Source of the DNA: Candidatus Lustribacter sp.
GTDB taxonomy: Bacteria > Vulcanimicrobiota > Vulcanimicrobiia > Vulcanimicrobiales > Vulcanimicrobiaceae
Assembly: GCA_965277805.1 (NCBI GenBank)
Contig: OZ255842.1
Location: 4,864,001 to 4,928,000 of the forward strand
Direction: 5' to 3'
Length of the DNA: 64,000 nt
Shown piece after piece: positions 1-64,000 of this stretch. The notes under the pieces are model-generated. The model worked only from the letters and a program-made list of their open reading frames with translations. It was not told where the DNA came from and did no database searches. Within the stretch, counting starts at the first letter, position 1. Each line of letters starts with the position of its first letter. The position numbers and the translations under genes are program-made.

Positions 1-245
1 ATGGCGCTGGATCAAAATACGCTGACTTTGGCGGCCCACAGCTGCGCGAGCGAACGCGCGCGCCTGACTGTTGAGCTCGCGATAAGTGGACGTCGGCTCC
101 TCCAGGAAGCCGCGTCAAACGGCATCTTCGGGGGCCTGTCCCAGGTCTCTTAACGACACAGGGCGCCGAGAACCTGAAGGCCAACCGTTATGGGCGCGCC
201 TTACTGTTACCCCCGCTTGTCGCGGGACGGTATGTTCGTCGCCGA

Positions 246-764
246 CTATGTGCGAGTAACCGACATAACGCGGTCCTCTTCAAGTAGCCAGGCCCCGCTA
301 ACCGACTGCGTCCACGTGAGCTGGTGCTTCTCAAAATCGAGCTCCCTGCCGGGTCCCTGTCGCGGATCGTTACTGCTAACGCCGGAAAACCAATGTTGCG
401 CGTCGACAGATTCCGTCGCGCCCCGTGGCGTAACGCTCGTCGAAGTTACCTTCTGACTGTTGCCCATCGGCTCCATCGCGCGTAACGCAAATGAACTGAT
501 TTGTTGCGCAAAGGGCTCGAGCGTAAGCCGGGTACCGTCCGGCTGAATCACGTGGAAGTCTTTAGAAATCATCCCCGTCAGTGCGGGCACGTCGCCATGT
601 GAAACGGCGTCGAAGTAACGATTCGTCGCCCTGTCCAGCGAGCTCGGTGCAGCACCGGAAGACATCTGAGCGCCGGCTAGCGACGGAGCGGTAAATGCCA
701 GTGCCATGAGTAGCGGGCTTACTATGCGTCTAAGCATCGTGGGATAACTATACGTCGGTTTCAT
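246..764 (-). CDS. Exported NTF2-like (DUF4440/SnoaL-type) protein
   Basis: Signal-peptide-like N-terminus (LLMALAFTAPSLAGA); 'YFDAVSHGDVPALTGMISKDFHVIQPDG' and terminal 'W...GAWLL' fit NTF2-like folds. Confidence 0.6.
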   Translation of the reverse strand: MKPTYSYPTMLRRIVSPLLMALAFTAPSLAGAQMSSGAAPSSLDRATNRYFDAVSHGDVPALTGMISKDFHVIQPDGTRLTLEPFAQQISSFALRAMEPMGNSQKVTSTSVTPRGATESVDAQHWFSGVSSNDPRQGPGRELDFEKHQLTWTQSVSGAWLLEEDRVMSVTRT

Positions 765-1170
765 GTCTCACAAACGTTCGGTGAACGAACCTGGATTTAC
801 TAAATCTTAGCTGAGCAACGGCTCAACGCTAGTAACCGATTGCCGTGCTGTTAACGCGAATCTGTCGCGCACGAGATTGTTTGGGACTGCGCCGGCATAG
901 GACGTGGATCGCCTAAGGTAATGTTCAGCGGACGGCAAAGCGATTGCGCGCCGTTGTCGCGCAGCGCGCAGCGCATTAGAGCCGCAGAAGGGCGCTCGGA
1001 TGTGTGCTGTTACGTCCGCCCTGCGTTCTGCGCGTCTGGGGTTTAAATCATTGTTTCCCCGAGGTAGTGACGACGCCAGACGTCCGGCTCCATGTTGGTG
1101 TCCGGCATCGTCTGGGAGACCTGTACCCCGGGCGGGGAGAGGCCTATCCCCCGCGAAGCGGCGATGTCCG

Positions 1171-1413
1171 ATGACGTTCCCGACCTACGTGCGCTTGGTG
1201 ACCGACAAGATTCGCGAGGTCATGCCTGACGTGGCCCGGGTTGCGCGCGGCCGCTGCGTGACGTGGTCGCGCGGTTCGCAATCACTCACGGTCGACGCCT
1301 CCGACAGCAAGACGTGGTGGGTGAGGTTCGACCGCGCGCTGGTTTACGACGAACGCCAGAACGCCGAGAGCGCCATTGTGACGGCGCAAAACGCAGTTGC
1401 GCACTTCACTTAG
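1171..1413 (+). CDS. Hypothetical protein
   Basis: Protein-like composition from ATG 1171 (MTFPTYVRLV...). Confidence 0.45.
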   Translation: MTFPTYVRLVTDKIREVMPDVARVARGRCVTWSRGSQSLTVDASDSKTWWVRFDRALVYDERQNAESAIVTAQNAVAHFT

Positions 1414-1495
1414 CGCGTTCGACGGCGCGGCGTGCGCGACAATAGCAGCGGAATATCGTCTCGACCAACGAGGCGTCCTCGTCGAGGATGAGGCC

Positions 1496-1753
1496 ATGCG
1501 GTGCCGAGCGTGCGGGTTCTCCTCGCGCCTACCCGGCACCCCGGTTTCCGCGTGGCGCCGGCGCAGTCCGGAAATCGAGCCGCCGGTGGTCGAGCTCTGC
1601 GAGATCTGCACCGCCGCCCTGGAAGCCGTACAGCGATCTGATGGTGGAGAGACTGCTCGGCCCCTAGAGATGGTAGGGGAACGAACTAACCCTGCAGCGC
1701 TTACGCGCCCTCGAACCGTTAGGAAGCCCCGTTCGAGCCTGCGCCATCGTTGA
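1496..1753 (+). CDS. Small putative zinc-ribbon protein
   Basis: CRAC...CEIC pair of CxxC motifs; GAGG upstream of ATG 1496. Confidence 0.4.
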   Translation: MRCRACGFSSRLPGTPVSAWRRRSPEIEPPVVELCEICTAALEAVQRSDGGETARPLEMVGERTNPAALTRPRTVRKPRSSLRHR

Positions 1754-2087
1754 AACGAGGAATAATCGGGCAGGGGCGGGCTAACTCAAGATGGTGTGCG
1801 AGGTGCACCGTCCTTCCATCCCGCGCAGTGTGGGACGCTCAATCTACCGCGGCACCTGTCCAAAGGTTTCACCCTGGCGGGGCGCTTCACAACGCCATCT
1901 TATCGGCGCCGCGGACGGCCGGCGCCGCAAGGCGGGGCCACCCGGGCCGGAGATCACTATGCGACACCCAGCGAAGGGCCGGGCTCCAACGCGCAGAACG
2001 TCCGCTACGTGCGAAACTTTCCTGCTTGCCGCTAGTGTCTAACGTGCGCCGCCTGGGGTGTGCCAGGCTACGAGAGGCCTGCCAAGG

Positions 2088-2534
2088 ATGAAAACCGCGA
2101 AGTTCCGTGCTGTCGACGTTGCCAAATGCCTACTGGAACTCCACGGCCCGATGCCGCAACTCCAGTTGCAAAAGCTGCTTTACTACTGCCAAGGCTGGAG
2201 TCTCATTTGGGACTCGCGTCCGCTTTTCCGCGACACCATTGAAGCCTGGGTAAACGGCCCTGTTGTGCCATCGATCTGGCGACGACATTCTTATGAGTAC
2301 GAGTTGACGCCGACCGAGTTTGACGGTGATTCGAGTAATCTCGATCGAGATGCACGGGAGACAATCGAGGGAGTGCTACGTTATTACGGGGACTACACTC
2401 CTTCGCAACTCGTCGCGAAAACTCACGGCGAGATGCCATGGCTGCGCGCGCGCAGGGGTCTAAAAAGCTATGAGCGCGGGAACGTGCCGATCTCGTTGGA
2501 CGACATGGTAGAGTATTTCAGCGCGGCCCCGTAG
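2088..2534 (+). CDS. Panacea-domain (DUF4065/SocA/GepA-like) antitoxin
   Basis: LQLQKLLYYCQGW, LF..IEAWVNGPVV and L...THGEMPW motifs characteristic of DUF4065. Confidence 0.9.
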   Translation: MKTAKFRAVDVAKCLLELHGPMPQLQLQKLLYYCQGWSLIWDSRPLFRDTIEAWVNGPVVPSIWRRHSYEYELTPTEFDGDSSNLDRDARETIEGVLRYYGDYTPSQLVAKTHGEMPWLRARRGLKSYERGNVPISLDDMVEYFSAAP

Positions 2535-2802
2535 CGGCCGTCTTGCAGTCAACGTCCTTCGTTGGCACACTGTGCTTGACGTGAGCAAAAACCGAATACA
2601 CATCGTTTAAACGTTCCGCGGTACACCGATCAGCGGCATTGCGCCGGTCATCGATCACACGCGCATGCTCAAAAAAGGTCGGATCATCGCGTATTCCATC
2701 GTGGACGAAAGTGCACGATGTGATCAGCGTGACCAGGCTCGCCACAATTACGACTCCCCAAAACCACCACTGCGACCGCGTTACCTCGTTTGGATCTTGC
2801 AT
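2518..2802 (-). CDS. Small membrane protein
   Basis: N-terminal hydrophobic segment WWFWGVVIVASLVTLI; directly downstream of 2806..3522. Confidence 0.45.
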   Translation of the reverse strand: MQDPNEVTRSQWWFWGVVIVASLVTLITSCTFVHDGIRDDPTFFEHARVIDDRRNAADRCTAERLNDVYSVFAHVKHSVPTKDVDCKTAATGPR

Positions 2803-2805
2803 GGC

Positions 2806-3522
2806 TTATCCCGTTCCCGGAGGGGGCTTTTTCTGCGGAGCATTCGATGGCAGGAAAGCGGGAGGCGGCTCGATTTTCGCAACCGCTGATCTCTCTATAA
2901 TGGATTGGCGCGCGTGAAAACTAATCCCGAAGCCCTTCATATGAGTGGCGCGGTCGTTCCAACGGAATGTTACGTTTGCGAGTTGCTGACTGAATAGCAG
3001 CGCAAGGTGCTCGGATTTTCCGGCTCTGATGCTTCCAATGTCAACGGGCAGCGAAAATTCCTGGCCTTGGGGGTTGCAAGCAGTAACCGTTAGGATGCCA
3101 TTTACGACCGGCGATCTGCCGACGCTAATCAGCTCTACTTCTGCTGGCTGGTAAGGCGACGCGTTTATATCGGCTGGCGGTTCCATTACGAACCCCTTTG
3201 TCACATCGGAGATGAAAAGGCGAAGCGGCGGCCGTTTGTGGGAAGCGTTGCATGACTGCACGCTGAGCGCCGGCAGTTTCTCGTGCTCGAGTGCCTCTTG
3301 CGTGTAACGGGCCGCCTTGTAGGCAGCGAGAAATGCACCAAGAGTCAGCATGCCGAGGAGATATGTCGAAACCGTGAGCGAACAAACCGGATCACCATAA
3401 ATGCAGCGCGCTGGATGTGCGCCAATCGCTACCCAGTAGGGAATGGCCGGACCTAGTGCGACGGCGACAAGAATTACAGCAGCAATCGCGACCCACAGCG
3501 TCCGGATATGCTGAAGCCTCAC
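2806..3522 (-). CDS. Membrane protein with two N-terminal TM segments and a soluble beta-rich domain
   Basis: Two hydrophobic helices, then a globular region; 4-bp overlap with the upstream ORF. Confidence 0.6.
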   Translation of the reverse strand: MRLQHIRTLWVAIAAVILVAVALGPAIPYWVAIGAHPARCIYGDPVCSLTVSTYLLGMLTLGAFLAAYKAARYTQEALEHEKLPALSVQSCNASHKRPPLRLFISDVTKGFVMEPPADINASPYQPAEVELISVGRSPVVNGILTVTACNPQGQEFSLPVDIGSIRAGKSEHLALLFSQQLANVTFRWNDRATHMKGFGISFHARQSIIERSAVAKIEPPPAFLPSNAPQKKPPPGTG

Positions 3523-3869
3523 GATCGTTCTATTCGAACCGACGTGATCGTATTGCGAACGGTCTTCAGCGCGGGCGTCTCTGAGACGCTAACAATCTGC
3601 GCAATAGTCTTTGCCAAACTCTGCATTTGCTCCGCGTTGATTGCTAAATCGCGCGCAGCGAATACTAGGCAACCTTCTTTCTCGTCAGTCCGAACGTATT
3701 CGGCACCGAGGTCGACTACTAGCTCATTCAATTCCTGAGCTAGCGGGCTCTTAGTCGCGGAACTTAATCGATCGGCCCCATGTTGCGGGTCGACAGCAGC
3801 TTCGTTCGCTTTTACGGACGCTCCGTCGGCTTCGTCGGTGTCCTGTAGCCGCTCCCCGTCGCCGTTCAT
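3519..3869 (-). CDS. Hypothetical protein
   Basis: 116-aa ORF with ATG start, coupled to 2806..3522. Confidence 0.5.
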   Translation of the reverse strand: MNGDGERLQDTDEADGASVKANEAAVDPQHGADRLSSATKSPLAQELNELVVDLGAEYVRTDEKEGCLVFAARDLAINAEQMQSLAKTIAQIVSVSETPALKTVRNTITSVRIERS

Positions 3870-3998
3870 GCGAAACGCTTCTCGCCCGCGGCCTGAGAGC
3901 CTCGTTTTCCGACCGTCAGCTTGCCAGAATCGATAAGCCTCTAATATCGAACGGGCCCGGCTGCGGTCGCAGAACTACGCAATCGTTCGGCTCTCGCT

Positions 3999-4448
3999 TT
4001 AGGTGCAGTGGTCGGAGATGCTTTGAAGTCGCTGGTGAAAGCCGTCGCGGTCGAAACTAGTAATGCCCGAATGCGGGGATTTGACTGCTAAAGCGTTTTG
4101 CAGCAGCAGTCGCTCCCGGTAGACGTACCGGCAATTGCGCTGGCCGGCATCTACGCTTTCATCGAAAGCGTTATCGAGGTCGGCAGCGATAGCATCGAGC
4201 TGACCGCCATAGTCTTCAGCTCCAACGTGCGTACACGCCAGATGCGCATCCGCCGACCGAACAAATGCCGCTAAGGCCGCAGAGTGATCACGTGCACTCA
4301 AGTCGACGGCGCGATCGCGGATGTCATCGGCTCGATCTAAACAGGTCGCCGCTACCGCACGTGCAGGGAGACCCAGCATCAGCATCCCGCTAGAAAGTGC
4401 GAGGACCGTGAGCAGGATGCTAACGCCTTCCCAAGCACGGCGCAACAT
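3999..4448 (-). CDS. Exported helical protein with paired cysteines
   Basis: Signal-peptide-like N-terminus ending AVA; four Cys in the mature part. Confidence 0.55.
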   Translation of the reverse strand: MLRRAWEGVSILLTVLALSSGMLMLGLPARAVAATCLDRADDIRDRAVDLSARDHSAALAAFVRSADAHLACTHVGAEDYGGQLDAIAADLDNAFDESVDAGQRNCRYVYRERLLLQNALAVKSPHSGITSFDRDGFHQRLQSISDHCT

Positions 4449-4629
4449 TAAGCAAAGTACCTAAGATCATTTAGTGGCAGCATGCGCCGCAGACTAGCAT
4501 GCCGCACGGGGGCGGCGCAAGGTACGAACGTCCTTGGACCGTCGAGGTACGCCTGCGGACGCGATGTACGGGCGGCTCTACGGCGCGGCGCCGCGAAACG
4601 CGCACATGCGATTCCGGGAGGTCGCAAGC

Positions 4630-4926
4630 ATGCAGATACAAGCCTTGTTCGTTTCCGCGGTTCTTGCCTTGTCCGTCGCGCTCGTGCCGGCCGCGGCCGC
4701 AACGCTGCCGTCGACAGTCATAGTGGCAGCCGCGCCCGCGATGTTCGATACCGAGGCCGCCGCGCAAAAGCACTGCCCGCGCGACGTCGTCGTTTGGTTG
4801 AACATCCCGACCGGCGTCTATCACGAGCGGGGCATGCGGTGGTACGGCCGCACAAAACACGGCGCGTACGTGTGCAAGAGAGAAGCCGACGCCGCCGGCG
4901 ATCGCGACACGAGGAACGGCCAGTGA
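4630..4926 (+). CDS. Small exported protein (CP.D.VVWLN..TGVYH..G.RWYGRTKHGAYVC family)
   Basis: GGAGG SD before ATG 4630; signal peptide; recognisable conserved small bacterial domain. Confidence 0.75.
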   Translation: MQIQALFVSAVLALSVALVPAAAATLPSTVIVAAAPAMFDTEAAAQKHCPRDVVVWLNIPTGVYHERGMRWYGRTKHGAYVCKREADAAGDRDTRNGQ

Positions 4927-5360
4927 GGCTAAGTCCGCATTGCTACGTCAGAGCTCTGGCCTTTTCGCTCGGAACTGCCGTTGTTTCGACCGCAACTGAC
5001 GCATCTGCCACCGAGCACATCAGCATGCTTCAGTACGTAGCGCAGCGTGGATCTATGCTGGGGTTCGCGCACGATGATGTGACGCGGTTCGTTACTTACG
5101 GCAACGTCATCCCCGCTTGCGCCGAAGTCGCACGAGCGTTCCCTGATATGTCGGCCGTGCCTCCTCAGCAGGTTCGCCACGTGATACGTCTTCAGGCTGT
5201 CTGCCGCGCGGGACTTAAAAGCCGGAACGCGGGCTTAGGCGTATTTCGCGTCGAGGACTCCCTGCTCGGCCTCACGTGCATTAGCCTGAGGATGATGGAG
5301 CCCGCCGCAGACCTAAAGCCGGCGTGCAGTATACCGTCTTCTCTGCCGGCCCCTCCATAG
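4923..5360 (+). CDS. Hypothetical, possibly exported protein
   Basis: GTG overlapping the upstream stop (GTGA); hydrophobic N-terminus ending ASA. Confidence 0.4.
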   Translation: MRLSPHCYVRALAFSLGTAVVSTATDASATEHISMLQYVAQRGSMLGFAHDDVTRFVTYGNVIPACAEVARAFPDMSAVPPQQVRHVIRLQAVCRAGLKSRNAGLGVFRVEDSLLGLTCISLRMMEPAADLKPACSIPSSLPAPP

Positions 5361-5370
5361 GATAGTGCAC

Positions 5371-5817
5371 ATGAGAAAACCGTGGTTCGTGCTTTGCGTG
5401 CTGATTGCGCTTGCAGGAGGCTATTCGGCCACCCGCGCGACTGAACAAACGATCGTAACATTCGACGGCGCGTGGTGGACGAGTCTTGACACTTCCCAGA
5501 AATATGCGGCCGTTGAGGGCATGATCGTGGGCTACCAAGCCGGTTATCAGCGCGGCGCTGGCAACGCGGTCGAATACATGTCTCCAAGCGAGGCGAAGGC
5601 GCAAGGTTTTCCCGCAGCTTTCAAGGCGTTTTCGGCGCGCGGTGCAGCGCTGTACCAGCGTGCTATGAATATGAACGATGCCGGATCCGATCGCACGTTT
5701 GGAACAATGACTAACGAACTCGATGCTTACTTCGTGAATCAGCCAACACGCGCCAAAGAACTCGTAGAGTACCGAGTTTGGTGCGCCATTACGAGCGGAG
5801 CGCACTGTAAACAATAA
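5371..5817 (+). CDS. Exported helical protein
   Basis: Signal peptide MRKPWFVLCVLIALAGGYSATRA. Confidence 0.65.
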   Translation: MRKPWFVLCVLIALAGGYSATRATEQTIVTFDGAWWTSLDTSQKYAAVEGMIVGYQAGYQRGAGNAVEYMSPSEAKAQGFPAAFKAFSARGAALYQRAMNMNDAGSDRTFGTMTNELDAYFVNQPTRAKELVEYRVWCAITSGAHCKQ

Positions 5818-5973
5818 TCTCCGGTTCTCGGCCACGCAAGCGATCCAACGATACCGTCGCGAGGAGGTGGCCGCTTGCAAGTGCTAGCCAGGCCAACTCG
5901 GACGCGCACTTGAAGCCGCATGTTCGGAACAAATTAAGAAACGATCTGTCGGCAATTCAATCTGGAGAAGCAC

Positions 5974-6999
5974 ATGGGAATCGTTGAACCGCTCAAATTG
6001 AGCGTCACCTATGCGTTCGTAAGGTCGCGACAACTTGACGGAACATACCCTGGTAATGATCAAACTGGCGTTTGGATGCCAACTGATTTGCGAATCCGCG
6101 CTGGTTGGGGGAAGGTGTTCGAAAGTGATTGGCCGCGTTCATCTCTTGCCAACTGGCCTCCCGCTGAACCCCCCGGTCTCGACGTTAAAGCTCAGAAGCT
6201 CAGATCTCTATATTATCAACGAGTGCGCGATATTGATGATGCACGCTCAACATTGGATCATCACGGACCGTTCGCCGCGGCGTTCGATATTGGACTAGCG
6301 TGGTTCAAATACACTGACGGTATAATAAGCACAACCCCCGATCCTCTCGAAAAAAAAGAGGCTCACGCTGTTATGATCATCGATTATGATGATACAAACC
6401 AGTGTCTGCGCGTTCGCAATTCGTGGGGCACAGGTTGGGGAGAAGCTGGTTATGCGAATTTGGCATATAGCGTCTTTTCGTCGACAATGACCGATGCTTG
6501 GACGATCTCTGCCGAGACACCGGAGGATATATGGGCCCCTTCGAGCGCGAACAAGTCGTGCGTCAAAACCTGGGGTATGCCTACCATGTCAAGAGGCAAA
6601 GCTGTGCATGGGATCGATTTGGTTGCGGCAACGGGTGAACGGAATGGCTGGGCGTTCGTTGTAGAGCGCGACGACGTTTTAGACGTCGAGGAATTTTTTA
6701 TACGTCCGCCCCAGCGACGCCGCGGATTGGGCAAAAGCTTGTTGGCCGAATGTCTCGACCTCAGCAATAGGAAAGGGCTGCCGTTGAGATTTTTGGTAAC
6801 ACACGCGGATTACTTGACTTCAAACCTCGCCGCGATGCGCGCTCTATTTGCAGCCTCCGGCTACGCCATGCACTCAAGTCCGCTCCAGTATGCCTCCGCG
6901 ATTTTCGAAGCAGGTAACCCGGCCACCGGTCTGGCCGCTGGCAACGTGCGTCCATCAGGATTGCCTCCGCGCCCGGCATATCTTTCGCAAGTTCGATAA
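5974..6999 (+). CDS. Papain-like (C1) peptidase C-terminal part fused to a GNAT acetyltransferase
   Basis: HAVMIIDYDD and RNSWGTGWGEAGY (C1 His/Asn motifs); FIRPPQRRRGLGKSLL (GNAT acetyl-CoA motif A); no N-terminal catalytic Cys motif. Confidence 0.8.
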   Translation: MGIVEPLKLSVTYAFVRSRQLDGTYPGNDQTGVWMPTDLRIRAGWGKVFESDWPRSSLANWPPAEPPGLDVKAQKLRSLYYQRVRDIDDARSTLDHHGPFAAAFDIGLAWFKYTDGIISTTPDPLEKKEAHAVMIIDYDDTNQCLRVRNSWGTGWGEAGYANLAYSVFSSTMTDAWTISAETPEDIWAPSSANKSCVKTWGMPTMSRGKAVHGIDLVAATGERNGWAFVVERDDVLDVEEFFIRPPQRRRGLGKSLLAECLDLSNRKGLPLRFLVTHADYLTSNLAAMRALFAASGYAMHSSPLQYASAIFEAGNPATGLAAGNVRPSGLPPRPAYLSQVR

Positions 7000-7161
7000 C
7001 AATGTTTCGCGCGTTCTTGACGAGCGCGGCGTGCCGCCGGCGGAGTAGGGTTGGACGCCTGTGCCGTGCCGGGAAGCCTCTAATATCCAATGCCCTGAGG
7101 TCACGAGGAACAGCGAGCCGTTTGCGCAGACAGGACCGATCGACCTACGCTGTCCAGCGTG

Positions 7162-7539
7162 TCAGGTGCTATGCGACTTGCCCTTCGGCGGAATCGCGCT
7201 TTCGACGACGAGCACCCCCCTGCTGTCGGCGGTGATCACATGGCCGTCTTGCCGTATTGCGCCGATGATCACGGCCGGACCGTCCGTGTGCTCGACCTCC
7301 TCGATCTGGACCGGCTCGTCGACACCATTGTAGCCGTGCTCATTGTAGGCGAAGACCTCGCCATCGTCGTCCTTGGATTTCATGTTATCCCCCTCGAATT
7401 TATAGGTACCCGGCGCCGGCATGAAGATCACTTCCGGACGCAAGAAAGACATGGTCACCCGCTCCGCGGCAGCGGCGCGCCTCGCGATGGCCTGCGCCTG
7501 CGCGTCGACCGGGTCCGGCGGTATTACTGGTCGCGCCAT
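7162..7539 (-). CDS. Hypothetical protein
   Basis: ATG start, GC3-rich codon usage, globular composition. Confidence 0.55.
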   Translation of the reverse strand: MARPVIPPDPVDAQAQAIARRAAAAERVTMSFLRPEVIFMPAPGTYKFEGDNMKSKDDDGEVFAYNEHGYNGVDEPVQIEEVEHTDGPAVIIGAIRQDGHVITADSRGVLVVESAIPPKGKSHST

Positions 7540-7651
7540 GCCATGACGTTCAGCAAAAAATTCGCCTAATCGGGCGCGCGCTGTCGTATGGACGACCGTC
7601 GCTCGGCCTGCTAGGATTAGGCCCCATCTTTAGGCGTTTGCTCGGAGGTGT

Positions 7652-7954
7652 GTGCGGCACATGGACTCGCTCTACCTAACTGTCACGTCGCAGGGAGAAC
7701 GCTTTGTTGCGACGAGTGCGGCGCCGCGCATCTGTTCGCTCGGAGCGTCGCCTGAACAAGCCACTGAGAGCGCCCGGCTCGTGGCCCTTGCCATGTTTGG
7801 CGGCGGACCGCGCCCGGCCATGCTCATCGACCGGATCACGCAGCCCGGGCTTTCGACGCTCGTCATGCAACCGCTCGAAAAACCGTTCACCATCGGGAGC
7901 ATAGTACAGAAGGTCGGCTGGCGTTATATGGCGTCCGTTCCTGGCCGGGTTTGA
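7652..7954 (+). CDS. Hypothetical protein (possible HicB-like N-terminal fold)
   Basis: GGAGG upstream; 'FVATS..P.I.SLGASPEQA' loosely resembles HicB-type N-termini. Confidence 0.45.
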   Translation: MRHMDSLYLTVTSQGERFVATSAAPRICSLGASPEQATESARLVALAMFGGGPRPAMLIDRITQPGLSTLVMQPLEKPFTIGSIVQKVGWRYMASVPGRV

Positions 7955-7967
7955 AGCTGGCTCAGTA

Positions 7968-8156
7968 GTGGACGTGATGGTGCTGTGCCGGTGCGGGCAC
8001 CCCTCCGGTCTGCATACCGAAAACGGCTGTCGCGCCGGCCGATATCAGCCTTGTCCCTGCATGTTGGATTCACGTTTAGCAATGGAGACCGCAGTCGCGG
8101 CCGTGCGAGTACCGTCACGGAAAGAATCGGTCAGCAACACGATAACGGGCAAGTGA
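7968..8156 (+). CDS. Cys/His-rich microprotein
   Basis: CRCGH...H...GC...PCPC motif. Confidence 0.55.
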   Translation: MDVMVLCRCGHPSGLHTENGCRAGRYQPCPCMLDSRLAMETAVAAVRVPSRKESVSNTITGK

Positions 8157-8199
8157 GGTCATGGAGTTTTTGGCCTGGCGGTACACTGAACGGCTAGGT

Positions 8200-8331
8200 A
8201 TGCGCATTTCGATGTCGTCGAATTCTAGCCACGATATGGCCTTGCATTGGCCGTGCGGTTGCGCGCTTCAGGGAACACGGGAGACGACCGTGTACGTGCC
8301 GTGCGAGACGCATGAGCGGCGTCCGATATAG
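8200..8331 (+). CDS. Cys/His-rich microprotein (43 aa, below ORF-track cutoff)
   Basis: MRISMSSNSSHDMALHWPCGCALQGTRETTVYVPCETHERRPI; CGC...PCxxH metal-binding pattern. Confidence 0.4.
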   Translation: MRISMSSNSSHDMALHWPCGCALQGTRETTVYVPCETHERRPI

Positions 8332-8550
8332 CGCCTGCCGCATTCAGCGAAGTCAAGTGAAGACGCTTAAAGCATGGCCAATGCAACATTCGTCAAGCCC
8401 GTCGACTGGCGACTGAACGGCGTCCCGCACCCAATTGGACAGTTGTTTTCGTTCCACTAGGGACGCAAATCACACATCGTGTAAATGTTCGTACCCTGTC
8501 GCTTGCAGCTCGTCACAATTGAGTAAACCCCCCTGCGCTAGCAAGAAATC

Positions 8551-8760
8551 ATGATAGGCTGGCTCCATGATAGCCGTGAGTGCGTAGTGCGCGTGGCCTG
8601 CTCGTATCTAACGATACGTGGTGAGCCCTGCAAGGCCGCCGCTTGCTGGATGTGCCCAAATTGTAAACGAGTAGCCTGCGGCACACACGTACAGCGGCAA
8701 GGCGGCGGTGGCCGCTGTTTGAATTGCAAAAACACTGTTCAGCGGTTGTATGCAGACTAA
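8551..8760 (+). CDS. Cys-rich zinc-finger microprotein
   Basis: C..C, CPNC, CGTH, CLNC motifs (B-box/treble-clef-like). Confidence 0.55.
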   Translation: MIGWLHDSRECVVRVACSYLTIRGEPCKAAACWMCPNCKRVACGTHVQRQGGGGRCLNCKNTVQRLYAD

Positions 8761-8870
8761 CGGGCATGCATTTTCGGACGGCGTCTGAGCACCCTCGGTG
8801 CAACCGACGAGGTTTAAGCTCATTCGTTAGTGCGCACCGTGTTCGATATTAGAGGCTTATCGGACTCGTG

Positions 8871-9098
8871 CTAATACGTTTTCTTCTTGGTTTGCACCGG
8901 GTTGGGGTGCTCTGTCGGCGCCGGGGTCGGCGCATGCGTTGATTCCACTACAGGCCCGCCGATATGGACGTACGGCTTTGCGAGATCCCATGCTGGCATT
9001 TCAATAAGGGCAAGAACACCGAGGACAATGGCGACTATCCAGCCCGTTCTACCGTCTTTGTTCTTCGCGAGCGTCTCGAGGTTCCCCCATTGTAACAC
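8871..9098 (-). CDS. Small single-TM protein or gene fragment
   Basis: One hydrophobic helix followed by a Pro/Thr-rich tail. Confidence 0.35.
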   Translation of the reverse strand: MLQWGNLETLAKNKDGRTGWIVAIVLGVLALIEMPAWDLAKPYVHIGGPVVESTHAPTPAPTEHPNPVQTKKKTY

Positions 9099-9253
9099 TT
9101 TACTAAAACGGACGTCTGGCTAAATGTTACAGAGCGCGCTTACGACTGTGTTGTCATCAGGCGATGCGGAAGTTCCCCCCGATAATTGGAGACCCAAAGG
9201 TGCGGGCCGGCCAGATCAATGGGTGCGCTGGCTACATGCTCGGGGGCCATTAT

Positions 9254-10537
9254 CTAGGTCTTCTGGCCTAGCAAATGCTCAATTTCCAATCGGCGCTGCG
9301 CTGTCGGCGGAAATGCTTCGTCAGAATCCATAACGCGAAGAATCTGAATCATCGGTCGATCTTCATCTGTTGCGAAGATATCGTCATTTCGCGCGGTATC
9401 GTTATCACCCGAAGTAGAGAGGACCGCCGCGACTCGGTTTGAGCCTGGATCATAAAATCCATAGAAGCGTTGGAACGGACAAGCATGTGGTTCGCATTCA
9501 TCGAAAATAACATATTGGCGACCATTTTGATCCACGAGCAGTTTTAGAGTCGATGCAACTCCGCCCGCGCCTTCTATCCATCGCGCTGACTTGCCGCGAG
9601 AAGTTCGCTCGGCGTCTTTAACGGCAGCGTTGAATGCGGAAGCGAACTTTGGATCACGGCGGTATAAGTCAAACGCATACGTAGAACCCGAGAGTGACGT
9701 CCCATCAAAGCTCGCGGGAAGCACTCCCGCTCTGAGCCCGAGAAAAAGCCGCTGGGCGGTTTCGATGTCGCTGACTTTCGGTTGCGTCGATTGAGTTTGT
9801 TGCGGCGCTGCCACCGGCGTGCCGGATGACCCGCTGAGATCCTTAGCTGCGTTGATTTCAACCGCAAGCCGATCATGCAAGTCCGACATCCGGCTCCATA
9901 TGCTATCCCACTGTGAACGACTTGCAGCCTCCTGTTCGTCCGAGGTCCTGTAAAGCGCAGCGACGTCCTCACTCGACCGATAAAATTGATGATTAACACT
10001 TGCGGCGACGCTGTCGTCGATGTCGCTAGCAGCGCGCAGCCAGTCGGAGAGACCCGTACCTTCTGCTTGGGATGCGGCGGAAATGTCAGCAATCAACGAC
10101 GACGTAGTTGCTTCACCGAAGTGGTCGCCTAAGGCAGTAGCCGCACCCCGCGCAGCATTCGCCTTCGCTTCTGAAAGCGCTCCGAGCTGTTCGACATCAT
10201 CCTTTTCGGTATTAATGTATCCGAGAATGTCCGCGTCGTCGCCCGGAGTTTTACTGTAGAGGTCGTGACGCTGTTGGCTCGCTTCCTCAGCATCCATTAG
10301 GACTTTGTCGTATTGATCTTTTGACGAAGAAAACTGCGCAAGTGTCGCATCGATGCGAGAGCCTAGCGCGCTTAGGCTTCGAAAATTCGCTAAGGCTACA
10401 GCTTGAGCCGCGGCGATGCGTGCTCGGTCCGCCGCGGCTGCGACATCGCGTTGGTGTTTTTCTACTCCGAACACTACGCCCGCACCGACAATGCAAATTA
10501 AGAAGACAAGGCCGAGGACAGTCCCTACCCGCTTCAT
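9254..10537 (-). CDS. Membrane-anchored coiled-coil protein with C-terminal Ivy-like lysozyme-inhibitor domain
   Basis: N-terminal TM anchor, helical stalk, P/Q/T linker, then CEPHAC matching the Ivy CKPHDC loop. Confidence 0.7.
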   Translation of the reverse strand: MKRVGTVLGLVFLICIVGAGVVFGVEKHQRDVAAAADRARIAAAQAVALANFRSLSALGSRIDATLAQFSSSKDQYDKVLMDAEEASQQRHDLYSKTPGDDADILGYINTEKDDVEQLGALSEAKANAARGAATALGDHFGEATTSSLIADISAASQAEGTGLSDWLRAASDIDDSVAASVNHQFYRSSEDVAALYRTSDEQEAASRSQWDSIWSRMSDLHDRLAVEINAAKDLSGSSGTPVAAPQQTQSTQPKVSDIETAQRLFLGLRAGVLPASFDGTSLSGSTYAFDLYRRDPKFASAFNAAVKDAERTSRGKSARWIEGAGGVASTLKLLVDQNGRQYVIFDECEPHACPFQRFYGFYDPGSNRVAAVLSTSGDNDTARNDDIFATDEDRPMIQILRVMDSDEAFPPTAQRRLEIEHLLGQKT

Positions 10538-10927
10538 TTTGATAGCTTCTTCAGCGAGATAATCATCTCGGTACTCATGGAAGGTCGCCTCTCCCGGCGC
10601 GCAGCGCCTGACAGAGGGTGCGTCGGTGAAGCGCTCTGACTCCTGCTTGCCCGATCATATCCAAGCTTCACGCTGTCGAAGGAACGTGTTGCCGAGCTTA
10701 GGCCGGATGTCGACGGACAGCTAGTCGGCGAGGCCAACAACGTTCGTTTCTCTTTTTTCTTCCAGCCGACCGGAAAGTGCCGCAACTCACGAGCTTCGGC
10801 TCCGTGCGTCCGCGAATCGCCTTGGTGACCCCGATGCGTTCGAGCTCCTCGGCGGTGCTCACGCCGTCGTCGAAGCAGCCAACGGTCGGCTGTGGACCGA
10901 CCTGCCTGTTTGCGCCACCTCATCCAT

Positions 10928-11239
10928 TCAGGGATCGTACGTCGCCGCGGCAAACGCAGTGCGCTCGCGGCGCTCGGCGTTGCTGAGGTGGTGGCACCAT
11001 AATTCAGCGACCACGCTCGGGTCGTCTTCAAATGGAACAAAGTCAACCGCGATCACGACGAAGCTGTCTTGGCCACCGCCATCTTCCGCCGGGATATGCA
11101 GTTCTTTGCGATGCTCGTCGGACAGCTCAATGTTAACAAATTCACCGACGCATGGAACTCGCTCAAACGTTTGTTCGAGATTCATAACCCGCGTTAGAGT
11201 CTGCGTCGGACCGTAGAGATGAACAAAGACTGATCTCAT
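10928..11239 (-). CDS. Hypothetical protein coupled to terL
   Basis: ATG immediately follows the terL stop (TGAATG). Confidence 0.6.
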   Translation of the reverse strand: MRSVFVHLYGPTQTLTRVMNLEQTFERVPCVGEFVNIELSDEHRKELHIPAEDGGGQDSFVVIAVDFVPFEDDPSVVAELWCHHLSNAERRERTAFAAATYDP

Positions 11240-12505
11240 TCAGAAGCCTTTCGAATTTCCGCGCGTCATCAACACGCCGTAGCAGAATGTATCGAGCAGA
11301 TCTAGGCCGTCGCTCGCTTTGGAACCCACGCGGAAGTTCGTCACCTGTTTGATGAGGTGGTTGGCCGAGATACGCTTGTGGACTTTCGTCTTGTTGTAGG
11401 CGCGATCGGTGATCTTCACGTCGCCGGCATAGACGTACGGGCTCGCTGCAATCGCTCTTTCGTCTTTACCTAGAGCGGTAAGCTTTGAGTCGATCGCATG
11501 TGCCGGCCAGCCAGCATTGCGCGCCTGCTGCAGAAGCACGATGCCCGTGCCCTTTTCCTCAATCAGGGCGCCCGCCGAACCGTTCCGCGCCCCGCAGATC
11601 CGCGCAAGATCCTCGCACCGCTGAAAGATGGTCGGGAGCCAATTCGCCTGATCGGCCCCTTCGATAGACAGGACATCCCAATCGAGGATGAGCGTTTGCG
11701 GGTGCGTCAGGCTGTTGTAGCTCCACCACGTTACGCCGGTGGAGTTGTGCTCGGTGCCGCTCTTAATCGCCGTGTCGACCGTCGCGAGCACCACATCGCA
11801 GCGATCGGGGAACGGAGCGGGAGCCCCATTAATGAGCAGCGAGTCCAACGGGAAGAACGCAACGCCCGACCAGTCGACGAACTCGGCGAGGTACTCTTGC
11901 CGGTAGACCTCTGGTGAGTTTTCGAGTTCGAGCTTGGCGACCTCATCGGCGGGCAGGTAGGGATTCGTCGACGTCGGGGCGTGGAACTCGACGAACTCGC
12001 TCTGCGGGTCGTTGCAGATTGTGTAGAACCAGTTATCTTCGTCCTTGCCGGCGGGCGTAGAGAACACCCAACCAACCCCCCCGAAGTCGAGCAGCGTCGG
12101 CTTGATCGACTTGGACCAGATCTCTTCCATCTCGGGACCAGCGAACGCAGCTTCGTCAATCATGACGCCGTGATAATGGCGAGAGCGACCGGCGCGCTTG
12201 TTATTGAGCGTCCAGAAATCGACGCGCCCCCCGCCCGTGCAGCGAATGACCCCATCGATTTTCGAAGCCGAAATCGTGATCGGGTCAAGGATCTCGAAAA
12301 TCTCGCGATAGGTCTCGGACGTGATCTTGTAATCGGGAGCGAAAAGGCCCCATGATTCGCCGCGGGCAACGCGATCGCAAATGATCGTTGAGGCCATCGC
12401 CGTCTTGCCCCAGCGCCGCCCGCACCGGATGACCTTATATCGGCCCAGCACCCTCCACGCATCGATCTGGCCGCTATGCAGCTGCGGCAGCGTTATTGTG
12501 GGAAT
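11240..12505 (-). CDS. terL: Terminase large subunit
   Basis: LH.GQ motif, Walker A CGRRWGKT, Walker B VMIDEAAF, FSTP coupling motif, RQEYLAEF, nuclease-domain DTA; start inferred at ATT 12505. Confidence 0.92.
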   Translation of the reverse strand: MPTITLPQLHSGQIDAWRVLGRYKVIRCGRRWGKTAMASTIICDRVARGESWGLFAPDYKITSETYREIFEILDPITISASKIDGVIRCTGGGRVDFWTLNNKRAGRSRHYHGVMIDEAAFAGPEMEEIWSKSIKPTLLDFGGVGWVFSTPAGKDEDNWFYTICNDPQSEFVEFHAPTSTNPYLPADEVAKLELENSPEVYRQEYLAEFVDWSGVAFFPLDSLLINGAPAPFPDRCDVVLATVDTAIKSGTEHNSTGVTWWSYNSLTHPQTLILDWDVLSIEGADQANWLPTIFQRCEDLARICGARNGSAGALIEEKGTGIVLLQQARNAGWPAHAIDSKLTALGKDERAIAASPYVYAGDVKITDRAYNKTKVHKRISANHLIKQVTNFRVGSKASDGLDLLDTFCYGVLMTRGNSKGF

Positions 12506-12876
12506 TCGGGCAGTCCCCCGACGATTGTGATTTTCACGTCGGAAGGGACCGCATCGGCCTTCGGCGGCCCATAGAACTCGCGGAAGCGGCGCTCGAGCAC
12601 CCAGGTGGCCTGAGACGATCCGGTACCGCCCTCGAGCGCCTTGCAATGGAGATGGACTCCGCCACGCGCGACAGCGCGCATGATCCGATCGGCAAAATCC
12701 GGATACTGTTCTATCCAACGGTGAGCGGTGCTGCGGCTGACCCCCTCCGCCTCCGCAGCGAGAGCGACCGGCACGCCAAGCTCGAGATGGGCGCAAATCG
12801 CCTTCGCGATCGCTGGATCGACTTTCGCCTTTGGCGGTCGGCCGACGGGGCGGACTGTTTTCGGTCGTTCGCTCAT
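12493..12876 (-). CDS. terS: Terminase small subunit (HTH)
   Basis: GRPPK, HTH (AAEAEGVSRSTAHRW), A.WVLERRF..YG and C-terminal ITIVGGLP strand; overlaps terL. Confidence 0.8.
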   Translation of the reverse strand: MSERPKTVRPVGRPPKAKVDPAIAKAICAHLELGVPVALAAEAEGVSRSTAHRWIEQYPDFADRIMRAVARGGVHLHCKALEGGTGSSQATWVLERRFREFYGPPKADAVPSDVKITIVGGLPEFPQ

Positions 12877-12952
12877 GTGAATTGCGTGCCTGATAATGGG
12901 TGGTTATCGAGTGCACGGATGATCTCGCCGACGACCGGAACGAGGCCACCCA

Positions 12953-14671
12953 TCAGAATTGCGCCGTTGCGTTGATCGACGTCGCTACGTTCGAAGCGGT
13001 CGAGTTGGTAACGTGGACGTTCACGGCCGGCTTCGAGGAGCGCGCCGCGCGCTGCGAGGCATAGAACTGCTTCGAAATGAGCGCTTCGAACTTATCGGCG
13101 TACGCATTTTGCGAGGGGTAGGAGTGGCCGCCGTAGGTCTGCGGCGCATTGAGTTGCGCCTGCGATTCATCCCAGCTCCCCTCGCCACCGTACCATCCGA
13201 GGGCGATCATGCGCAGGATCTTCTTCGGGTCACTCGTCCGCTTCTCGGCATCGTGCAGCAGCTGCCCATAGAAATCGTTAAAGGCGGCAGTCTGCGCCTT
13301 CGGGCTGCCGAGGAAGTTGGCGCGACCGCGAGCAGTGCTCGTCGACCCGTACTTCGCGATCCACGCCTTGCCGAGGTGCGCGTCCGCCGTGCCGGGCATG
13401 AACTGCCACCGTCCAAGCGCGCCGCTATCGGCGTTGACGGACGTCCAGGAGCCTTCGATGCTTCCCAGCGCGTCGGCGGCTGCAGTGCGCACAATCGGCG
13501 TGCTCAGAGACCTCAGAGTCGGCGCGCCGACGATGCGCTCAAAGACCTGCGCAACGCTCGCGGCCGCGTGTTGAAGGCCGTGAAGCGCGGGGGTGACGCG
13601 CCGCTGAATGGTCTCGCCCAGCGACGCCGCTGCCCCCTTCTCCCCGGTGAGTGCGCCAAGCACTTGCGCGATGACCGGATCGGCGCCGGAGAGGTGATTG
13701 ATCGCAAAGCTCTGCGCGGCGATCCCCGCACCCTCGACGGCCTTCTTGAACGTCGCCGCGTGCGAGACAGCAGTGCGCGTGAGATTCAGCCGGCCAGCAT
13801 TGCGGGCTTCCTCGGCCTGCGATGCGGCGAGGGCCGCCGGTCCTAGCTTGAGCGCATTCCGAACATCCCCGATGTCGCCGCCGAACGACCGGTACGCCTG
13901 GACCGCCGGGATGTTCTCGAGCGGCACATCCGGCATGGCCTGCGCCGCCTTGACCACGCCGCCGAGCATTTTGTAGGCGAGATCTGAGGCCGTCATGATC
14001 CGGGCTTTGTTGAAATCGATTCCGAGCAATGACAAAGGGCCGATATTGCCCAGGTTGAGCTGCGCGTTGGCGGCGGCTTGCAGTGCTCCCGGGCCCATAA
14101 ACTGCTGGCCGTAGACGCCGAAACTCGCTTCTTGGCCCGGCGTAATGCCTTTGCTAAACGCCGAGCGCTGACGCGTGACCGCAGCGTCCGCAAGGGCCTT
14201 TGCCGCAGCTCCAGCACCTCCGACGGCCGCGGCGATCGCGCCGGCCGCAAGTCCCACGGGCCCAAGCGCAGAGAGTGCTCCTTCCGCTACGCCAGCGAGG
14301 CCGGAGCCGACTTTGCTGATACTGGCATCGGCTGCGCCGGAAAATGCCTTCCACGCGCTTTGTCCCGTCGTGCCGATGTTCCGCACCGACTCGTGCATCG
14401 TCGAGAGGCTCTTGTTGTTCGAGGCGGTCGCTTTCGCAAACGCGCTCTGAGCAGTGGTAGCGTCACGCAGGTGCACCGCAATAAGATCGGCCTGTGCCGC
14501 GGCTAGTGCGAGAGACTCTTTTGCGGTCGCCCCAGCGCCGCCCATCGCCTTGTTGAGTGACTCCCATTTCTCGGGCTGCTCGTCGAGCGATTCCGAATAG
14601 CCCATAAAGAGGTCCAGGAATTTCTGAAATTTCGAATCATCGAAATCGATCGAAATAATAGGGCGAGCCAT
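12953..14671 (-). CDS. Tape-measure-like protein with C-terminal lytic transglycosylase/lysozyme-like domain
   Basis: Ala/Gly-rich helical body with a hydrophobic segment; IEG...N..SGALGRWQFMPGT and WYGG lysozyme-like motifs; N-terminus (IISIDFDDSKFQKFLDLF) resembles myovirus TMPs as recalled. Confidence 0.75.
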   Translation of the reverse strand: MARPIISIDFDDSKFQKFLDLFMGYSESLDEQPEKWESLNKAMGGAGATAKESLALAAAQADLIAVHLRDATTAQSAFAKATASNNKSLSTMHESVRNIGTTGQSAWKAFSGAADASISKVGSGLAGVAEGALSALGPVGLAAGAIAAAVGGAGAAAKALADAAVTRQRSAFSKGITPGQEASFGVYGQQFMGPGALQAAANAQLNLGNIGPLSLLGIDFNKARIMTASDLAYKMLGGVVKAAQAMPDVPLENIPAVQAYRSFGGDIGDVRNALKLGPAALAASQAEEARNAGRLNLTRTAVSHAATFKKAVEGAGIAAQSFAINHLSGADPVIAQVLGALTGEKGAAASLGETIQRRVTPALHGLQHAAASVAQVFERIVGAPTLRSLSTPIVRTAAADALGSIEGSWTSVNADSGALGRWQFMPGTADAHLGKAWIAKYGSTSTARGRANFLGSPKAQTAAFNDFYGQLLHDAEKRTSDPKKILRMIALGWYGGEGSWDESQAQLNAPQTYGGHSYPSQNAYADKFEALISKQFYASQRAARSSKPAVNVHVTNSTASNVATSINATAQF

Positions 14672-14762
14672 AGATCTACCGTCCTTCACTTCGTGACAAC
14701 CGACGCGAGCGGCATCCGATGTCGCAGTATCTCACGCTAGCCCTCAAGTGTCAGCACCGACG

Positions 14763-14895
14763 TATCGGAACGAACGGCGTCACGCACGGGACGACCGGGC
14801 TTTCGCCCGACACGGGTCGCGTCGTGCGTCCGATAATAGGACCGTTACTGAAAACGATGAGCGGGCTCGCGCGTAACGCGCGTGGGCGATGAGCG
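14763..14895. promoter_or_regulatory. Structured intergenic element between replication and packaging modules
   Basis: Nested inverted repeats 14763-14835 closing CGGGC-GAAA-GCCCG on the minus strand; CGATGAGCG direct repeats (14855, 14887) flanking CGCGCG-TAA-CGCGCG. Confidence 0.45.
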
Positions 14896-14909
14896 TTTCG
14901 GAAAATGTC

Positions 14910-15089
14910 TCAGATGACATCATCGGCCTCGATCGTGACGACGAGGCGGATGGGAACCTCGTCCTCGGGAAGAGCGTCCTTGCGGACGTAGACGTACCGC
15001 ACCGGCGCGGTCACCTCATCGGCTTCGTAGCGCCAGTTCCGCATCGTCTCTTTCTCGCGGTGCAGGCGGACCTCGATCGGCTCCATCAT
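14910..15089 (-). CDS. Small phage-type beta-rich protein
   Basis: EKET...RY.......V.YVYVRK.AL....P..L.VTI pattern seen in small phage proteins. Confidence 0.6.
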   Translation of the reverse strand: MMEPIEVRLHREKETMRNWRYEADEVTAPVRYVYVRKDALPEDEVPIRLVVTIEADDVI

Positions 15090-15099
15090 CGATCCGCCA

Positions 15100-15519
15100 T
15101 CAGAGGGACCGCAATCGCTGTTCCAGCGCCTGCTCTTGCCGATCCAGATATGCGTCGCGTTCGGCTGTTGTGGCGAAACGCGCCGGCGTGCTTGGGGCAG
15201 GCCGGCTGAGACGCTTCGGTCTACGGCGGGCTGCGGGTTCGGGTTGTTCCGCTTTACGCGCGATCGGTGTCGGGGTTGCGATGGCAAGTCGCTCGAGAAC
15301 CGCGGCGCAGAAGGCTTCCGCGAGGACCGGCTCCAGCCAAAACGTTCGTTTGTGCTCATCGCCGATTGAGCGAGGCTTTGCGAACGCCGGTTTACCCACG
15401 GGCGCGAAGATGCAGATGTCGAACTTCCCGAACCCCGAGACGGCGATCGTTGCTGCGGCGACGAGACTGCCGTACTTTAGGCGCTCAACGGCCACGATGC
15501 GGAACGCTGGCTGCATCAT
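15100..15519 (-). CDS. Hypothetical protein, possible SpoVG/PC4-like ssDNA-binding fold
   Basis: ATGA-coupled to the upstream gene; GSLVAAATI...F..P beta pattern; replication-module context. Confidence 0.5.
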   Translation of the reverse strand: MMQPAFRIVAVERLKYGSLVAAATIAVSGFGKFDICIFAPVGKPAFAKPRSIGDEHKRTFWLEPVLAEAFCAAVLERLAIATPTPIARKAEQPEPAARRRPKRLSRPAPSTPARFATTAERDAYLDRQEQALEQRLRSL

Positions 15520-15872
15520 GACGTTGCCGGCCCTGAGCGCTCGACGCAGCGCCAGCAAATCCAAGAGCCGTTCGCATACTGGACACAGCGATCGATCTTC
15601 AGACAGCAACCGCACAGGCGTCCGCCGGCACTGAGGGCGCCGATCGCGGCCGCTACAACCGCTGAGGCTCGTGCTACTTCGACCGGTGAGCCACGGCGGT
15701 CGCAGACTTCGTACTCAACGAGCACTGCGCGGATCGCGTCGCGGTGCGGGCGAAGCCGCGTTACCCAAGCGTCAAGTTCGTCAGCCGGCGCGCGAACCCG
15801 AACCTCGGCGCCGACGACGGTGAATTCAAGCCCGCGCCGCCGCGCCTCGACGACGAGCGCCCACGCGTTCAA
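15516..15872 (-). CDS. Hypothetical protein (TubC-N-like helix-strand domain plus Zn ribbon)
   Basis: ARRRGLEFTVVGAEVRVRAP...LR.HR.AI..L and CGCC...CWRC. Confidence 0.55.
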   Translation of the reverse strand: MNAWALVVEARRRGLEFTVVGAEVRVRAPADELDAWVTRLRPHRDAIRAVLVEYEVCDRRGSPVEVARASAVVAAAIGALSAGGRLCGCCLKIDRCVQYANGSWICWRCVERSGPATS

Positions 15873-17341
15873 AGCATTGCCTCGGCGACCGGCGCACTGC
15901 TTTTCGACACGGCAACGGGCTCGACGGGGCTGTTTTCGCGAGTGCGGTCACGGTCACGGTCAATATATATATCTGACCGCTGACCGCGTTCGTTTAAGGA
16001 CGACGAGGAACGGTCCCCGTCCGAAGGGCCGGGGGACGCGTTCTCATCTCCGGATCGGCCTGCGCGGTCACGAGTGCGGTCAGACGTGACCGCGTTCAAA
16101 CCCCCGTCGCTACTGTTGTTTACGCGAACGCGGTCACGAGTGCGGTCACGAGCGACCGGGTTCGCGAGTGTCGGGGCGACCTGATCAGGCAGCCCGTACA
16201 GCGTCTTTCGCTCTATTTTTCCGATTACGACGATCGTTTTGGCCTTCTTGAGCTGTTCGAACGCCCGTTTCATGTTGCCGCGGTCAGCGCCGAGGGCGAC
16301 GATTGTGAGCGGCCCCTCGGCCTCGAGCCGGTCCAGAATGGCGCTCTCGGCGTCGGTGACTTTTTCGGCGACAGCTTCCGGCGAGGTCGCGTCGGCCGCG
16401 ATGATAATCGAGCATGGTGGCTCGCCGGACTCGAGCCGCGCGGTAATGGGCCACTCCGTTCCGGCCGCTACACCGTCGAGCGGGAAGCGCGTCTTGTCGA
16501 CCTTGAGCGCATGCATCGGCCGGCCGTCGCGGGATTTCAAGACGAGGTGAATATCCACAGCTGCGATGATGTCTCGGGATCCGCTGACCCGTTCCCGATC
16601 GGAGTTAGAGACGGCACCGATCTTTCGAACGTGATGTGCGACCACCGCTGCGCAGTCGTATGCTTGGCAGAGGCGCAGTAGGACCGCGAATGGACGGCGG
16701 ACCTCGCCAGCATCGTTCTCGTCAATTTCGAAGAGCGCCCGAAGCGTATCGAACACGATCACCGCCGGGCGGATCTGTTCAATGAGCCGCTCAAGCCGCT
16801 CGCAGTCCTGGTCGTTGAACCGAAATGTGGCGAGCCCGTCGCAGCCTTCGAAGATGATCCGCCCGGGCGGTACCGCGCCCCCGAATCCGGCCACGGCTTG
16901 GTGCACGTACTGCCTGAGCAGATCGCGCCCCATTTCGCCATTAATGTAGAGCACGGGACGCCCCGCCGCAGCTGTCTCGAATCGGCCGGCCGCTAGCGCA
17001 TCGAGAGCAAGCGCCACTGACGCGTGCATGAGGAACGCCGACTTGCCGCCGCCCGTATCAGCCGACACCAGGGTAACACCGCGCTCGGCGATCAGATGCT
17101 CGACCACGAATTTCGGCGGCTCGTACGACTGGCAAAGCAGATCCGCGGCGTCCAACGTTTGGAGACCGGCATCAGCGCCATCGGTTTCCAAGCGTTCTCC
17201 GGGCTTCGGCGCTGCGGAAAGCGCCATCGCCTTTTCGACGAGGTCCTTAAGTTGGTCGACGGTGCCACCTTCGGCAATCCAATCCGAAACGTCGAAGCCA
17301 TCGCTACGCATTCGCATCAAGCTCCACGATCCGCACGTCAT
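15869..17341 (-). CDS. RepA-type (AAA_25) replicative helicase; frameshifted C-terminal part of a primase-helicase
   Basis: Walker A ADTGGGKS, LYINGEM, Walker B IVFDTL, DEND, HHVRK, SGSRDI. Confidence 0.88.
   Translation of the reverse strand: MTCGSWSLMRMRSDGFDVSDWIAEGGTVDQLKDLVEKAMALSAAPKPGERLETDGADAGLQTLDAADLLCQSYEPPKFVVEHLIAERGVTLVSADTGGGKSAFLMHASVALALDALAAGRFETAAAGRPVLYINGEMGRDLLRQYVHQAVAGFGGAVPPGRIIFEGCDGLATFRFNDQDCERLERLIEQIRPAVIVFDTLRALFEIDENDAGEVRRPFAVLLRLCQAYDCAAVVAHHVRKIGAVSNSDRERVSGSRDIIAAVDIHLVLKSRDGRPMHALKVDKTRFPLDGVAAGTEWPITARLESGEPPCSIIIAADATSPEAVAEKVTDAESAILDRLEAEGPLTIVALGADRGNMKRAFEQLKKAKTIVVIGKIERKTLYGLPDQVAPTLANPVARDRTRDRVRVNNSSDGGLNAVTSDRTRDRAGRSGDENASPGPSDGDRSSSSLNERGQRSDIYIDRDRDRTRENSPVEPVAVSKSSAPVAEAML
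15939..16148. repeat. Iteron-like CGGTCA repeat cluster around an AT-rich spacer (candidate replication origin)
   Basis: Ten CGGTCA/TGACCG copies in ~210 bp; three direct and two inverted copies flank ATATATATATC. Confidence 0.75.
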
Positions 17342-17762
17342 TGCAAACGGCCGTTAAAAGCGCCCCGCGCTCAGCCGCTGCCTCACGGCCCGGCGCGTCG
17401 CAGTCGGGGATAACGACGATTTGCTTCGCTCCCCGGAAGTGCTCAGTGAATTCGGGCGTATACTTCCACGCCGCACCACCGGCGTTTGTGGTGGCACAGA
17501 AGCCAAGCGATTCTAAAGACTCAACGTCCTTTTCACCCTCCACGACGAAGATCGTTTGGCCTTCGGCTTTGCGCTCGAGTAACTGCGGTAGGTGGAATGG
17601 AATGCGTTCTACGCCATCCATATGCCATGTGTGTCCGCCATGTTTGTCGCATCGGCGCTGACGAAAGGTCTTCGGGAAGAAGCGCACCACTTCGTAAATC
17701 GGAGTGCCGGCTGCGTCTTGATAGACGTACACCTTTTCGATGCCGCGCTGCGACGCTGTCAT
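17304..17762 (-). CDS. TOPRIM primase domain (N-terminal part of a frameshifted primase-helicase)
   Basis: Y.Y.D..G....V.RF.PKTFRQ, FVVEGEKD, ATTNAGGA, IPDCDAPG. Confidence 0.88.
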   Translation of the reverse strand: MTASQRGIEKVYVYQDAAGTPIYEVVRFFPKTFRQRRCDKHGGHTWHMDGVERIPFHLPQLLERKAEGQTIFVVEGEKDVESLESLGFCATTNAGGAAWKYTPEFTEHFRGAKQIVVIPDCDAPGREAAAERGALLTAVCNDVRIVELDANA

Positions 17763-17995
17763 CTGCGGCCTTTCCTCGCTGGGAATAACTCACGCAGTTT
17801 TAAACCAACGGCAGCCATTATCGCAGCGATGGCGCAGCCGGAAAAACAACGGCAAAGAACCGTGCCGTCAGCAACTTCGCGAATGCTCAGCGAGGGCGAT
17901 CGATCGTCATGCGCTGGGCAACGAGCAATCCATTTTCGACCCGGCAATTCACGTACGCCATCGAGCCGCGGAAGCAACAAATCAATCGGCCGCAA
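17759..17995 (-). CDS. Stand-alone primase zinc-binding domain
   Basis: WIARCPAHDDRSPSLSI...CRCFSGC; TTG start 17995; ATGA overlap with the TOPRIM gene. Confidence 0.85.
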   Translation of the reverse strand: MRPIDLLLPRLDGVRELPGRKWIARCPAHDDRSPSLSIREVADGTVLCRCFSGCAIAAIMAAVGLKLRELFPARKGRR

Positions 17996-18188
17996 GAGAT
18001 CGGTCCAATTCCGCAGCGATCTGTGACCCGAGTCGCGCGTCCGGTAACGACATGTTAACGTGCACGCCATGCTCGGATTCGAGCATCTCCAAAATAGTAA
18101 GGAGGCGCGATGCGTCGTCGCAGTCGCCAAGTAGCGCAAGGCGTTCGCCTGCTCCTCCGCTTGCAAAGGCAGCCATCACATCATTCAT
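17982..18188 (-). CDS. Hypothetical protein
   Basis: ATGA-coupled downstream of the xis-like gene. Confidence 0.55.
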   Translation of the reverse strand: MNDVMAAFASGGAGERLALLGDCDDASRLLTILEMLESEHGVHVNMSLPDARLGSQIAAELDRSLAAD

Positions 18189-18427
18189 TGCGCCTTAACC
18201 ATGCTGCGTGCGATCCAAGCCAGCAATTCGCTAAACGCGATCCTTCGGTCAGCGCCGATCCTGACGTAACCGATTTCACCTGAGTTGATCAGACCGTGAA
18301 TCGTCGTTCGGCTGCAGCCCAGACGTATCGCCGCCTCGCTAATCGTCAACAACAGGGACTCGCAGCTGCTTTTGGGCTCGGACCGGTTCCGCGCGTCGCG
18401 TTTGTCTGTCCGTGGAAGGGCGTTCAT
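18185..18427 (-). CDS. Excisionase-family (HTH_17/MerR-like) DNA-binding protein
   Basis: LLTISEAAIRLGCSRTTIHGLINSGEI..VRIG..RRI. Confidence 0.88.
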   Translation of the reverse strand: MNALPRTDKRDARNRSEPKSSCESLLLTISEAAIRLGCSRTTIHGLINSGEIGYVRIGADRRIAFSELLAWIARSMVKAQ

Positions 18428-18480
18428 GTTCGTGAGCGTAGTTGTTACAAACGGCAATTTCCTAATGCGAGCATATCCAC

Positions 18481-19386
18481 TTGACGACAGTGAATGAAAA
18501 TAAGAAGGGTCTCCGGTGGCGCAAGACGGCCAACGCCATACTGACCGCGGCTGGTGTCAAACAGTCTTCCTTGGCCGCGGAGATCGGCGAAAAGGCGGGC
18601 TACGTCAATCGGTATTTGACGGGGAGGCGGATGCCGTCGCTACACGATGTGGAGCGTATCAATCGCGCGATCGCGCAACTCTCAGGCCTCGATAGAGTCG
18701 TCGACCTTCTCGAATTCGAAGCCCTCGCTAGCGGACTGCTCCCGGCGCGGGCTCTCACCGCCGAGGAGTTGGCCCGGGGCGCCAACCGCATTCTTTCGTG
18801 GTACCAGAGCTTTCTCAAACCGGGAACCACGAAGCGCATTATGGGGATCGCAGACACATTCGGTGAGTCGGCACGGCGCAGGCTCTTTATCCGCCTCAAT
18901 CTTGCGCTCCGGAGTATCGTGCTGGGGCAACTTCTGCCTTCCGAGCGCCCTGTCGGGCTCAGCGCGGTCATCGAGGCGCTCATCTCGAGCGGCATCCCGC
19001 TCGACGGAATCGAATCCGAACAAAGCACAAAGCTGCTCGCCTGGGAGCGCTTCGAATGTGTCGTGAACCACGAGATAGCCGCCGCCAATCCGGGTGCTTC
19101 GGCGCGTGAGCGCCTCGCCGCAGCTGGGCGCATTCGCGATGCCATCGATGGCATCGCGCTCGCTGCCGTCAATGTGAAGCCGGACTTCTCGGGACCGGCA
19201 GCTTTGATGGAGGTTACTAAGCCGGCGAGCGGCGCGCGCGAAAGCACGTTTCATGACGGCGCCCGCGCCGTGTGGGCACCATTTCAGCCGAAAGCACGGC
19301 ACTTCTTGAGCAATATTAACGTGCCGACTGCCGAGCCCATTGCAGGCCGTCCTTCGTCGCCGTCACGCCGCCGAGGCTCGCGGTGA
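18481..19386 (+). CDS. XRE-family HTH repressor-like protein
   Basis: GVKQSSLAAEIGEKAGYVNRYLTGRRMPS HTH; divergent from the xis-like gene. Confidence 0.75.
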   Translation: MTTVNENKKGLRWRKTANAILTAAGVKQSSLAAEIGEKAGYVNRYLTGRRMPSLHDVERINRAIAQLSGLDRVVDLLEFEALASGLLPARALTAEELARGANRILSWYQSFLKPGTTKRIMGIADTFGESARRRLFIRLNLALRSIVLGQLLPSERPVGLSAVIEALISSGIPLDGIESEQSTKLLAWERFECVVNHEIAAANPGASARERLAAAGRIRDAIDGIALAAVNVKPDFSGPAALMEVTKPASGARESTFHDGARAVWAPFQPKARHFLSNINVPTAEPIAGRPSSPSRRRGSR

Positions 19387-20791
19387 GCGAGGCCATGAGC
19401 TCGCGTTTCACTTCGTACTCCGCGCGATCGTAGAGAGGCCAGAAGTTCGAGAGGAGCCGCTTCGCTTGGTCGAAGTTGCGCCCTTTCGAATCCGTCGCGT
19501 CAACGCGCGCGCGGAGTTCCGCGAGCCGTGCGCGATCAGCTTCGGCCTTGTTGGCAAGGCGTCTTAGCTGGCGCTCGAGGTCCGCAGCCGCGTAGCTGCC
19601 GCCGATCGCGAGATCCCAAACGCGAGCCCGCGCGGCTTCGACCGTTGCGGGCGCAGTGGAGCGCTCAAGCGTTGCAATCTCACGACGAACCGCCTTCGCG
19701 TCATCGGTAGGGCGTTCACCGGCAACCCAGCGCTTCAGTAGATTTTCGTCGGCCGTAAGCATTCCGATCTGCTCGCGAAACCAGCCCTCCATCCGCTCGG
19801 CATTAATTGCCACGAGGCAAACGCGGCATTGATAGTACCGAATCCGCTTTGCGTCATATACGACCATTTTTCCGGACGCAAGCTTCTTGCGAATCACTCC
19901 CGAGCTCGAGTGTCCGCTAAATGCGCGGCCGCAACCCGCGCAGCGTACGGCGCCGGAAAGCGGATATTCCGACATGCGGGTTTGACGCCATCGCGGTTTA
20001 CCCGCGATGAGCGCTTGCACGCGGTCGAACAATTCTGGCTTCACGATCGTCCCGCGATAGCGACGCTGTACGAGTAATTTCTTCATCCGGTTTGATTCCC
20101 AGACGTGCTCGCGGCTGCGATAGATCGGCTTTCCATCGCTACCTAGCCGCGGCGTACGCACGACGTGAGGCGGCGCCCCTTCCGCAAAGCGGATCCCGAT
20201 CGTCTTGAACCCAACGCCGGCGGCATACCACTCGAAGGCTTTGCGGACCCACTCCGCACTCTTGGGCGCGGGGGCGTCGCGCTCGCTGTCGAGCTGCAGC
20301 CCGTACGGCACCTTATTCGATGTCGGCTTGCCCTCACGTCGACGGCGTTCCCACGATGCGCGGGCGCGATTACTGCGAGCCTCGTTCTCGGCTTCGCCGC
20401 CCATCGCCTGACCAGCGAGCGCGGCGCGCTGCGCGAACGTCTCGGCTTTGATAACGCCAGCGTCGCGGACGAATAGTTCGACCTTCATACCCTTGAGCGC
20501 ACGCGCGACGACGAGCGTGTCGGTCATGTCGCGTGAGAGCCTGTCCAATGAAGTCACAGCAAGCTGCTGCGGTCGCTTAGCGGCCGGCAGCTCTTGCAAC
20601 GCGGCGATCATGCGTTGAAATTCAGGCCGGCCGATCGTCGTCTTGGCCGAGGCGCGCTCTTTGAAGATCGTGATGGCCTGGTCGGCTGCTGCCGCGTGCT
20701 TCCTAGCCCATCGCTCTTGTTCATCGAGCGAGAGTTCTTGCTCGCCCTTCGTCGTGCTGACGCGACAGTAGGCCCAGATTCCGTGCGGCAT
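19316..20791 (-). CDS. Large serine recombinase (integrase)
   Basis: AYCRVST catalytic Ser, SLDRLSR, PYG recombinase domain, LSG..RC..CG / YYQC zinc ribbon, coiled coil. Confidence 0.95.
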   Translation of the reverse strand: MPHGIWAYCRVSTTKGEQELSLDEQERWARKHAAAADQAITIFKERASAKTTIGRPEFQRMIAALQELPAAKRPQQLAVTSLDRLSRDMTDTLVVARALKGMKVELFVRDAGVIKAETFAQRAALAGQAMGGEAENEARSNRARASWERRRREGKPTSNKVPYGLQLDSERDAPAPKSAEWVRKAFEWYAAGVGFKTIGIRFAEGAPPHVVRTPRLGSDGKPIYRSREHVWESNRMKKLLVQRRYRGTIVKPELFDRVQALIAGKPRWRQTRMSEYPLSGAVRCAGCGRAFSGHSSSGVIRKKLASGKMVVYDAKRIRYYQCRVCLVAINAERMEGWFREQIGMLTADENLLKRWVAGERPTDDAKAVRREIATLERSTAPATVEAARARVWDLAIGGSYAAADLERQLRRLANKAEADRARLAELRARVDATDSKGRNFDQAKRLLSNFWPLYDRAEYEVKRELMASLTASLGGVTATKDGLQWARQSAR

Positions 20792-20804
20792 GGTCGATAT
20801 GTGT

Positions 20805-20860
20805 TGACTCTATGCGTAATTTCCTTTATGCTCGCCGTGGGGATGTGTAAGGAGCATCAA
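20805..20860. other. Hybrid attachment site (comEC/element junction), crossover near 20832-20833
   Basis: comEC reads ...THPHG then diverges (GAG CAT AAA GGA AAT TAC GCA TAG); imperfect symmetry TTGA...GC-GA-GC...TCAA about the GA dinucleotide. Confidence 0.7.
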
Positions 20861-22525
20861 GTCGATCTGGTGGACGCCGGTGCGGCGCAGGTAGCCGAGC
20901 ACGATTCGTGTGCCGGCGCGTTCGGCGTTGGAGGTGGGGCCGGAACGTTCGAGTTCGCCGCCGGTGTCGATGAGGATAACGTGGTCGTGCGGGGTGCGGA
21001 TGACGGCAGCATCGGCCTGCCCGACGTCGAGGTGCGTGATCTCGAGGCCGTGCGGGAAATGCATGAGGGCGGGGAGCGCGACGATGACGCAAGCGCTTGC
21101 AAATGTGCCGGCGGCGAGAGTCGCGCGGCCGTGCCGTAACGCGACGGCGGCGGCGATCGCCATGACGTCGTAGGCCACGATCGCGGTAATGGGTGGAGTC
21201 GCCAGCGTCGCGCGCGCGCCGGGGAACGCTGCAATCGTGCGGACGATCGTCTCCGCCGTAAGCAACAACAATGTTTCGAGTGGCGCGAGCGGCGGCAGCA
21301 CGAGCGTCGCGATTCCGACGATGAGGATCACAGCGACGAGCGGTACGACGATCGCGTTAGCGAGAATTGCGAACGGCGCGAGCGTGGAGAAGACGGCGGC
21401 GGTCAGCGGCCAGGTACCGATCTGCGTCGCGCAGGTTAGTGCCAGTGCTTCCCGCACGCGCTCGTGCAGGGGTAGTGCCTCGAGAGCGCGCGCGATCGGT
21501 TCGGCGAAGAGCACGATGGCGGCGACGCACGAGAACGACAGCGCAAACGATGCGCTGCCGGCCGCCGCCGGCCACAAAAAGGCGACGACCAATCCCGCCA
21601 GGGCCAGAGCATTCCACGATGTCACCCGCGCGCCGCACGCGCGTGCCAGCAAGGCGACACCGATCATGGCCGCCGCGCGCTCCGACGGCAGATGCGCGCC
21701 CGTAAACCACGCATACGCGACGATCAGCACCAGCGCAATAGCGCACGCCGCGATGCGGTGCAATCCCAGTAGGGCCAGCAAAAACGCGACGAGGCCCGCG
21801 ACGATCCCTAAGTGCAAACCCGCGGTAACGAGCACGTGCACCGTGCCGGTGGCTTGGAAGGCGTCGTGGAGGTCGTCGGGCAGCGTGCCGCGCTCGCCCC
21901 ACAGCGCGCCGGCCAGAATCGTGGCCGACGGTTCGGGGATGCTCTCGCGTACCCGGTGCGAAGCGGCGGCGCGCAAACGCGCGGCCCACGCGCGCACGTC
22001 GTGCGCGTCCGGAGACGCACGCCCAAGCAAATGCACGCTCGCCAGCCGTCCGGCAAATCCATCGTCGCGTTCGATTTCGCGCATCGACGGTTCGCCCGGA
22101 TTACGCGGCTCATCGAACGGTTCGAGACGGCCGCGCACGACGATGCGTTCGCCCGGCATCACACGCTCGCGTAACGTCGCGCGCACCGTTCCGACGCCGT
22201 CGATTGCAAGCGCGGTGCTTGATAGGCCGCTGTCCTCTTCCTCGCGGACATCGCCGATGACGGTCGCGACGTAACGGGCGGTGGCGCGTTCGCTCGTGAG
22301 CGTCGTGGGATGTCCACGGAGTGCCGAAATTCCGGCACCCGCCGCACACGCGAGCGCCACGGCAACGATGGTAATCCGCAGCCGGCTGCCGCGGCCACAA
22401 TAAACCCACGAGGCCGTGCAAGCAAGCCCGACGGCCGTGCACGCCGCACCGGCCCACCCATGCTGCTCGGCGACGATCGCGAGGAGCGCGGCAATGGCGG
22501 GAACGAGCAGAGGAGCACGGCGCAC
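20810..22525 (-). pseudogene. comEC: ComEC/Rec2 competence protein, 5' part interrupted in the MBL domain
   Basis: OB-like region with PRNPGE, competence domain TGTVHVLVTAGLH / SFALSF, MBL start LDVGQAD, LIDTGG, THPH followed by a premature stop. Confidence 0.92.
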
Positions 22526-22605
22526 GCGAATCTTTCACGCTTTTTACCAATGTAAACAAGCGAGCGGGATGGGAACGACCGGCGGGGGCGAAGCGTTTGT
22601 CCTTC

Positions 22606-23571
22606 ATGCGCATCGTGGTTACCGGCGGCGCCGGCTTTATCGGATCGCATCTTGTCGACGCATTTATTGCTGCCGGCAACGATGTCGTGGTGATCGACAA
22701 TTTGTGGGCGCACGGTGGTGGGCGCCGCGAGAATCTGCATCCGCGCGCGTCGTTCGTCCACATGGACATCCGCGACGAAGCCGTAAAACGCATTTTCCAC
22801 GAAGTCAAACCCGACGTCGTGGTGCATCACGCCGCGCAGCACAGCGTTGCGATCGGTGCGCGCGATCCGCAATTCGACGCCAATGTTAACATCGTCGGTT
22901 TTCTCAACGTGCTCGATGCTGCGGTCGCTGCCGGCACGCGCAAGGTGATCTTCGCCTCGAGTGCGGCCACCTACGGCGACGTTAGCCAGCTGCCGGTCGA
23001 TGAGAGCACGCTGCAGCGCCCCGTTTCGCCGTACGGTATCTCGAAGATGGTGTCCGAACACTATCTGCGCTTCTATCAGTCCGAACACGGCCTCGATTAC
23101 ACGAGCCTGCGTTACGGCAACGTCTACGGGCCTCGCCAGGATCCCAACGGCGAAGCCGGCGTGATCGCGATCTTCTGCGCGAAGTTTCTCGCCGGTGAAG
23201 GCGTGCGTCTCGACTGGGACGGCGAACAGTCACGCGACTACGTCTATGTGGGCGATGTCGTGCGCGCCAACGTCGCGGCCCTCACCAAGGGCTCGGGTGA
23301 AACCTACGTCATCGGCACCGGCAAAAAGACGACCGTGAATCAGGTCTACAAGGCGCTGGCTGCGGCCACCGGCTTCGAAGCGCCGATCACCCGGGCGCCG
23401 CGCCGGCCGGGTGATGCCCGCGAGATCTACTTCAACCCGGCGAAAGCCGCGCGTGAACTCGGCTGGAAGGCCGAGGTCGAGTTGAAGGCCGGGATGGCGG
23501 AGACTGTCGCCTACTTCCGCGAGCGCAGCGCGACTGCGCCCGCTCCCGCCTCCGCCTCCGCCTCGGTCTAG
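22606..23571 (+). CDS. NAD-dependent epimerase/dehydratase (UDP-glucose 4-epimerase-like)
   Basis: VTGGAGFIGSH, SSAATYG, YGISK, RYGNVYGPRQ. Confidence 0.92.
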   Translation: MRIVVTGGAGFIGSHLVDAFIAAGNDVVVIDNLWAHGGGRRENLHPRASFVHMDIRDEAVKRIFHEVKPDVVVHHAAQHSVAIGARDPQFDANVNIVGFLNVLDAAVAAGTRKVIFASSAATYGDVSQLPVDESTLQRPVSPYGISKMVSEHYLRFYQSEHGLDYTSLRYGNVYGPRQDPNGEAGVIAIFCAKFLAGEGVRLDWDGEQSRDYVYVGDVVRANVAALTKGSGETYVIGTGKKTTVNQVYKALAAATGFEAPITRAPRRPGDAREIYFNPAKAARELGWKAEVELKAGMAETVAYFRERSATAPAPASASASV

Positions 23572-24527
23572 ATGCGGTGTAGGAGCGGCTCGTTACGCAG
23601 GTAGCGGCCGAGGTTCTCCACCACGGTCGCGACGATGCGGCTGCCCGTCCGCGTTCCGCCCGCGCCGGCAACGTGCGGCGAGATGAGCAGGTTCGGCGTC
23701 GTCCAGAGCGGGTCGCCGTCGGGTAGCGGTTCCGGCTCGGTGACGTCGATCGCGGCACCGCCGAGCTGACCGTTTTCGAGCGCCGCACGCAGCGCTGCTG
23801 AATCGACCGTATCGCCGCGCGTGACGTTAATGAACAGTGCGCCTTTCTTGCAGGCCGCAAATGCAGCCGCATTCATGAGGTAGTGCGTTTCCGGTACGGA
23901 GGCGACGCACAGCACGATGGCGTCGGCGCGTGCGAGCACCGCGTGCAGTTCGGTGAGGGGGTGCATTTCATCGGCGAACGGCTCATCCTGCGGCGCACGC
24001 GCGAGCCCCAGGATTTGCATGTCGAACGCCTTTGCACGGCGCGCTACGTTTCGCCCGATGTTGCCGAAACCGACCACCGCCAGCGTGCGTCCTTCGAGCG
24101 CCATGATGGGCGGCGTGAACTTCGGGTCCCACGTTCCGCGCTTCGAGCGCTCATAGGTGGGCCCGATTTGGCGTGCCATGCCGAGCAGCAGCGCCATCGC
24201 GTGTTCGGCGACCGTTGGAGCGACGGCACCGCCTTGGTTCGTGATGACGATCGACGATGGAATGCCTTGCGAAACGATGCCGTCAACGCCGGCGGAAACG
24301 CACTGAATCCAGCGTACGGCGTTGTTTGGGCCGCGCAAGGCTTCGCCCAGCACCTTGCCTTCCGCGCCGCGCGGATCCGAAATCACGAGCACGTCGTTGC
24401 AATCGACGAGCGGCGCGATCTCCGTGAGGTCGCCGGCTTCCGTGAAGGCGATCTCCGGCATGGTGCTGAGGCGGTTCCGCACCTCTTCGCGGGCGATCCG
24501 GCCGCCGAAGGCAACGCGCAGACTCAT
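23568..24527 (-). CDS. D-2-hydroxyacid dehydrogenase
   Basis: GFGNIG, INVTRG, DVTEPEPL, SPHVAG; start MSLRVAF at 24527. Confidence 0.9.
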   Translation of the reverse strand: MSLRVAFGGRIAREEVRNRLSTMPEIAFTEAGDLTEIAPLVDCNDVLVISDPRGAEGKVLGEALRGPNNAVRWIQCVSAGVDGIVSQGIPSSIVITNQGGAVAPTVAEHAMALLLGMARQIGPTYERSKRGTWDPKFTPPIMALEGRTLAVVGFGNIGRNVARRAKAFDMQILGLARAPQDEPFADEMHPLTELHAVLARADAIVLCVASVPETHYLMNAAAFAACKKGALFINVTRGDTVDSAALRAALENGQLGGAAIDVTEPEPLPDGDPLWTTPNLLISPHVAGAGGTRTGSRIVATVVENLGRYLRNEPLLHRI

Positions 24528-25309
24528 GGACTTCCTTTCGTTGACGATGTGAACGTGGCGGGCAGCATGCCCGCGGCAAACAGTGTCTGCGCATACGGAT
24601 GCTGCGGTGTGCGGGCCAGCGTTGCGGCCGGTCCGGTCTCGACGATCTTGCCGTGATACATCACGGCGATCCGGTCGCACATGCGCGCTACCAGCGGCAG
24701 ATCGTGGGAGATCAGTAAGTACGAAAGACCGAAGCGTTCTTGCAAATCGAGCAGCAGGTTGAGAATCTGCGCGCGAATCGAGACGTCGAGCGCAGAGACG
24801 GGTTCGTCGAGCACCAGCAGCTTCGGTAGCAAGATCAGGGCGCGCGCGATCGCGATCCGCTGGCGCTGGCCGCCGCTGAACTCGTGCGGGAAACGTTCGC
24901 TCGCATCCGGCCGCAGGCCGACGATCGCGAGCTGCTCGGCGACGCGATCGCGGATCTCGTTCGCGCTGAAGCCGCCGGCGGCGACCAGCGGCTCGGCCAC
25001 GATCGCGCGCACGCGCATGCGCGGGTCGAGCGCGCTGTATGGATTCTGAAACACCGCCTGGACGGCGGAGCGGAACGGGCGCAGCGCCTTCCCGCGCAGC
25101 GCCTGAACCGGCTCGCCATTGTAGAGTATCGTTCCGCCGTCCGGTTCGATGAGCCGCAGCACGAGCTTCGCCGTGGTCGATTTGCCGCTGCCGGACTCGC
25201 CGACGAGGCCGACGGTTTGCCCAGCCTCGACCAGGAGGTCGATTCCATCGACGGCGTGCACGCTGCCGAACGCTTTGCGCAGATCGCGCAGTTCGAGCAG
25301 CGCGCTCAT
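24524..25309 (-). CDS. Dipeptide/oligopeptide-type ABC ATP-binding protein
   Basis: GESGSGKST, FSGGQRQR, DEPVSALD. Confidence 0.93.
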   Translation of the reverse strand: MSALLELRDLRKAFGSVHAVDGIDLLVEAGQTVGLVGESGSGKSTTAKLVLRLIEPDGGTILYNGEPVQALRGKALRPFRSAVQAVFQNPYSALDPRMRVRAIVAEPLVAAGGFSANEIRDRVAEQLAIVGLRPDASERFPHEFSGGQRQRIAIARALILLPKLLVLDEPVSALDVSIRAQILNLLLDLQERFGLSYLLISHDLPLVARMCDRIAVMYHGKIVETGPAATLARTPQHPYAQTLFAAGMLPATFTSSTKGSP

Positions 25310-26292
25310 GCGGTTGTCCCAGCTTTCCAGCAGCGCGCAACGTGACCCGGCGCGAGCTCGACGTTGGGCGGGACCTCGGCACGGCAGCGATCGTCGGCGA
25401 GCGGGCAGCGCGGTGCGAAACGACAGCCCGGCGGCACGTCGGCCAAATCGGGGGGCTGGCCTTCGATCGTGTTCAAGCGCCCGCGCGTGCCCGGTTCACC
25501 GTAGGCGAGCGCATCGATCAGCGCGCGCGTGTAGGGGTGACCGGGCGACTCGAAGATCTCGCGCGTGGTGCCGCTCTCGACGATCTGTCCGGCATACATC
25601 ACGACGATGCGTTCGCATAGCCGCGCCGCCGCGCCGAAATCGTGCGTGACCAAAATGACCGACATGCCGCGCTCGCGCTTGAGCCCGGCCAGCAGTTCGA
25701 GGAACTGCGCCTGCAGGGTGGGGTCGAGAGCGGTTGTCGGTTCGTCGGCGATGACGAGTTCGGCGTTGCACGAGATCGCGATCGCGCCGACGATCCGCTG
25801 TAGCATGCCGCCGCTCATCTCGTGCGGATGCTGCCGCAGCCGCGCTTCCGGATCCGAAATCCCAACTGCTTCGAGCAGCGCGACGGAGCGCGCACGGACC
25901 TCAGCCGGCGGCAAATCGAGGTGCTCTCGCATCGTCTCGCCCATCTGATCGCCAATCGTAAACAGCGGGTCCAGCGCGACCATCGGGTCCTGGAAGATCA
26001 TCGCGATGCGACCGCCGCGAATCGCGCGCATCGCTTCTTCGGATTCGGTTGCGAGGTCGTTGCCGTCGAAGGTGATCGTTCCGCCGCTAATCCTGCCGCC
26101 CGCCGGCAGCAGCCGCACGATTGATAGGGCGGTCATCGTCTTGCCGCAACCCGACTCACCGATGATTCCGACCGACTCGCCGCGCGCGAGCGTCAGCGAG
26201 ACGCCGTCGACGATGCGAATCGGCGCGCGGCCGGCGGCGCGCGGAACGTCGACGCAAACGTCGCTAAGCACGAGTAGCGGCCCGCTAGACAT
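25306..26292 (-). CDS. Dipeptide/oligopeptide-type ABC ATP-binding protein
   Basis: [33 protein letters not shown]. Confidence 0.93.
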
Positions 26293-27202
26293 AGCGTATC
26301 CGCGGATCGATGATGCCGAAGAGCAGATCGACGCCGAGATTGAGGAAGACCACCGCGGTCGAGGTGAGGATCGCCGCCGCTTGGATGAGCGGGTAGTCGC
26401 GCGCGTGAACCGCGTCGACCATCAGGCTGCCGAGTCCCGGCCACGCGAACACGGTCTCGACGATCACCGTGCCGCCGAGCAAAAAGCTTAGCTGGCTGCC
26501 GGCGAGCGCCGTGATCGGCACCAGCGCGTTGCGCAAAGCGTGTTTCCAGATGACCAGCGCGGGCTTGATGCCCTTCGCGCGCAGGTAACGCACGTATTCG
26601 GAACCCATCGCCTCGAGCATCGACGAGCGGGTGATGCGCATCGTGGCGGCCAGCGGATAGAGCGCGAGCGTGATGGCCGGGAGCACCAGCGACAGCACGC
26701 TCGTGCGGCCGCTGCTGGGAAACCAGCCTAGACCGACGGCGAAGATCATGATCGCGACGAGTCCGAGCCAGAAGTTGGGCATCGACTGGCCGAGCGCGGC
26801 GAGCGTGCGCAGTGCAAGATCGAGGCCCGTGCCGCGGTTGATCGCGGCCGCGACGCCGAACGCGATGCCCAGCACTTGCGAGAGCACGAACGCCGCGATG
26901 ACGAGCTCGATCGTCGCCGGCAGGCGTTCGGCCAGCAGCGAGAGCACCGATTGATGGTAGTGGATCGACTGGCCGAAATCGCCGTGCACGAGCGCGCCCA
27001 AGAACACGAAGAACTGCACGTAGATCGGTTTGTCGAGGCCGAGCTGCGCGTGGATGCGCGCGATGTCTTCGGGCGTAGGTGAGTCGCCGGCCAAAAGATA
27101 GGTCGGATCGCCGGTCAGCCTTGCCGCCACGAACACGAACAGCAGCACGCCGAGCAGCGCGACGAGAGCAAGACCGATGCGCGTCCAGATGTAGCGCGCC
27201 AT
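26285..27202 (-). CDS. ABC permease (DppB-like)
   Basis: [36 protein letters not shown]. Confidence 0.92.
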
Positions 27203-28026
27203 CAGATCTCGATCAAGCGCGGATCGAGCCGATCGCGCAGCCAGTCGCCGAGGATGTTCGCGCCGAGCACGGTGATCGTGATGCAGAGGCCCGGGAACGT
27301 CGGAATCCACCAGTCGCTCGAGACGAGGCCGCGGCCGTCGGCGATCATCAGGCCCCACGCCGCCGCCGGCGCTTGAATGCCTAGACCGATGAACGTAATC
27401 GACGCCTCCACGATCAGCGCCCGGCCGAGCTGCAGCGTCATAAGGATGATCGCGGTCGGCAAGATGTTCGGAAACACGTGCGTCGCCAAGATGCGTAGAT
27501 CGCTGCAGTTCGCCACGCGTGCGAGCGCCACGTAGTCGGCATCGCGCAGCGTCAGTGCTTGGCTGCGCACCACGCGTGCGTAGTCGGCCCAGAAGATCAG
27601 CACGATGCTCACGAGCACGGTCGTGAGGCCGCCGCCGATCGCACCCCCGATGAGCAGCGTCAAGAGGATCGACGGGATCGACATCTTCACGTCGACCAGG
27701 CGCATCACGAGGTTATCGGTCCAACCGCCGAAGTAGCCCGCCGCAAGTCCGGCCGGAATGCCGATCGCCGCCGCCAGCGCGACGCCGCAAAACGAAACGA
27801 TCAGCGCGGGGCGTGCGCCGGCGATCAATTGGCTGAGCACGTCGCGTCCGAACTGATCGGTGCCGAGTAAGAACGCAGCTTCGCCGCCGGGCAGCCACGC
27901 CGGCGGTTTGTGCGGCGCGAGCAAGTTCATGGCAGTCGGATCGTGCGGGTAGAGGAGCGGTCCGAGGATGCCCCACACGAGAACCGGCAGCACCAGCACG
28001 ATTCCGAACCAGGGCAGCCGCCTCAT
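27202..28026 (-). CDS. ABC permease (DppC-like)
   Basis: LGTDQFGRD, HVFPN, WGLMI, GDWLRDRLDP. Confidence 0.92.
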   Translation of the reverse strand: MRRLPWFGIVLVLPVLVWGILGPLLYPHDPTAMNLLAPHKPPAWLPGGEAAFLLGTDQFGRDVLSQLIAGARPALIVSFCGVALAAAIGIPAGLAAGYFGGWTDNLVMRLVDVKMSIPSILLTLLIGGAIGGGLTTVLVSIVLIFWADYARVVRSQALTLRDADYVALARVANCSDLRILATHVFPNILPTAIILMTLQLGRALIVEASITFIGLGIQAPAAAWGLMIADGRGLVSSDWWIPTFPGLCITITVLGANILGDWLRDRLDPRLIEI

Positions 28027-29198
28027 CGCTTGAGCGGATGCTCCAGCGCGACGGCTTCGTTCAGATCGGCGCCCCAGCCGGGACGGTTCGGCAGCACGTA
28101 CTCGCCGTTTTCGATGACGGCGGGATGCGTCAGCAGCGATTTCCGCCACGGTACTTCGTCGACATCGAGTTCGAGATAACGGAAGTTCGGAATCACCGCG
28201 CAGAACTGCGCGCTGATCAGCGAACCGAGCGGTCCGTGCGAGTTGTGCGCGGCGACGTTGATCTCATAGGCGTCGAGCAGCGCCGCCATGCGCACCGATT
28301 CGTGCAAGCCGTTGAACACCGCATCGACGATGCCCACGTCGACGGCACCCGCTTCGGCAAACGGCCGCAGCTGTCCGATCCCGAACAATGCCTCGAGCGA
28401 CGCAATCGGCGTGGAGGTTGACTTACGGATCAGTGCGAGCGAAGCGGCATCGTATGTATCCATCTCGAGCCACGTCATGTCGAGGTGCTCGACGGCCTTC
28501 GCGATGCGCTTGAACCCCTCGGTCTTGTAATTAAAGTTCAAGTCCATCATCAGGCCGACGCCCGGTCCCGCCCCTTCGTGAAATGCTTCGAGCTGATCGA
28601 CGACCATTGCGACGATCTCGCCGTCGACATTGAAAGCGAATTCGTCGCGTCCGCGCTGCACGAACGGCTTCTGCCCGGTGCCGAGAGCGAGCAGGTTCGT
28701 CTTCAGCGCGCTGTAGCCGCCGCGCGCGACTTCCGCGCCCAAAGCGCGGATGTCGTCGAGCGTCGTCACCGGCGCGACGCCGATCACGTCGCGGAAGATC
28801 TCGGGGTAGCGTGCGCGGTACATCCCGCAGTGCGACCAGTAGACCGGCAAACGCGTGCGCAGCGCACCGCCGAAAAGCTGATAGACCGGTACGCCGAGCG
28901 CTTTCGCGGCGATGTCGATGCAGGCGTTTTCGAACGCGCCGATTGCGAGCGATTGCAGGCCACCGGTCGCGCTTTTTGTGAGTACGCGCAGCTTCATCGT
29001 GAGGCGCGCGAAGTCGCGCGGGTCTTCGCCGATCACGAGCTCCTGCATGTCGGCTACGACGCGCGTCAGGCCGCGCCGCGCACGCGCTTCGCTATACTCC
29101 GACCAGCCGACCAAACCGTCGTCGGTCGTTAGTTTGAGAAAGGACCACGGATCCCAGCCGCCATCGACGTGGAAATGTTCGGCCTTGACGATTTTCAT
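28023..29198 (-). CDS. Mandelate racemase/muconate lactonizing (enolase superfamily) enzyme
   Basis: TDDGLVGWSE, DIAAKALGVPVYQLFGG, acidic metal ligands. Confidence 0.9.
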   Translation of the reverse strand: MKIVKAEHFHVDGGWDPWSFLKLTTDDGLVGWSEYSEARARRGLTRVVADMQELVIGEDPRDFARLTMKLRVLTKSATGGLQSLAIGAFENACIDIAAKALGVPVYQLFGGALRTRLPVYWSHCGMYRARYPEIFRDVIGVAPVTTLDDIRALGAEVARGGYSALKTNLLALGTGQKPFVQRGRDEFAFNVDGEIVAMVVDQLEAFHEGAGPGVGLMMDLNFNYKTEGFKRIAKAVEHLDMTWLEMDTYDAASLALIRKSTSTPIASLEALFGIGQLRPFAEAGAVDVGIVDAVFNGLHESVRMAALLDAYEINVAAHNSHGPLGSLISAQFCAVIPNFRYLELDVDEVPWRKSLLTHPAVIENGEYVLPNRPGWGADLNEAVALEHPLKR

Positions 29199-29206
29199 TG
29201 GCGCCC

Positions 29207-30046
29207 CTATTGGAGCGGCGGTCCCTCAACCATGAGCCGGTGCATCAAGCGCTTCTCGCCATGGTAGTCGTTGAGCGCGTAGTGAAGACATTGGCGATTG
29301 TCCCAAAACGCGATCGAGCCTTCTTCCCAGTGGAAGCGGCACGCGAACTCGGGCCGCGCGATGTGCGTGTAGAGGAAGCGCAATAGCGGCTCGCTCTCCG
29401 CCATGGTCCAGCCCTCGAAGTGCGTGGTATAGGTAGGGTTCACGTAGAGCACCTCGCGGCCGTTTTCGGGATGCCGCCCGACGACCGGATGCGTCGCCTC
29501 GTTTGAAGCCTCGCCCAGATTGACCATGCCGCGGCGGGCAGCGACCTCGTCGGGGGCCGTCTTTACGCCGAACACGTGCGCGTTGCTGTGCACGGCGCGC
29601 ATTCCGCGCAGCGTTTGCTTGAGGCCCTCGGAGAGCGCGTCGAAGGCGAGCGCCATGTTGAGCCACATCGTATCGCCGCCGACGTCCGGCAGTTGCCGCG
29701 CGACGAGCATCGTGCCCATCACCGGAACGTCGCGGAAGGCTTGGTCCGTATGCCAGCCGCCGCCGATGTTCTTGGTGTCGGCTTCTTCCTTGCGCACTTC
29801 AGCGAGTTCGGTATAGCCGTCGACCTTCGGGTTGAACTTGCTGCTGGTGAGCGGTCCGAAGCGCCGCGCGAACGCGATGAACTGGTCGGAGTCGACGTGC
29901 TGGTCGCGGAAGAAGATCACGCCGCGATCGTTGTAGGTTTGGCGGATCAGCGCGAAGGTTTCGTCGTCGAGATCGTTGACGTCGACGCCGAGAATTTCCG
30001 AACCGACGGCAGTCGTGAGTGGTTTGATGCGAAGCGTAGTGAGCAC
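29207..30046 (-). CDS. TauD/TfdA Fe(II)/2-oxoglutarate dioxygenase
   Basis: WHTD, GGDT, HPVV..HPE.GR, WDNR...H. Confidence 0.93.
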   Translation of the reverse strand: MLTTLRIKPLTTAVGSEILGVDVNDLDDETFALIRQTYNDRGVIFFRDQHVDSDQFIAFARRFGPLTSSKFNPKVDGYTELAEVRKEEADTKNIGGGWHTDQAFRDVPVMGTMLVARQLPDVGGDTMWLNMALAFDALSEGLKQTLRGMRAVHSNAHVFGVKTAPDEVAARRGMVNLGEASNEATHPVVGRHPENGREVLYVNPTYTTHFEGWTMAESEPLLRFLYTHIARPEFACRFHWEEGSIAFWDNRQCLHYALNDYHGEKRLMHRLMVEGPPLQ

Positions 30047-30063
30047 GGGCGTTCCTCTCGGCG

Positions 30064-31605
30064 CTACTTGAGGCGGATGTCTTTGACGTACATCAGCGGG
30101 AGCTGGTGCGCGACGGCAGTATAGCTCACGTCGGGTTTCATGACGTACTGCGTGGCGGCGTGCCAGATACCGATGATGCCGACGTCGTCGTAGAGCATGC
30201 GATCGGCTTGGCGAATGACGGCCGCGCGCTGTCCCGCATCGAAGATCGTGATCGACTTGTCGACCAGTTCCTCGAACTTCGGATCGGTCGGCTTGTAGGT
30301 GGTCGTCGCGCCGTGATTCGAGAGCGTGAAATACAGTGCCGAAGCGGGGTCGTTGTAATTCGAGAACGGCATCGCGCGCAACTGAATGTAGACGAAGCTC
30401 GGATCCTTGCTGGATTTGCCGAGCATCTCTTGGTTCTGAATCGTCTCGACTTGGTTGACGTTAACGGTAATGCCGACGGCTTTCAGGTAGAGCGCTACGG
30501 CCTCGGCGGTTTCGCGCATGCCGTAGTACGTCTGCGGCCAGTAGAGCGGCATCGTGAACCCGTTCGGATAGCCCGCTTCCGCCAGCAGCTTCTTGGCGAG
30601 CGCGGGGTCGTAGCTGTAGTTCTTTAAACCCGGGTCGTAGCCGAGCTCGCCCACCGATAGCAGCGGTTCGCGCGACGGAATCCCGTTCATCAAGCCCTTG
30701 GCGATCGCATCGCCGTCGATGGCGTGCGCCATCGCTTGCCGGACCTTCAGCTTCGCCCACGGGACGTTCGGGTTGTACGTCTGAAAGTTGATCGCGATGA
30801 ACGGAAACGTCGGGACCGACACGACCTTGTCGCCGGCTTTTTGAAAAGCCGCAACCTGGTTCCACGGCGCCGACGAAATCAGGTCGGCTTCTCCCGACTG
30901 GAGCTTGGCGGCGCGCGTCGCATCATCTTTGATGAAGTAAATGCGCGCACGCTTCACCTGCGGCGCGCCGCCCCAGTAGTTCGCGTTTGCTTCGAGGTCG
31001 GCGTACTGACCGCGTTTGTAGTCGACGAGTTTATAGGGCCCGGTACCGATCGGATGATCGAAGAACGTCTGCTCGCCCACCCGATCGTGGTAAACCTTTG
31101 AGGCGAGGTAGATGCTGCGTTCGTTGACGACCGTGACGTTGGGGGTTTTGAACACGAAGCGCGCCGTCGACGGGTTGACGGCCTCGACGTGGTCGATGTT
31201 GGCTTTATAGAACCCGCGAAAGTTTGCCGAATTGGCCATCGTGCGGTCGAAGCTGAAGACCACGTCCTCGGCCGTGAGCGGGTCGCCGGTCGAAAACTTG
31301 ATGCCTGGATGAAGGTGGAAGTCGACCGTTTTGCCGTCCGGGCTGATCACCCAGTTTGCGACCGTCATCTTGGGCCGGCCGTTGTGGTCGACGCCGATCA
31401 GCGTCTCCTCGATGTTCGACATGAGCGGCTCGGTCGAGGGCTGGGAGAGCGCGAACGCCGGGTCGAGGGTGGCGGGCTCCTGGTCGATCACGATGACGAG
31501 CTGCCGTTGCCCGCTTTGAGCTCCGGCGGGGACGGCGACAGTGGCCCCGAGCAGCGCGACGGCGCACGCGATGCGCGCAAGCAACAAATATGCCGTTCGA
31601 TTCAC
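30064..31605 (-). CDS. ABC substrate-binding protein, family 5
   Basis: Signal peptide, EPATLDP, PLTAEDVVFS, GTGPYK, AKKLLAEAGY. Confidence 0.92.
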   Translation of the reverse strand: MNRTAYLLLARIACAVALLGATVAVPAGAQSGQRQLVIVIDQEPATLDPAFALSQPSTEPLMSNIEETLIGVDHNGRPKMTVANWVISPDGKTVDFHLHPGIKFSTGDPLTAEDVVFSFDRTMANSANFRGFYKANIDHVEAVNPSTARFVFKTPNVTVVNERSIYLASKVYHDRVGEQTFFDHPIGTGPYKLVDYKRGQYADLEANANYWGGAPQVKRARIYFIKDDATRAAKLQSGEADLISSAPWNQVAAFQKAGDKVVSVPTFPFIAINFQTYNPNVPWAKLKVRQAMAHAIDGDAIAKGLMNGIPSREPLLSVGELGYDPGLKNYSYDPALAKKLLAEAGYPNGFTMPLYWPQTYYGMRETAEAVALYLKAVGITVNVNQVETIQNQEMLGKSSKDPSFVYIQLRAMPFSNYNDPASALYFTLSNHGATTTYKPTDPKFEELVDKSITIFDAGQRAAVIRQADRMLYDDVGIIGIWHAATQYVMKPDVSYTAVAHQLPLMYVKDIRLK

Positions 31606-31680
31606 GTTTCGGAGAATACCATTCCACCGGACGGCGAGAAAGCTCAAACCGGCCTTTTTCCGTTGCATGCAGCGCAACGA

Positions 31681-32607
31681 TCAGGTCGCGCGCCGGGCGT
31701 ATCTCCCAGCCACGGTGCGTAGCGCCTTCATGAGCCGCGAGTCGCGCATCTTGCGCGGGTAGGCGAGGCCGACGGTCCGCGTGCGGGCGGCGCTGCCGTC
31801 GATCGTGATGGCCACGACGTCGGGATGGCCGTGGCCGGCGATACGTTCGGCGATGATCGAGACGGCGATCCCGCGCCGTACCACACCCAGCAGTGCGATC
31901 ATGTCGCTAACCTCGACGTTGATTTTTGGGGTGAAGCCGGCCCGCGCGCAGGCCTTGAGCAGCTCTTGGTAACTCCACGACCCGTCCATGAGCGTGGCGA
32001 ACGGCCGGTCGCGCACTTCGGCCAGGTCCAGGTGCGTGCGGCCGGCGAGCGGATCGTTTGCCCCCACCACCAGCTTCGTCGCTTCCATATAGAGCGGCAC
32101 GACTTCGAGTTCCGGTTCGGCCGGCGGCGGCGAGATCAACGCGGCGTCGAGCGCGCCCGATAGCAGACTCGATACGAGCGTGTTGGTGGTGCCGCTGCGC
32201 AGCAGCACCTTGGTGTCGGGCTCACGTTCCAAGAAGCCGGCGACGATCGATGGCACGATGTCGATACCGAGCGAGAAGTTGTGGCCGAGCGTGAGTTGAA
32301 TCTGCCGCCGTCCGGCCGCGACGAGCACGGCATTGATCGCTTCAGTGCGCGCGCGGATGACTTGCGCGGCGTGATCGGCCAAAATGTGACCCGCATGCAA
32401 AAGCCGCACGCGCCGCCCTTCGCGCTGCACGAGCGCGATGCCGAAGCGTTTCTCGAGCGCACGAACCGCGCGCTGAATCGACGAGACGCTAAAGCCGAGC
32501 GCCTCGGCGGTTTGTCCGAGGTGTTCCGTGCGCGAGAATTCGAGGAAGATCTCCAATTCGTGGAAGCCGACCTGCGCTTCGTCGAACGGGAAGTCGTCCT
32601 TAGCCAT
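31681..32607 (-). CDS. LysR-family transcriptional regulator
   Basis: N-terminal HTH (TAEALGFSVSSIQRAVRALE) and LysR substrate-binding domain. Confidence 0.9.
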   Translation of the reverse strand: MAKDDFPFDEAQVGFHELEIFLEFSRTEHLGQTAEALGFSVSSIQRAVRALEKRFGIALVQREGRRVRLLHAGHILADHAAQVIRARTEAINAVLVAAGRRQIQLTLGHNFSLGIDIVPSIVAGFLEREPDTKVLLRSGTTNTLVSSLLSGALDAALISPPPAEPELEVVPLYMEATKLVVGANDPLAGRTHLDLAEVRDRPFATLMDGSWSYQELLKACARAGFTPKINVEVSDMIALLGVVRRGIAVSIIAERIAGHGHPDVVAITIDGSAARTRTVGLAYPRKMRDSRLMKALRTVAGRYARRAT

Positions 32608-33760
32608 ACGGACGGAAGTGTTCGGCGAGCAGTTCGTATCCCAGTCCCGGGGCATTCGAGGGCACCACGCGGCCATTCACCGGAATGGGGACGCCCGGAA
32701 CGCGCATCACTTCGTTCAACGGAACGCCGGCGCGCGAGAACATCACCCATTCGGCAAGCGGCGATTCCGGCATCGCGAGCGCGAAGTGCTGCCCGGCCGC
32801 CATGCTGCCGCCGCCGTGCACGATCGTTTGGATGCCGGCCGCTTCGCCGAGCGTGTAGATCTTCAGCACTTCGGTGAGCCCGCCGGACCAGCGGATGTCG
32901 GGCTGCAGAACGTCGACGCAGCGCTGCTCGATCAACGCTTGAAATTCGTGCCGGCCGCGATGATCTTCCCCGGTGGCCAGCGGCAGCGTGGGAACGGCGC
33001 GCTTGAGTTCGGCCAGGCCGTTGACGTTCCACGGCATCAGCGGTTCTTCGAACCAGCGCAGGTTATACGGCAACAGCCGCTCCATTACGCGCGCAGCATA
33101 TTCAACGTTGAACGACATCACCGGATTGATCATCAAGTCGGCATCGGCGCCGACCTTTGCGCGCGCGCGCGCAACCTCTTCTTCGAGCCGGTTGATCCCC
33201 TCGGTGCCGTCGACGTACGAAGCGGAGTTCGGAATTTTGAACTTGGTGAAGCCGAGTTCCATCGCCCAATCGAGGTCGCCGGTGGTCACGTAATACTCGA
33301 GCGCATCGCGGCACGGTCCGCCGATCAGCGAATACACCGGCACGCCCAGCAACTTGCCCTTGAGATCCCAGAGTGCAACATCGATCGCGCTGCGCGCGAG
33401 GCTCGTGATTCCGGTGGAACCGAAGCGCTGCGAGGCGCGCCACATCAAATCGTTGAGAAACTCGATCGCAAAGCAGTCGCGCCCGACCAGCAGCGGCGCA
33501 AACGCACCGGCCACGACCGGGCCGGCGAAATCACCCCAATGCGTGTGGCCGAGACCGAAGGTGCCGTCTTCGGCGACGACGCGTACCCACATCTCGCCCG
33601 ACACGTCCCCCGGATGCCGTCCGCGCGTGCGCGTGAACTCGGGATAGACGTGAATCGGCAACGGCACCGCTTCGCCGCCCACCGAGCCCGGACGCGGTGG
33701 CGTGGGCGACGCGAGCGGGGGAAGAGTGAGCGCGAGAAGATCGACCGAGGTGATCTTCAT
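32600..33760 (-). CDS. Enolase-superfamily acid-sugar dehydratase (L-rhamnonate dehydratase-like)
   Basis: SAIDVALWDLKGK, WFEEPL, TGEDH, QPDI.WSGGLTE. Confidence 0.88.
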   Translation of the reverse strand: MKITSVDLLALTLPPLASPTPPRPGSVGGEAVPLPIHVYPEFTRTRGRHPGDVSGEMWVRVVAEDGTFGLGHTHWGDFAGPVVAGAFAPLLVGRDCFAIEFLNDLMWRASQRFGSTGITSLARSAIDVALWDLKGKLLGVPVYSLIGGPCRDALEYYVTTGDLDWAMELGFTKFKIPNSASYVDGTEGINRLEEEVARARAKVGADADLMINPVMSFNVEYAARVMERLLPYNLRWFEEPLMPWNVNGLAELKRAVPTLPLATGEDHRGRHEFQALIEQRCVDVLQPDIRWSGGLTEVLKIYTLGEAAGIQTIVHGGGSMAAGQHFALAMPESPLAEWVMFSRAGVPLNEVMRVPGVPIPVNGRVVPSNAPGLGYELLAEHFRPYG

Positions 33761-33775
33761 ACGCCGCGCAGGAGC

Positions 33776-34771
33776 TTAGCCGACTTTCGCACCTTCACGG
33801 TAATACCACAAATAGGCCTCGGCACGCGAGTAAAACGCGGGATCGACCGCTCGCGGCGTATTGGGCCGCAGCCACAAACGCAGGAGCTTGCGCTTGATGT
33901 CGGCCGAGTTCTCGAACTCGGTGCGGGCGTGAACGTTGGTGAAATTCTGCCAGAACATGATCTCGCCCGGCTCGAGTTGGAAGCGCAGGGCAAAGCCCGG
34001 CTCGGCGATGATCGCATCGAACAGCGCGATTCCTTCAGCGAGCTTCGGCGGCAGCGGCTCGTTGCGCAGCTTGGCGGCGCGGGTCATGAACAGCGCCGCA
34101 TACGTGCAGCTCACGAGGCCGTCGCGAAAGCAGAAGACCGGCGTCTTCACGTCCGTTACCGGGCGCGAGGAGTGCTGCAGCTCCGGGGCCGCGAGATAGT
34201 AGCCTTCGTAGAGCGCTTCGAGCAGATCGGGGCGCCGGCGCGCGATCTCGTTGTGCACTGCGACGGTACTGGCCATTAAGCTCAGACCGCCGGAGGCCGC
34301 TTTCTGCAAACACATCAGGCCGACGAATTCGTGGGTGTCGCAATGATAGCGCAGCTCATCTGTGCTGCGGTAGGCGCGCGCATACGGATCGTTCTCCGCG
34401 GCCTCGACGTAGCCCATCATATCGCCGTAGATGCTCTGCACCACCGCCGTGCCGAGGTGTGTGCCGAGTCCCCAGTAGATGCGTTCGAGCTCTTCATTCG
34501 TATAGCGGTCGCGATCGATGCCGGCGAGCAGAATGAGGCCGCGGCCGTTCATCACGACATCGTAGACGTGCGCCATTGCCTTGTCGAGAAGGGGATGATC
34601 GAACTCGGGCTTGCGGACCTCGTGCAGGCCGCGCGCACGCGTCCTCTGGAGGCACTCGTCGATCGCTTCGAGTTCGGCCGGCGTCAAGTGATAGGTCAGC
34701 GATGCTTTGCTGACGGTGGCGGCCGTCCACGCGCTTGGGTGGTCGATGATCTCGTGGCAAATGGCGGTCAT
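33776..34771 (-). CDS. TauD/TfdA-family dioxygenase
   Basis: HCD facial-triad motif, L.CL..A.SGG.S, N...VHART.F, R.LLRLWL. Confidence 0.88.
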   Translation of the reverse strand: MTAICHEIIDHPSAWTAATVSKASLTYHLTPAELEAIDECLQRTRARGLHEVRKPEFDHPLLDKAMAHVYDVVMNGRGLILLAGIDRDRYTNEELERIYWGLGTHLGTAVVQSIYGDMMGYVEAAENDPYARAYRSTDELRYHCDTHEFVGLMCLQKAASGGLSLMASTVAVHNEIARRRPDLLEALYEGYYLAAPELQHSSRPVTDVKTPVFCFRDGLVSCTYAALFMTRAAKLRNEPLPPKLAEGIALFDAIIAEPGFALRFQLEPGEIMFWQNFTNVHARTEFENSADIKRKLLRLWLRPNTPRAVDPAFYSRAEAYLWYYREGAKVG

Positions 34772-34822
34772 GGTCAAGGCGAAGAATACCACCGCCCGGC
34801 CGGCCGAAGAAAGTGCAAATCC

Positions 34823-36163
34823 TCACCCGTCCCTTCCGCGCCACGCAACGATCGCGTATGCGACGGCGAAGCTGACGAAGTAGCTCAGGTCGCCGAACTG
34901 CGGGTGCGCCGCGGCGAAGGGGCCCGTGAACCAGGTCTGCTGCCAAAACGGCACGCCCGCTGCGATCCCGGCGACCCACGCGATCAGCGCGACCCGGCCA
35001 TACGGCTTGGTCGTGGGCTCGCGTGAGGCGATCATGATCGCGGCCCACGGCGCGGCCCACATGCTCAAGAGGCCGAGGAAATTGCCGTAAACGCGCGCGG
35101 TCGTATCGGCGTCGGAACCGACGATTGCGAGTGCGCCGCCGACGAGTCCGATCGCGAGCGCCGCCTGCCAGCGCTCGAGCCGCAGCGGAAAGCGGCTTCC
35201 TTCGAACGTGACCAGCAAACTCAACGCGCCGGAGTAGAGGTTCATGACGTTGCCGTTCATCGTGCCGATGAGCACCGTGAGCAATCCGGCGATCGCGAGC
35301 CAGCCGTTGGTGCCGGCCAGCAGGCCGACTGTTTCGGCCGGCGTCGCGCTGATGATGTTCGGTCCGCGGACCGCGGTTGCCGCTGCCGCACCGAGGATCT
35401 CGAGGCTGAGCGACGCGGTGAACCCGCCCGCGAACGCCCACCAGCCGACCGCACGCGCCGACACGTTCGCCGGAAGATAGCGCGCGTAATCCGCGGCGCA
35501 CGGCGCCCAGCCGATTGAGTATGCGAACGCGAGCGCGGCGGAGAAAGCGATGCCGCCCATTTCACCTCCGGCCGCAAACGGCGCGCGAGCGTCGAAGGGC
35601 GCGCCGAGGTTCGCATGCGCGAGCACGACGACGGCGATCGTCGAAAACCCGAGCAGCATGGCGACAGCCGAGAAGCGCTCGAACACGTGGATCATGTTGT
35701 AGCCGTAGACGGCGATCACGATCGACGCGACGAGCGTGAGCGCGAGCGCTACCAAATACGGAACGTGCAGCAGCGCGCCGACGGCTTGCGCGCCGAAGAT
35801 GCAATCGACGGAGAACCAGCCGACGCCCGCGAGAAAGCCGAGAAAGGCCGGATAAACGTTTCCCGCGCGCCCGAACCAGCGCCGCGAGATCATCATTTGC
35901 GGCAAACCGAAACGTGGTCCGGCAATGCCGACGAGCGACACCACGGTGTACCCGAGCAGGCTGCCGATGACGAGCCCGGCGATCGCGCCCGCGAGTGACG
36001 TGCCGTACAGCGCAACCGCGAGAATGCCGACGGCAAAGTTCGCGGTCTCCGAATTCGCCCCGAACCACAGGCCGAAGAGGTCGCGGGGTGAGCCGTGCCG
36101 TTCGCTTTCGTCGATTGCGTCGAGCCCGTGCGGCTCGACAACCGCGACGTTAGCTCCGTACAC
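34823..36163 (-). CDS. Purine-cytosine permease (NCS1 family)
   Basis: VEPHG.D.I...ERHG, WFGAN, PQM.ISR..FG, DYARY; many TM helices. Confidence 0.9.
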   Translation of the reverse strand: MYGANVAVVEPHGLDAIDESERHGSPRDLFGLWFGANSETANFAVGILAVALYGTSLAGAIAGLVIGSLLGYTVVSLVGIAGPRFGLPQMMISRRWFGRAGNVYPAFLGFLAGVGWFSVDCIFGAQAVGALLHVPYLVALALTLVASIVIAVYGYNMIHVFERFSAVAMLLGFSTIAVVVLAHANLGAPFDARAPFAAGGEMGGIAFSAALAFAYSIGWAPCAADYARYLPANVSARAVGWWAFAGGFTASLSLEILGAAAATAVRGPNIISATPAETVGLLAGTNGWLAIAGLLTVLIGTMNGNVMNLYSGALSLLVTFEGSRFPLRLERWQAALAIGLVGGALAIVGSDADTTARVYGNFLGLLSMWAAPWAAIMIASREPTTKPYGRVALIAWVAGIAAGVPFWQQTWFTGPFAAAHPQFGDLSYFVSFAVAYAIVAWRGRDG

Positions 36164-36740
36164 GCGCGTTGCCGGTGATATCCTCGCTTCGCACGACGTC
36201 GATGCCCGCCGCGCGCAGATCTTCGAGTGCCCTCTTCTCATCGTCCGGCTGCACGTTGACGGCTGCCGACGCATCCTCGATCACAACCGTCGCAAAGCCG
36301 GCGGCGTTCGCGTCGAACGCCGTCGCCTTGACGCAGTAGTCGGTGGCGAGCCCGCACACGAACACGCGCTTGATGCCGTGCATGCGCAGATCGCTCGCGA
36401 GCGACGTTGCGGCGAACCCGCTATAGCCGTCGGTGTCGCGATCGACGCCCTTGTCGATCACGGTGTCGATCTTCTTGCGATCGAGCCGCGGGTCGAAGGC
36501 TGCACCGCGCGTGCCGGCCACGCAGTGCACCGGCCACGGCCCGCCGTGCTGTTTGTACGAGGAGTGGTCGAGCGGGTGCCAATCGCGCGTCGCGTAGACG
36601 CGCCGGAAGCGCGGCGCGAGCGCGTCGATCGGTTCGAAGATGCGTTCGCCCTCGGCCACCGCCAGCGCCCCGCCGGGCAAGAAGTCGTGCTGTACGTCGA
36701 CGACGATCAGCGCGTCGTCCGGCCCGACCGTGACGCTCAC
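36150..36740 (-). CDS. pncA: Nicotinamidase/pyrazinamidase
   Basis: VDVQHDFLPGGAL, DWH, WPVHCV, GLATDYCV. Confidence 0.92.
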   Translation of the reverse strand: MSVTVGPDDALIVVDVQHDFLPGGALAVAEGERIFEPIDALAPRFRRVYATRDWHPLDHSSYKQHGGPWPVHCVAGTRGAAFDPRLDRKKIDTVIDKGVDRDTDGYSGFAATSLASDLRMHGIKRVFVCGLATDYCVKATAFDANAAGFATVVIEDASAAVNVQPDDEKRALEDLRAAGIDVVRSEDITGNARVRS

Positions 36741-39238
36741 GCGACGACGATGTTCAGCAGCTTGTCGGGCACGAAGATGCGCTTGCGCACCGTCTTCCCG
36801 CCGGTGTGGGCTTGCACGCCGCTCTCCGCCTGCGCCAGCGCGAAGACCGCGTCTTCCGTGACGCCGGGCGCCGCTTGCACGCGGCCGCGCACCTTGCCGT
36901 TCACCTGAATGACGACCGTGATCTCATCGACCGCGAGCGCCGCCGGATCCGCTTCGAGATAGCGTTCGACGTGCACCGACGACGAGTGCCCCATGCGCGT
37001 CCACAACTCGTCGGCGATGTGCGGCGCAAACGGCGCGAGCGCAATCGGCAGCGCGTGGATCGCGTAGAGCACGGCGGGGTCGTTCTCGAGCGCCGGATCG
37101 CGCACGGCGGCGGTGAGCAGGTTGACCAGCTCGTCGAGCCGCGCAGTCGTGACGTTGTAGTGAAAGCGGCGCGTCGAGGTTTCGTCGTGGGCCGACTTCA
37201 GCGCGAGGTGCAGCGCGCGCACGAGCGCCCGCTGCGCATCCCCGGCACACGCCGGCAGCTGATCGAGCGGCGCGCGGCCGGCTTCGGTTGCCGGCGGTTC
37301 GCACGCGCGCCACACGCGCTGAATGAATCGCACGCGGCCGACGATGCCCTCATCGGTCCATTCCAGCGCATCTTCGGGCGGCGCGGCCTTGAGCAAGAAT
37401 AAGCGCATCGCATCGACGCCGTAGGATTCGACCGTTTCGTCGATCCCGACGACGTTGCCGCGGCTCTTCGACATCTTCTCCCCGTTGCGCAGCAGCGTGC
37501 CCTGATTGAAGAGCCGCGTGAACGGCTCGTCATCGCCGCTCACGTAACCCGCATCGATCATGAAGTAGTAGAAGAAGCGCGCGTAGAGCAAGTGCATCAC
37601 GGCATGCTCCGCGCCGCCGATGTACTGGTCGACCGGCATCCATGCCGAGGCCTTGGCTTTATCGAACGGCGCCGTGTCGTTCGTGGGATCGAGGTAGCGC
37701 ACGTAGTACCACGAGGAGTCGACGAACGTGTCCATCGTATCGGGGTCGCGTTTGGCCGGTCCGTTGCACTTGGGACACGTAGCGTTGATGAATGCCGGAT
37801 CGTTCGCGAGCGGCGAACCCTGACCGGTGAACGCGACGCCGCGCGGCAAGACAACCGGCAACTGGTCGTCCGGTACCGGCACCATGCCGTCGCGTTCGCA
37901 GTAGAGCATCGGGATCGGCGTGCCCCAATAGCGTTGACGCGAGATCAGCCAGTCGCGGAAGCGGAAGTTGACCGTCGTCGTTCCGCGACCGCGCACGGTG
38001 AGTTCTTGCGCGATGGCGATGCGCGCTTCGGCTGACGCGACGCCGTCGAACTGCGCGCTGTTCACGAGAACGCCGTCATCGCAATAGGCTTCGGTGAGTT
38101 CGCCCTCGACGAACTCGCCCGTGCCTTCGCCCGGCACGATGACCTGCCGAATTTCCAGGCTGAACTTCTTCGCGAAATCGAAGTCACGATCGTCGTGCGC
38201 CGGCACGCCCATCACGGCGCCGGTGCCGTATTCAGCCAGCACGTAGTTCGTCACCCAGATCGGCACGCGCGCGCCCGAGAGCGGGTTGATCGCAAATGCA
38301 CCGGTCGGCACGCCGGTTTTTTCCATCAGCTGCGTGCGTTCGAGTTCCGACTTCGAGGCGAGCGATGCCGCAAACGCTTCGACGTTGGCTTTTTCCGCCG
38401 GCAACGCGGCGAGGATCTTGGCGACGATCGGATGCTCGGGTGCGATCGCCATGAACGTCACGCCGAACACGGTGTCGACGCGCGTGGTGAAGACGTCGAT
38501 GCGCGCGTCGACGTTCTCGATGTCGAACGAGAACGTGACGCCTTCGCTGCGGCCGATCCAGTTGCGCTGCATCGTCTTGATGCGTTCGGGCCAGCCCGCG
38601 AGCCGGTCGATGCCGGCGAGCAAACGATCAGCGTAATCGGTGATCTTGAAGTTCCACTGCGAGAGGTTGCGGCGCTCGACCAGATGTCCGCAGCGCCAGC
38701 ACTTTCCGTCGTGGACCTGTTCGTTCGCCAGCACCGTCTGATCGTGCGGACACCAGTTGACCGGGGTTTCACGCTTGTAGGCGAGTCCGCGCTCGTACAT
38801 GCGCAAGAAGAACCACTGGTTCCATTTATAGTAGGCCGGATCGCAGGTGGCGAACTCGCGGCGCCAGTCGTAGCTCGTGCCCATCAGCTTGATCTGCCGG
38901 CGCATGTTGTCGATGTTGGAACGCGTCCAGGTCTCGGGCTCGATCCCGCGCTGGATCGCTGCGTTCTCAGCCGGCAGGCCGAACGCGTCCCAGCCCATCG
39001 GGTGCACGACGTTATTGCCGCGCATGCGCATCATGCGCGCGACCGCATCGCCGAGCGTGTAGTTCTTGGCGTGGCCGACGTGCAGATCGCCCGACGGATA
39101 CGGGAGCATCTCCAGGACGTAGTACTTCGGACGCGGGTCGGCGTCGTCGGCCTGATAGATTCCATCGGCTTCCCAGCGGGCTTGCCAGGCCGGTTCGACC
39201 GTACGGTGGTCGTACGTCAGCGGCCGTTCTTCGAGCAT
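36737..39238 (-). CDS. leuS: Leucine--tRNA ligase
   Basis: PYPSG.LHVGH, GWDAFGLPAENAA, KMSKS, editing domain GTGAVMGVPAHD. Confidence 0.98.
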   Translation of the reverse strand: MLEERPLTYDHRTVEPAWQARWEADGIYQADDADPRPKYYVLEMLPYPSGDLHVGHAKNYTLGDAVARMMRMRGNNVVHPMGWDAFGLPAENAAIQRGIEPETWTRSNIDNMRRQIKLMGTSYDWRREFATCDPAYYKWNQWFFLRMYERGLAYKRETPVNWCPHDQTVLANEQVHDGKCWRCGHLVERRNLSQWNFKITDYADRLLAGIDRLAGWPERIKTMQRNWIGRSEGVTFSFDIENVDARIDVFTTRVDTVFGVTFMAIAPEHPIVAKILAALPAEKANVEAFAASLASKSELERTQLMEKTGVPTGAFAINPLSGARVPIWVTNYVLAEYGTGAVMGVPAHDDRDFDFAKKFSLEIRQVIVPGEGTGEFVEGELTEAYCDDGVLVNSAQFDGVASAEARIAIAQELTVRGRGTTTVNFRFRDWLISRQRYWGTPIPMLYCERDGMVPVPDDQLPVVLPRGVAFTGQGSPLANDPAFINATCPKCNGPAKRDPDTMDTFVDSSWYYVRYLDPTNDTAPFDKAKASAWMPVDQYIGGAEHAVMHLLYARFFYYFMIDAGYVSGDDEPFTRLFNQGTLLRNGEKMSKSRGNVVGIDETVESYGVDAMRLFLLKAAPPEDALEWTDEGIVGRVRFIQRVWRACEPPATEAGRAPLDQLPACAGDAQRALVRALHLALKSAHDETSTRRFHYNVTTARLDELVNLLTAAVRDPALENDPAVLYAIHALPIALAPFAPHIADELWTRMGHSSSVHVERYLEADPAALAVDEITVVIQVNGKVRGRVQAAPGVTEDAVFALAQAESGVQAHTGGKTVRKRIFVPDKLLNIVVA

Positions 39239-39461
39239 TTCCTCATCATAGCAAGCCCCGGACCCAAGTGCCACCGCCCGTAGCCCAGCCGTACCGCCAA
39301 AGCAGTGTGCGTTTGCTCACTCGGACTATTTAGAGGATAAGCGTTCGGTTGCGTGTGACTTATGTCGGCTTTCCCTTGCTCTGCCCGGGGGAGCTACGGT
39401 CTCCTTAACTATAGGGCGGCGCTTTTTGCGTCCCCGCACGCTCATTTGGAGCAGCAACTCG

Positions 39462-40295
39462 ATGAAGAATCTTGGATTCGCGGCCGTCGCAATAGCGGCG
39501 CTAGCGATCGCCGGATGCGGTGGGGGCGGGTCGTCGACCCCGGCCACCCCGACTCCGGCCCCGACAGCAGCCCCGACCGCCGGCGCACTCGCCGTCGCTT
39601 ACTCGAGCGCGGCCACGGTCGGCGTCTCGGGCGCTGCGCCCGCGGCCTTGGCCTTTACCGCACCGACCGAGACCGTCACCCTGACGGCAACGCAGTCGGG
39701 CAATACCACCGGATACGGTGCCACATCGAGTTGCGCTCAGGTGACCGTTACACCGGCCACCTCGACGACCGGCGTCTTCACCGCGACCGCGGTTGCCCCG
39801 GCAGCCGCCGGCTGCACGATCACCGTCACCGGTGCCACCGGCACTGCGTCGGTCGCCATCGCGTCGACCGTGCCTACGCCGACCGGCGTCGCGCTACGCT
39901 GGTATCTGCCGAATTACCAGACGCAATCGCCGCCGGTTCCGCAATCGGCCGGCCCGATCAACCTGGTCGGTCTCACGTCGCTGTTTGCAACGCAGCTGGC
40001 GATCAGCGAAAACGCCTACGTCGGCGGCTTCCCGGCCTCGAAGGTCGTGGTCTCAGCCGGCTGCACGGGATTCGCCACGGTCGTTGCTGACGCTACGCCG
40101 CCGCCGGGCTTGCCGACCGCGGCTCCGGGCTCTTCTCTCGTCTACTACACCGTCACGGGTACGGCCGCGGTTCTGACGACCGGCGGATGCACCGTCACGG
40201 CGACCGACTCTTACGTGCCGGTTGCGCCGGCGACGCCAAACCCGTCGGCATCGATCGGCGTGGAAATTACGACCGTCACGGGGGTATGGCAATAA
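39462..40295 (+). CDS. Thr/Ala/Pro-rich surface lipoprotein
   Basis: Lipobox IAGC followed by GGGGSS; two Ig-like segments with 'GCT.T.T'. Confidence 0.8.
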   Translation: MKNLGFAAVAIAALAIAGCGGGGSSTPATPTPAPTAAPTAGALAVAYSSAATVGVSGAAPAALAFTAPTETVTLTATQSGNTTGYGATSSCAQVTVTPATSTTGVFTATAVAPAAAGCTITVTGATGTASVAIASTVPTPTGVALRWYLPNYQTQSPPVPQSAGPINLVGLTSLFATQLAISENAYVGGFPASKVVVSAGCTGFATVVADATPPPGLPTAAPGSSLVYYTVTGTAAVLTTGGCTVTATDSYVPVAPATPNPSASIGVEITTVTGVWQ

Positions 40296-42748
40296 TGTAC
40301 CGTCTAACGACCCTTCGCGCGGCGGCGGCAGCTGCCGTCCTCGGTGCCATGGCCCTCGCCGGTTGCGGCGGAGGCGGCTCCCAAAGCATGTTGCCGGGCG
40401 CCGCGGGCGCAGCAACCGCTCCCGGCTCGAACACGCCGACTCTCGTTACTCAAAACGGGAAGACGGTGCAAGCCGCGACGCTTTCCGTCACGCTTCCGAA
40501 TCAAGTGGGCGCCCAAGCGCAATCGACGAAGCGCGCGATTTTCTCTTCCGCAAAGAAGCCGGCATTTATCGATACGACGACGCCGAATTCTTCGATCGTC
40601 GTTTCCGTGTCACCGCAAAATGCGGCCGAAGCTGCGCAGTACGGTAATCTGACCGTCTGCTACAACCTCTACGTGAACGGCACGCTCGTGCCGAGCAATC
40701 CGCCGAATTACCAGGTTACGGCGGTCGGTAACACGGTCTCACAAGTGAACGTCGCGATTCCGGCTCCGCCCGGCACCGACGGCTTCCAAATCACCCAATA
40801 CAGCGGCCTTTGCGGCAGCACGCCGTACACGATTCCGACGCCGCCGCCGGGCAACATCGGCACGAGCAACATTCTTGCTCAAACACCGGTAACGTACGCC
40901 GACATCGAGCCCGGCCAAACGAACGTGCTGAACAACCAAATCGCCGCGTGCGCCGGCATCGGCAGCGCGACGACGCCGTGCCCGGTCGGACTCGCGGGAA
41001 CGCCCGTCCCGCCGGCCGGTACGTTTGCCGCATCCGTTTCTGTTGCGAGCGTAGCGTTCGGCACATTGCCGATACCGAATCCGGTGAGAGAACAGGGTAA
41101 GTTCATAAGTCTCAACGGGCAAATCGGCGTGCCGATTCCGCTCGAAGCGAAGGATGCCGCTGGTGCGATCATTCCGGGACTCACGACCGTTGCGGCTCCG
41201 CTCGGCGGAGCCGGTTTCTTCCCGACCGGCGTGACCGTTACCGACGGCGACACGAGCGGTCACACGAGCCTCTATCTCGTCGACGCAACGACCGGCGCGA
41301 TCGCGCAAGGACCCGGTACGAGCGTTACGATCCACGAGTTCAATGTCTTGAACTCGAACACGGTCAGCGGCTTCACCAGCGTCTGCGGCACGGGAGCTCA
41401 GTCATGCAGTGACACGCTCGTCGGCGGCATCCAGGGCGATCCGTGGGTGATCGTGCTGACGTCCGACGGCACGTCGACCGCAACGTCGCCGGCCAGCGTC
41501 ACGGTCACCGCCTCGGCGACGGTCGCGAATGCTGCCTTGCCGACGCCGATTACCACCACCGTCACCCCGCAGGCGGCGGTCTATTCCGCCGGCGGTACGG
41601 GCTACGCCGACCTCGCAAATCCGACGGCTCCGGCCGGTTTGATTGCGGTTGGCGCGTCGAACTACTTCACCGACGGGAACTCGGTGAAGATCGATGGTGT
41701 CGCTCCCGGCGTTGCAACGACTGCCACGGCGCTTGGCGGACTGACGTCGGCAACGTGGCCGAACGCAACGTCGTTCATCTACGCCGTCGACAGCGCACAA
41801 GCCGGCGCGGCGACGACGACCGAACAAGGCTCCGGTTTGTTCGCCTACAACGCCGCGCTGACGACGGAAGTCCCGGTGTCCGCTGCGGCCGGTGCGAACA
41901 ACTACATCACGTTCCAGAATCCCGTCGGCGTCGTGCAAGGACTCGGCGCCGGTGCTGGGGCGGGACATCCGTATCTCTACGTCATCAACCAAGCCGGCGG
42001 CATCTATCGCGTCGACATTAGCGGCGCGAGTGAACTCGCGCCAGTCGGAGGCTTCCAAGAGGCCACCAACGTGCTGCCGCTGCTCTCGCAAAGCGGTACT
42101 CCACTGAACCCGGGAACCGCAAAGGTTCTTGGGACGGCAACGCTGACCGGCGGACAATTCCTGATCGGTGATCCCGGCAACAACCGCATTGCCATGGTCG
42201 ATGCGACTGCCAGCAATACCGCGACGATCACGACGTGGGCGACGTGCCCGGGGTGCACCGGTCTCTTCATCTCCGGTACGTCGGCGTATGCTACGTCGAC
42301 GTCGGGTCAGATCTACTACATCTCAGCTCAGGGTGCGACTGCGGTCTCGCTCGGATTTTCGCTGGGTCCTGCAGTCGACGGCCCGCTCGGACAGATCGCC
42401 TCGTTCACGCCGACGGCAACGCCGACGTTGACGCCGGTGAATTATCTGCTCCAGTTCCAAGCGAAGAGCTTCTTCGACACCGCCAACAACACGACGGGCA
42501 TCGCTACACCATACACACTCGCGCCGTTCAACGGCACGAAAGTGTTCGCAGCGCCGCCGGCTGCCGGTGTTGGACTCATCGTCGACACCAGTGCGGGTGG
42601 AACGACCGGTGCCGGCGTCATCAAGGCGACCGGCGGCATCATCGTGGTGCCGAACACGGCAACTGGGAGTGCGGTCGTTACTCCCGACAGCATCCTGTTC
42701 GTCGACTCCGCGGGAACGGGCGGCAAGCTCCGCACGATCGCGCGGTAA
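40295..42748 (+). CDS. Large Thr/Gly-rich surface lipoprotein with probable C-terminal beta-propeller
   Basis: TAATG coupling; lipobox LAGC-GGGGS; YFTD/IYAVD/IGDPGNNRI blade-like motifs. Confidence 0.8.
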   Translation: MYRLTTLRAAAAAAVLGAMALAGCGGGGSQSMLPGAAGAATAPGSNTPTLVTQNGKTVQAATLSVTLPNQVGAQAQSTKRAIFSSAKKPAFIDTTTPNSSIVVSVSPQNAAEAAQYGNLTVCYNLYVNGTLVPSNPPNYQVTAVGNTVSQVNVAIPAPPGTDGFQITQYSGLCGSTPYTIPTPPPGNIGTSNILAQTPVTYADIEPGQTNVLNNQIAACAGIGSATTPCPVGLAGTPVPPAGTFAASVSVASVAFGTLPIPNPVREQGKFISLNGQIGVPIPLEAKDAAGAIIPGLTTVAAPLGGAGFFPTGVTVTDGDTSGHTSLYLVDATTGAIAQGPGTSVTIHEFNVLNSNTVSGFTSVCGTGAQSCSDTLVGGIQGDPWVIVLTSDGTSTATSPASVTVTASATVANAALPTPITTTVTPQAAVYSAGGTGYADLANPTAPAGLIAVGASNYFTDGNSVKIDGVAPGVATTATALGGLTSATWPNATSFIYAVDSAQAGAATTTEQGSGLFAYNAALTTEVPVSAAAGANNYITFQNPVGVVQGLGAGAGAGHPYLYVINQAGGIYRVDISGASELAPVGGFQEATNVLPLLSQSGTPLNPGTAKVLGTATLTGGQFLIGDPGNNRIAMVDATASNTATITTWATCPGCTGLFISGTSAYATSTSGQIYYISAQGATAVSLGFSLGPAVDGPLGQIASFTPTATPTLTPVNYLLQFQAKSFFDTANNTTGIATPYTLAPFNGTKVFAAPPAAGVGLIVDTSAGGTTGAGVIKATGGIIVVPNTATGSAVVTPDSILFVDSAGTGGKLRTIAR

Positions 42749-42782
42749 TCCTCACGCCGGCAACACCGGCGGATCACCCCAG

Positions 42783-42813
42783 AGGGCGGCTTGCGAGCCG
42801 CCCTTTCTTTTTT
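42783..42813 (+). terminator. Rho-independent terminator
   Basis: AGGGCGGCT-TGCG-AGCCGCCCT followed by a T-rich tail. Confidence 0.85.
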
Positions 42814-42837
42814 GTTCGCGTTGCGCAGAAGAGTCGC

Positions 42838-43500
42838 GTGAATATTTCGCCTTCGCTTGCGGCGGTTGGCGGTGCTGCGATCGTCGCCGTCATCGTTGCG
42901 TTCGTGCTGAGGCCGGCGCAGCTCGTACCGCATCCGGCGCCGGAACGTACGGCCGCCCCCGAACGCGTTCGTCAACCGCTCGTTGAACGCGCTCAAACGC
43001 TCGTGTACGTTGCGGGCGCGGTCGTGCATCCGGGCGTGTATGCGGTTTCGGGAGACGCGCGTGCGCGCGATGCGTTGGCAAAGGCCGGCGGCGCGACGCA
43101 CGATGCGAATCTCGTCGCCGTCAATCTTGCCGCACACGTCGCGGACGGCGATGAGATCGCGGTGCCGCGTTATGGCGACGAAACGGCCGCTCCGGGCGCG
43201 GGCCCGGGTGTCCACCGCACGTCGTCGTCAACAGCGCGGCGCACGCGCCGTCGTCCCCGCCGTAGGCCGAGCACTGCGGCGCGCGCCGTCGCCGCCGATG
43301 CGCCGGCGATCGACCTCAATACCGCCGATGAGGCGACGCTCGCGGAACTGCCCGGCATCGGCCCGACGCTGGCCGAACGGATCGTCGAATTCCGTACGCT
43401 CAACGGCCCGTTTGCTTCGGTCGACGGCCTAGCTGATGTCGCCGGCATCACGCCGCAGCGACTCGATACCCTCAGTTCGCTGTTGACGGCCGGGCGTTGA
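42838..43500 (+). CDS. comEA: Competence protein ComEA
   Basis: TM anchor, SLBB (VYVAGAVVHPGVY...NLA...DG.I.VP), HhH (IDLNTAD...LPGIGPTLAERIV.FR..NGPF). Confidence 0.92.
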   Translation: MNISPSLAAVGGAAIVAVIVAFVLRPAQLVPHPAPERTAAPERVRQPLVERAQTLVYVAGAVVHPGVYAVSGDARARDALAKAGGATHDANLVAVNLAAHVADGDEIAVPRYGDETAAPGAGPGVHRTSSSTARRTRRRPRRRPSTAARAVAADAPAIDLNTADEATLAELPGIGPTLAERIVEFRTLNGPFASVDGLADVAGITPQRLDTLSSLLTAGR

Positions 43501-43581
43501 TTTGTGTTGATTTGTAACGGTATGTAAAGAAGAAAAGGCGCCCGCCTGCTTGCTGACGTAACGCGTTTGTCCTGGGGGAGC

Positions 43582-46500
43582 ATGGAAGAGACTCGGACCT
43601 TGGACGCGCCCGATCAGCGCGACCGCCACGTCATTCGCCGCACTGCAGAACTCCTCGCGTCAGACGTCCCCTTACGCGATGTCTTTTCTCAATTCTGCCG
43701 CCTCCTCTCATCCGTCATCGATGCCTCGCGCGTGTTCATCGCGCTGCACGAGGCATCGTCGCTGCGCATCGTCTACATGGTCACGGACGGCAAGGTCGGC
43801 ATTCCCAAAGACGCGATCATTCACAGTGGTTCACAGAGCGCGCTCGTTGCCGCCGGCGGCCAGTCGATCATCAAGAGCGTTCCGTCCGACTGGGAGACCG
43901 CGCGCACGGCCAAGGCGACGGACGGAATGCCCGACGGCAGCGACGCGATCTCGGCGATCTACGTCCCGCTGAAATTCGGCCCCGATATCATCGGCGTGCT
44001 CTCCGTGCAGAGTCCGGCGGCCAACGCCTACGACACGGCCGACGTGGAGCTGCTGGAAACATGCGCGCTCTATCTCGCCGTGCGCGTTCACGACGCGCGC
44101 CAAGAGAGCGTCAACCGCGCGCTGCAGGGACTCGTCTCGAGCGACGGTCTGACCGGCGTAGCCAATCGCCGGACGTTCGACGAGCGGATCGTCAGCGAGT
44201 GGAAGCGCTGCGTCAAAGCAAAGACCGAACTTGCGATCGTGTTCGTCGACGTCGACTACTTCAAAGCGTTCAACGATAGCTACGGGCACATCGCGGGAGA
44301 TGCGTGTTTGCAGCAAGTTGCGCAGGCCCTAGGGGCGTGTGTGAAACGCACGAACGACGTGCTGGCGCGTTACGGCGGCGAAGAGTTCGCCGCGATTCTC
44401 CCCTCGACGAACTTGCAAGACTCGATCGTCGTTGCGGAGCGCATGCGTTCGGCCGTCGAAGCGATGCACATCGATCACGACGGATCGACGCTCGGCCGCG
44501 TGTCGATCAGTGTCGGCGTCGCATCGGTCCCCGCGCAAGCCGACATCGATCCGATGCACGTCGTCAAGCTCGCCGACGAAGCCGCGTACATGGCGAAAGA
44601 GAGCGGGCGCAATCGAGTCGTCGCGCCGCCGGATTATGAATCGAAGGCATTGCCGGCGCTGCGACGTCAAGCTGCGCGTCACAATCTTCCGCTGCAGCTC
44701 ACCCGTTTTCTCGGCCGCGAACGCGAGCTCTCCGAAGTGCGGCGCCTGCTCGGCGAAATTCGCCTCGTCACGCTCACCGGCTCGGGCGGCATCGGAAAGA
44801 CGCGCCTGGCGCTCGAAGCGGCGCACGGCCGCATCGGCACGTTCGGCGACGGCGTGTGGGTGGTCGACCTCGCGCGGCTTGAGGATCCCGCGCTCGTTCC
44901 GGCCGCGCTGGCCGCGGCGATGGAACTCGACGCGACCGAACAAACGCCGTCGATGGATCTCGTGGTTACGGCGCTGCGTTCCAAACACGCGCTGCTGATC
45001 TTCGATAACTGCGAGCATCTCAGTGAAGCCTGCGGTCGGCTGGTCGAAGCGTTGCTGCTCGAAGCGCCCGGCATTCACGTGCTCGCGACGAGCCGCGAAC
45101 CGTTGGGGATCATCGGCGAACGCATTTATCGCGTCGCGTCGCTCGCGCTTCCGCCCGAAGAAAAGCCGGTCTCGGCCGAAGATGCGCTGGCCTTCGACGG
45201 CGTGCAGTTCTTCGTCACGCGCGCGGAGGAAGCCGCGTCGTTCGTGCTCGAGGATCACAACGCCAACACGGTCGTGCACATCGCGCGGCGCCTCGACGGC
45301 ATTCCGCTCGCGATCGAACTCGCCACCGCGCGCTTGCGGGCGATGACGGTGCAGCAGCTGGCCGAACGGCTCGATGATAGTTTCCGCGTGCTCTCGGGCG
45401 GCAGCCGCACGGCGCTTCCCCGCCAGCAAACGCTGCGCGCCCTGATCGATTGGAGCTACCAGCTCCTCGACGAGCCCGAGCGGACGTTGTTCGCGCGCCT
45501 CTCCGTCTTCGCCGGAACGTGGACGCTCGAGGCGGCAACCGCCGTATGTTCCAGCGGGGAGCTGCCGCCGCCGTCGATCGACGAGCACGTTTCGCAACTC
45601 GTCGAAAAGTCGCTCGTGCTGATGGAGACGCACGGCGCGCACAACCGTTACCGCTTCCTCCAGTCGACGCGCGAGTACGCGCGCGAGCGGCTCTCACTCA
45701 ACGGCGATGCGACCGAGATCCAGCGGCGGTGCGTGGAGTACTATCGCGAACTCGCCGAGCGCATCGGCTCGGCGCCCGAAACGAAGCCGACGCGCTCCTG
45801 GCTACCGCCCGCACTGCCCGAGTGGGACAACTTCCGCATGGTGCTCACCTGGTCGCTGCTCGACGGCGGCGATCAAGTGGCGGGCGCCGCCATCGTCGCC
45901 GGTCTCGTGCCGTATTGGGAAGCCGTCAGCAAAGGATCCGATGCGCTGTACTGGCTCGGCGTCGCAATGAACGCGCCGGGATTGCCCGATGACCTGGCGG
46001 CGAAACTCGCGATCGGAACGGCGTTCTTCCTGCGCCTCACCGGCGATAATCCTGTGCGCGTCACGGCGCTCAGCCGTAAGGCGCTGAACATCGCGCTCGC
46101 CAACGGCGACAAACGCCTGCGCGCGAACGCGCTCGTCAGCTTGGGTGGCGCGTCGCTGATGGACGTGCGCGCCGAAGCCGCATCGCCGCTGTTCATCGAA
46201 GCTCTGACGATCGCACACGCCTGCGAGGATCGTTTGTGCGAGTCGGACGCGCTGAACAACCTTGCAATCTGCGCCGACTACGCGGGGGAACCGAGTCGCG
46301 CGCACGCGCAGTACGAGGCGTCGCTCGCGATCGCGCGCGGACTCGGCCACGACCGCAAGACCGCCCGCGCACTGCACAACCTCGCCGCGCTGGCGCAGGA
46401 CGCCAACGACCTCGACACCGCCGCGCGTTACGAGCGCGAAGCGATCGCGATCCTCGAGCGTTACGGCACGCCGCGGCAATTCCTGATCGACCTCGCCGAC

Positions 46501-46848
46501 CTCGAACTCATTCGCGGCAACCTCGAAACGGCCGATCGTATCTGCCGCGACATCATCTCGGGACTCGTGCTCGAAAACGCGATGTGGCTCGTGCGCGAAT
46601 GCCTGTTCGTGTTCGCGCAAGTCCACGCGCGCGCCGGTCATGACGCGCGCGCGGCATGTTTGCTCGGCTTCATGGAGACGCTCGATTCGCGCCTTGCGCC
46701 GCGTCAGCCGGCGATCGGCGAGCTGTACGCGAAGTTCGTGGCGGACGTCATGGGCCGGCTTTCACCGCAAGACTACATGCGCGCGTATAGCCACGGTATC
46801 GCCCTCTCGCTCGATGCGGCCGTAAACGAAGCGCGCCTCCCGATCTAG
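43582..46848 (+). CDS. GAF-GGDEF-STAND ATPase-TPR protein
   Basis: GAF (YVPL...IGVLSVQS), DGLTG...RYGGEEF, HNLP...RFLGRE, GSGGIGKT, LIFDNCEH, LDGIPLAIELA, TPRs. Confidence 0.9.
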   Translation: MEETRTLDAPDQRDRHVIRRTAELLASDVPLRDVFSQFCRLLSSVIDASRVFIALHEASSLRIVYMVTDGKVGIPKDAIIHSGSQSALVAAGGQSIIKSVPSDWETARTAKATDGMPDGSDAISAIYVPLKFGPDIIGVLSVQSPAANAYDTADVELLETCALYLAVRVHDARQESVNRALQGLVSSDGLTGVANRRTFDERIVSEWKRCVKAKTELAIVFVDVDYFKAFNDSYGHIAGDACLQQVAQALGACVKRTNDVLARYGGEEFAAILPSTNLQDSIVVAERMRSAVEAMHIDHDGSTLGRVSISVGVASVPAQADIDPMHVVKLADEAAYMAKESGRNRVVAPPDYESKALPALRRQAARHNLPLQLTRFLGRERELSEVRRLLGEIRLVTLTGSGGIGKTRLALEAAHGRIGTFGDGVWVVDLARLEDPALVPAALAAAMELDATEQTPSMDLVVTALRSKHALLIFDNCEHLSEACGRLVEALLLEAPGIHVLATSREPLGIIGERIYRVASLALPPEEKPVSAEDALAFDGVQFFVTRAEEAASFVLEDHNANTVVHIARRLDGIPLAIELATARLRAMTVQQLAERLDDSFRVLSGGSRTALPRQQTLRALIDWSYQLLDEPERTLFARLSVFAGTWTLEAATAVCSSGELPPPSIDEHVSQLVEKSLVLMETHGAHNRYRFLQSTREYARERLSLNGDATEIQRRCVEYYRELAERIGSAPETKPTRSWLPPALPEWDNFRMVLTWSLLDGGDQVAGAAIVAGLVPYWEAVSKGSDALYWLGVAMNAPGLPDDLAAKLAIGTAFFLRLTGDNPVRVTALSRKALNIALANGDKRLRANALVSLGGASLMDVRAEAASPLFIEALTIAHACEDRLCESDALNNLAICADYAGEPSRAHAQYEASLAIARGLGHDRKTARALHNLAALAQDANDLDTAARYEREAIAILERYGTPRQFLIDLADLELIRGNLETADRICRDIISGLVLENAMWLVRECLFVFAQVHARAGHDARAACLLGFMETLDSRLAPRQPAIGELYAKFVADVMGRLSPQDYMRAYSHGIALSLDAAVNEARLPI

Positions 46849-46862
46849 GCGGCTCGGCGAAT

Positions 46863-47882
46863 TCACCAGCCGCCGCCGCCGTCACCACCGCCGCCGCCGA
46901 AGTCGCCTCCGCCGCCGCCGGTGTCACCCCAGCCGCCACCGCCGCCCGAATCGCCGCCCCAGCCGCCGGAGCTCGCGTTGCCCATGTCGGCTTGACCGGC
47001 GTCGCTCTGGAAGCCGCTCGCATCGCCGCCGCCGTACTGGCCGCCGTCGCCGCCGAAGCCGGCTTGCTGGCCGGGATTGATGATCTCGGTGCGGTTGCCG
47101 CCGAAGAGTTCGTTGCCGAGGAACGCGCCGCCGAGGCCGCCGAGCATACCGCTCCAGAAGCCGCCGCCGCCGCCGAAACCGCCGCCGCCGTAGCCGGGGC
47201 CGTAGCCCCCATAGCCGCCGCCCATCGGACCACCCATCGGGCCGCCGCCGTAACCCGGCGGATACATGCGCGGTCCCGCGATCGCGCGGAAGATGCCGCG
47301 CACCACGAAAAAGATCACGGCGAACGCGATCAGCCACATAATCCAACTCATGTTAAAGCCCCCTCCGGTTTGTGCCCGGTACGCCGGCGCCGGTTCGCTG
47401 TTGTACGTATGGACGGTACTGCGCAAGCTGCCGAGATGACTGCGGTATTGCGCTAACGTCAGGTCGACACCGTTGGTGACGCCGGCGTTGAAATCGCCGG
47501 AATTGAACGCGCTCGCGATCGCCTGCCGGATCGCCGACGTCGTGCCGGCGGGAAAGTAATGCGCCGCCGCACGGTCGGGCACGACCGCGATCGTCTTCGG
47601 CGACTTCGCGATGTAGATCAGCACGCCGTTGACCTGCTGCTGCGCGAACGTGCGCTCTTCGGCCGCCGCGGCGGTACCGGTGAACGACGGATCGACCACG
47701 ACGACGACTTCTTTGTGCGTTTGCGCGTTGAAATCGGCGACCTTCGTGTTGATCGCGCTGACGGTGGCCGGCGAGAGCAATTGCGCGTTGTCGATCACGT
47801 ACGAATCGCGCGCCTGTGCCGGCCCCAGGCCCGCCACGACGGCAACGACGAGAGCGGCGCTGGCCGCGAGCAGTTTCATCAA
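46863..47882 (-). CDS. TPM-domain protein with TM helix and Gly-rich tail
   Basis: VIDNAQLLS, F.SGDF..G; GGGDFGGGG...W terminus. Confidence 0.85.
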   Translation of the reverse strand: MMKLLAASAALVVAVVAGLGPAQARDSYVIDNAQLLSPATVSAINTKVADFNAQTHKEVVVVVDPSFTGTAAAAEERTFAQQQVNGVLIYIAKSPKTIAVVPDRAAAHYFPAGTTSAIRQAIASAFNSGDFNAGVTNGVDLTLAQYRSHLGSLRSTVHTYNSEPAPAYRAQTGGGFNMSWIMWLIAFAVIFFVVRGIFRAIAGPRMYPPGYGGGPMGGPMGGGYGGYGPGYGGGGFGGGGGFWSGMLGGLGGAFLGNELFGGNRTEIINPGQQAGFGGDGGQYGGGDASGFQSDAGQADMGNASSGGWGGDSGGGGGWGDTGGGGGDFGGGGGDGGGGW

Positions 47883-47931
47883 GATGTCCTCCGCACTAAG
47901 TACTCCCGCCGGGCGGGGAAGTTTCCGTCTG

Positions 47932-48069
47932 TTATTGGCCGGCGCTGAAGTTGACGAGCGCTACGCCGACGCTGGTGAGGATAAAGACCGCGAGCACGAC
48001 CCAGACGAATGCTCGCAGCAGGTTCTTGCGCAGGCGCGCGTTCTTGTGCTGGCGCTGGTGCTGGTTCAT
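47932..48069 (-). CDS. Small single-TM protein (45 aa)
   Basis: MNQHQRQHKNARLRKNLLRAFVWVVLAVFILTSVGVALV...; ATGA overlap with the rsfS stop. Confidence 0.7.
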   Translation of the reverse strand: MNQHQRQHKNARLRKNLLRAFVWVVLAVFILTSVGVALVNFSAGQ

Positions 48070-48407
48070 GATTCGGCAGCGCGAACTTCGCTGACCCGGC
48101 CCCAGAGCCGCTCGAGGTTATAGAAGGCGCGCTGCTCGGGCGTGAACACGTGCGCCACGATCGGGCCGAGGTCGATCAGGATCCAGCCGCCGTCGTGATA
48201 GCCCTCGGTACGCGCAACGTTGAACCCGTTCTCGCGCGCGGCTTCGGTGATCGCATCGGCGATGGAGCGCGTCTGAATTTTCGAGCGTCCGGTAACGACT
48301 ACGAACGCGTCGGCGACGATGGTCCGGCCCTCGAGATCGAGGACGGCGATGTCTTCGCCCTTCTTGTCTTCGGCTGCGGCACGGACGATATCGACGAGTT
48401 CAGGCAG
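48066..48407 (-). CDS. rsfS: Ribosome silencing factor RsfS (missing from ORF track; probable CTG start)
   Basis: Translates to AAEDKKGEDIAVLDL...DAFVVVTGRS..Q...IAD...EG...GWILIDLG..VAHVF...R.FYNLERLW. Confidence 0.93.
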   Translation of the reverse strand: MPELVDIVRAAAEDKKGEDIAVLDLEGRTIVADAFVVVTGRSKIQTRSIADAITEAARENGFNVARTEGYHDGGWILIDLGPIVAHVFTPEQRAFYNLERLWGRVSEVRAAES

Positions 48408-49002
48408 AGCGTTTCTCCCGGAAATGAATGGGTGCGTAATGTTCGAGGGCGGCCAGCGTTTGCGGCGCCGGCGTTAGATTGCGTTCGCGGTGGTAGTTGA
48501 GCGATTCGTTGAGGTGGGCAGCCATGGCTGCGGGCAGGTCGTCGAACGCCAGCGCCAGCATTTCGGCCCGTCCCGCGTACTCCCGGCCGGGTTCGAGCCC
48601 ATCGGCAAGATAGAGAATCTCATCGAGCGGGCTCATCGTTGCAGCGGCCAAGGTGTGCTTGCGGATGGCGGAGAGAATGGCCTCGTCCTCCACCCCGAAC
48701 CAGTCGCGGGCAAGCTCGGCTCCGAGCGGCGCGTGCAGCACGATCGGGTTTGTGCGCTCGAACTCACCGATCGGCATGCCGCGCTCTTCGCATTCCCGCA
48801 ACAAGCGCTCGCCGGGGTAGAGCCGGGCTAGATCGTGCAACAGACCGGCGATCCGGGCGCCCTGCGGATCGGCACCGTGTTTACGCGCCAGCGCTCCGGC
48901 CGTGCGCGCGACGCGCAAGATGTGCGCGTAACGATGCCGTTGCGCGATGTGTTCGCGCACGCGCCGCGCCGCTGCCACGAATTCGACACCCGATGCGATC
49001 AA
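48400..49002 (-). CDS. yqeK: HD-domain Ap4A hydrolase YqeK
   Basis: RYAHILRV, AGLLHDLAR, LHAPLGA, AIRKHT, YLAD.LEPGR; adjacent to rsfS. Confidence 0.9.
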   Translation of the reverse strand: MIASGVEFVAAARRVREHIAQRHRYAHILRVARTAGALARKHGADPQGARIAGLLHDLARLYPGERLLRECEERGMPIGEFERTNPIVLHAPLGAELARDWFGVEDEAILSAIRKHTLAAATMSPLDEILYLADGLEPGREYAGRAEMLALAFDDLPAAMAAHLNESLNYHRERNLTPAPQTLAALEHYAPIHFREKRSA

Positions 49003-49721
49003 TGCCTCACCTGTAAGAACACCGCGCCCGAAACGGGCCGGCTGTCCATCCTGGCCGCGCGAAACTTCGCGTCGCCGAGACGCGCCTGCGTCGATGCATC
49101 GAATGCGGTGTCGTGGCTCGCCACCACGATGGTCACCTTGCGCGTGATCCCGCCGGCGTCGACGTCGATCCGGAAGATCGTCGTTTGCGGTCCCGTGCTC
49201 CCCGCTTTGATCCAGTCGTCGAGCGGCACCGGCGGTTCGTAAACGATCGGTGCGTCGCCGAGTGCCGCGGCTAACAGGCCGGATTGCACGAGCGATGCGC
49301 GCTCGCCGATGAAGGCCGTGCTTAGAACGTGATCGGTCTTGGATGCAGCGAGCACGATGTCGTCGTGAGGCGTGCTGCGAAAAGCGGCGCCGTAGTCGAC
49401 CGTCACGTCGGCATCGCCGGCCAGCGCGCTCTGCACGTCGGCCAATGTCGTGCGGCCGAGGGTGATCGCCCGCCCGCCGCTTTGGAACGGCAGCGTCAAG
49501 CTCCAGTCCGCGGGCTCCGATTCGTTGGGCGGCAACATGAAAAATCGCAAGACGCGAGTGCGCATTTGATCGGCGTCGAAAAACACCGCAGTGCCGCGCG
49601 GCCCGTCGAAGTAAAAAAGTGCGTTTTCCGTTTGGATCGCGCCCACTCCGAGCGGTGCTCCGCAGCGTTCCACGATCGCGGCAATCGGCTTGCCGAGATC
49701 CGCGGGCGTAACGCAGCTCAT
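48999..49721 (-). CDS. Hypothetical protein with TonB C-terminal-like domain
   Basis: C-terminal VDAGG....V.IV.AS....FD.......F.AAR.D.RPV. Confidence 0.6.
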   Translation of the reverse strand: MSCVTPADLGKPIAAIVERCGAPLGVGAIQTENALFYFDGPRGTAVFFDADQMRTRVLRFFMLPPNESEPADWSLTLPFQSGGRAITLGRTTLADVQSALAGDADVTVDYGAAFRSTPHDDIVLAASKTDHVLSTAFIGERASLVQSGLLAAALGDAPIVYEPPVPLDDWIKAGSTGPQTTIFRIDVDAGGITRKVTIVVASHDTAFDASTQARLGDAKFRAARMDSRPVSGAVFLQVRH

Positions 49722-50251
49722 CGCAATGCGGCCTTCAGTGCCGCAAGGCGGTTGGCGTAGAGCGTGCCGCGCAGGTTGCCGGCCCACATCACGAGCGCGC
49801 TCTCGTTGTTATCGCTGTAGTAGCCGCGGCGCGTCGACACGACGGTGAAACCGTATTTGCGGTAGAGCTTCTGCGCGACGTCGTTGCTCTCGCGCACTTC
49901 GAGCGTGATCCACGATGCGGCACGTTCGATCGCTTCATCGAGCAAGTGCACGAGCAACTCTTCACCCAGTCGCTGGCCGCGCACATCGGGATGCACGGCG
50001 ATCGTCGTGACGTGCGAATCTTCGAGGATCACCCAGATGCCGCCGTATGCCACGATCCGGCCGTCGAGCCGGCCGACGAAATAATAGGCGAGTTTGTTGT
50101 CGCGCAGTTCGTTGAGGAAGGCATTCGCCGGCCACGTCGATTGAAACGACAGCGCTTCGATGGCCAGCACGGCGGGGATGTCGTCCAGCACCATCGGCGA
50201 GATCTCGAGTTTCCGCGGCGATTCCGATGTAGCGCGAAGATCCGCTTTCAC
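49718..50251 (-). CDS. rimI: Ribosomal-protein-alanine N-acetyltransferase
   Basis: HVTTIAVHP..RG..LG, TLEVRESN..AQ.LY.KYGF...R.GYY. Confidence 0.93.
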   Translation of the reverse strand: MKADLRATSESPRKLEISPMVLDDIPAVLAIEALSFQSTWPANAFLNELRDNKLAYYFVGRLDGRIVAYGGIWVILEDSHVTTIAVHPDVRGQRLGEELLVHLLDEAIERAASWITLEVRESNDVAQKLYRKYGFTVVSTRRGYYSDNNESALVMWAGNLRGTLYANRLAALKAALR

Positions 50252-50898
50252 GCAAGCTCTCGTTGGACGACCGCGGGCAGCTCGCCGTAGTCGGGGGCGA
50301 CGGCGTGCACGGACGAACCGGGGACGGCGATGAGGCCCAAGCGCGCGACGGCCCGGGCCGGGCTTTCAGCACGTTGGGGGAGCGTTCGCACGACGATGCC
50401 GCGTTCCGCAATCGCGAAAGACACGTCCTGTATATTCCCCGCCAACGCGAGTTCGCCGCTTCCGAAATCGTCGAGCAGCGTGGCCAGTACGTTGGCTATC
50501 GGGCCCGCAGCGGCGCGCACCTCGCCGCCCCGGCGCAAGCGGGCCGAGATGACCCCCGGCCGGCCATACACGGCGGTCAGGACCGGGTCGGACGCGTCCT
50601 CGGGTGTGAGCACATCGTAGGACGAGATCCCGGCCAGCGGCAGCCGCGCCGCCAGCGCCAGCGCTTTGGCGTATGAGACGGCGATTCGCACCCCGGTAAA
50701 GGAGCCCGGCCCGATCCCGACGGCCACCCGATCCAGCTCGGCGAGGGTCAGGCCGCGCGCGGCCAGCACCCCGGCGATGCGGCCGAGCCCCGCTTCGAGG
50801 GCATCGGGCCGGCTGGAGGCGTCCTCGCTGACGGCGTCGCCGTCGATGACCGCCGCCGAAAAGCCGCCCAGCGCACCGTCGATCCCCAAAATTCGCAC
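50248..50898 (-). CDS. tsaB: tRNA threonylcarbamoyladenosine biosynthesis protein TsaB
   Basis: RILGID, GPGSFTGVRI. Confidence 0.92.
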   Translation of the reverse strand: MRILGIDGALGGFSAAVIDGDAVSEDASSRPDALEAGLGRIAGVLAARGLTLAELDRVAVGIGPGSFTGVRIAVSYAKALALAARLPLAGISSYDVLTPEDASDPVLTAVYGRPGVISARLRRGGEVRAAAGPIANVLATLLDDFGSGELALAGNIQDVSFAIAERGIVVRTLPQRAESPARAVARLGLIAVPGSSVHAVAPDYGELPAVVQRELA

Positions 50899-51320
50899 TA
50901 GCGGTCGATCACGAGGCGTCGCGGGGCGTCGCCGGCGCCGTCGATGCGGATGCGGATCGCACCGGGCGGCAGCAGGTCCGGAAGCCGCTCCGGCCACTCG
51001 ACGATCGTGATCCGGTCGGGCCCGAAGGCCTCCTCGAGACCCAGTTCTAGCGCGTCGGCCGGATCGTCGAGACGGAAGAGGTCGAGATGCTCGATCGGGG
51101 GCGTTCCATCGTAGCGCTGACGGAAGACGAAAGTTGGGCTCGAGACGGGTACATCGCTGCCATGGAGCGCGCAAACGAGAGCCCGGACAAAGGTCGTCTT
51201 GCCCGCCCCGAGTTCGCCCGACAGCCCGAGCGCATCGCCCGCGTGCAAGGTCAAGGCGAGCCTGACGGCAGCGGCGCCGAGGGCATTTTGGTCGAGAAAA
51301 TCGAGGACGTCCGAGGCCAC
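50898..51320 (-). CDS. tsaE: tRNA threonylcarbamoyladenosine biosynthesis ATPase TsaE
   Basis: GELGAGKTT, VSSPTF, HLDLFRL, VEWPE. Confidence 0.95.
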   Translation of the reverse strand: MASDVLDFLDQNALGAAAVRLALTLHAGDALGLSGELGAGKTTFVRALVCALHGSDVPVSSPTFVFRQRYDGTPPIEHLDLFRLDDPADALELGLEEAFGPDRITIVEWPERLPDLLPPGAIRIRIDGAGDAPRRLVIDR

Positions 51321-51347
51321 GCTTTGCCATTCGACGAAAGAATCAAG

Positions 51348-51581
51348 GTGCTTGTGCGCGCTTCAGACGTCATCGTTGGCGTCATCGCGGGCGCCGTCTG
51401 CGCCGTCCTTTCGGCAGCATTTGAAGGCGGCATCCTGGCCTTCCGGTTCTTCTCGATCGATCATCTTGGCGGCCACTTCGGCGGCGAATTTGCGGTCTTT
51501 GCATTGGCGGGCGCCGCCATCGGCGGACTCGTTGCGCTGGGTGCCGGAACGTTGTTCCGCCGCGAGCATGTGACGCCGTGA
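51348..51581 (+). CDS. Small two-TM membrane protein
   Basis: Two Gly/Ala-rich hydrophobic helices. Confidence 0.6.
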   Translation: MLVRASDVIVGVIAGAVCAVLSAAFEGGILAFRFFSIDHLGGHFGGEFAVFALAGAAIGGLVALGAGTLFRREHVTP

Positions 51582-51877
51582 ACGATCATCAAAACGCGCT
51601 CCAGCAGCAGCTCGACGCTGCGCTCGCGGCCGTCGGCCAAGCTGCCGACGAATCGCGCGCCGTCATCGACGGCGACATCCAAGCGCTGCACGAACTCGGT
51701 TCGAGCAACGGCCGTCCGCCGCTGATCGCCGACGTTCCGTTCGACGAGCCGCCGCCGTACATTCCGCCGCCGGTCGCACCGTCCGTGCACGCTCTGATTC
51801 CGGATACGCCGCTGGTGGAATCGCCGGGAATCGCAGCGGCATTTGTGGATGACGACGCGCCGCTCTGGCAGAGCTGA
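51578..51877 (+). CDS. Hypothetical acidic/Pro-rich protein
   Basis: GTGA-coupled; host-like codon usage. Confidence 0.55.
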   Translation: MNDHQNALQQQLDAALAAVGQAADESRAVIDGDIQALHELGSSNGRPPLIADVPFDEPPPYIPPPVAPSVHALIPDTPLVESPGIAAAFVDDDAPLWQS

Positions 51878-51916
51878 GTTCTTTTTTTATTTGTCCCTTA
51901 ACCGAGAGAGCATCGT

Positions 51917-54439
51917 CTGAGTAACACGAACGAACCCCGTAGAAACACGACCATCGCCGTCGAAGACGAGATGCGCACGAGCTACCTCGCCTATGCGATG
52001 TCGGTCATCGCGTCGCGCGCGCTGCCGGATGTGCGCGACGGACTCAAACCCGTACAGCGCCGCATCCTGTATGCGATGCGCGAAATGGGGATGACGCCCG
52101 ACAAGCAGCATCGCAAGAGCGCCGGTGTCATCGGCGAGGTGCTCAAGAGCTATCATCCGCACGGCGACTCGTCGGTGTACGACGCGTTGGTCCGTATGGC
52201 GCAAGACTTTTCGCTGCGCTATCCGTTGATCGACGGTCATGGAAACTTCGGTTCGATCGATCCCAATCCGCCGGCCGCCTACCGGTATACCGAAGCGCGT
52301 CTCGGCCGCCCGTCGATGGATCTGTTGGCCGACATCGACAAAGACACGGTCGATTTCATTCCCAACTTCGACGGCCAAACCGAAGAGCCGGTGGTCTTGC
52401 CGGGCCGCTTGCCGCAATTGCTCGTCAACGGTTCGAGCGGTATTGCGGTCGGTATGGCGACCAACATTCCGCCGCACAATATCAGCGAAATTTGCGACGC
52501 GGTCATCAAACTCGTCGACGAGCCGGATGCCGACGACGACGCGATCATCGACATCGTCAAGGGACCGGATTTTCCGACCGGCGGGGTACTGCTCGGCAAA
52601 GAAGCGATCCGCCAAGCCTATAAGACCGGCCGCGGCTCGGTCGCCGTGCGCGGGCGCGCCGAGATCGTCGAGGAGAAGGGCAAGTACCGCATCGAGATCA
52701 CGGAGCTGCCGTATCAGATCACGATCGAACGCGTCATGCAGTCGATCAAAGAAGCGTATCAAGAGAAGCGCATCACCGGCATCTCCGATCTCAACGATCT
52801 TTCCAACCGCCACGGCATGAAGATCGTGGTCGATCTGCAGCGCACCGCCGTTCCGAACGTGGTGCTCAACCAGCTCTACAAACAGACCCCGTTGCAATCG
52901 TCGTTCGCCTTCAACATGCTCGCGCTCGTCCCGGTGCTCAACCGCGACGGCTCGCTCTCGACCGACGGCAACCCGCTCGAACCGCAAGTGCTCTCGCTGC
53001 GCGAGATGCTCAACCATTTCATCGCGCATCGCAAGGTCGTCGTCACCCGGCGCACCCGTTACGATCTGCGCAAGGCCGAAGAGCGCGCCCATCTGCTCGA
53101 GGGCTTCCGGATCGCGCTCGACCACATCGACGAAGTCATCAAGATCGTGCGCGACAGCGACACGGTCGAGACGGCCCGCCGTAGCCTGAGCGAGCGTTTC
53201 GAACTCTCCGAGATCCAGGCCGCCGCCATCGTAGACATGCGCCTGCGCACGCTCGTCGGCCTCGAGCGCCAGAAGATCGAAGACGAGTATGCCGCGCTGC
53301 TCAAGACGATCGCCGAGCTGCAAGACATTCTCGCCAGCGAACGCCGCCTGCTCGGCGTCGTGCGTACCGAGACCGAGGACCTGAAGAAGCGCCTCGGCGA
53401 CGAACGCAAAACGCCGGTCGAAGCGCTCGAGGGCGAGCTCTCGATCGAAGACATCATCGAAGATACCGAAGTCGTCATCACCGTCACGGTCGGCGGCTAC
53501 ATCAAGCGCGTTTCGGTCGACACGTTCCGCGCGCAGAATCGCGGCGGCCGCGGCGTCATCGGCATCGCGAACCTGAAAAAAGAAGACGTCGTCCAGAACT
53601 TCTTCGTGGCGACGACGCACCAGCACGTCCTGTTCTTCACGAACAAGGGCCGGGCGTTCCGGCTGCGGGCCTACGAGATTCCGGATTCCACGCGGCAATC
53701 GCGCGGTACGGCGCTCGTCAACCTGCTGACGCTCCCGCCGGGCGAGAACGTGACCGCCAACTTCCCGGTGCGCAACTTCGAGACCGACGAATACCTCGTC
53801 ATGGTCACGAAGAAGGGCGTCATCAAAAAGACGAAACTCGATGAGTTCGCCAACGTGCGGCGCAACGGTTTGATCGCGATCGGACTCGACGACGACGACG
53901 AACTGCTCGGCGTGGCGCTCTCCACCGGCGATCGCGACATCATCCTCGCGACGCACGACGGTATGGCGGTGCACTTCAACGAGAAGGGCGTGCGTCCGAT
54001 GGGCCGGCCGGCCCGCGGCGTGCGCGCGATGTCGCTCGCGCCGGGCGACACCGTCGTCGCGATGGACATCGTGGTTGACGATCAGCGCCGCGAAGTGCTG
54101 ATCGTTACCTCGCAGGCCTTCGGCAAGCGCACCGACATCGATCAGTACCGCCACACCTCACGCGGCGGTAAGGGCGTCAAGGCGTTCGCCAAGGAGAAAG
54201 AGATCGGCTACGTGGTCGATCAGATCTTGGTATCGCCCGATGACGAACTGCTCATGATCACCTCGGGCAATCAGGTCATCCGCATCCCCGTCAGCCAGAT
54301 CCGCCGCGCCGGGCGCTCGACCAAGGGCGTTCGTCTCCAGCGGCTGGCCGAAGGCGACGAAGTGATCGCGATTGCGAACCTCGGTCAGCAGTCCAAACGG
54401 GTCAGTGATATCACGGGCGAGACGGTCGAGCCATCGTAA
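51917..54439 (+). CDS. gyrA: DNA gyrase subunit A
   Basis: [25 protein letters not shown], GyrA-box QNRGGRG, C-terminal pinwheel repeats; start probably CTG 51917 (first ATG 51971). Confidence 0.97.
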
Positions 54440-56981
54440 TCCAGCGCCCCAAGGTCCTGGTGAGGGCCTTGGGGTCGACGGGTTTGGTGAGGTGGTCGTT
54501 CATGCCCGCCTCGAGACACAACTGACGTTCCGTTTCCATTGCGTGCGCGGTCATCGCGATGATCGGAAGCTGCGTTGCGTCGACGTGATTGCGGATCAAA
54601 CGGGTCGCTTCGAGGCCGTCCATCTCCGGCATTTGCACGTCCATGAGCACGGCGTCGAAGCGCGAATGGTCCTTGAGCACGGCATCGAGCGCTTCGCGCC
54701 CGTTCGCCGCGAACTCAACCGTAACGCCGAGCCGGGCCAGAAGATGTTCCACAATCTGCTGGTTGATCGCGTTGTCTTCGGCGACCAGGACGCGGCTGCC
54801 CGATAGATCGCTCGTCCCGGTGTCGGCCGGCGGGGCTTCGCGCGAGCCGACGTGCGTGACGAACAGCGACTGAATCGTCTCGAGCAGGAGCGACGGATCG
54901 ACCGGCTTGACGAGAAATCCCTCGATTCCGGCGCGCTTCGCCGCATCGAAGAGATCGGTGCGCCCGAAGGCGCTCACCATGATGACGATTGGGGGTTTTT
55001 CGGCGCCGGCGTCGGCGCGTATCGTCTGTGCGACCTCGACGCCGTTCTGGCCCGGCATCTTCCAATCCATCAGCACGAGGTCGAACGGCGCTTTGGCCGA
55101 CCGCGCTTCGTTGATCGCGGCGAGCGCGGCGGTGCCCGAACGTGCTTCGGTCACGGCGAGCGACCACGAGCGCAACATCGCCGCGAGCGCATCGCGCGCG
55201 ATTGGATCGTCGTCGACTACCAGCACGCGCCGGTCGCGCAGCGATTCGACGGGCCGCGGTGCGGCGCGCCGGTCGGGGCGGTGCAAGACCGCCGTAAAGG
55301 TGAAGGTACTGCCCTCGCCGCGCGTGCTTTCGACCGTGATCGTGCCGCCCATCTTGTGTGTGAGCGCTTTGCTGATCGCGAGGCCGAGACCGGTTCCCCC
55401 GAAGCGGCGCGTGATCGACGTGTCGGCTTGCGAGAACGACTCGAAGAGATGCGATTGCTCCGCGTCCGTCATGCCTATGCCGGTATCGCGGACCGACGTG
55501 ATCAGCTCGACGTCGCGCTGACCCTGACGCTTCACACCGATGTTCACGACGACTTCGCCGTGTTCGGTGAACTTGATCGCGTTGGTCGTGAGGTTCAGCA
55601 GAATTTGGCCGAAGCGCACCGGATCGCCGATCAGTGCCGTCGGGACGTTCGGGTCGACGTTCACCTCGAATTTGAGGTCCTTGTCGGCGGCCCGCATCGA
55701 GGAGACGCTGCCGATGTTATCGAGTACCGAACCGAGATCGAACGTGACGTCTTCCAGCTCGAGTTTGCCGGCTTCGATCTTCGAGAAATCGAGGATATCG
55801 TTGATGATGTTGAGCAGCGATTTTGCCGAGTATTCGATCTTGGTCAGGTAGTCGCGCTGTTTGGCGGTCAGGTCGGTCATCAGCGCGAGGTTGGTGAGCC
55901 CGATGACGCCGTTCATCGGCGTGCGGATCTCATGGCTCATGTTGGCCAAGAACTCGCTCTTGGCGTGGTTCGCGGTTTGCGCTTCCAGCGTTGCCGCGAT
56001 CGCTTCTTCTTTGGCCGCAGCCTCGAGCTCGCGATGTTTGTGCAGTTCTTTGCGAACCGCGAGCTGTTGCAACCAGGCAACGAGCACGATGAGGATGACG
56101 AGCGTCGCACCGATGGCGCGGACGATCGTGGTGAAGCGAAGTCCTTGCGACTGGGCGAGAATATCGGGTTCTGCCAAGCCCGTGCTGACGGCGAGCGGAT
56201 ACCCCGGAACGAGCTGGTAGCTGTAGAGCCGCATGTAACCGTCGATCGCGCTGACGTGCGAGTACGACCCGCGGGGCGCCTTTGCGAGGCTGCTCCACAG
56301 CGGAGAGATTGCGGGAAGCACCGGACGCAGCGGCCCCGAGACGCCTTTGGCGTTCACCCGAACGAGCACGTGGCGGTCGAGCGTGTCGACCAGCTCGACG
56401 TAGCCGCGCGGACCCAGAGCGTTCGCGTCGATCCCGAAGCCGAATCGGGAAATGTCGATCACGGCGCTGACCACCCCGATCAGCTGACCGTTGCGGCCGC
56501 GCACGCTGCGCGCGAACGGGATCACGATGCGCTTGGTGGTGCGCCCGGCGATGGGCGAGCCGATCGAGAGCGCGTTCGTCTTGAGGGCAGCCCGGAAGTA
56601 GGTGCGGTCGCCGAGGGAAATCGGGCGCTGTCCGATCGTACCGATGGCGATCCCGTTCCCGTGCGTATCGGAGATCGCGAGGTTGCCGAGGACGCCGATG
56701 TAGAGGCTGGTGCGCGCGACCATCGACCGGGTCTTGGCGGGCCCGTTGTCGGCGTCGTACTCGGCGACGAAGCGGAGGACGCTGTCGACGAGCTTGACCG
56801 TCGATGCGACGTCATTCGCGTACGACGTCGAGACTTCGGTCACGTTCGCGAGCGCTTGGGCCCGCGCGCGGTCGCTGAGCGCGGAGAGCTCGTTGTGAGC
56901 GACGATCCACGCCACCATGATTAAAGCGGCGGCGGCAAGAATCGGCCCCCACTGGTCGGCAGTCGAGAGCGGTCTACGCAA
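54411..56981 (-). CDS. Hybrid sensor histidine kinase (Cache-like sensor, HisKA, HATPase, two REC domains)
   Basis: [33 protein letters not shown], two MD..MP receiver motifs. Confidence 0.95.
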
Positions 56982-57071
56982 CTAGCGAGCCTCCACTTGG
57001 AGCGCGTTCTCGGTGCGGTGGGCGACCCCCCTCGAAACCGCACCCTCCCGGGAAGGGTCTAAGGGGATACT

Positions 57072-57404
57072 ATGAGCGCAATTCCCGAGGTTTCCCAAAG
57101 CACGTTCCAGGCCGACGTCCTGGCTTCCGAACAGCCGGTTCTCGTCGATTTTTGGGCACCGTGGTGCGGGCCGTGCAAAATGCTGGCCCCCGTCATCGAG
57201 GAAGTCGCCGGATCACTTGCCGGTAAGGCAAGCTTCGTGAAGCTCAACACCGATGAAAACCCGAACATCGCCGCGCAGTACGGCATCTCGGGCATCCCGA
57301 CGCTGATCCTCTTCAAGGGCGGCGAGGTCGTCGATCGCATCGTCGGCTTCGTTCCGAAGTCCGCGATCACGTCGATGATTTCCAAGCATCTCGTCACCGC
57401 CTAA
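57072..57404 (+). CDS. trxA: Thioredoxin
   Basis: DFWAPWCGPCK, GIPTL. Confidence 0.97.
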   Translation: MSAIPEVSQSTFQADVLASEQPVLVDFWAPWCGPCKMLAPVIEEVAGSLAGKASFVKLNTDENPNIAAQYGISGIPTLILFKGGEVVDRIVGFVPKSAITSMISKHLVTA

Positions 57405-58755
57405 CGGCGGCCGGCCGCCGGCCGTTCACCGGGTTCTCGACGAACCGCGCATCGCGCGGTTCGTTCCCGTTCTTGGCGCCGCTGCGGTCAAAGCACACGT
57501 CGTCGCCGCGATCGACGAGCAGCGCGCGGCCTTACGGGCCGGCGACGGTGACGTCTCGGGCGACACGGTCGTCGACGCAGCGGCGCAACGCCTCATGCGC
57601 GAGGCGGCCCTCGGCCTGACCGGCGTGCTCAACGGCACCGGCGTGCTGTTGCACACCAATCTGGGGCGGGCGCCGCTCGCGGCCGAAGCGCTGGACGCGG
57701 TCGCCGATGCGGCGGCGGGCTACTCGAACCTCGAGTTCGACTTGGAGAGCGGCGAGCGCGGTTCGCGCTACGACCGGCTCGGCGGCTTGCTGACCGCCGC
57801 GACCGGCGCCGCAGCGTCGCTCGTGGTGAACAACTGCGCGGCCGCGATGCTGCTGATCCTCGATACGTTCGCGCGCGGTCGCGAAGCGATCGTGGCACGC
57901 AACGCGCTGATCGAAATCGGCGGCGGTTTCCGCTTACCGGACGTCCTCGCGCGCAGCGGCGCGACGCTCGTGGAAGTGGGCGCGACGAACAAGGTGTACG
58001 TGGCGGATTTCGCACGCGCGCTTTCGCCTAACACCGGGTTGATTTTACGCGCCCATCCGTCGAACTACCGCATCAGCGGCTTCGTCGCCGACGTTGTACC
58101 GGCGGAGCTGGCCGCGCTCGGACGGAGCGTCGGCGTGCCGGTGATCGAGGATCTCGGCACCGGCGCATTGTTCGACTTGCGCCCCTATGGATTGCCGTAC
58201 GAACGCACGGTGCGTGACGCGGTATCGGATGGGATGGAACTCACCGCGTTTTCCGGCGACAAGCTGCTCGGCGGTCCGCAGGCCGGCATCATCGTGGGCA
58301 CCACCGCCGCAATTGCGCGCTTGCGCGCGAACCCGCTGTTGCGCGCGTTGCGGGTCGACAAGGCGACGCTTGCCGCGCTCGCCGCGACCCTGCGCCTGCA
58401 CGCTGATGCGGCGACGCGCGAACGCATCCCGCTCTTCCGCATGCTGGCCGCGCCGCTCGAAACGTTGCGCGAGCGCGGCCGCGTGCTGCAGCGGCAATTT
58501 CCCGCGCTCGCGGTGATCGACACCAAAGCATTTGCGGGCGGCGGCACGGTCCCGCTCGCGCCGATCGCATCGGCGGGCGTCGCGTTCGAACCGGCGATCG
58601 GCGCAACGGCGGCACTGGCCCGTTTGCGCGCGGCGGCGCCGCCGCTCGTGGCGCGCATCGAGGCGGCGCGCGTGGTGATCGACCTGCGCACGATCGAGCC
58701 GGCCGACGATGCGCGGGTGGCCGCGGCGCTCGCCGCGTTGTTCGCCACGAACTGA
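57388..58755 (+). CDS. selA: L-seryl-tRNA(Sec) selenium transferase (start uncertain; first ATG 57595)
   Basis: NGTGVLLHTNLGRAPL, YSNLEFDL..G.RG.R, VNNCAAA, EIGGGFR.PD, SGDKLLGGPQAG. Confidence 0.93.
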   Translation: MSSPPNGGRPPAVHRVLDEPRIARFVPVLGAAAVKAHVVAAIDEQRAALRAGDGDVSGDTVVDAAAQRLMREAALGLTGVLNGTGVLLHTNLGRAPLAAEALDAVADAAAGYSNLEFDLESGERGSRYDRLGGLLTAATGAAASLVVNNCAAAMLLILDTFARGREAIVARNALIEIGGGFRLPDVLARSGATLVEVGATNKVYVADFARALSPNTGLILRAHPSNYRISGFVADVVPAELAALGRSVGVPVIEDLGTGALFDLRPYGLPYERTVRDAVSDGMELTAFSGDKLLGGPQAGIIVGTTAAIARLRANPLLRALRVDKATLAALAATLRLHADAATRERIPLFRMLAAPLETLRERGRVLQRQFPALAVIDTKAFAGGGTVPLAPIASAGVAFEPAIGATAALARLRAAAPPLVARIEAARVVIDLRTIEPADDARVAAALAALFATN

Positions 58756-60605
58756 TGCGGGTCGTCGGCACCGCCGGCCACGTCGATCACGGCAAATCGG
58801 CGCTGGTACGCGCGCTCACCGGAACCGAACCCGATCGTTGGGAAGAAGAGCGCCGTCGCGGAATGACGCTCGATCTCGGCTTCGCGCATCTGCGTTTCGA
58901 CGACGGCATCGAAGCGGGCATCGTCGACGTCCCGGGGCACGAACGGTTCGTCCACAACATGCTCGCCGGCGCGACCGGCATGGACGTGCTGCTGCTGATC
59001 GTTGCCGCAAACGAGGGTCCGCGGCCGCAAACGTTCGAGCATCTCGCGATCCTCTCGCTGCTCGCGGTGCCGTCGGCGATCGTGGTATTGACGAAAGCCG
59101 ACCTTGTCGACGAAAACGAACTGGCTGCCGTGCGCGACGACGTGCAGATTGCCGTTGCGGGTACCGTTGCCGAAGGCGCGCCGGTGGTAGCGGTCTCCGC
59201 ACTAACGGGCGACGGCCTCGATGAATTGCGCGAGTGCATTCATGCCTCGCTGACCGGCTTGCCGCCGCGCGCCCGGCATGCACCGGCGTATCTACCGGTC
59301 GACCGCGCGTTCACGCTGACCGGACACGGCACGATCGTTACCGGCACGCTGATGCAAGGCTCGATTGCCGTCGAGCAAACGCTGACCGTGCATCCCGGCA
59401 ACCTCGAAGCGCGCGTGCGCAGCGTGGAAGTGTTCGGCGAACCGCGCGAGCGCATCGACGCCGGCGCGCGCGTCGCGGTCAACCTCTCCGGCGTGCCGCT
59501 CGATGCGATCGCGCGCGGCAGCGCGCTCACCGCGCCCGAGATCCGCTCGCAGAGCAGCTATGTGGTGCGCTTTCAGCCGCTGCCTGAAGCGCTGGAACTG
59601 TTGCGCCGGCGGATGCCGGTACGCGTGCACCTCGGCGCCGGCGAATCGTTCGGCACGCTCGTGTTCGCAGCGCGTCGGAACGATGCGCAACCGGTGGATG
59701 CGACCCTGCACTTGCGGGAAGCGGTCGCGGCCGTGCCGGGACAGCATTTCGTCGTGCGGCGCATGTCGCCGAAGACCGTGCTGGGCGGTGGCACGATCGG
59801 CACTCCGGCCGCGGGCGACGCCGAGCCCGCGCTGAGCACCGACGTCGTCGCCGTACGCACCGCGGTGGCGGGCTTCGGCGTTGCCGCAAGCGGAGCCGAC
59901 GCGATCGCGGCGGCGGCAAACGTGACGCTCGAACGGGCGGGAGAAATTCTCGCCGACGAAGCCGCCGCCGACCGTGTGTGGGAGCTGAAACGCCCCGCCG
60001 GTTACATCGCGACGGCCGCAGCCGAAGTGCTGGTCGAGCGCGTGCTCGCATCGCTCGTGCGGCGCGAGTCCGAAGCGCCGTGGATGCTCGGCGCAACGTC
60101 GCTTGCGCTCGCGCGCGAACTGGAGATCGCGGAGCCGCTGCTCGTGCGCGTCCTCGCCGCCGCGGCCGAACGGCAGCGCCTCGCCGTTCGCAGCGGCTAT
60201 TACGCGAACGTGGGCTTTGAGCCGCAGCTCACGCCGGAACAGGCAACGTTCTTCAAGGAGCACGTCCCGGTCGACGCGGCACAGCCGTTGGTTCCGGTGC
60301 CGTTCGAACCGCTGGTGCTGGAATTGCGCCGCTCGCGCATCGCCGGCTTATCGGGCGCGCTCGACACGTTATCCGCGACCGGCCGTCTCGTGCGCGTCGG
60401 CGAACACATCTACCGCGGCGAACAACTTGCCGAGATTCGCACCCGTCTCGTGCGGCTGCTGCGCGCCCAAGGACGCATCACCGCGGCCCAATTCCGCGAC
60501 GCGGTCGGCACGTCGCGCAAGTACATCGTCCCGCTGCTCGAGTTCTTCGATGCAACGGGCGTAACCGTGCGCGACGGCGACCAACGCGCCCTGCGCGAGT
60601 CTTAA
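58755..60605 (+). CDS. selB: Selenocysteine-specific elongation factor
   Basis: GTAGHVDHGKS, RGMTLDLGF, DVPGHE, TKAD, C-terminal winged helix SRKY.VPLLEFFD. Confidence 0.96.
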   Translation: MRVVGTAGHVDHGKSALVRALTGTEPDRWEEERRRGMTLDLGFAHLRFDDGIEAGIVDVPGHERFVHNMLAGATGMDVLLLIVAANEGPRPQTFEHLAILSLLAVPSAIVVLTKADLVDENELAAVRDDVQIAVAGTVAEGAPVVAVSALTGDGLDELRECIHASLTGLPPRARHAPAYLPVDRAFTLTGHGTIVTGTLMQGSIAVEQTLTVHPGNLEARVRSVEVFGEPRERIDAGARVAVNLSGVPLDAIARGSALTAPEIRSQSSYVVRFQPLPEALELLRRRMPVRVHLGAGESFGTLVFAARRNDAQPVDATLHLREAVAAVPGQHFVVRRMSPKTVLGGGTIGTPAAGDAEPALSTDVVAVRTAVAGFGVAASGADAIAAAANVTLERAGEILADEAAADRVWELKRPAGYIATAAAEVLVERVLASLVRRESEAPWMLGATSLALARELEIAEPLLVRVLAAAAERQRLAVRSGYYANVGFEPQLTPEQATFFKEHVPVDAAQPLVPVPFEPLVLELRRSRIAGLSGALDTLSATGRLVRVGEHIYRGEQLAEIRTRLVRLLRAQGRITAAQFRDAVGTSRKYIVPLLEFFDATGVTVRDGDQRALRES

Positions 60606-61036
60606 GCGAAGAGCTGCTTGCGCAGTTCGTCGAGATCTTCGACCATGTTGAGACGGACCGCATCGCCGACGGTGTGATCGGCGATGCCGCTCGAGGTGCG
60701 CATCTTGCCGCCGAGTTCGGCTGAGTGGTTGTAGCCGCGGATCGCGTCGTTGTGCTTTTTCACCGCATCGGGCGTGACGTTGCCATTTTCTTTCACCCAC
60801 GCTTCGAACTGCGCGTACGACGGATGCTTTTCGTTGACGAACGCGATCGTCTTCGCGCGATCGAGGCCGAACGCGCCGAGCGTCATGGCATCGAAGCCGT
60901 CACCGCAGAGGTCGTAGCCGGGAAACAAACGTCCCGCAGCTCCAAGCGTCAGCTTCGTCCACAGACGCGGCAGATGAAGGATGCCCAACGGACCGGATGC
61001 ATCCGAAGTAATGAGCGGAACGATAGGGTCGGCCAT
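60602..61036 (-). CDS. Conserved hypothetical protein (DUF5069-like)
   Basis: GPLG..HLPRLW.K......G.L..GY...G.GFD. Confidence 0.7.
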   Translation of the reverse strand: MADPIVPLITSDASGPLGILHLPRLWTKLTLGAAGRLFPGYDLCGDGFDAMTLGAFGLDRAKTIAFVNEKHPSYAQFEAWVKENGNVTPDAVKKHNDAIRGYNHSAELGGKMRTSSGIADHTVGDAVRLNMVEDLDELRKQLFA

Positions 61037-61127
61037 GAGATTCTCCTCGACGTGATTGCAAAAGCGCTCCCCATCGTTCGAGGAAGCCGCTCCATGTCAT
61101 CCCTCGACAAGCTCCGGAGACATACAC

Positions 61128-61162
61128 GAAAAAGAGAGCGCCGGCATGCTGCCCGGCGCTCT
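61128..61162 (-). terminator. Rho-independent terminator after the oxidoreductase beta gene
   Basis: AGAGCGCCGG/CCGGCGCTCT stem followed by CTTTTT on the minus strand. Confidence 0.7.
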
Positions 61163-61194
61163 TCATTGAAATGGCCTTCCTTAACGAAACGCGG

Positions 61195-62061
61195 CTAGCG
61201 GTATGCGTCCTGGATGCCGTGGAAACGGGTGGTGTCGTACACGTCGGCGCCGGTGAGCGGCGGCGTGTCGCCGAGGACCAGATCGTCGAACGCCGCGCGC
61301 TGCGTCTGGTAGATGATCCCGAGCGGGATCTTGCCGTCGGCGGTGAGCGCTTCGAATGCGTGCTGCTTGTTCGTGTTGTCGTAGCCTTCGATCTGCGTCA
61401 CGTCGAACACGTTCTCTTTGAACCATGCGAACGTGTTGTGCTTGTTGTAGGTCACGCAGGGCGACATCACTTCGACCACCGAGAAGCCCGGGTGTTCGAT
61501 CGCGGCTTTGATCAGTTCGATCAGCTTCTTCGGTTGCGCCGAGAAACCGCGCGCGATGAACGTGCCGCCGGCCGCCAGCGCCACGGCCATGCCGTTGAGC
61601 GGTGCGTCGGGATTGCCGCCCGGGCTCGTTCCGGTGACGTAACCGAGATCGCTGGTGGGTGAGGACTGGCCTTTGGTCAGCCCGTACGTTTGGTTGTCCA
61701 TCACGATGTAGGTGATGTTCGGATTGCGCCGCACGGCATGCAAGAAATGGCCGGCGCCGATTGCGAAGCCGTCGCCGTCACCGCCCGCGGCGATCACGGT
61801 CAGGCCGTTGTTCGCCACCTTCACCGCGGTCGCGACCGGCAGCGCACGGCCGTGCACGCCGTGGAACGCATACGAGTGCAGGTAGCCCGAGATTTTTCCC
61901 GAGCAGCCGATGCCGGAGACGAACGCGACGTCTTTCGGATTCAACGCAAGTTCCGCGCACGCCGACTTCAGCGACGCAAGGACGCCGAAGTCGCCGCAAC
62001 CCGGGCACCACCACGAGGGCGTGGCGGTTGCGAAGTCTTTGGGGGTCATCACTAAGGCCAT
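61195..62061 (-). CDS. korB: 2-oxoacid:ferredoxin oxidoreductase beta subunit
   Basis: WCPGCGD, SGIGCS, HGRALP, GGDGD, DNQTYGLTKGQ; substrate not determined. Confidence 0.92.
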   Translation of the reverse strand: MALVMTPKDFATATPSWWCPGCGDFGVLASLKSACAELALNPKDVAFVSGIGCSGKISGYLHSYAFHGVHGRALPVATAVKVANNGLTVIAAGGDGDGFAIGAGHFLHAVRRNPNITYIVMDNQTYGLTKGQSSPTSDLGYVTGTSPGGNPDAPLNGMAVALAAGGTFIARGFSAQPKKLIELIKAAIEHPGFSVVEVMSPCVTYNKHNTFAWFKENVFDVTQIEGYDNTNKQHAFEALTADGKIPLGIIYQTQRAAFDDLVLGDTPPLTGADVYDTTRFHGIQDAYR

Positions 62062-62063
62062 GG

Positions 62064-63830
62064 TTACACTCCCGCCAGGCTGACCGCGCTGCCCGTGCGG
62101 ACGGCGTCGATGATTTCGATCGGACGGAACGGCCGCCCGTTGTACTTGCGTACGTCGTGGAGTTTGTCGATCGGGCCGACGACGTGGCGGATCAGCCGTC
62201 CGAGTTGGCCCGTGTAGGTGTTCTCGACGACGTAGACCTCGTCGTTCGCTTCGAAGAACGCCTTGATGTCGTCGTCGGGAAACGGCCACAGCGTTTTCAG
62301 CTGCAGGAAGTTCACCGACTCGCCCATCTTGTTGAGGCGATCTTGCGCTTCGGCGATCGGGCCGCGGTTGCTGCCGTAGCCAATGATGCCGACGCGTGCG
62401 CCGGGCGTCGCGAACAGCTTCGCTTTCGGCAGGTCGGGCCGGGCCGTCTCCATCTTGCCCATGCGCTTTTCCATCATGCGCTTGCGGTTCTTGGCGTTCT
62501 CGGTGATCACGCCGCCGTCGTTGTGCTCGGAACCCGGCGCGAGGTGCATGCCGCCTTCCATGCCGGGAATGACGCGCGGCGAGACGTGATCTTCGGTGAA
62601 CGCGAAGCGTCGATATTCGCCGAACACGACGGGCTCGGTGAGTAGCTTGCCGCGATCAACCTGGACTGCATCGAACGAGAGACGCGGCAGCGTCGCCTTG
62701 CTCTGGCACAGTGCTTGTTCGGAGAGAATGAAGACCGGCATCTGGTACTTCTCGGCGAGGTTGAACGCGTCGATCGCCATGTAGAACGATTCTTCGACCG
62801 TTCCAGGCGCGAGCACGATCTTCGGAAACTCACCGTGCCCGCCGAAGATGATGTGCTGCAAGTTGCTCTGCTCGGTTTTCGTCGGCAGACCGGTCGACGG
62901 TCCCGCGCGCGCGCATTCGACGATGACGATCGGGATCTCGAGCGAGCTCGCGAGGCCGATACCTTCGGTCATGAGCGAGAGGCCCGGACCGCTGGTGGCC
63001 GTCATCGAGCGCACGCCGGTGAAGGCCGCGCCGATGATCATGTTGACCGCAGCCAGTTCGTCCTCGGCTTGCACGACGGCCCCGCCGTATTGCGGCAGAT
63101 ACTTGGCCATCCACTCGAGCACGTCGGTGGCCGGCGTGATCGGATAGCCCGCCATGAAGCGGCAGCCGCCGACGAGCGAGCCGTACGCGATCGCGTCGTT
63201 GCCCATCATGATCAGCCGGTCACCGTCGACGCGGTCGGCCGAGAGCGTATAGCCGGACGGCGTCGACGCGTAATGGTCGCGGACGTACTTCTCACCGGCC
63301 TCGACGGCGCGGATATTGATGTCGACGACCTTCTCGCCCTTGCGCTTGTAGACGTTGGTGACGTCGCGCCGCAAGATTTGCGGATCCATGCCGATCAGCT
63401 CGGCGATCACGCCTAGCGAAACGGTGTTGCGCACCAGCTCGAGTCCGAGATCTTCCTTGGCCATCTTGCCGATCGGGATCTCGTACCAGTTGATGTCGTC
63501 GCGGCGCAGCTCGTCCGGAATCTTCTCATCGGTGTTGTCGAAGATGATGAAGCCGCCGGGGCGCATCTCGTCGATGTGCAGCTGCACGGCCTCGAGGTCA
63601 AAGGCGACCAGGCAATCGACGAAGTCGGCCATGCCGTAGTTGGGAGTGGTTCCGGCACGGATCACGTAGTTCGTGTGTCCGCCGCGGATGCGCGAGGGGA
63701 AGTCTTTGTAGGTGTAGACTTCGAGACCCATCCGTTTGAAGACGCCGGCGATCATGTCGCCGGTCGTGAGGCTGCCGTCGCCGGCCTGACCGCCGAACAT
63801 CACTTCGATATTATTGAGGATCATCGTCAC
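62064..63830 (-). CDS. korA: 2-oxoacid:ferredoxin oxidoreductase alpha subunit
   Basis: SRIRGG, YPITPAT, QAEDELAA, TSGPG, R.GPSTGLPTK; substrate not determined. Confidence 0.93.
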   Translation of the reverse strand: MTMILNNIEVMFGGQAGDGSLTTGDMIAGVFKRMGLEVYTYKDFPSRIRGGHTNYVIRAGTTPNYGMADFVDCLVAFDLEAVQLHIDEMRPGGFIIFDNTDEKIPDELRRDDINWYEIPIGKMAKEDLGLELVRNTVSLGVIAELIGMDPQILRRDVTNVYKRKGEKVVDINIRAVEAGEKYVRDHYASTPSGYTLSADRVDGDRLIMMGNDAIAYGSLVGGCRFMAGYPITPATDVLEWMAKYLPQYGGAVVQAEDELAAVNMIIGAAFTGVRSMTATSGPGLSLMTEGIGLASSLEIPIVIVECARAGPSTGLPTKTEQSNLQHIIFGGHGEFPKIVLAPGTVEESFYMAIDAFNLAEKYQMPVFILSEQALCQSKATLPRLSFDAVQVDRGKLLTEPVVFGEYRRFAFTEDHVSPRVIPGMEGGMHLAPGSEHNDGGVITENAKNRKRMMEKRMGKMETARPDLPKAKLFATPGARVGIIGYGSNRGPIAEAQDRLNKMGESVNFLQLKTLWPFPDDDIKAFFEANDEVYVVENTYTGQLGRLIRHVVGPIDKLHDVRKYNGRPFRPIEIIDAVRTGSAVSLAGV

Positions 63831-64000
63831 TCCGGACTGAAAATTGCGTCACCCATAAGGCCAGGGCAAACTTATCTTCCGTTTCCCCAACGCAGCGTGG
63901 CAACGCCTGCCGAAGGGAATAAGGGCAGTGCAACCGGAGAGTTAGCACTCTCGGTTATGGAGTGCGAATATGGACGTTGAACGCATGACCCAGCGCGTTC

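What the first reader, a model, noticed from the sequence alone, without database searches (positions are those of the whole stretch)
11240..20831. Candidate new phage-satellite type: integrase-repressor-xis-primase/helicase plus a TMP-terS-terL module, with no capsid, portal or tail
Seen: a compact ~9.6 kb core with a PICI-like backbone (integrase, divergent repressor/xis, primase-helicase with iterons). Only three morphogenesis genes follow, in the order tape-measure, terS, terL, and then unrelated cargo. Known: in tailed phages the order is terS-terL-portal-capsid-tail-TMP, so simple deletion would not put TMP upstream of terS. PICIs usually carry terS only, cf-PICIs carry terminase with portal and capsid, and P4 carries sid/psu. 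Satellites with their own TMP have been reported (Vibrio PLEs, mycobacterial EPIPs; recalled, not checked). Inference: a helper-dependent element that supplies its own packaging motor and DNA-delivery protein and borrows procapsids and tail shells.
Basis: partly seen in the sequence, partly recalled or inferred. Interest (0 to 1): 0.88.

Follow-up and report, generated by a model that had tools for sequence, protein, structure and literature searches.

The report
Satellite-like island with terminase and tape-measure
A mobile island that splits the competence gene comEC carries its own DNA-packaging motor and tail tape-measure gene but no capsid, portal or other tail genes, so it looks like a parasite of a 50-kb phage rather than a phage or simple debris.

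Summary
The 9.6 kb is the integrase end of a 37,255-bp insertion that a large serine recombinase placed in the HPHGDH-coding site of comEC; 16.4 kb of it lies left of the window. I scanned 39 ORFs of the whole insertion, and none beyond TMP, TerS and TerL hit a portal, capsid or tail family.

TMP and TerL are full-length relatives of genes that lie about 25 kb apart in complete ~50-kb myoviruses, with portal, capsid and sheath between them. Neither shows relaxed constraint.

Two junctions recur elsewhere:
- The backbone-to-TMP junction is kept in a metagenome contig (72% identity over 362 aligned TMP codons).
- A second element, in another genus, has integrase, primase-helicase, terS and terL followed by non-structural cargo. 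It shares an ATT codon where phage TerLs have ATG.

The TMP-to-terS junction could not be checked in any relative.

Against an active element:
- The primase-helicase has a +1 frameshift relative to its closest homologue.
- About 27 kb of the insertion is mosaic cargo with IS debris.
- No excision signal was seen.

Verdict: a satellite-type element, or a recent derivative of one (0.5). It is a new variant of a known kind, because PLEs and EPIPs already carry TMPs.

The parts
20810..22525 (-). 5' part of comEC (571 aa), the gene the island split. It is cut inside the metallo-beta-lactamase HPHGDH motif. The 3' part lies outside the window at L007 2966-3576 (genome 4846966-4847576).
   Evidence: Pfam Competence E 1.3e-46, and Lactamase_B covering only profile positions 2-56 of 196. 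tblastn with the intact 769-aa ComEC of relative G003. Junction sequences.
20832..20838 (.). Right att core ACGGCGA. The same 7 bases are at the left junction, L007 3570-3576. The insertion is genome 4847577-4884831, 37,255 bp.
   Evidence: Joining the two flanks restores ...CCC CAC GGC GAT CAC... (PHGDH) in frame, as in the intact genes of four relatives. The two element ends carry inverted TATGTGTT and T(T/A)ATTTCC blocks around the core.
19316..20791 (-). Large serine recombinase (491 aa), the island's integrase.
   Evidence: Pfam Resolvase, Recombinase and Zn_ribbon_recom; phrog_95. Orthologues of 51-62% identity sit beside comEC fragments in 5 of 5 fetched loci.
18481..19386 (+). HTH_3/HTH_31 regulator (301 aa), divergent from the replication and packaging genes.
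18185..18457 (-). HTH_17 (AlpA/excisionase-like) ORF, 90 aa.
   Evidence: Pfam HTH_17 E 3.7e-13; phrog_66 excisionase/regulator; 42% identical ORF in the G323 element.
17759..18166 (-). CHC2 zinc-ribbon primase N-terminal ORF (135 aa). Its stop overlaps the next start (ATGA).
   Evidence: phrog_6088 E 2.6e-12; Pfam Zn_ribbon_DnaG E 9e-4, below the cut-off; sequence.
17304..17762 (-). Toprim primase domain ORF (152 aa). It ends at a +1 frameshift relative to homologue P0017.
   Evidence: Pfam Toprim. P0017 residues 1-104 align to this ORF and 105-585 to the next one. Sequence at 17304-17341. Identical in Logan contigs of runs X1 and X2.
15869..17341 (-). AAA_25 (RepA/DnaB-like) helicase, 490 aa. 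Its 3' end holds the iteron cluster 15944-16148, which encodes DRTRDR repeats.
   Evidence: Pfam AAA_25 E 2.2e-28; 16 homologues besides its own record among the 17 proteins listed; iterons; 0 singleton deviations in 66 conserved columns.
15516..15872 (-). 118-aa ORF, no known family.
15100..15516 (-). Small backbone protein of about 138 aa with a SpoVG-like predicted fold. It is not a tail chaperone.
   Evidence: 12 homologues. Model pLDDT 81.8. SpoVG 2i9z_A Z 7.9, 81 of 87 residues aligned, next row Z 5.9. Atlas lead of 0.88. hhalign against the phage chaperone-position family gives probability 0.3%. A homologue lies next to the helicase in L040.
14910..15089 (-). 59-aa ORF directly upstream of TMP, conserved in L028.
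   Evidence: 62% identity over 58 codons.
12953..14689 (-). Tape-measure protein (578 aa) with a C-terminal domain resembling a lytic transglycosylase.
   Evidence: Homologues sit between the chaperone-position and baseplate ORFs of myoviruses. 13 homologues besides its own record among the 14 proteins listed, up to 66% identity. All-alpha model; residues ~391-550 match MltC at Z 7.8 and other lytic transglycosylases. 1 singleton deviation in 90 conserved columns. dN/dS 0.16 against L028.
12493..12876 (-). Terminase small subunit (127 aa).
   Evidence: Pfam Sf6_terminase; phrog_4102 and phrog_1482. 53% identical to the terS of L008 and 31% to that of G022.
11240..12505 (-). Terminase large subunit (about 421 aa). 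It has ATT where phage homologues have the ATG start, and overlaps terS by 13 nt as in the phages.
   Evidence: 3 singleton deviations in 183 conserved columns, against 1-7 for the 18 other rows that have any. dN/dS 0.12-0.14. Tree.
10928..11239 (-). 103-aa ORF that starts at the base after the TerL stop. No family, and no homologue in the phages.
9254..10537 (-). 427-aa ORF with a hydrophobic N-terminal stretch (read from the sequence) and a C-terminal Ivy (lysozyme-inhibitor) domain. First cargo gene.
   Evidence: Pfam Ivy E 7.5e-7.
1..9253 (.). Cargo of the same insertion. It continues to L007 3577 outside the window. It includes a SocA/Panacea protein, a C1 peptidase-GNAT fusion and duplicated segments. 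Left of the window it includes Schlafen AlbA_2, DUF4268, an IS3 rve_3 fragment and a tyrosine recombinase.
   Evidence: GC is 0.53-0.62 against 0.643 for the genome.

Best explanation
The 9.6-kb stretch is the integrase end of a 37,255-bp island that a large serine recombinase inserted into the HPHGDH-coding site of comEC. That end is built like a phage satellite:
- an integrase;
- a divergent HTH regulator and an excisionase-like HTH_17 gene;
- a Zn-ribbon/Toprim primase plus an AAA_25 helicase with iterons;
- a small SpoVG-like protein;
- a tape-measure protein, TerS and TerL.

The last three were taken from ~50-kb myoviruses that infect this bacterial family.

Shown:
- the boundaries of the insertion;
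- the identity of the genes;
- the absence of matches to the capsid, portal, sheath and other phage families tested;
- the intactness of, and constraint on, TMP, TerL and the helicase;
- recurrence of two of the junctions elsewhere.

Inferred life cycle:
1. A helper myovirus infects the cell.
2. Int plus the HTH_17 protein excise the island.
3. The primase-helicase replicates it from the iterons.
4. Its own TerS/TerL pack its DNA by headful into helper procapsids. At 37 kb it fits a 50-kb head.
5. Its own TMP is built into helper baseplate, tube and sheath to give chimeric tails, as was shown experimentally for Vibrio PLEs.

TerL is probably translated at a low level from a conserved AUU start. 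This copy may be replication-impaired because of a +1 frameshift inside the primase-helicase.
For: 1. One unit. comEC is split, the flanks rejoin in frame, and the two element ends form an attP-like inverted repeat.
2. No structural genes. Among 39 ORFs of the whole insertion scanned by Pfam and/or PHROGs, only TMP, TerS and TerL are virion or packaging genes. No ORF of phage G022 other than TerS and TerL, plus two non-structural ORFs (2467-2889, 4293-5513) with matches far outside the island, hits the genome by tblastn at 1e-6. PF05065 and PF04860 are absent from the genome.
In the complete myovirus G022, terS-terL lie at 8.0-9.6 kb and TMP at 34.2-36.1 kb, with portal, protease, capsid and sheath between them. 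In 9 of 9 listed loci the TMP homologue is followed by the same 217-251-aa ORF family rather than by terS.
4. Whole genes with clean edges and no fragments of neighbouring phage genes.
5. Constraint. Singleton deviations at conserved columns: TerL 3 of 183 (18 other rows have 1-7, six have none), TMP 1 of 90, helicase 0 of 66. dN/dS is 0.16 for TMP against L028, and 0.14 for TerL against L021 compared with 0.12-0.14 against phages.
6. Recurrence.
   - L028 keeps the small-protein, 59-aa ORF, TMP order at 72% TMP identity over 362 aligned codons.
   - The small protein belongs to the helicase backbone (L040) and is not a tail chaperone.
   - The G323 element has a tyrosine integrase, regulator, HTH_17, Toprim primase-helicase, ParB-methylase, terS and terL, followed by an 869-aa non-structural ORF. 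That genome has no G022-type portal or capsid protein.
7. Start codon. ATT replaces ATG in 2 of 2 satellite-like lineages and 0 of 4 phage loci. The two ATT TerLs are not sisters in a 113-row tree.
8. Precedent. PLEs build chimeric tails with their own TMP (10.1101/2025.01.29.635557, passages). EPIPs carry a serine integrase, terS and TMP (PMC12822802, passages).
Against: - The Toprim and helicase parts are continuous in the closest homologue P0017 (77% identity). Here one extra base at ~17308 separates them. The same sequence appears in the Logan contigs of runs X1 and X2, though these may be the very sample the genome was assembled from.
- TerL has no ATG, GTG or TTG at the homologous start.
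- About 27 kb of the insertion is low-GC mosaic cargo, with IS3 debris, a second recombinase, internal duplications and copies elsewhere in the genome. This is far beyond the size of known satellites.
- The TMP-terS junction was not found in any second sequence.
- The closest full-length TMP homologues (P0003 on a 34.8-kb contig, P0004) share no contig length with any of the top 120 TerL hits.
- Five orthologous comEC integrases carry unrelated cargo, so the integrase does not define a satellite family.
- No tail assembly chaperone was recognised next to TMP.
Confidence: 0.5

Rival explanations
1. Dead mosaic. The island is a genomic island that has accumulated pieces of phages and other mobile elements by illegitimate recombination. 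TMP, terS and terL are leftovers with no present role and are only recently inactive. The element no longer moves.
For: - Primase-helicase frameshift.
- No canonical TerL start.
- IS3 fragments, inverted and direct duplications, a second recombinase and low-GC cargo.
- TerL fragments survive as debris in relatives: G323:C49 holds residues 335-415 and G168:C33 holds a C-terminal half.
- The full arrangement was seen in only one genome: TMP in 3 of 348 family genomes and TerL in 4 of 401 phylum genomes, G000 included.
Against: - Three whole genes drawn from two distant parts of a phage genome, with clean edges and no neighbouring fragments, are unlikely by chance.
- There is no excess of changes at conserved positions.
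- The backbone-TMP junction is kept at dS 1.3 with dN/dS 0.16.
- ATT is shared by two lineages whose TerLs differ by ~30%, so it is not a fresh lesion.
- Both comEC halves are still open and rejoin in frame.
Confidence: 0.3
2. Domesticated island. The serine recombinase and its comEC site form a reversible switch of competence, as with intervening elements in Bacillus sporulation genes and the Listeria comK prophage (both recalled). Alternatively the island is a defence island in which TerS, TerL and TMP act as decoys that disturb packaging or tail assembly of infecting myoviruses, without the island itself being transferred.
For: - 5 of 5 orthologous integrases sit at the same comEC site with varied cargo, much of it with no recognisable function.
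- Both comEC halves are intact and rejoin in frame.
- No second comEC copy exists.
- The cargo includes SocA/Panacea, Schlafen AlbA_2 and DUF4268.
- In the G323 element TerL is followed by an 869-aa ORF with a nuclease-like C-terminus, as read from the sequence.
- Satellites and prophages are known to interfere with tail assembly and packaging (titles and abstracts listed).
Against: - A decoy needs no full replication module with iterons. It also does not need both terminase subunits kept catalytically intact: Walker A and the conserved columns are unchanged.
- A competence switch explains the integrase but not TMP, terS and terL.
- No excision was seen, although only contigs were available.
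Confidence: 0.13

Closest known systems
Vibrio cholerae PLEs (satellites of the myovirus ICP1)
   Same: The satellite carries its own TMP, a diverged relative of the helper's, and builds chimeric contractile tails. The PLE TMP is shorter than the helper's (582 against 677 aa; 10.1101/2025.01.29.635557, passages). Here the TMP is 578 aa against 593-644 aa in related phages. The related phages are also myoviruses. PLE integrases are large serine recombinases (recalled, not checked).
   Different: PLEs also encode a tail chaperone, some encode a baseplate hub, and they encode a capsid scaffold, TcaP (passages). No chaperone was recognised here. In the passages I read, PLEs are not reported to carry TerS plus TerL; this island does. 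There is no sequence relationship, and the host phylum is different.
EPIPs of Mycolicibacterium aichiense (PMC12822802, preprint, passages read)
   Same: Serine integrase, HTH regulator, terS and a TMP in a small element that lacks tail and holin genes.
   Different: EPIPs list head-to-tail adaptor and stopper, scaffold and a major capsid protein. They list no TerL and no primase-helicase. This island has TerL and a primase-helicase and no match to any head family tested.
Capsid-forming PICIs (cf-PICI)
   Same: Integrase, regulator and primase backbone, with both terS and terL. terL is a cf-PICI core gene (PMC10085698, passages).
   Different: cf-PICIs are defined by their own capsid, portal, protease and head-tail connector genes, and by having no tail genes. 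Here it is the reverse: no match to head families and one tail gene.
Classical PICIs / SaPIs
   Same: The gene order integrase, regulators, primase-replicase with iterons, terS, then accessory genes. The 9.6-kb core matches the 9.5-kb median size given for PICIs (PMC10085698, passage).
   Different: PICIs have no TerL, and tail genes are 'forbidden' components in the detection model. The usual integrase is a tyrosine recombinase (recalled). The whole insertion is 37 kb.
~50-kb myoviruses of this bacterial family (IMG/VR records behind G022 and G023)
   Same: TerL is 70-71% identical to G022 and G023, and up to 84% identical to metagenome proteins, some on 49.7-57.5-kb contigs. The terS-terL overlap of 13 nt is the same as in G022. 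TMP shares the N-terminal ~340 aa and the last ~30 aa.
   Different: The phages carry portal, protease, capsid, sheath, tube, chaperone-position and baseplate genes between and after these, and their TerL starts with ATG.

Membership tests
PICI | Integrase, regulator and primase-replicase module | tested here: met
   The integrase is a serine recombinase.
PICI | terS as the only packaging gene; no tail genes ('forbidden' in SatelliteFinder, PMC10085698 passage) | tested here: not met
   TerL and TMP are present.
cf-PICI | terL together with terS | tested here: met
cf-PICI | Own capsid, portal, protease and head-tail adaptor/connector genes | tested here: not met
   No such family in the 39 ORFs scanned. 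No G022 structural homologue in the genome. PF05065 and PF04860 are absent.
PLE | Satellite-encoded TMP related to the helper myovirus TMP | tested here: met
PLE | Tail assembly chaperone next to TMP | tested here: inconclusive
   The ORF upstream of TMP is SpoVG-like (Z 7.9) and has no similarity to the chaperone-position family. The 59-aa and 118-aa ORFs were not modelled.
PLE | Sequence kinship with PLE genes (TcaP, RepA and others) and an ICP1-type helper | not tested
   No PLE sequence was fetched. The host phylum differs (record titles).
EPIP | Serine integrase, terS and TMP | tested here: met
   EPIP gene list from passages of PMC12822802.
EPIP | Head-to-tail adaptor and stopper, scaffold, major capsid protein | tested here: not met
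   None found.
Complete temperate myovirus (prophage) | Portal, capsid, sheath, tube and baseplate genes within the att-bounded unit | tested here: not met
   The whole 37,255-bp unit was scanned.
Any phage satellite (functional definition) | Helper-dependent packaging and transfer in virions | not testable with these tools
   Only assembled contigs of one sample were available, and they show no excision signal.

The most novel reading that the evidence does not exclude
This is a distinct satellite family of Vulcanimicrobiota (Eremiobacterota) that brings only a packaging motor (TerS plus TerL, with TerL translated from a conserved AUU start) and, in one branch, a tape-measure protein with its own cell-wall-cutting domain. 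It takes procapsids, portal, and the tail tube, sheath and baseplate from ~50-kb myoviruses. It is therefore the mirror image of cf-PICIs. It rides on a comEC-specific serine integrase, so that lysogeny switches off DNA uptake.
Probability: 0.3. Interest if true: 0.75.

Novelty: new variant of a known kind. Interest (0 to 1): 0.55.

Why it matters
If it is functional, the combination TerS plus TerL plus TMP, with no head genes, matches none of the satellite families whose gene lists I could read.
- cf-PICIs make heads and steal tails.
- PICIs bring only TerS.
- PLEs and EPIPs bring a TMP together with capsid-related genes.

It would extend satellite-made chimeric tails, shown so far only in Vibrio, to a barely studied, mostly uncultured phylum. 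It would also show that a satellite can rely on a foreign portal for its own TerL.

The ATT start shared by two satellite-like TerLs, but by none of four phage TerLs, is a simple testable marker.

The comEC-specific serine integrase family matters for how competence is lost, and perhaps regained, in these bacteria.

Tried and rejected
- **Reads.** Laying four runs of one sample on window 9000-23000 gave contigs that cross the right junction without change, and no loose end at 20832 among the 24 of 201 loose ends listed. These are assembled contigs of what may be the source sample, so this says nothing about excision. No RNA holder was listed.
- **Scans that found no relative.**
  - TerL in genome contigs.
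  - TMP alone in viral contigs.
  - TMP profile in genome contigs.
  - Helicase in viral contigs: one weak 27-residue match and none with the profile.
  - The 171-aa ORF in viral contigs.
- **Earlier scan notes.** Nothing found.
- **Short TerL predictions as a marker.** I considered using the short predicted TerL proteins (384-408 aa) as a sign of missing start codons. I dropped this because P0064, from L008, is called short although its DNA has the ATG.
- **Tail chaperone upstream of TMP.**
  - Profile comparison with six chaperone-position proteins gave probability 0.3%.
  - No chaperone appeared among the 50 listed fold matches.
  - Pfam on the 13-member family gave nothing useful.
- **TMP model.** It is poor (mean pLDDT 47.5). 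Only the grouping of lysozyme-like and lytic-transglycosylase rows for residues ~391-550 (Z 5.0-7.8) is used, as modest support. Foldseek libraries were not searched.
- **Possible -1 frameshift.** A G-run 8-9 nt upstream of the ATT could allow a -1 shift from terS into terL (read). It reads more simply as a ribosome-binding site. Not tested.
- **tRNA targets.** None in the window or in L021.

Full report
**1. Observation**

Family searches identify them as follows:
- a large serine recombinase at 19316-20791;
- a divergent HTH_3/HTH_31 regulator at 18481-19386 (+);
- an HTH_17 excisionase-like ORF at 18185-18457;
- three consecutive ORFs carrying a CHC2 zinc ribbon, a Toprim domain and an AAA_25 helicase domain (17759-18166, 17304-17762, 15869-17341);
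- a small terminase subunit at 12493-12876;
- a large terminase subunit at 11240-12505.

The 578-aa ORF at 12953-14689 has no Pfam family and only a weak PHROG hit (phrog_7694, E 3.5e-4).

The iterons are real. The heptamer GCGGTCA occurs 8 times in 15944-16148, out of 31 copies in the 64-kb window. The cluster lies inside the 3' end of the helicase gene, where it encodes DRTRDR repeats that homologues also carry.

**2. True extent**

The gene next to the integrase is comEC, cut inside its metallo-beta-lactamase domain. Relatives of the same genus have intact open frames of 744-769 aa.

The intact ComEC of G003 matches the own genome in two pieces. Residues 1-581 lie at the integrase. True homology from about residue 567 onward lies 37 kb to the left, outside the window.

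Both junctions carry ACGGCGA. Joining the flanks restores PHGDH in frame, as at the intact sites of four relatives. The two element ends carry inverted TATGTGTT and T(T/A)ATTTCC blocks around the core, as expected of an attP.

The insertion is genome 4847577-4884831, which is 37,255 bp, or window -16423 to 20831. It coincides with a low-GC stretch. There is no second comEC copy.

**3. Content of the rest**

I scanned 39 ORFs of the insertion with Pfam and/or PHROGs. Apart from the genes above, they gave:
- a tyrosine recombinase;
- an IS3 rve_3 fragment;
- DUF4268 and DUF4440 proteins;
- a Schlafen AlbA_2 protein;
- a SocA/Panacea protein;
- a C1 peptidase-GNAT fusion;
- an Ivy-domain protein;
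- unknowns.

None hit a portal, capsid, protease, sheath, tube, baseplate or lysis family.

The cargo has internal duplications and copies elsewhere in the genome. The 9.6-kb core is unique.

**4. What the three morphogenesis genes are**

TerL has 2,862 relatives at E <= 1e-20. The closest are 84% (P0034) and 80% identical (P0035), and many of the close ones sit on contigs of 49-58 kb. Four IMG/VR contigs hold TerLs of 69-71% identity.

One of those, G022 (51.8 kb, rated 100% complete), has the standard order. terS and terL lie at 8.0-9.6 kb, followed by portal, head morphogenesis, protease, capsid and sheath. Then come a tube-position ORF, a chaperone-position ORF, a 633-aa ORF of phrog_7694, and a baseplate hub.

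That 633-aa ORF is the homologue of the window's 578-aa protein.

In all 9 loci whose ORFs I listed, the homologue is followed by the same 217-251-aa ORF family. These loci are L025, L026, L029, L030, L031, L032, L034, L041 and G022. In 7 of them it is preceded by a 194-224-aa chaperone-position ORF. In L026 and L041 the upstream ORFs were unclear.

The window protein shares the first ~340 and the last ~30 residues with these homologues. Its model is all-alpha but poor (pLDDT 47.5). Residues ~391-550 group with lytic transglycosylases, for example MltC at Z 7.8. Some homologues have Pfam SLT at that position.

It is therefore a tape-measure protein of a myovirus lineage.

**5. Intact or decaying?**

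*Conserved-column test.* At columns where all, or all but one, homologues agree:

| Protein | Singleton deviations | Comparison |
|---|---|---|
| TerL | 3 of 183 | 18 other rows have 1-7; six have none |
| TMP | 1 of 90 | |
| Helicase | 0 of 66 | |

*Pairwise dN/dS.* It is 0.16 for TMP against L028. For TerL it is 0.14 against L021 and 0.12-0.14 against three phage loci.

*First blemish: the TerL start.* Phage homologues begin MPT(I/V)TLP, whereas the window reads IPTITLP with ATT. No ATG, GTG or TTG occurs before the Walker A region except a GTG that would remove the conserved LH-GQ stretch. The same ATT, in the same GAATTCCCAC context, is present in a second element (L021) whose TerL is 71% identical over 421 aligned codons. 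The phage loci L008, L009, L010 and L011 all have ATG. In a 113-row tree the two ATT TerLs are not sisters, and well-supported branches force two changes. ATT is therefore either convergent or part of a shared terS-end/terL-start segment. It is not a fresh lesion.

*Second blemish: the primase-helicase.* The closest homologue P0017 (77% identity) runs straight from Toprim into the helicase. One extra base at ~17308 breaks this in the window. P0029 fuses all three domains, while P0018 and P0021 are stand-alone helicases that start further downstream. The downstream ORF has its own ATG codons, so the split may be tolerated, but I count it against activity.

Both features are identical in the Logan contigs of runs X1 and X2.

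**6. Does the arrangement recur?**

- *Backbone to TMP: yes.* The 1.67-kb metagenome contig L028 has the end of the small backbone protein, the 59-aa ORF and then TMP, at 72% identity over 362 aligned TMP codons. That small protein belongs to the replication backbone. A homologue lies beside the helicase in L040. Its family of 12 relatives has a SpoVG-like model: pLDDT 81.8, with SpoVG at Z 7.9 against 5.9 for the next row. It does not match the phage chaperone-position family.
- *terS-terL without heads: yes.* In genome G323 (a different genus of the same family) the order is tyrosine integrase, regulator, HTH_17 ORF, 891-aa Toprim primase-helicase, 109-aa ORF, ParB-methylase, terS and terL (ATT). 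An 869-aa non-structural ORF and a resolvase fragment follow before the contig ends 5 kb later. G323 (93% complete) has no G022-type portal or capsid protein. The ATT pattern found only this element: 1 locus in genome contigs, and 3 loci in viral contigs with identical gene content. For comparison, in the four phage loci a ~494-500-aa ORF follows TerL within 1.8 kb. It was identified as portal in G022 only.
- *TMP to terS: not testable.* Close TMP relatives exist (P0003 at 66% identity, P0004 at 61%), but their contigs could not be fetched.
- *The integrase is a separate module.* Orthologues of 51-62% identity lie beside comEC fragments in 5 of 5 fetched loci, from the 12 family genomes with a match. 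Their adjacent ~16 kb (about 5 kb in L050) share nothing with the core or with G022.

Occurrence in genomes:

| Gene | Genomes with a match (G000 included) |
|---|---|
| TerL | 4 of 401 (phylum sample) |
| TMP | 3 of 401 (phylum sample) |
| TMP | 3 of 348 (family) |
| Helicase | 5 of 348 (family) |

**7. Helper**

No second TerL or TMP copy exists in the genome. No other G022 structural gene is present, and there is no PF05065 capsid or PF04860 portal. One sub-threshold sheath match lies at 1.11 Mb. Any helper would therefore be an infecting phage of the ~50-kb group.

**8. Mechanism and rivals**

The order backbone-TMP-terS-terL cannot be reached from the phage order by deletions or by one inversion. 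All three genes are whole and constrained, and two of the three junctions are kept in diverged relatives.

The best reading (0.5) is a helper-dependent element. It would excise with Int plus the HTH_17 protein and replicate from its iterons. It would pack its own DNA with its own terminase into helper procapsids, and place its own TMP in helper tails.

The rivals are:
- a dead mosaic (0.3), supported by the frameshift, the size, the debris and the single full example;
- a domesticated island (0.13), acting either as a competence switch or as a decoy-type defence.

**9. Comparison with what is known**

These points come from passages only:
- Tail and holin genes are treated as absent from satellites, and terL is treated as a cf-PICI core gene (PMC10085698).
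- VEIMEs have terS homologues (PMC9618062).
- Streptomyces satellites carry terS, terL, portal and capsid (PMC10690885).
- All PLEs encode a TMP and chaperone, and PLE11 virions contain the PLE TMP. That paper also states that unrelated satellites encode predicted tmp genes (10.1101/2025.01.29.635557).
- EPIPs have a serine integrase, terS, TMP and head-related genes (PMC12822802).

A satellite-borne TMP is therefore known. The set TerS plus TerL plus TMP with no head genes did not appear in what I read, or in my searches. Supplements and extended-data figures were closed and may show one.

**10. Limits**

- There is no direct evidence of excision, packaging or expression.
- The TMP-terS junction rests on one genome.
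- Gene calls in relatives came from a simple longest-ORF script.
- PHROG confirmation of phage genes was done for G022 only.

Noticed in passing
L049-L053 (G367, G048, G408, G345, G066); window 19316-20838: A serine-integrase family specific for the HPHGDH-coding site of comEC. In 5 of 5 fetched orthologue loci the integrase abuts a comEC fragment, in either orientation. The cargo is low-GC (0.56-0.62) and unrelated between loci.
   Followed up: partly
window 12503-12505; L021 9555-9557: ATT replaces the ATG start of TerL in two satellite-like elements whose TerLs are not sisters in the tree. A G-run 8-9 nt upstream could be a ribosome-binding site or a -1 slip site from terS into the terL frame.
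   Followed up: partly
window 9254-10537 and 12953-13500: An ORF with a hydrophobic N-terminal stretch and an Ivy (lysozyme/transglycosylase inhibitor) domain lies two genes after TerL. The island's TMP carries a lytic-transglycosylase-like domain. This may be an enzyme-inhibitor or superinfection-exclusion pair. Binding was not tested.
   Followed up: no
window 18203-18558: Run X3 holds extra low-depth contigs with 4-8 differences per ~125 bases in the regulator/excisionase intergenic region. This suggests a second allele or a related element in the same sample.
   Followed up: no
L007 8000-9500 and window 1115-1617; genome 2484762-2486258: Cargo segments are duplicated inside the island (506 bp at 93%), and a 1.5-kb segment is 92% identical to a place 2.4 Mb away. 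Window 7576-8053 has two further copies near 2.04 and 2.11 Mb.
   Followed up: no
L024 (G323:C49) 9744-12088: A ~300-bp remnant of the TerL 3' end sits among ordinary chromosomal ORFs. It lies 1.9 kb from a homologue (72% identity) of the island's cargo ORF 4534-4926.
   Followed up: no
G002:C3 1007929-1009631: In a same-genus genome comEC is broken into pieces in several frames with TGA stops, without an insertion. Competence genes seem to be lost repeatedly in this genus.
   Followed up: no
L054 (genome 1110617-1110841): A 588-aa ORF has a sub-threshold Phage_sheath_1 match (30.5 bits, cut-off 31.4), far from the island. It may belong to a contractile injection system or another phage remnant.
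   Followed up: no
L038/L039 (G004:C32) 13113-18939: A small element in a same-genus genome has a tyrosine integrase, an HTH ORF and a truncated helicase of the same family. It also has a 72% identical copy of the small ORF at the island's far left end (L007 3655-3909). This links both ends of the island to one backbone family.
   Followed up: partly
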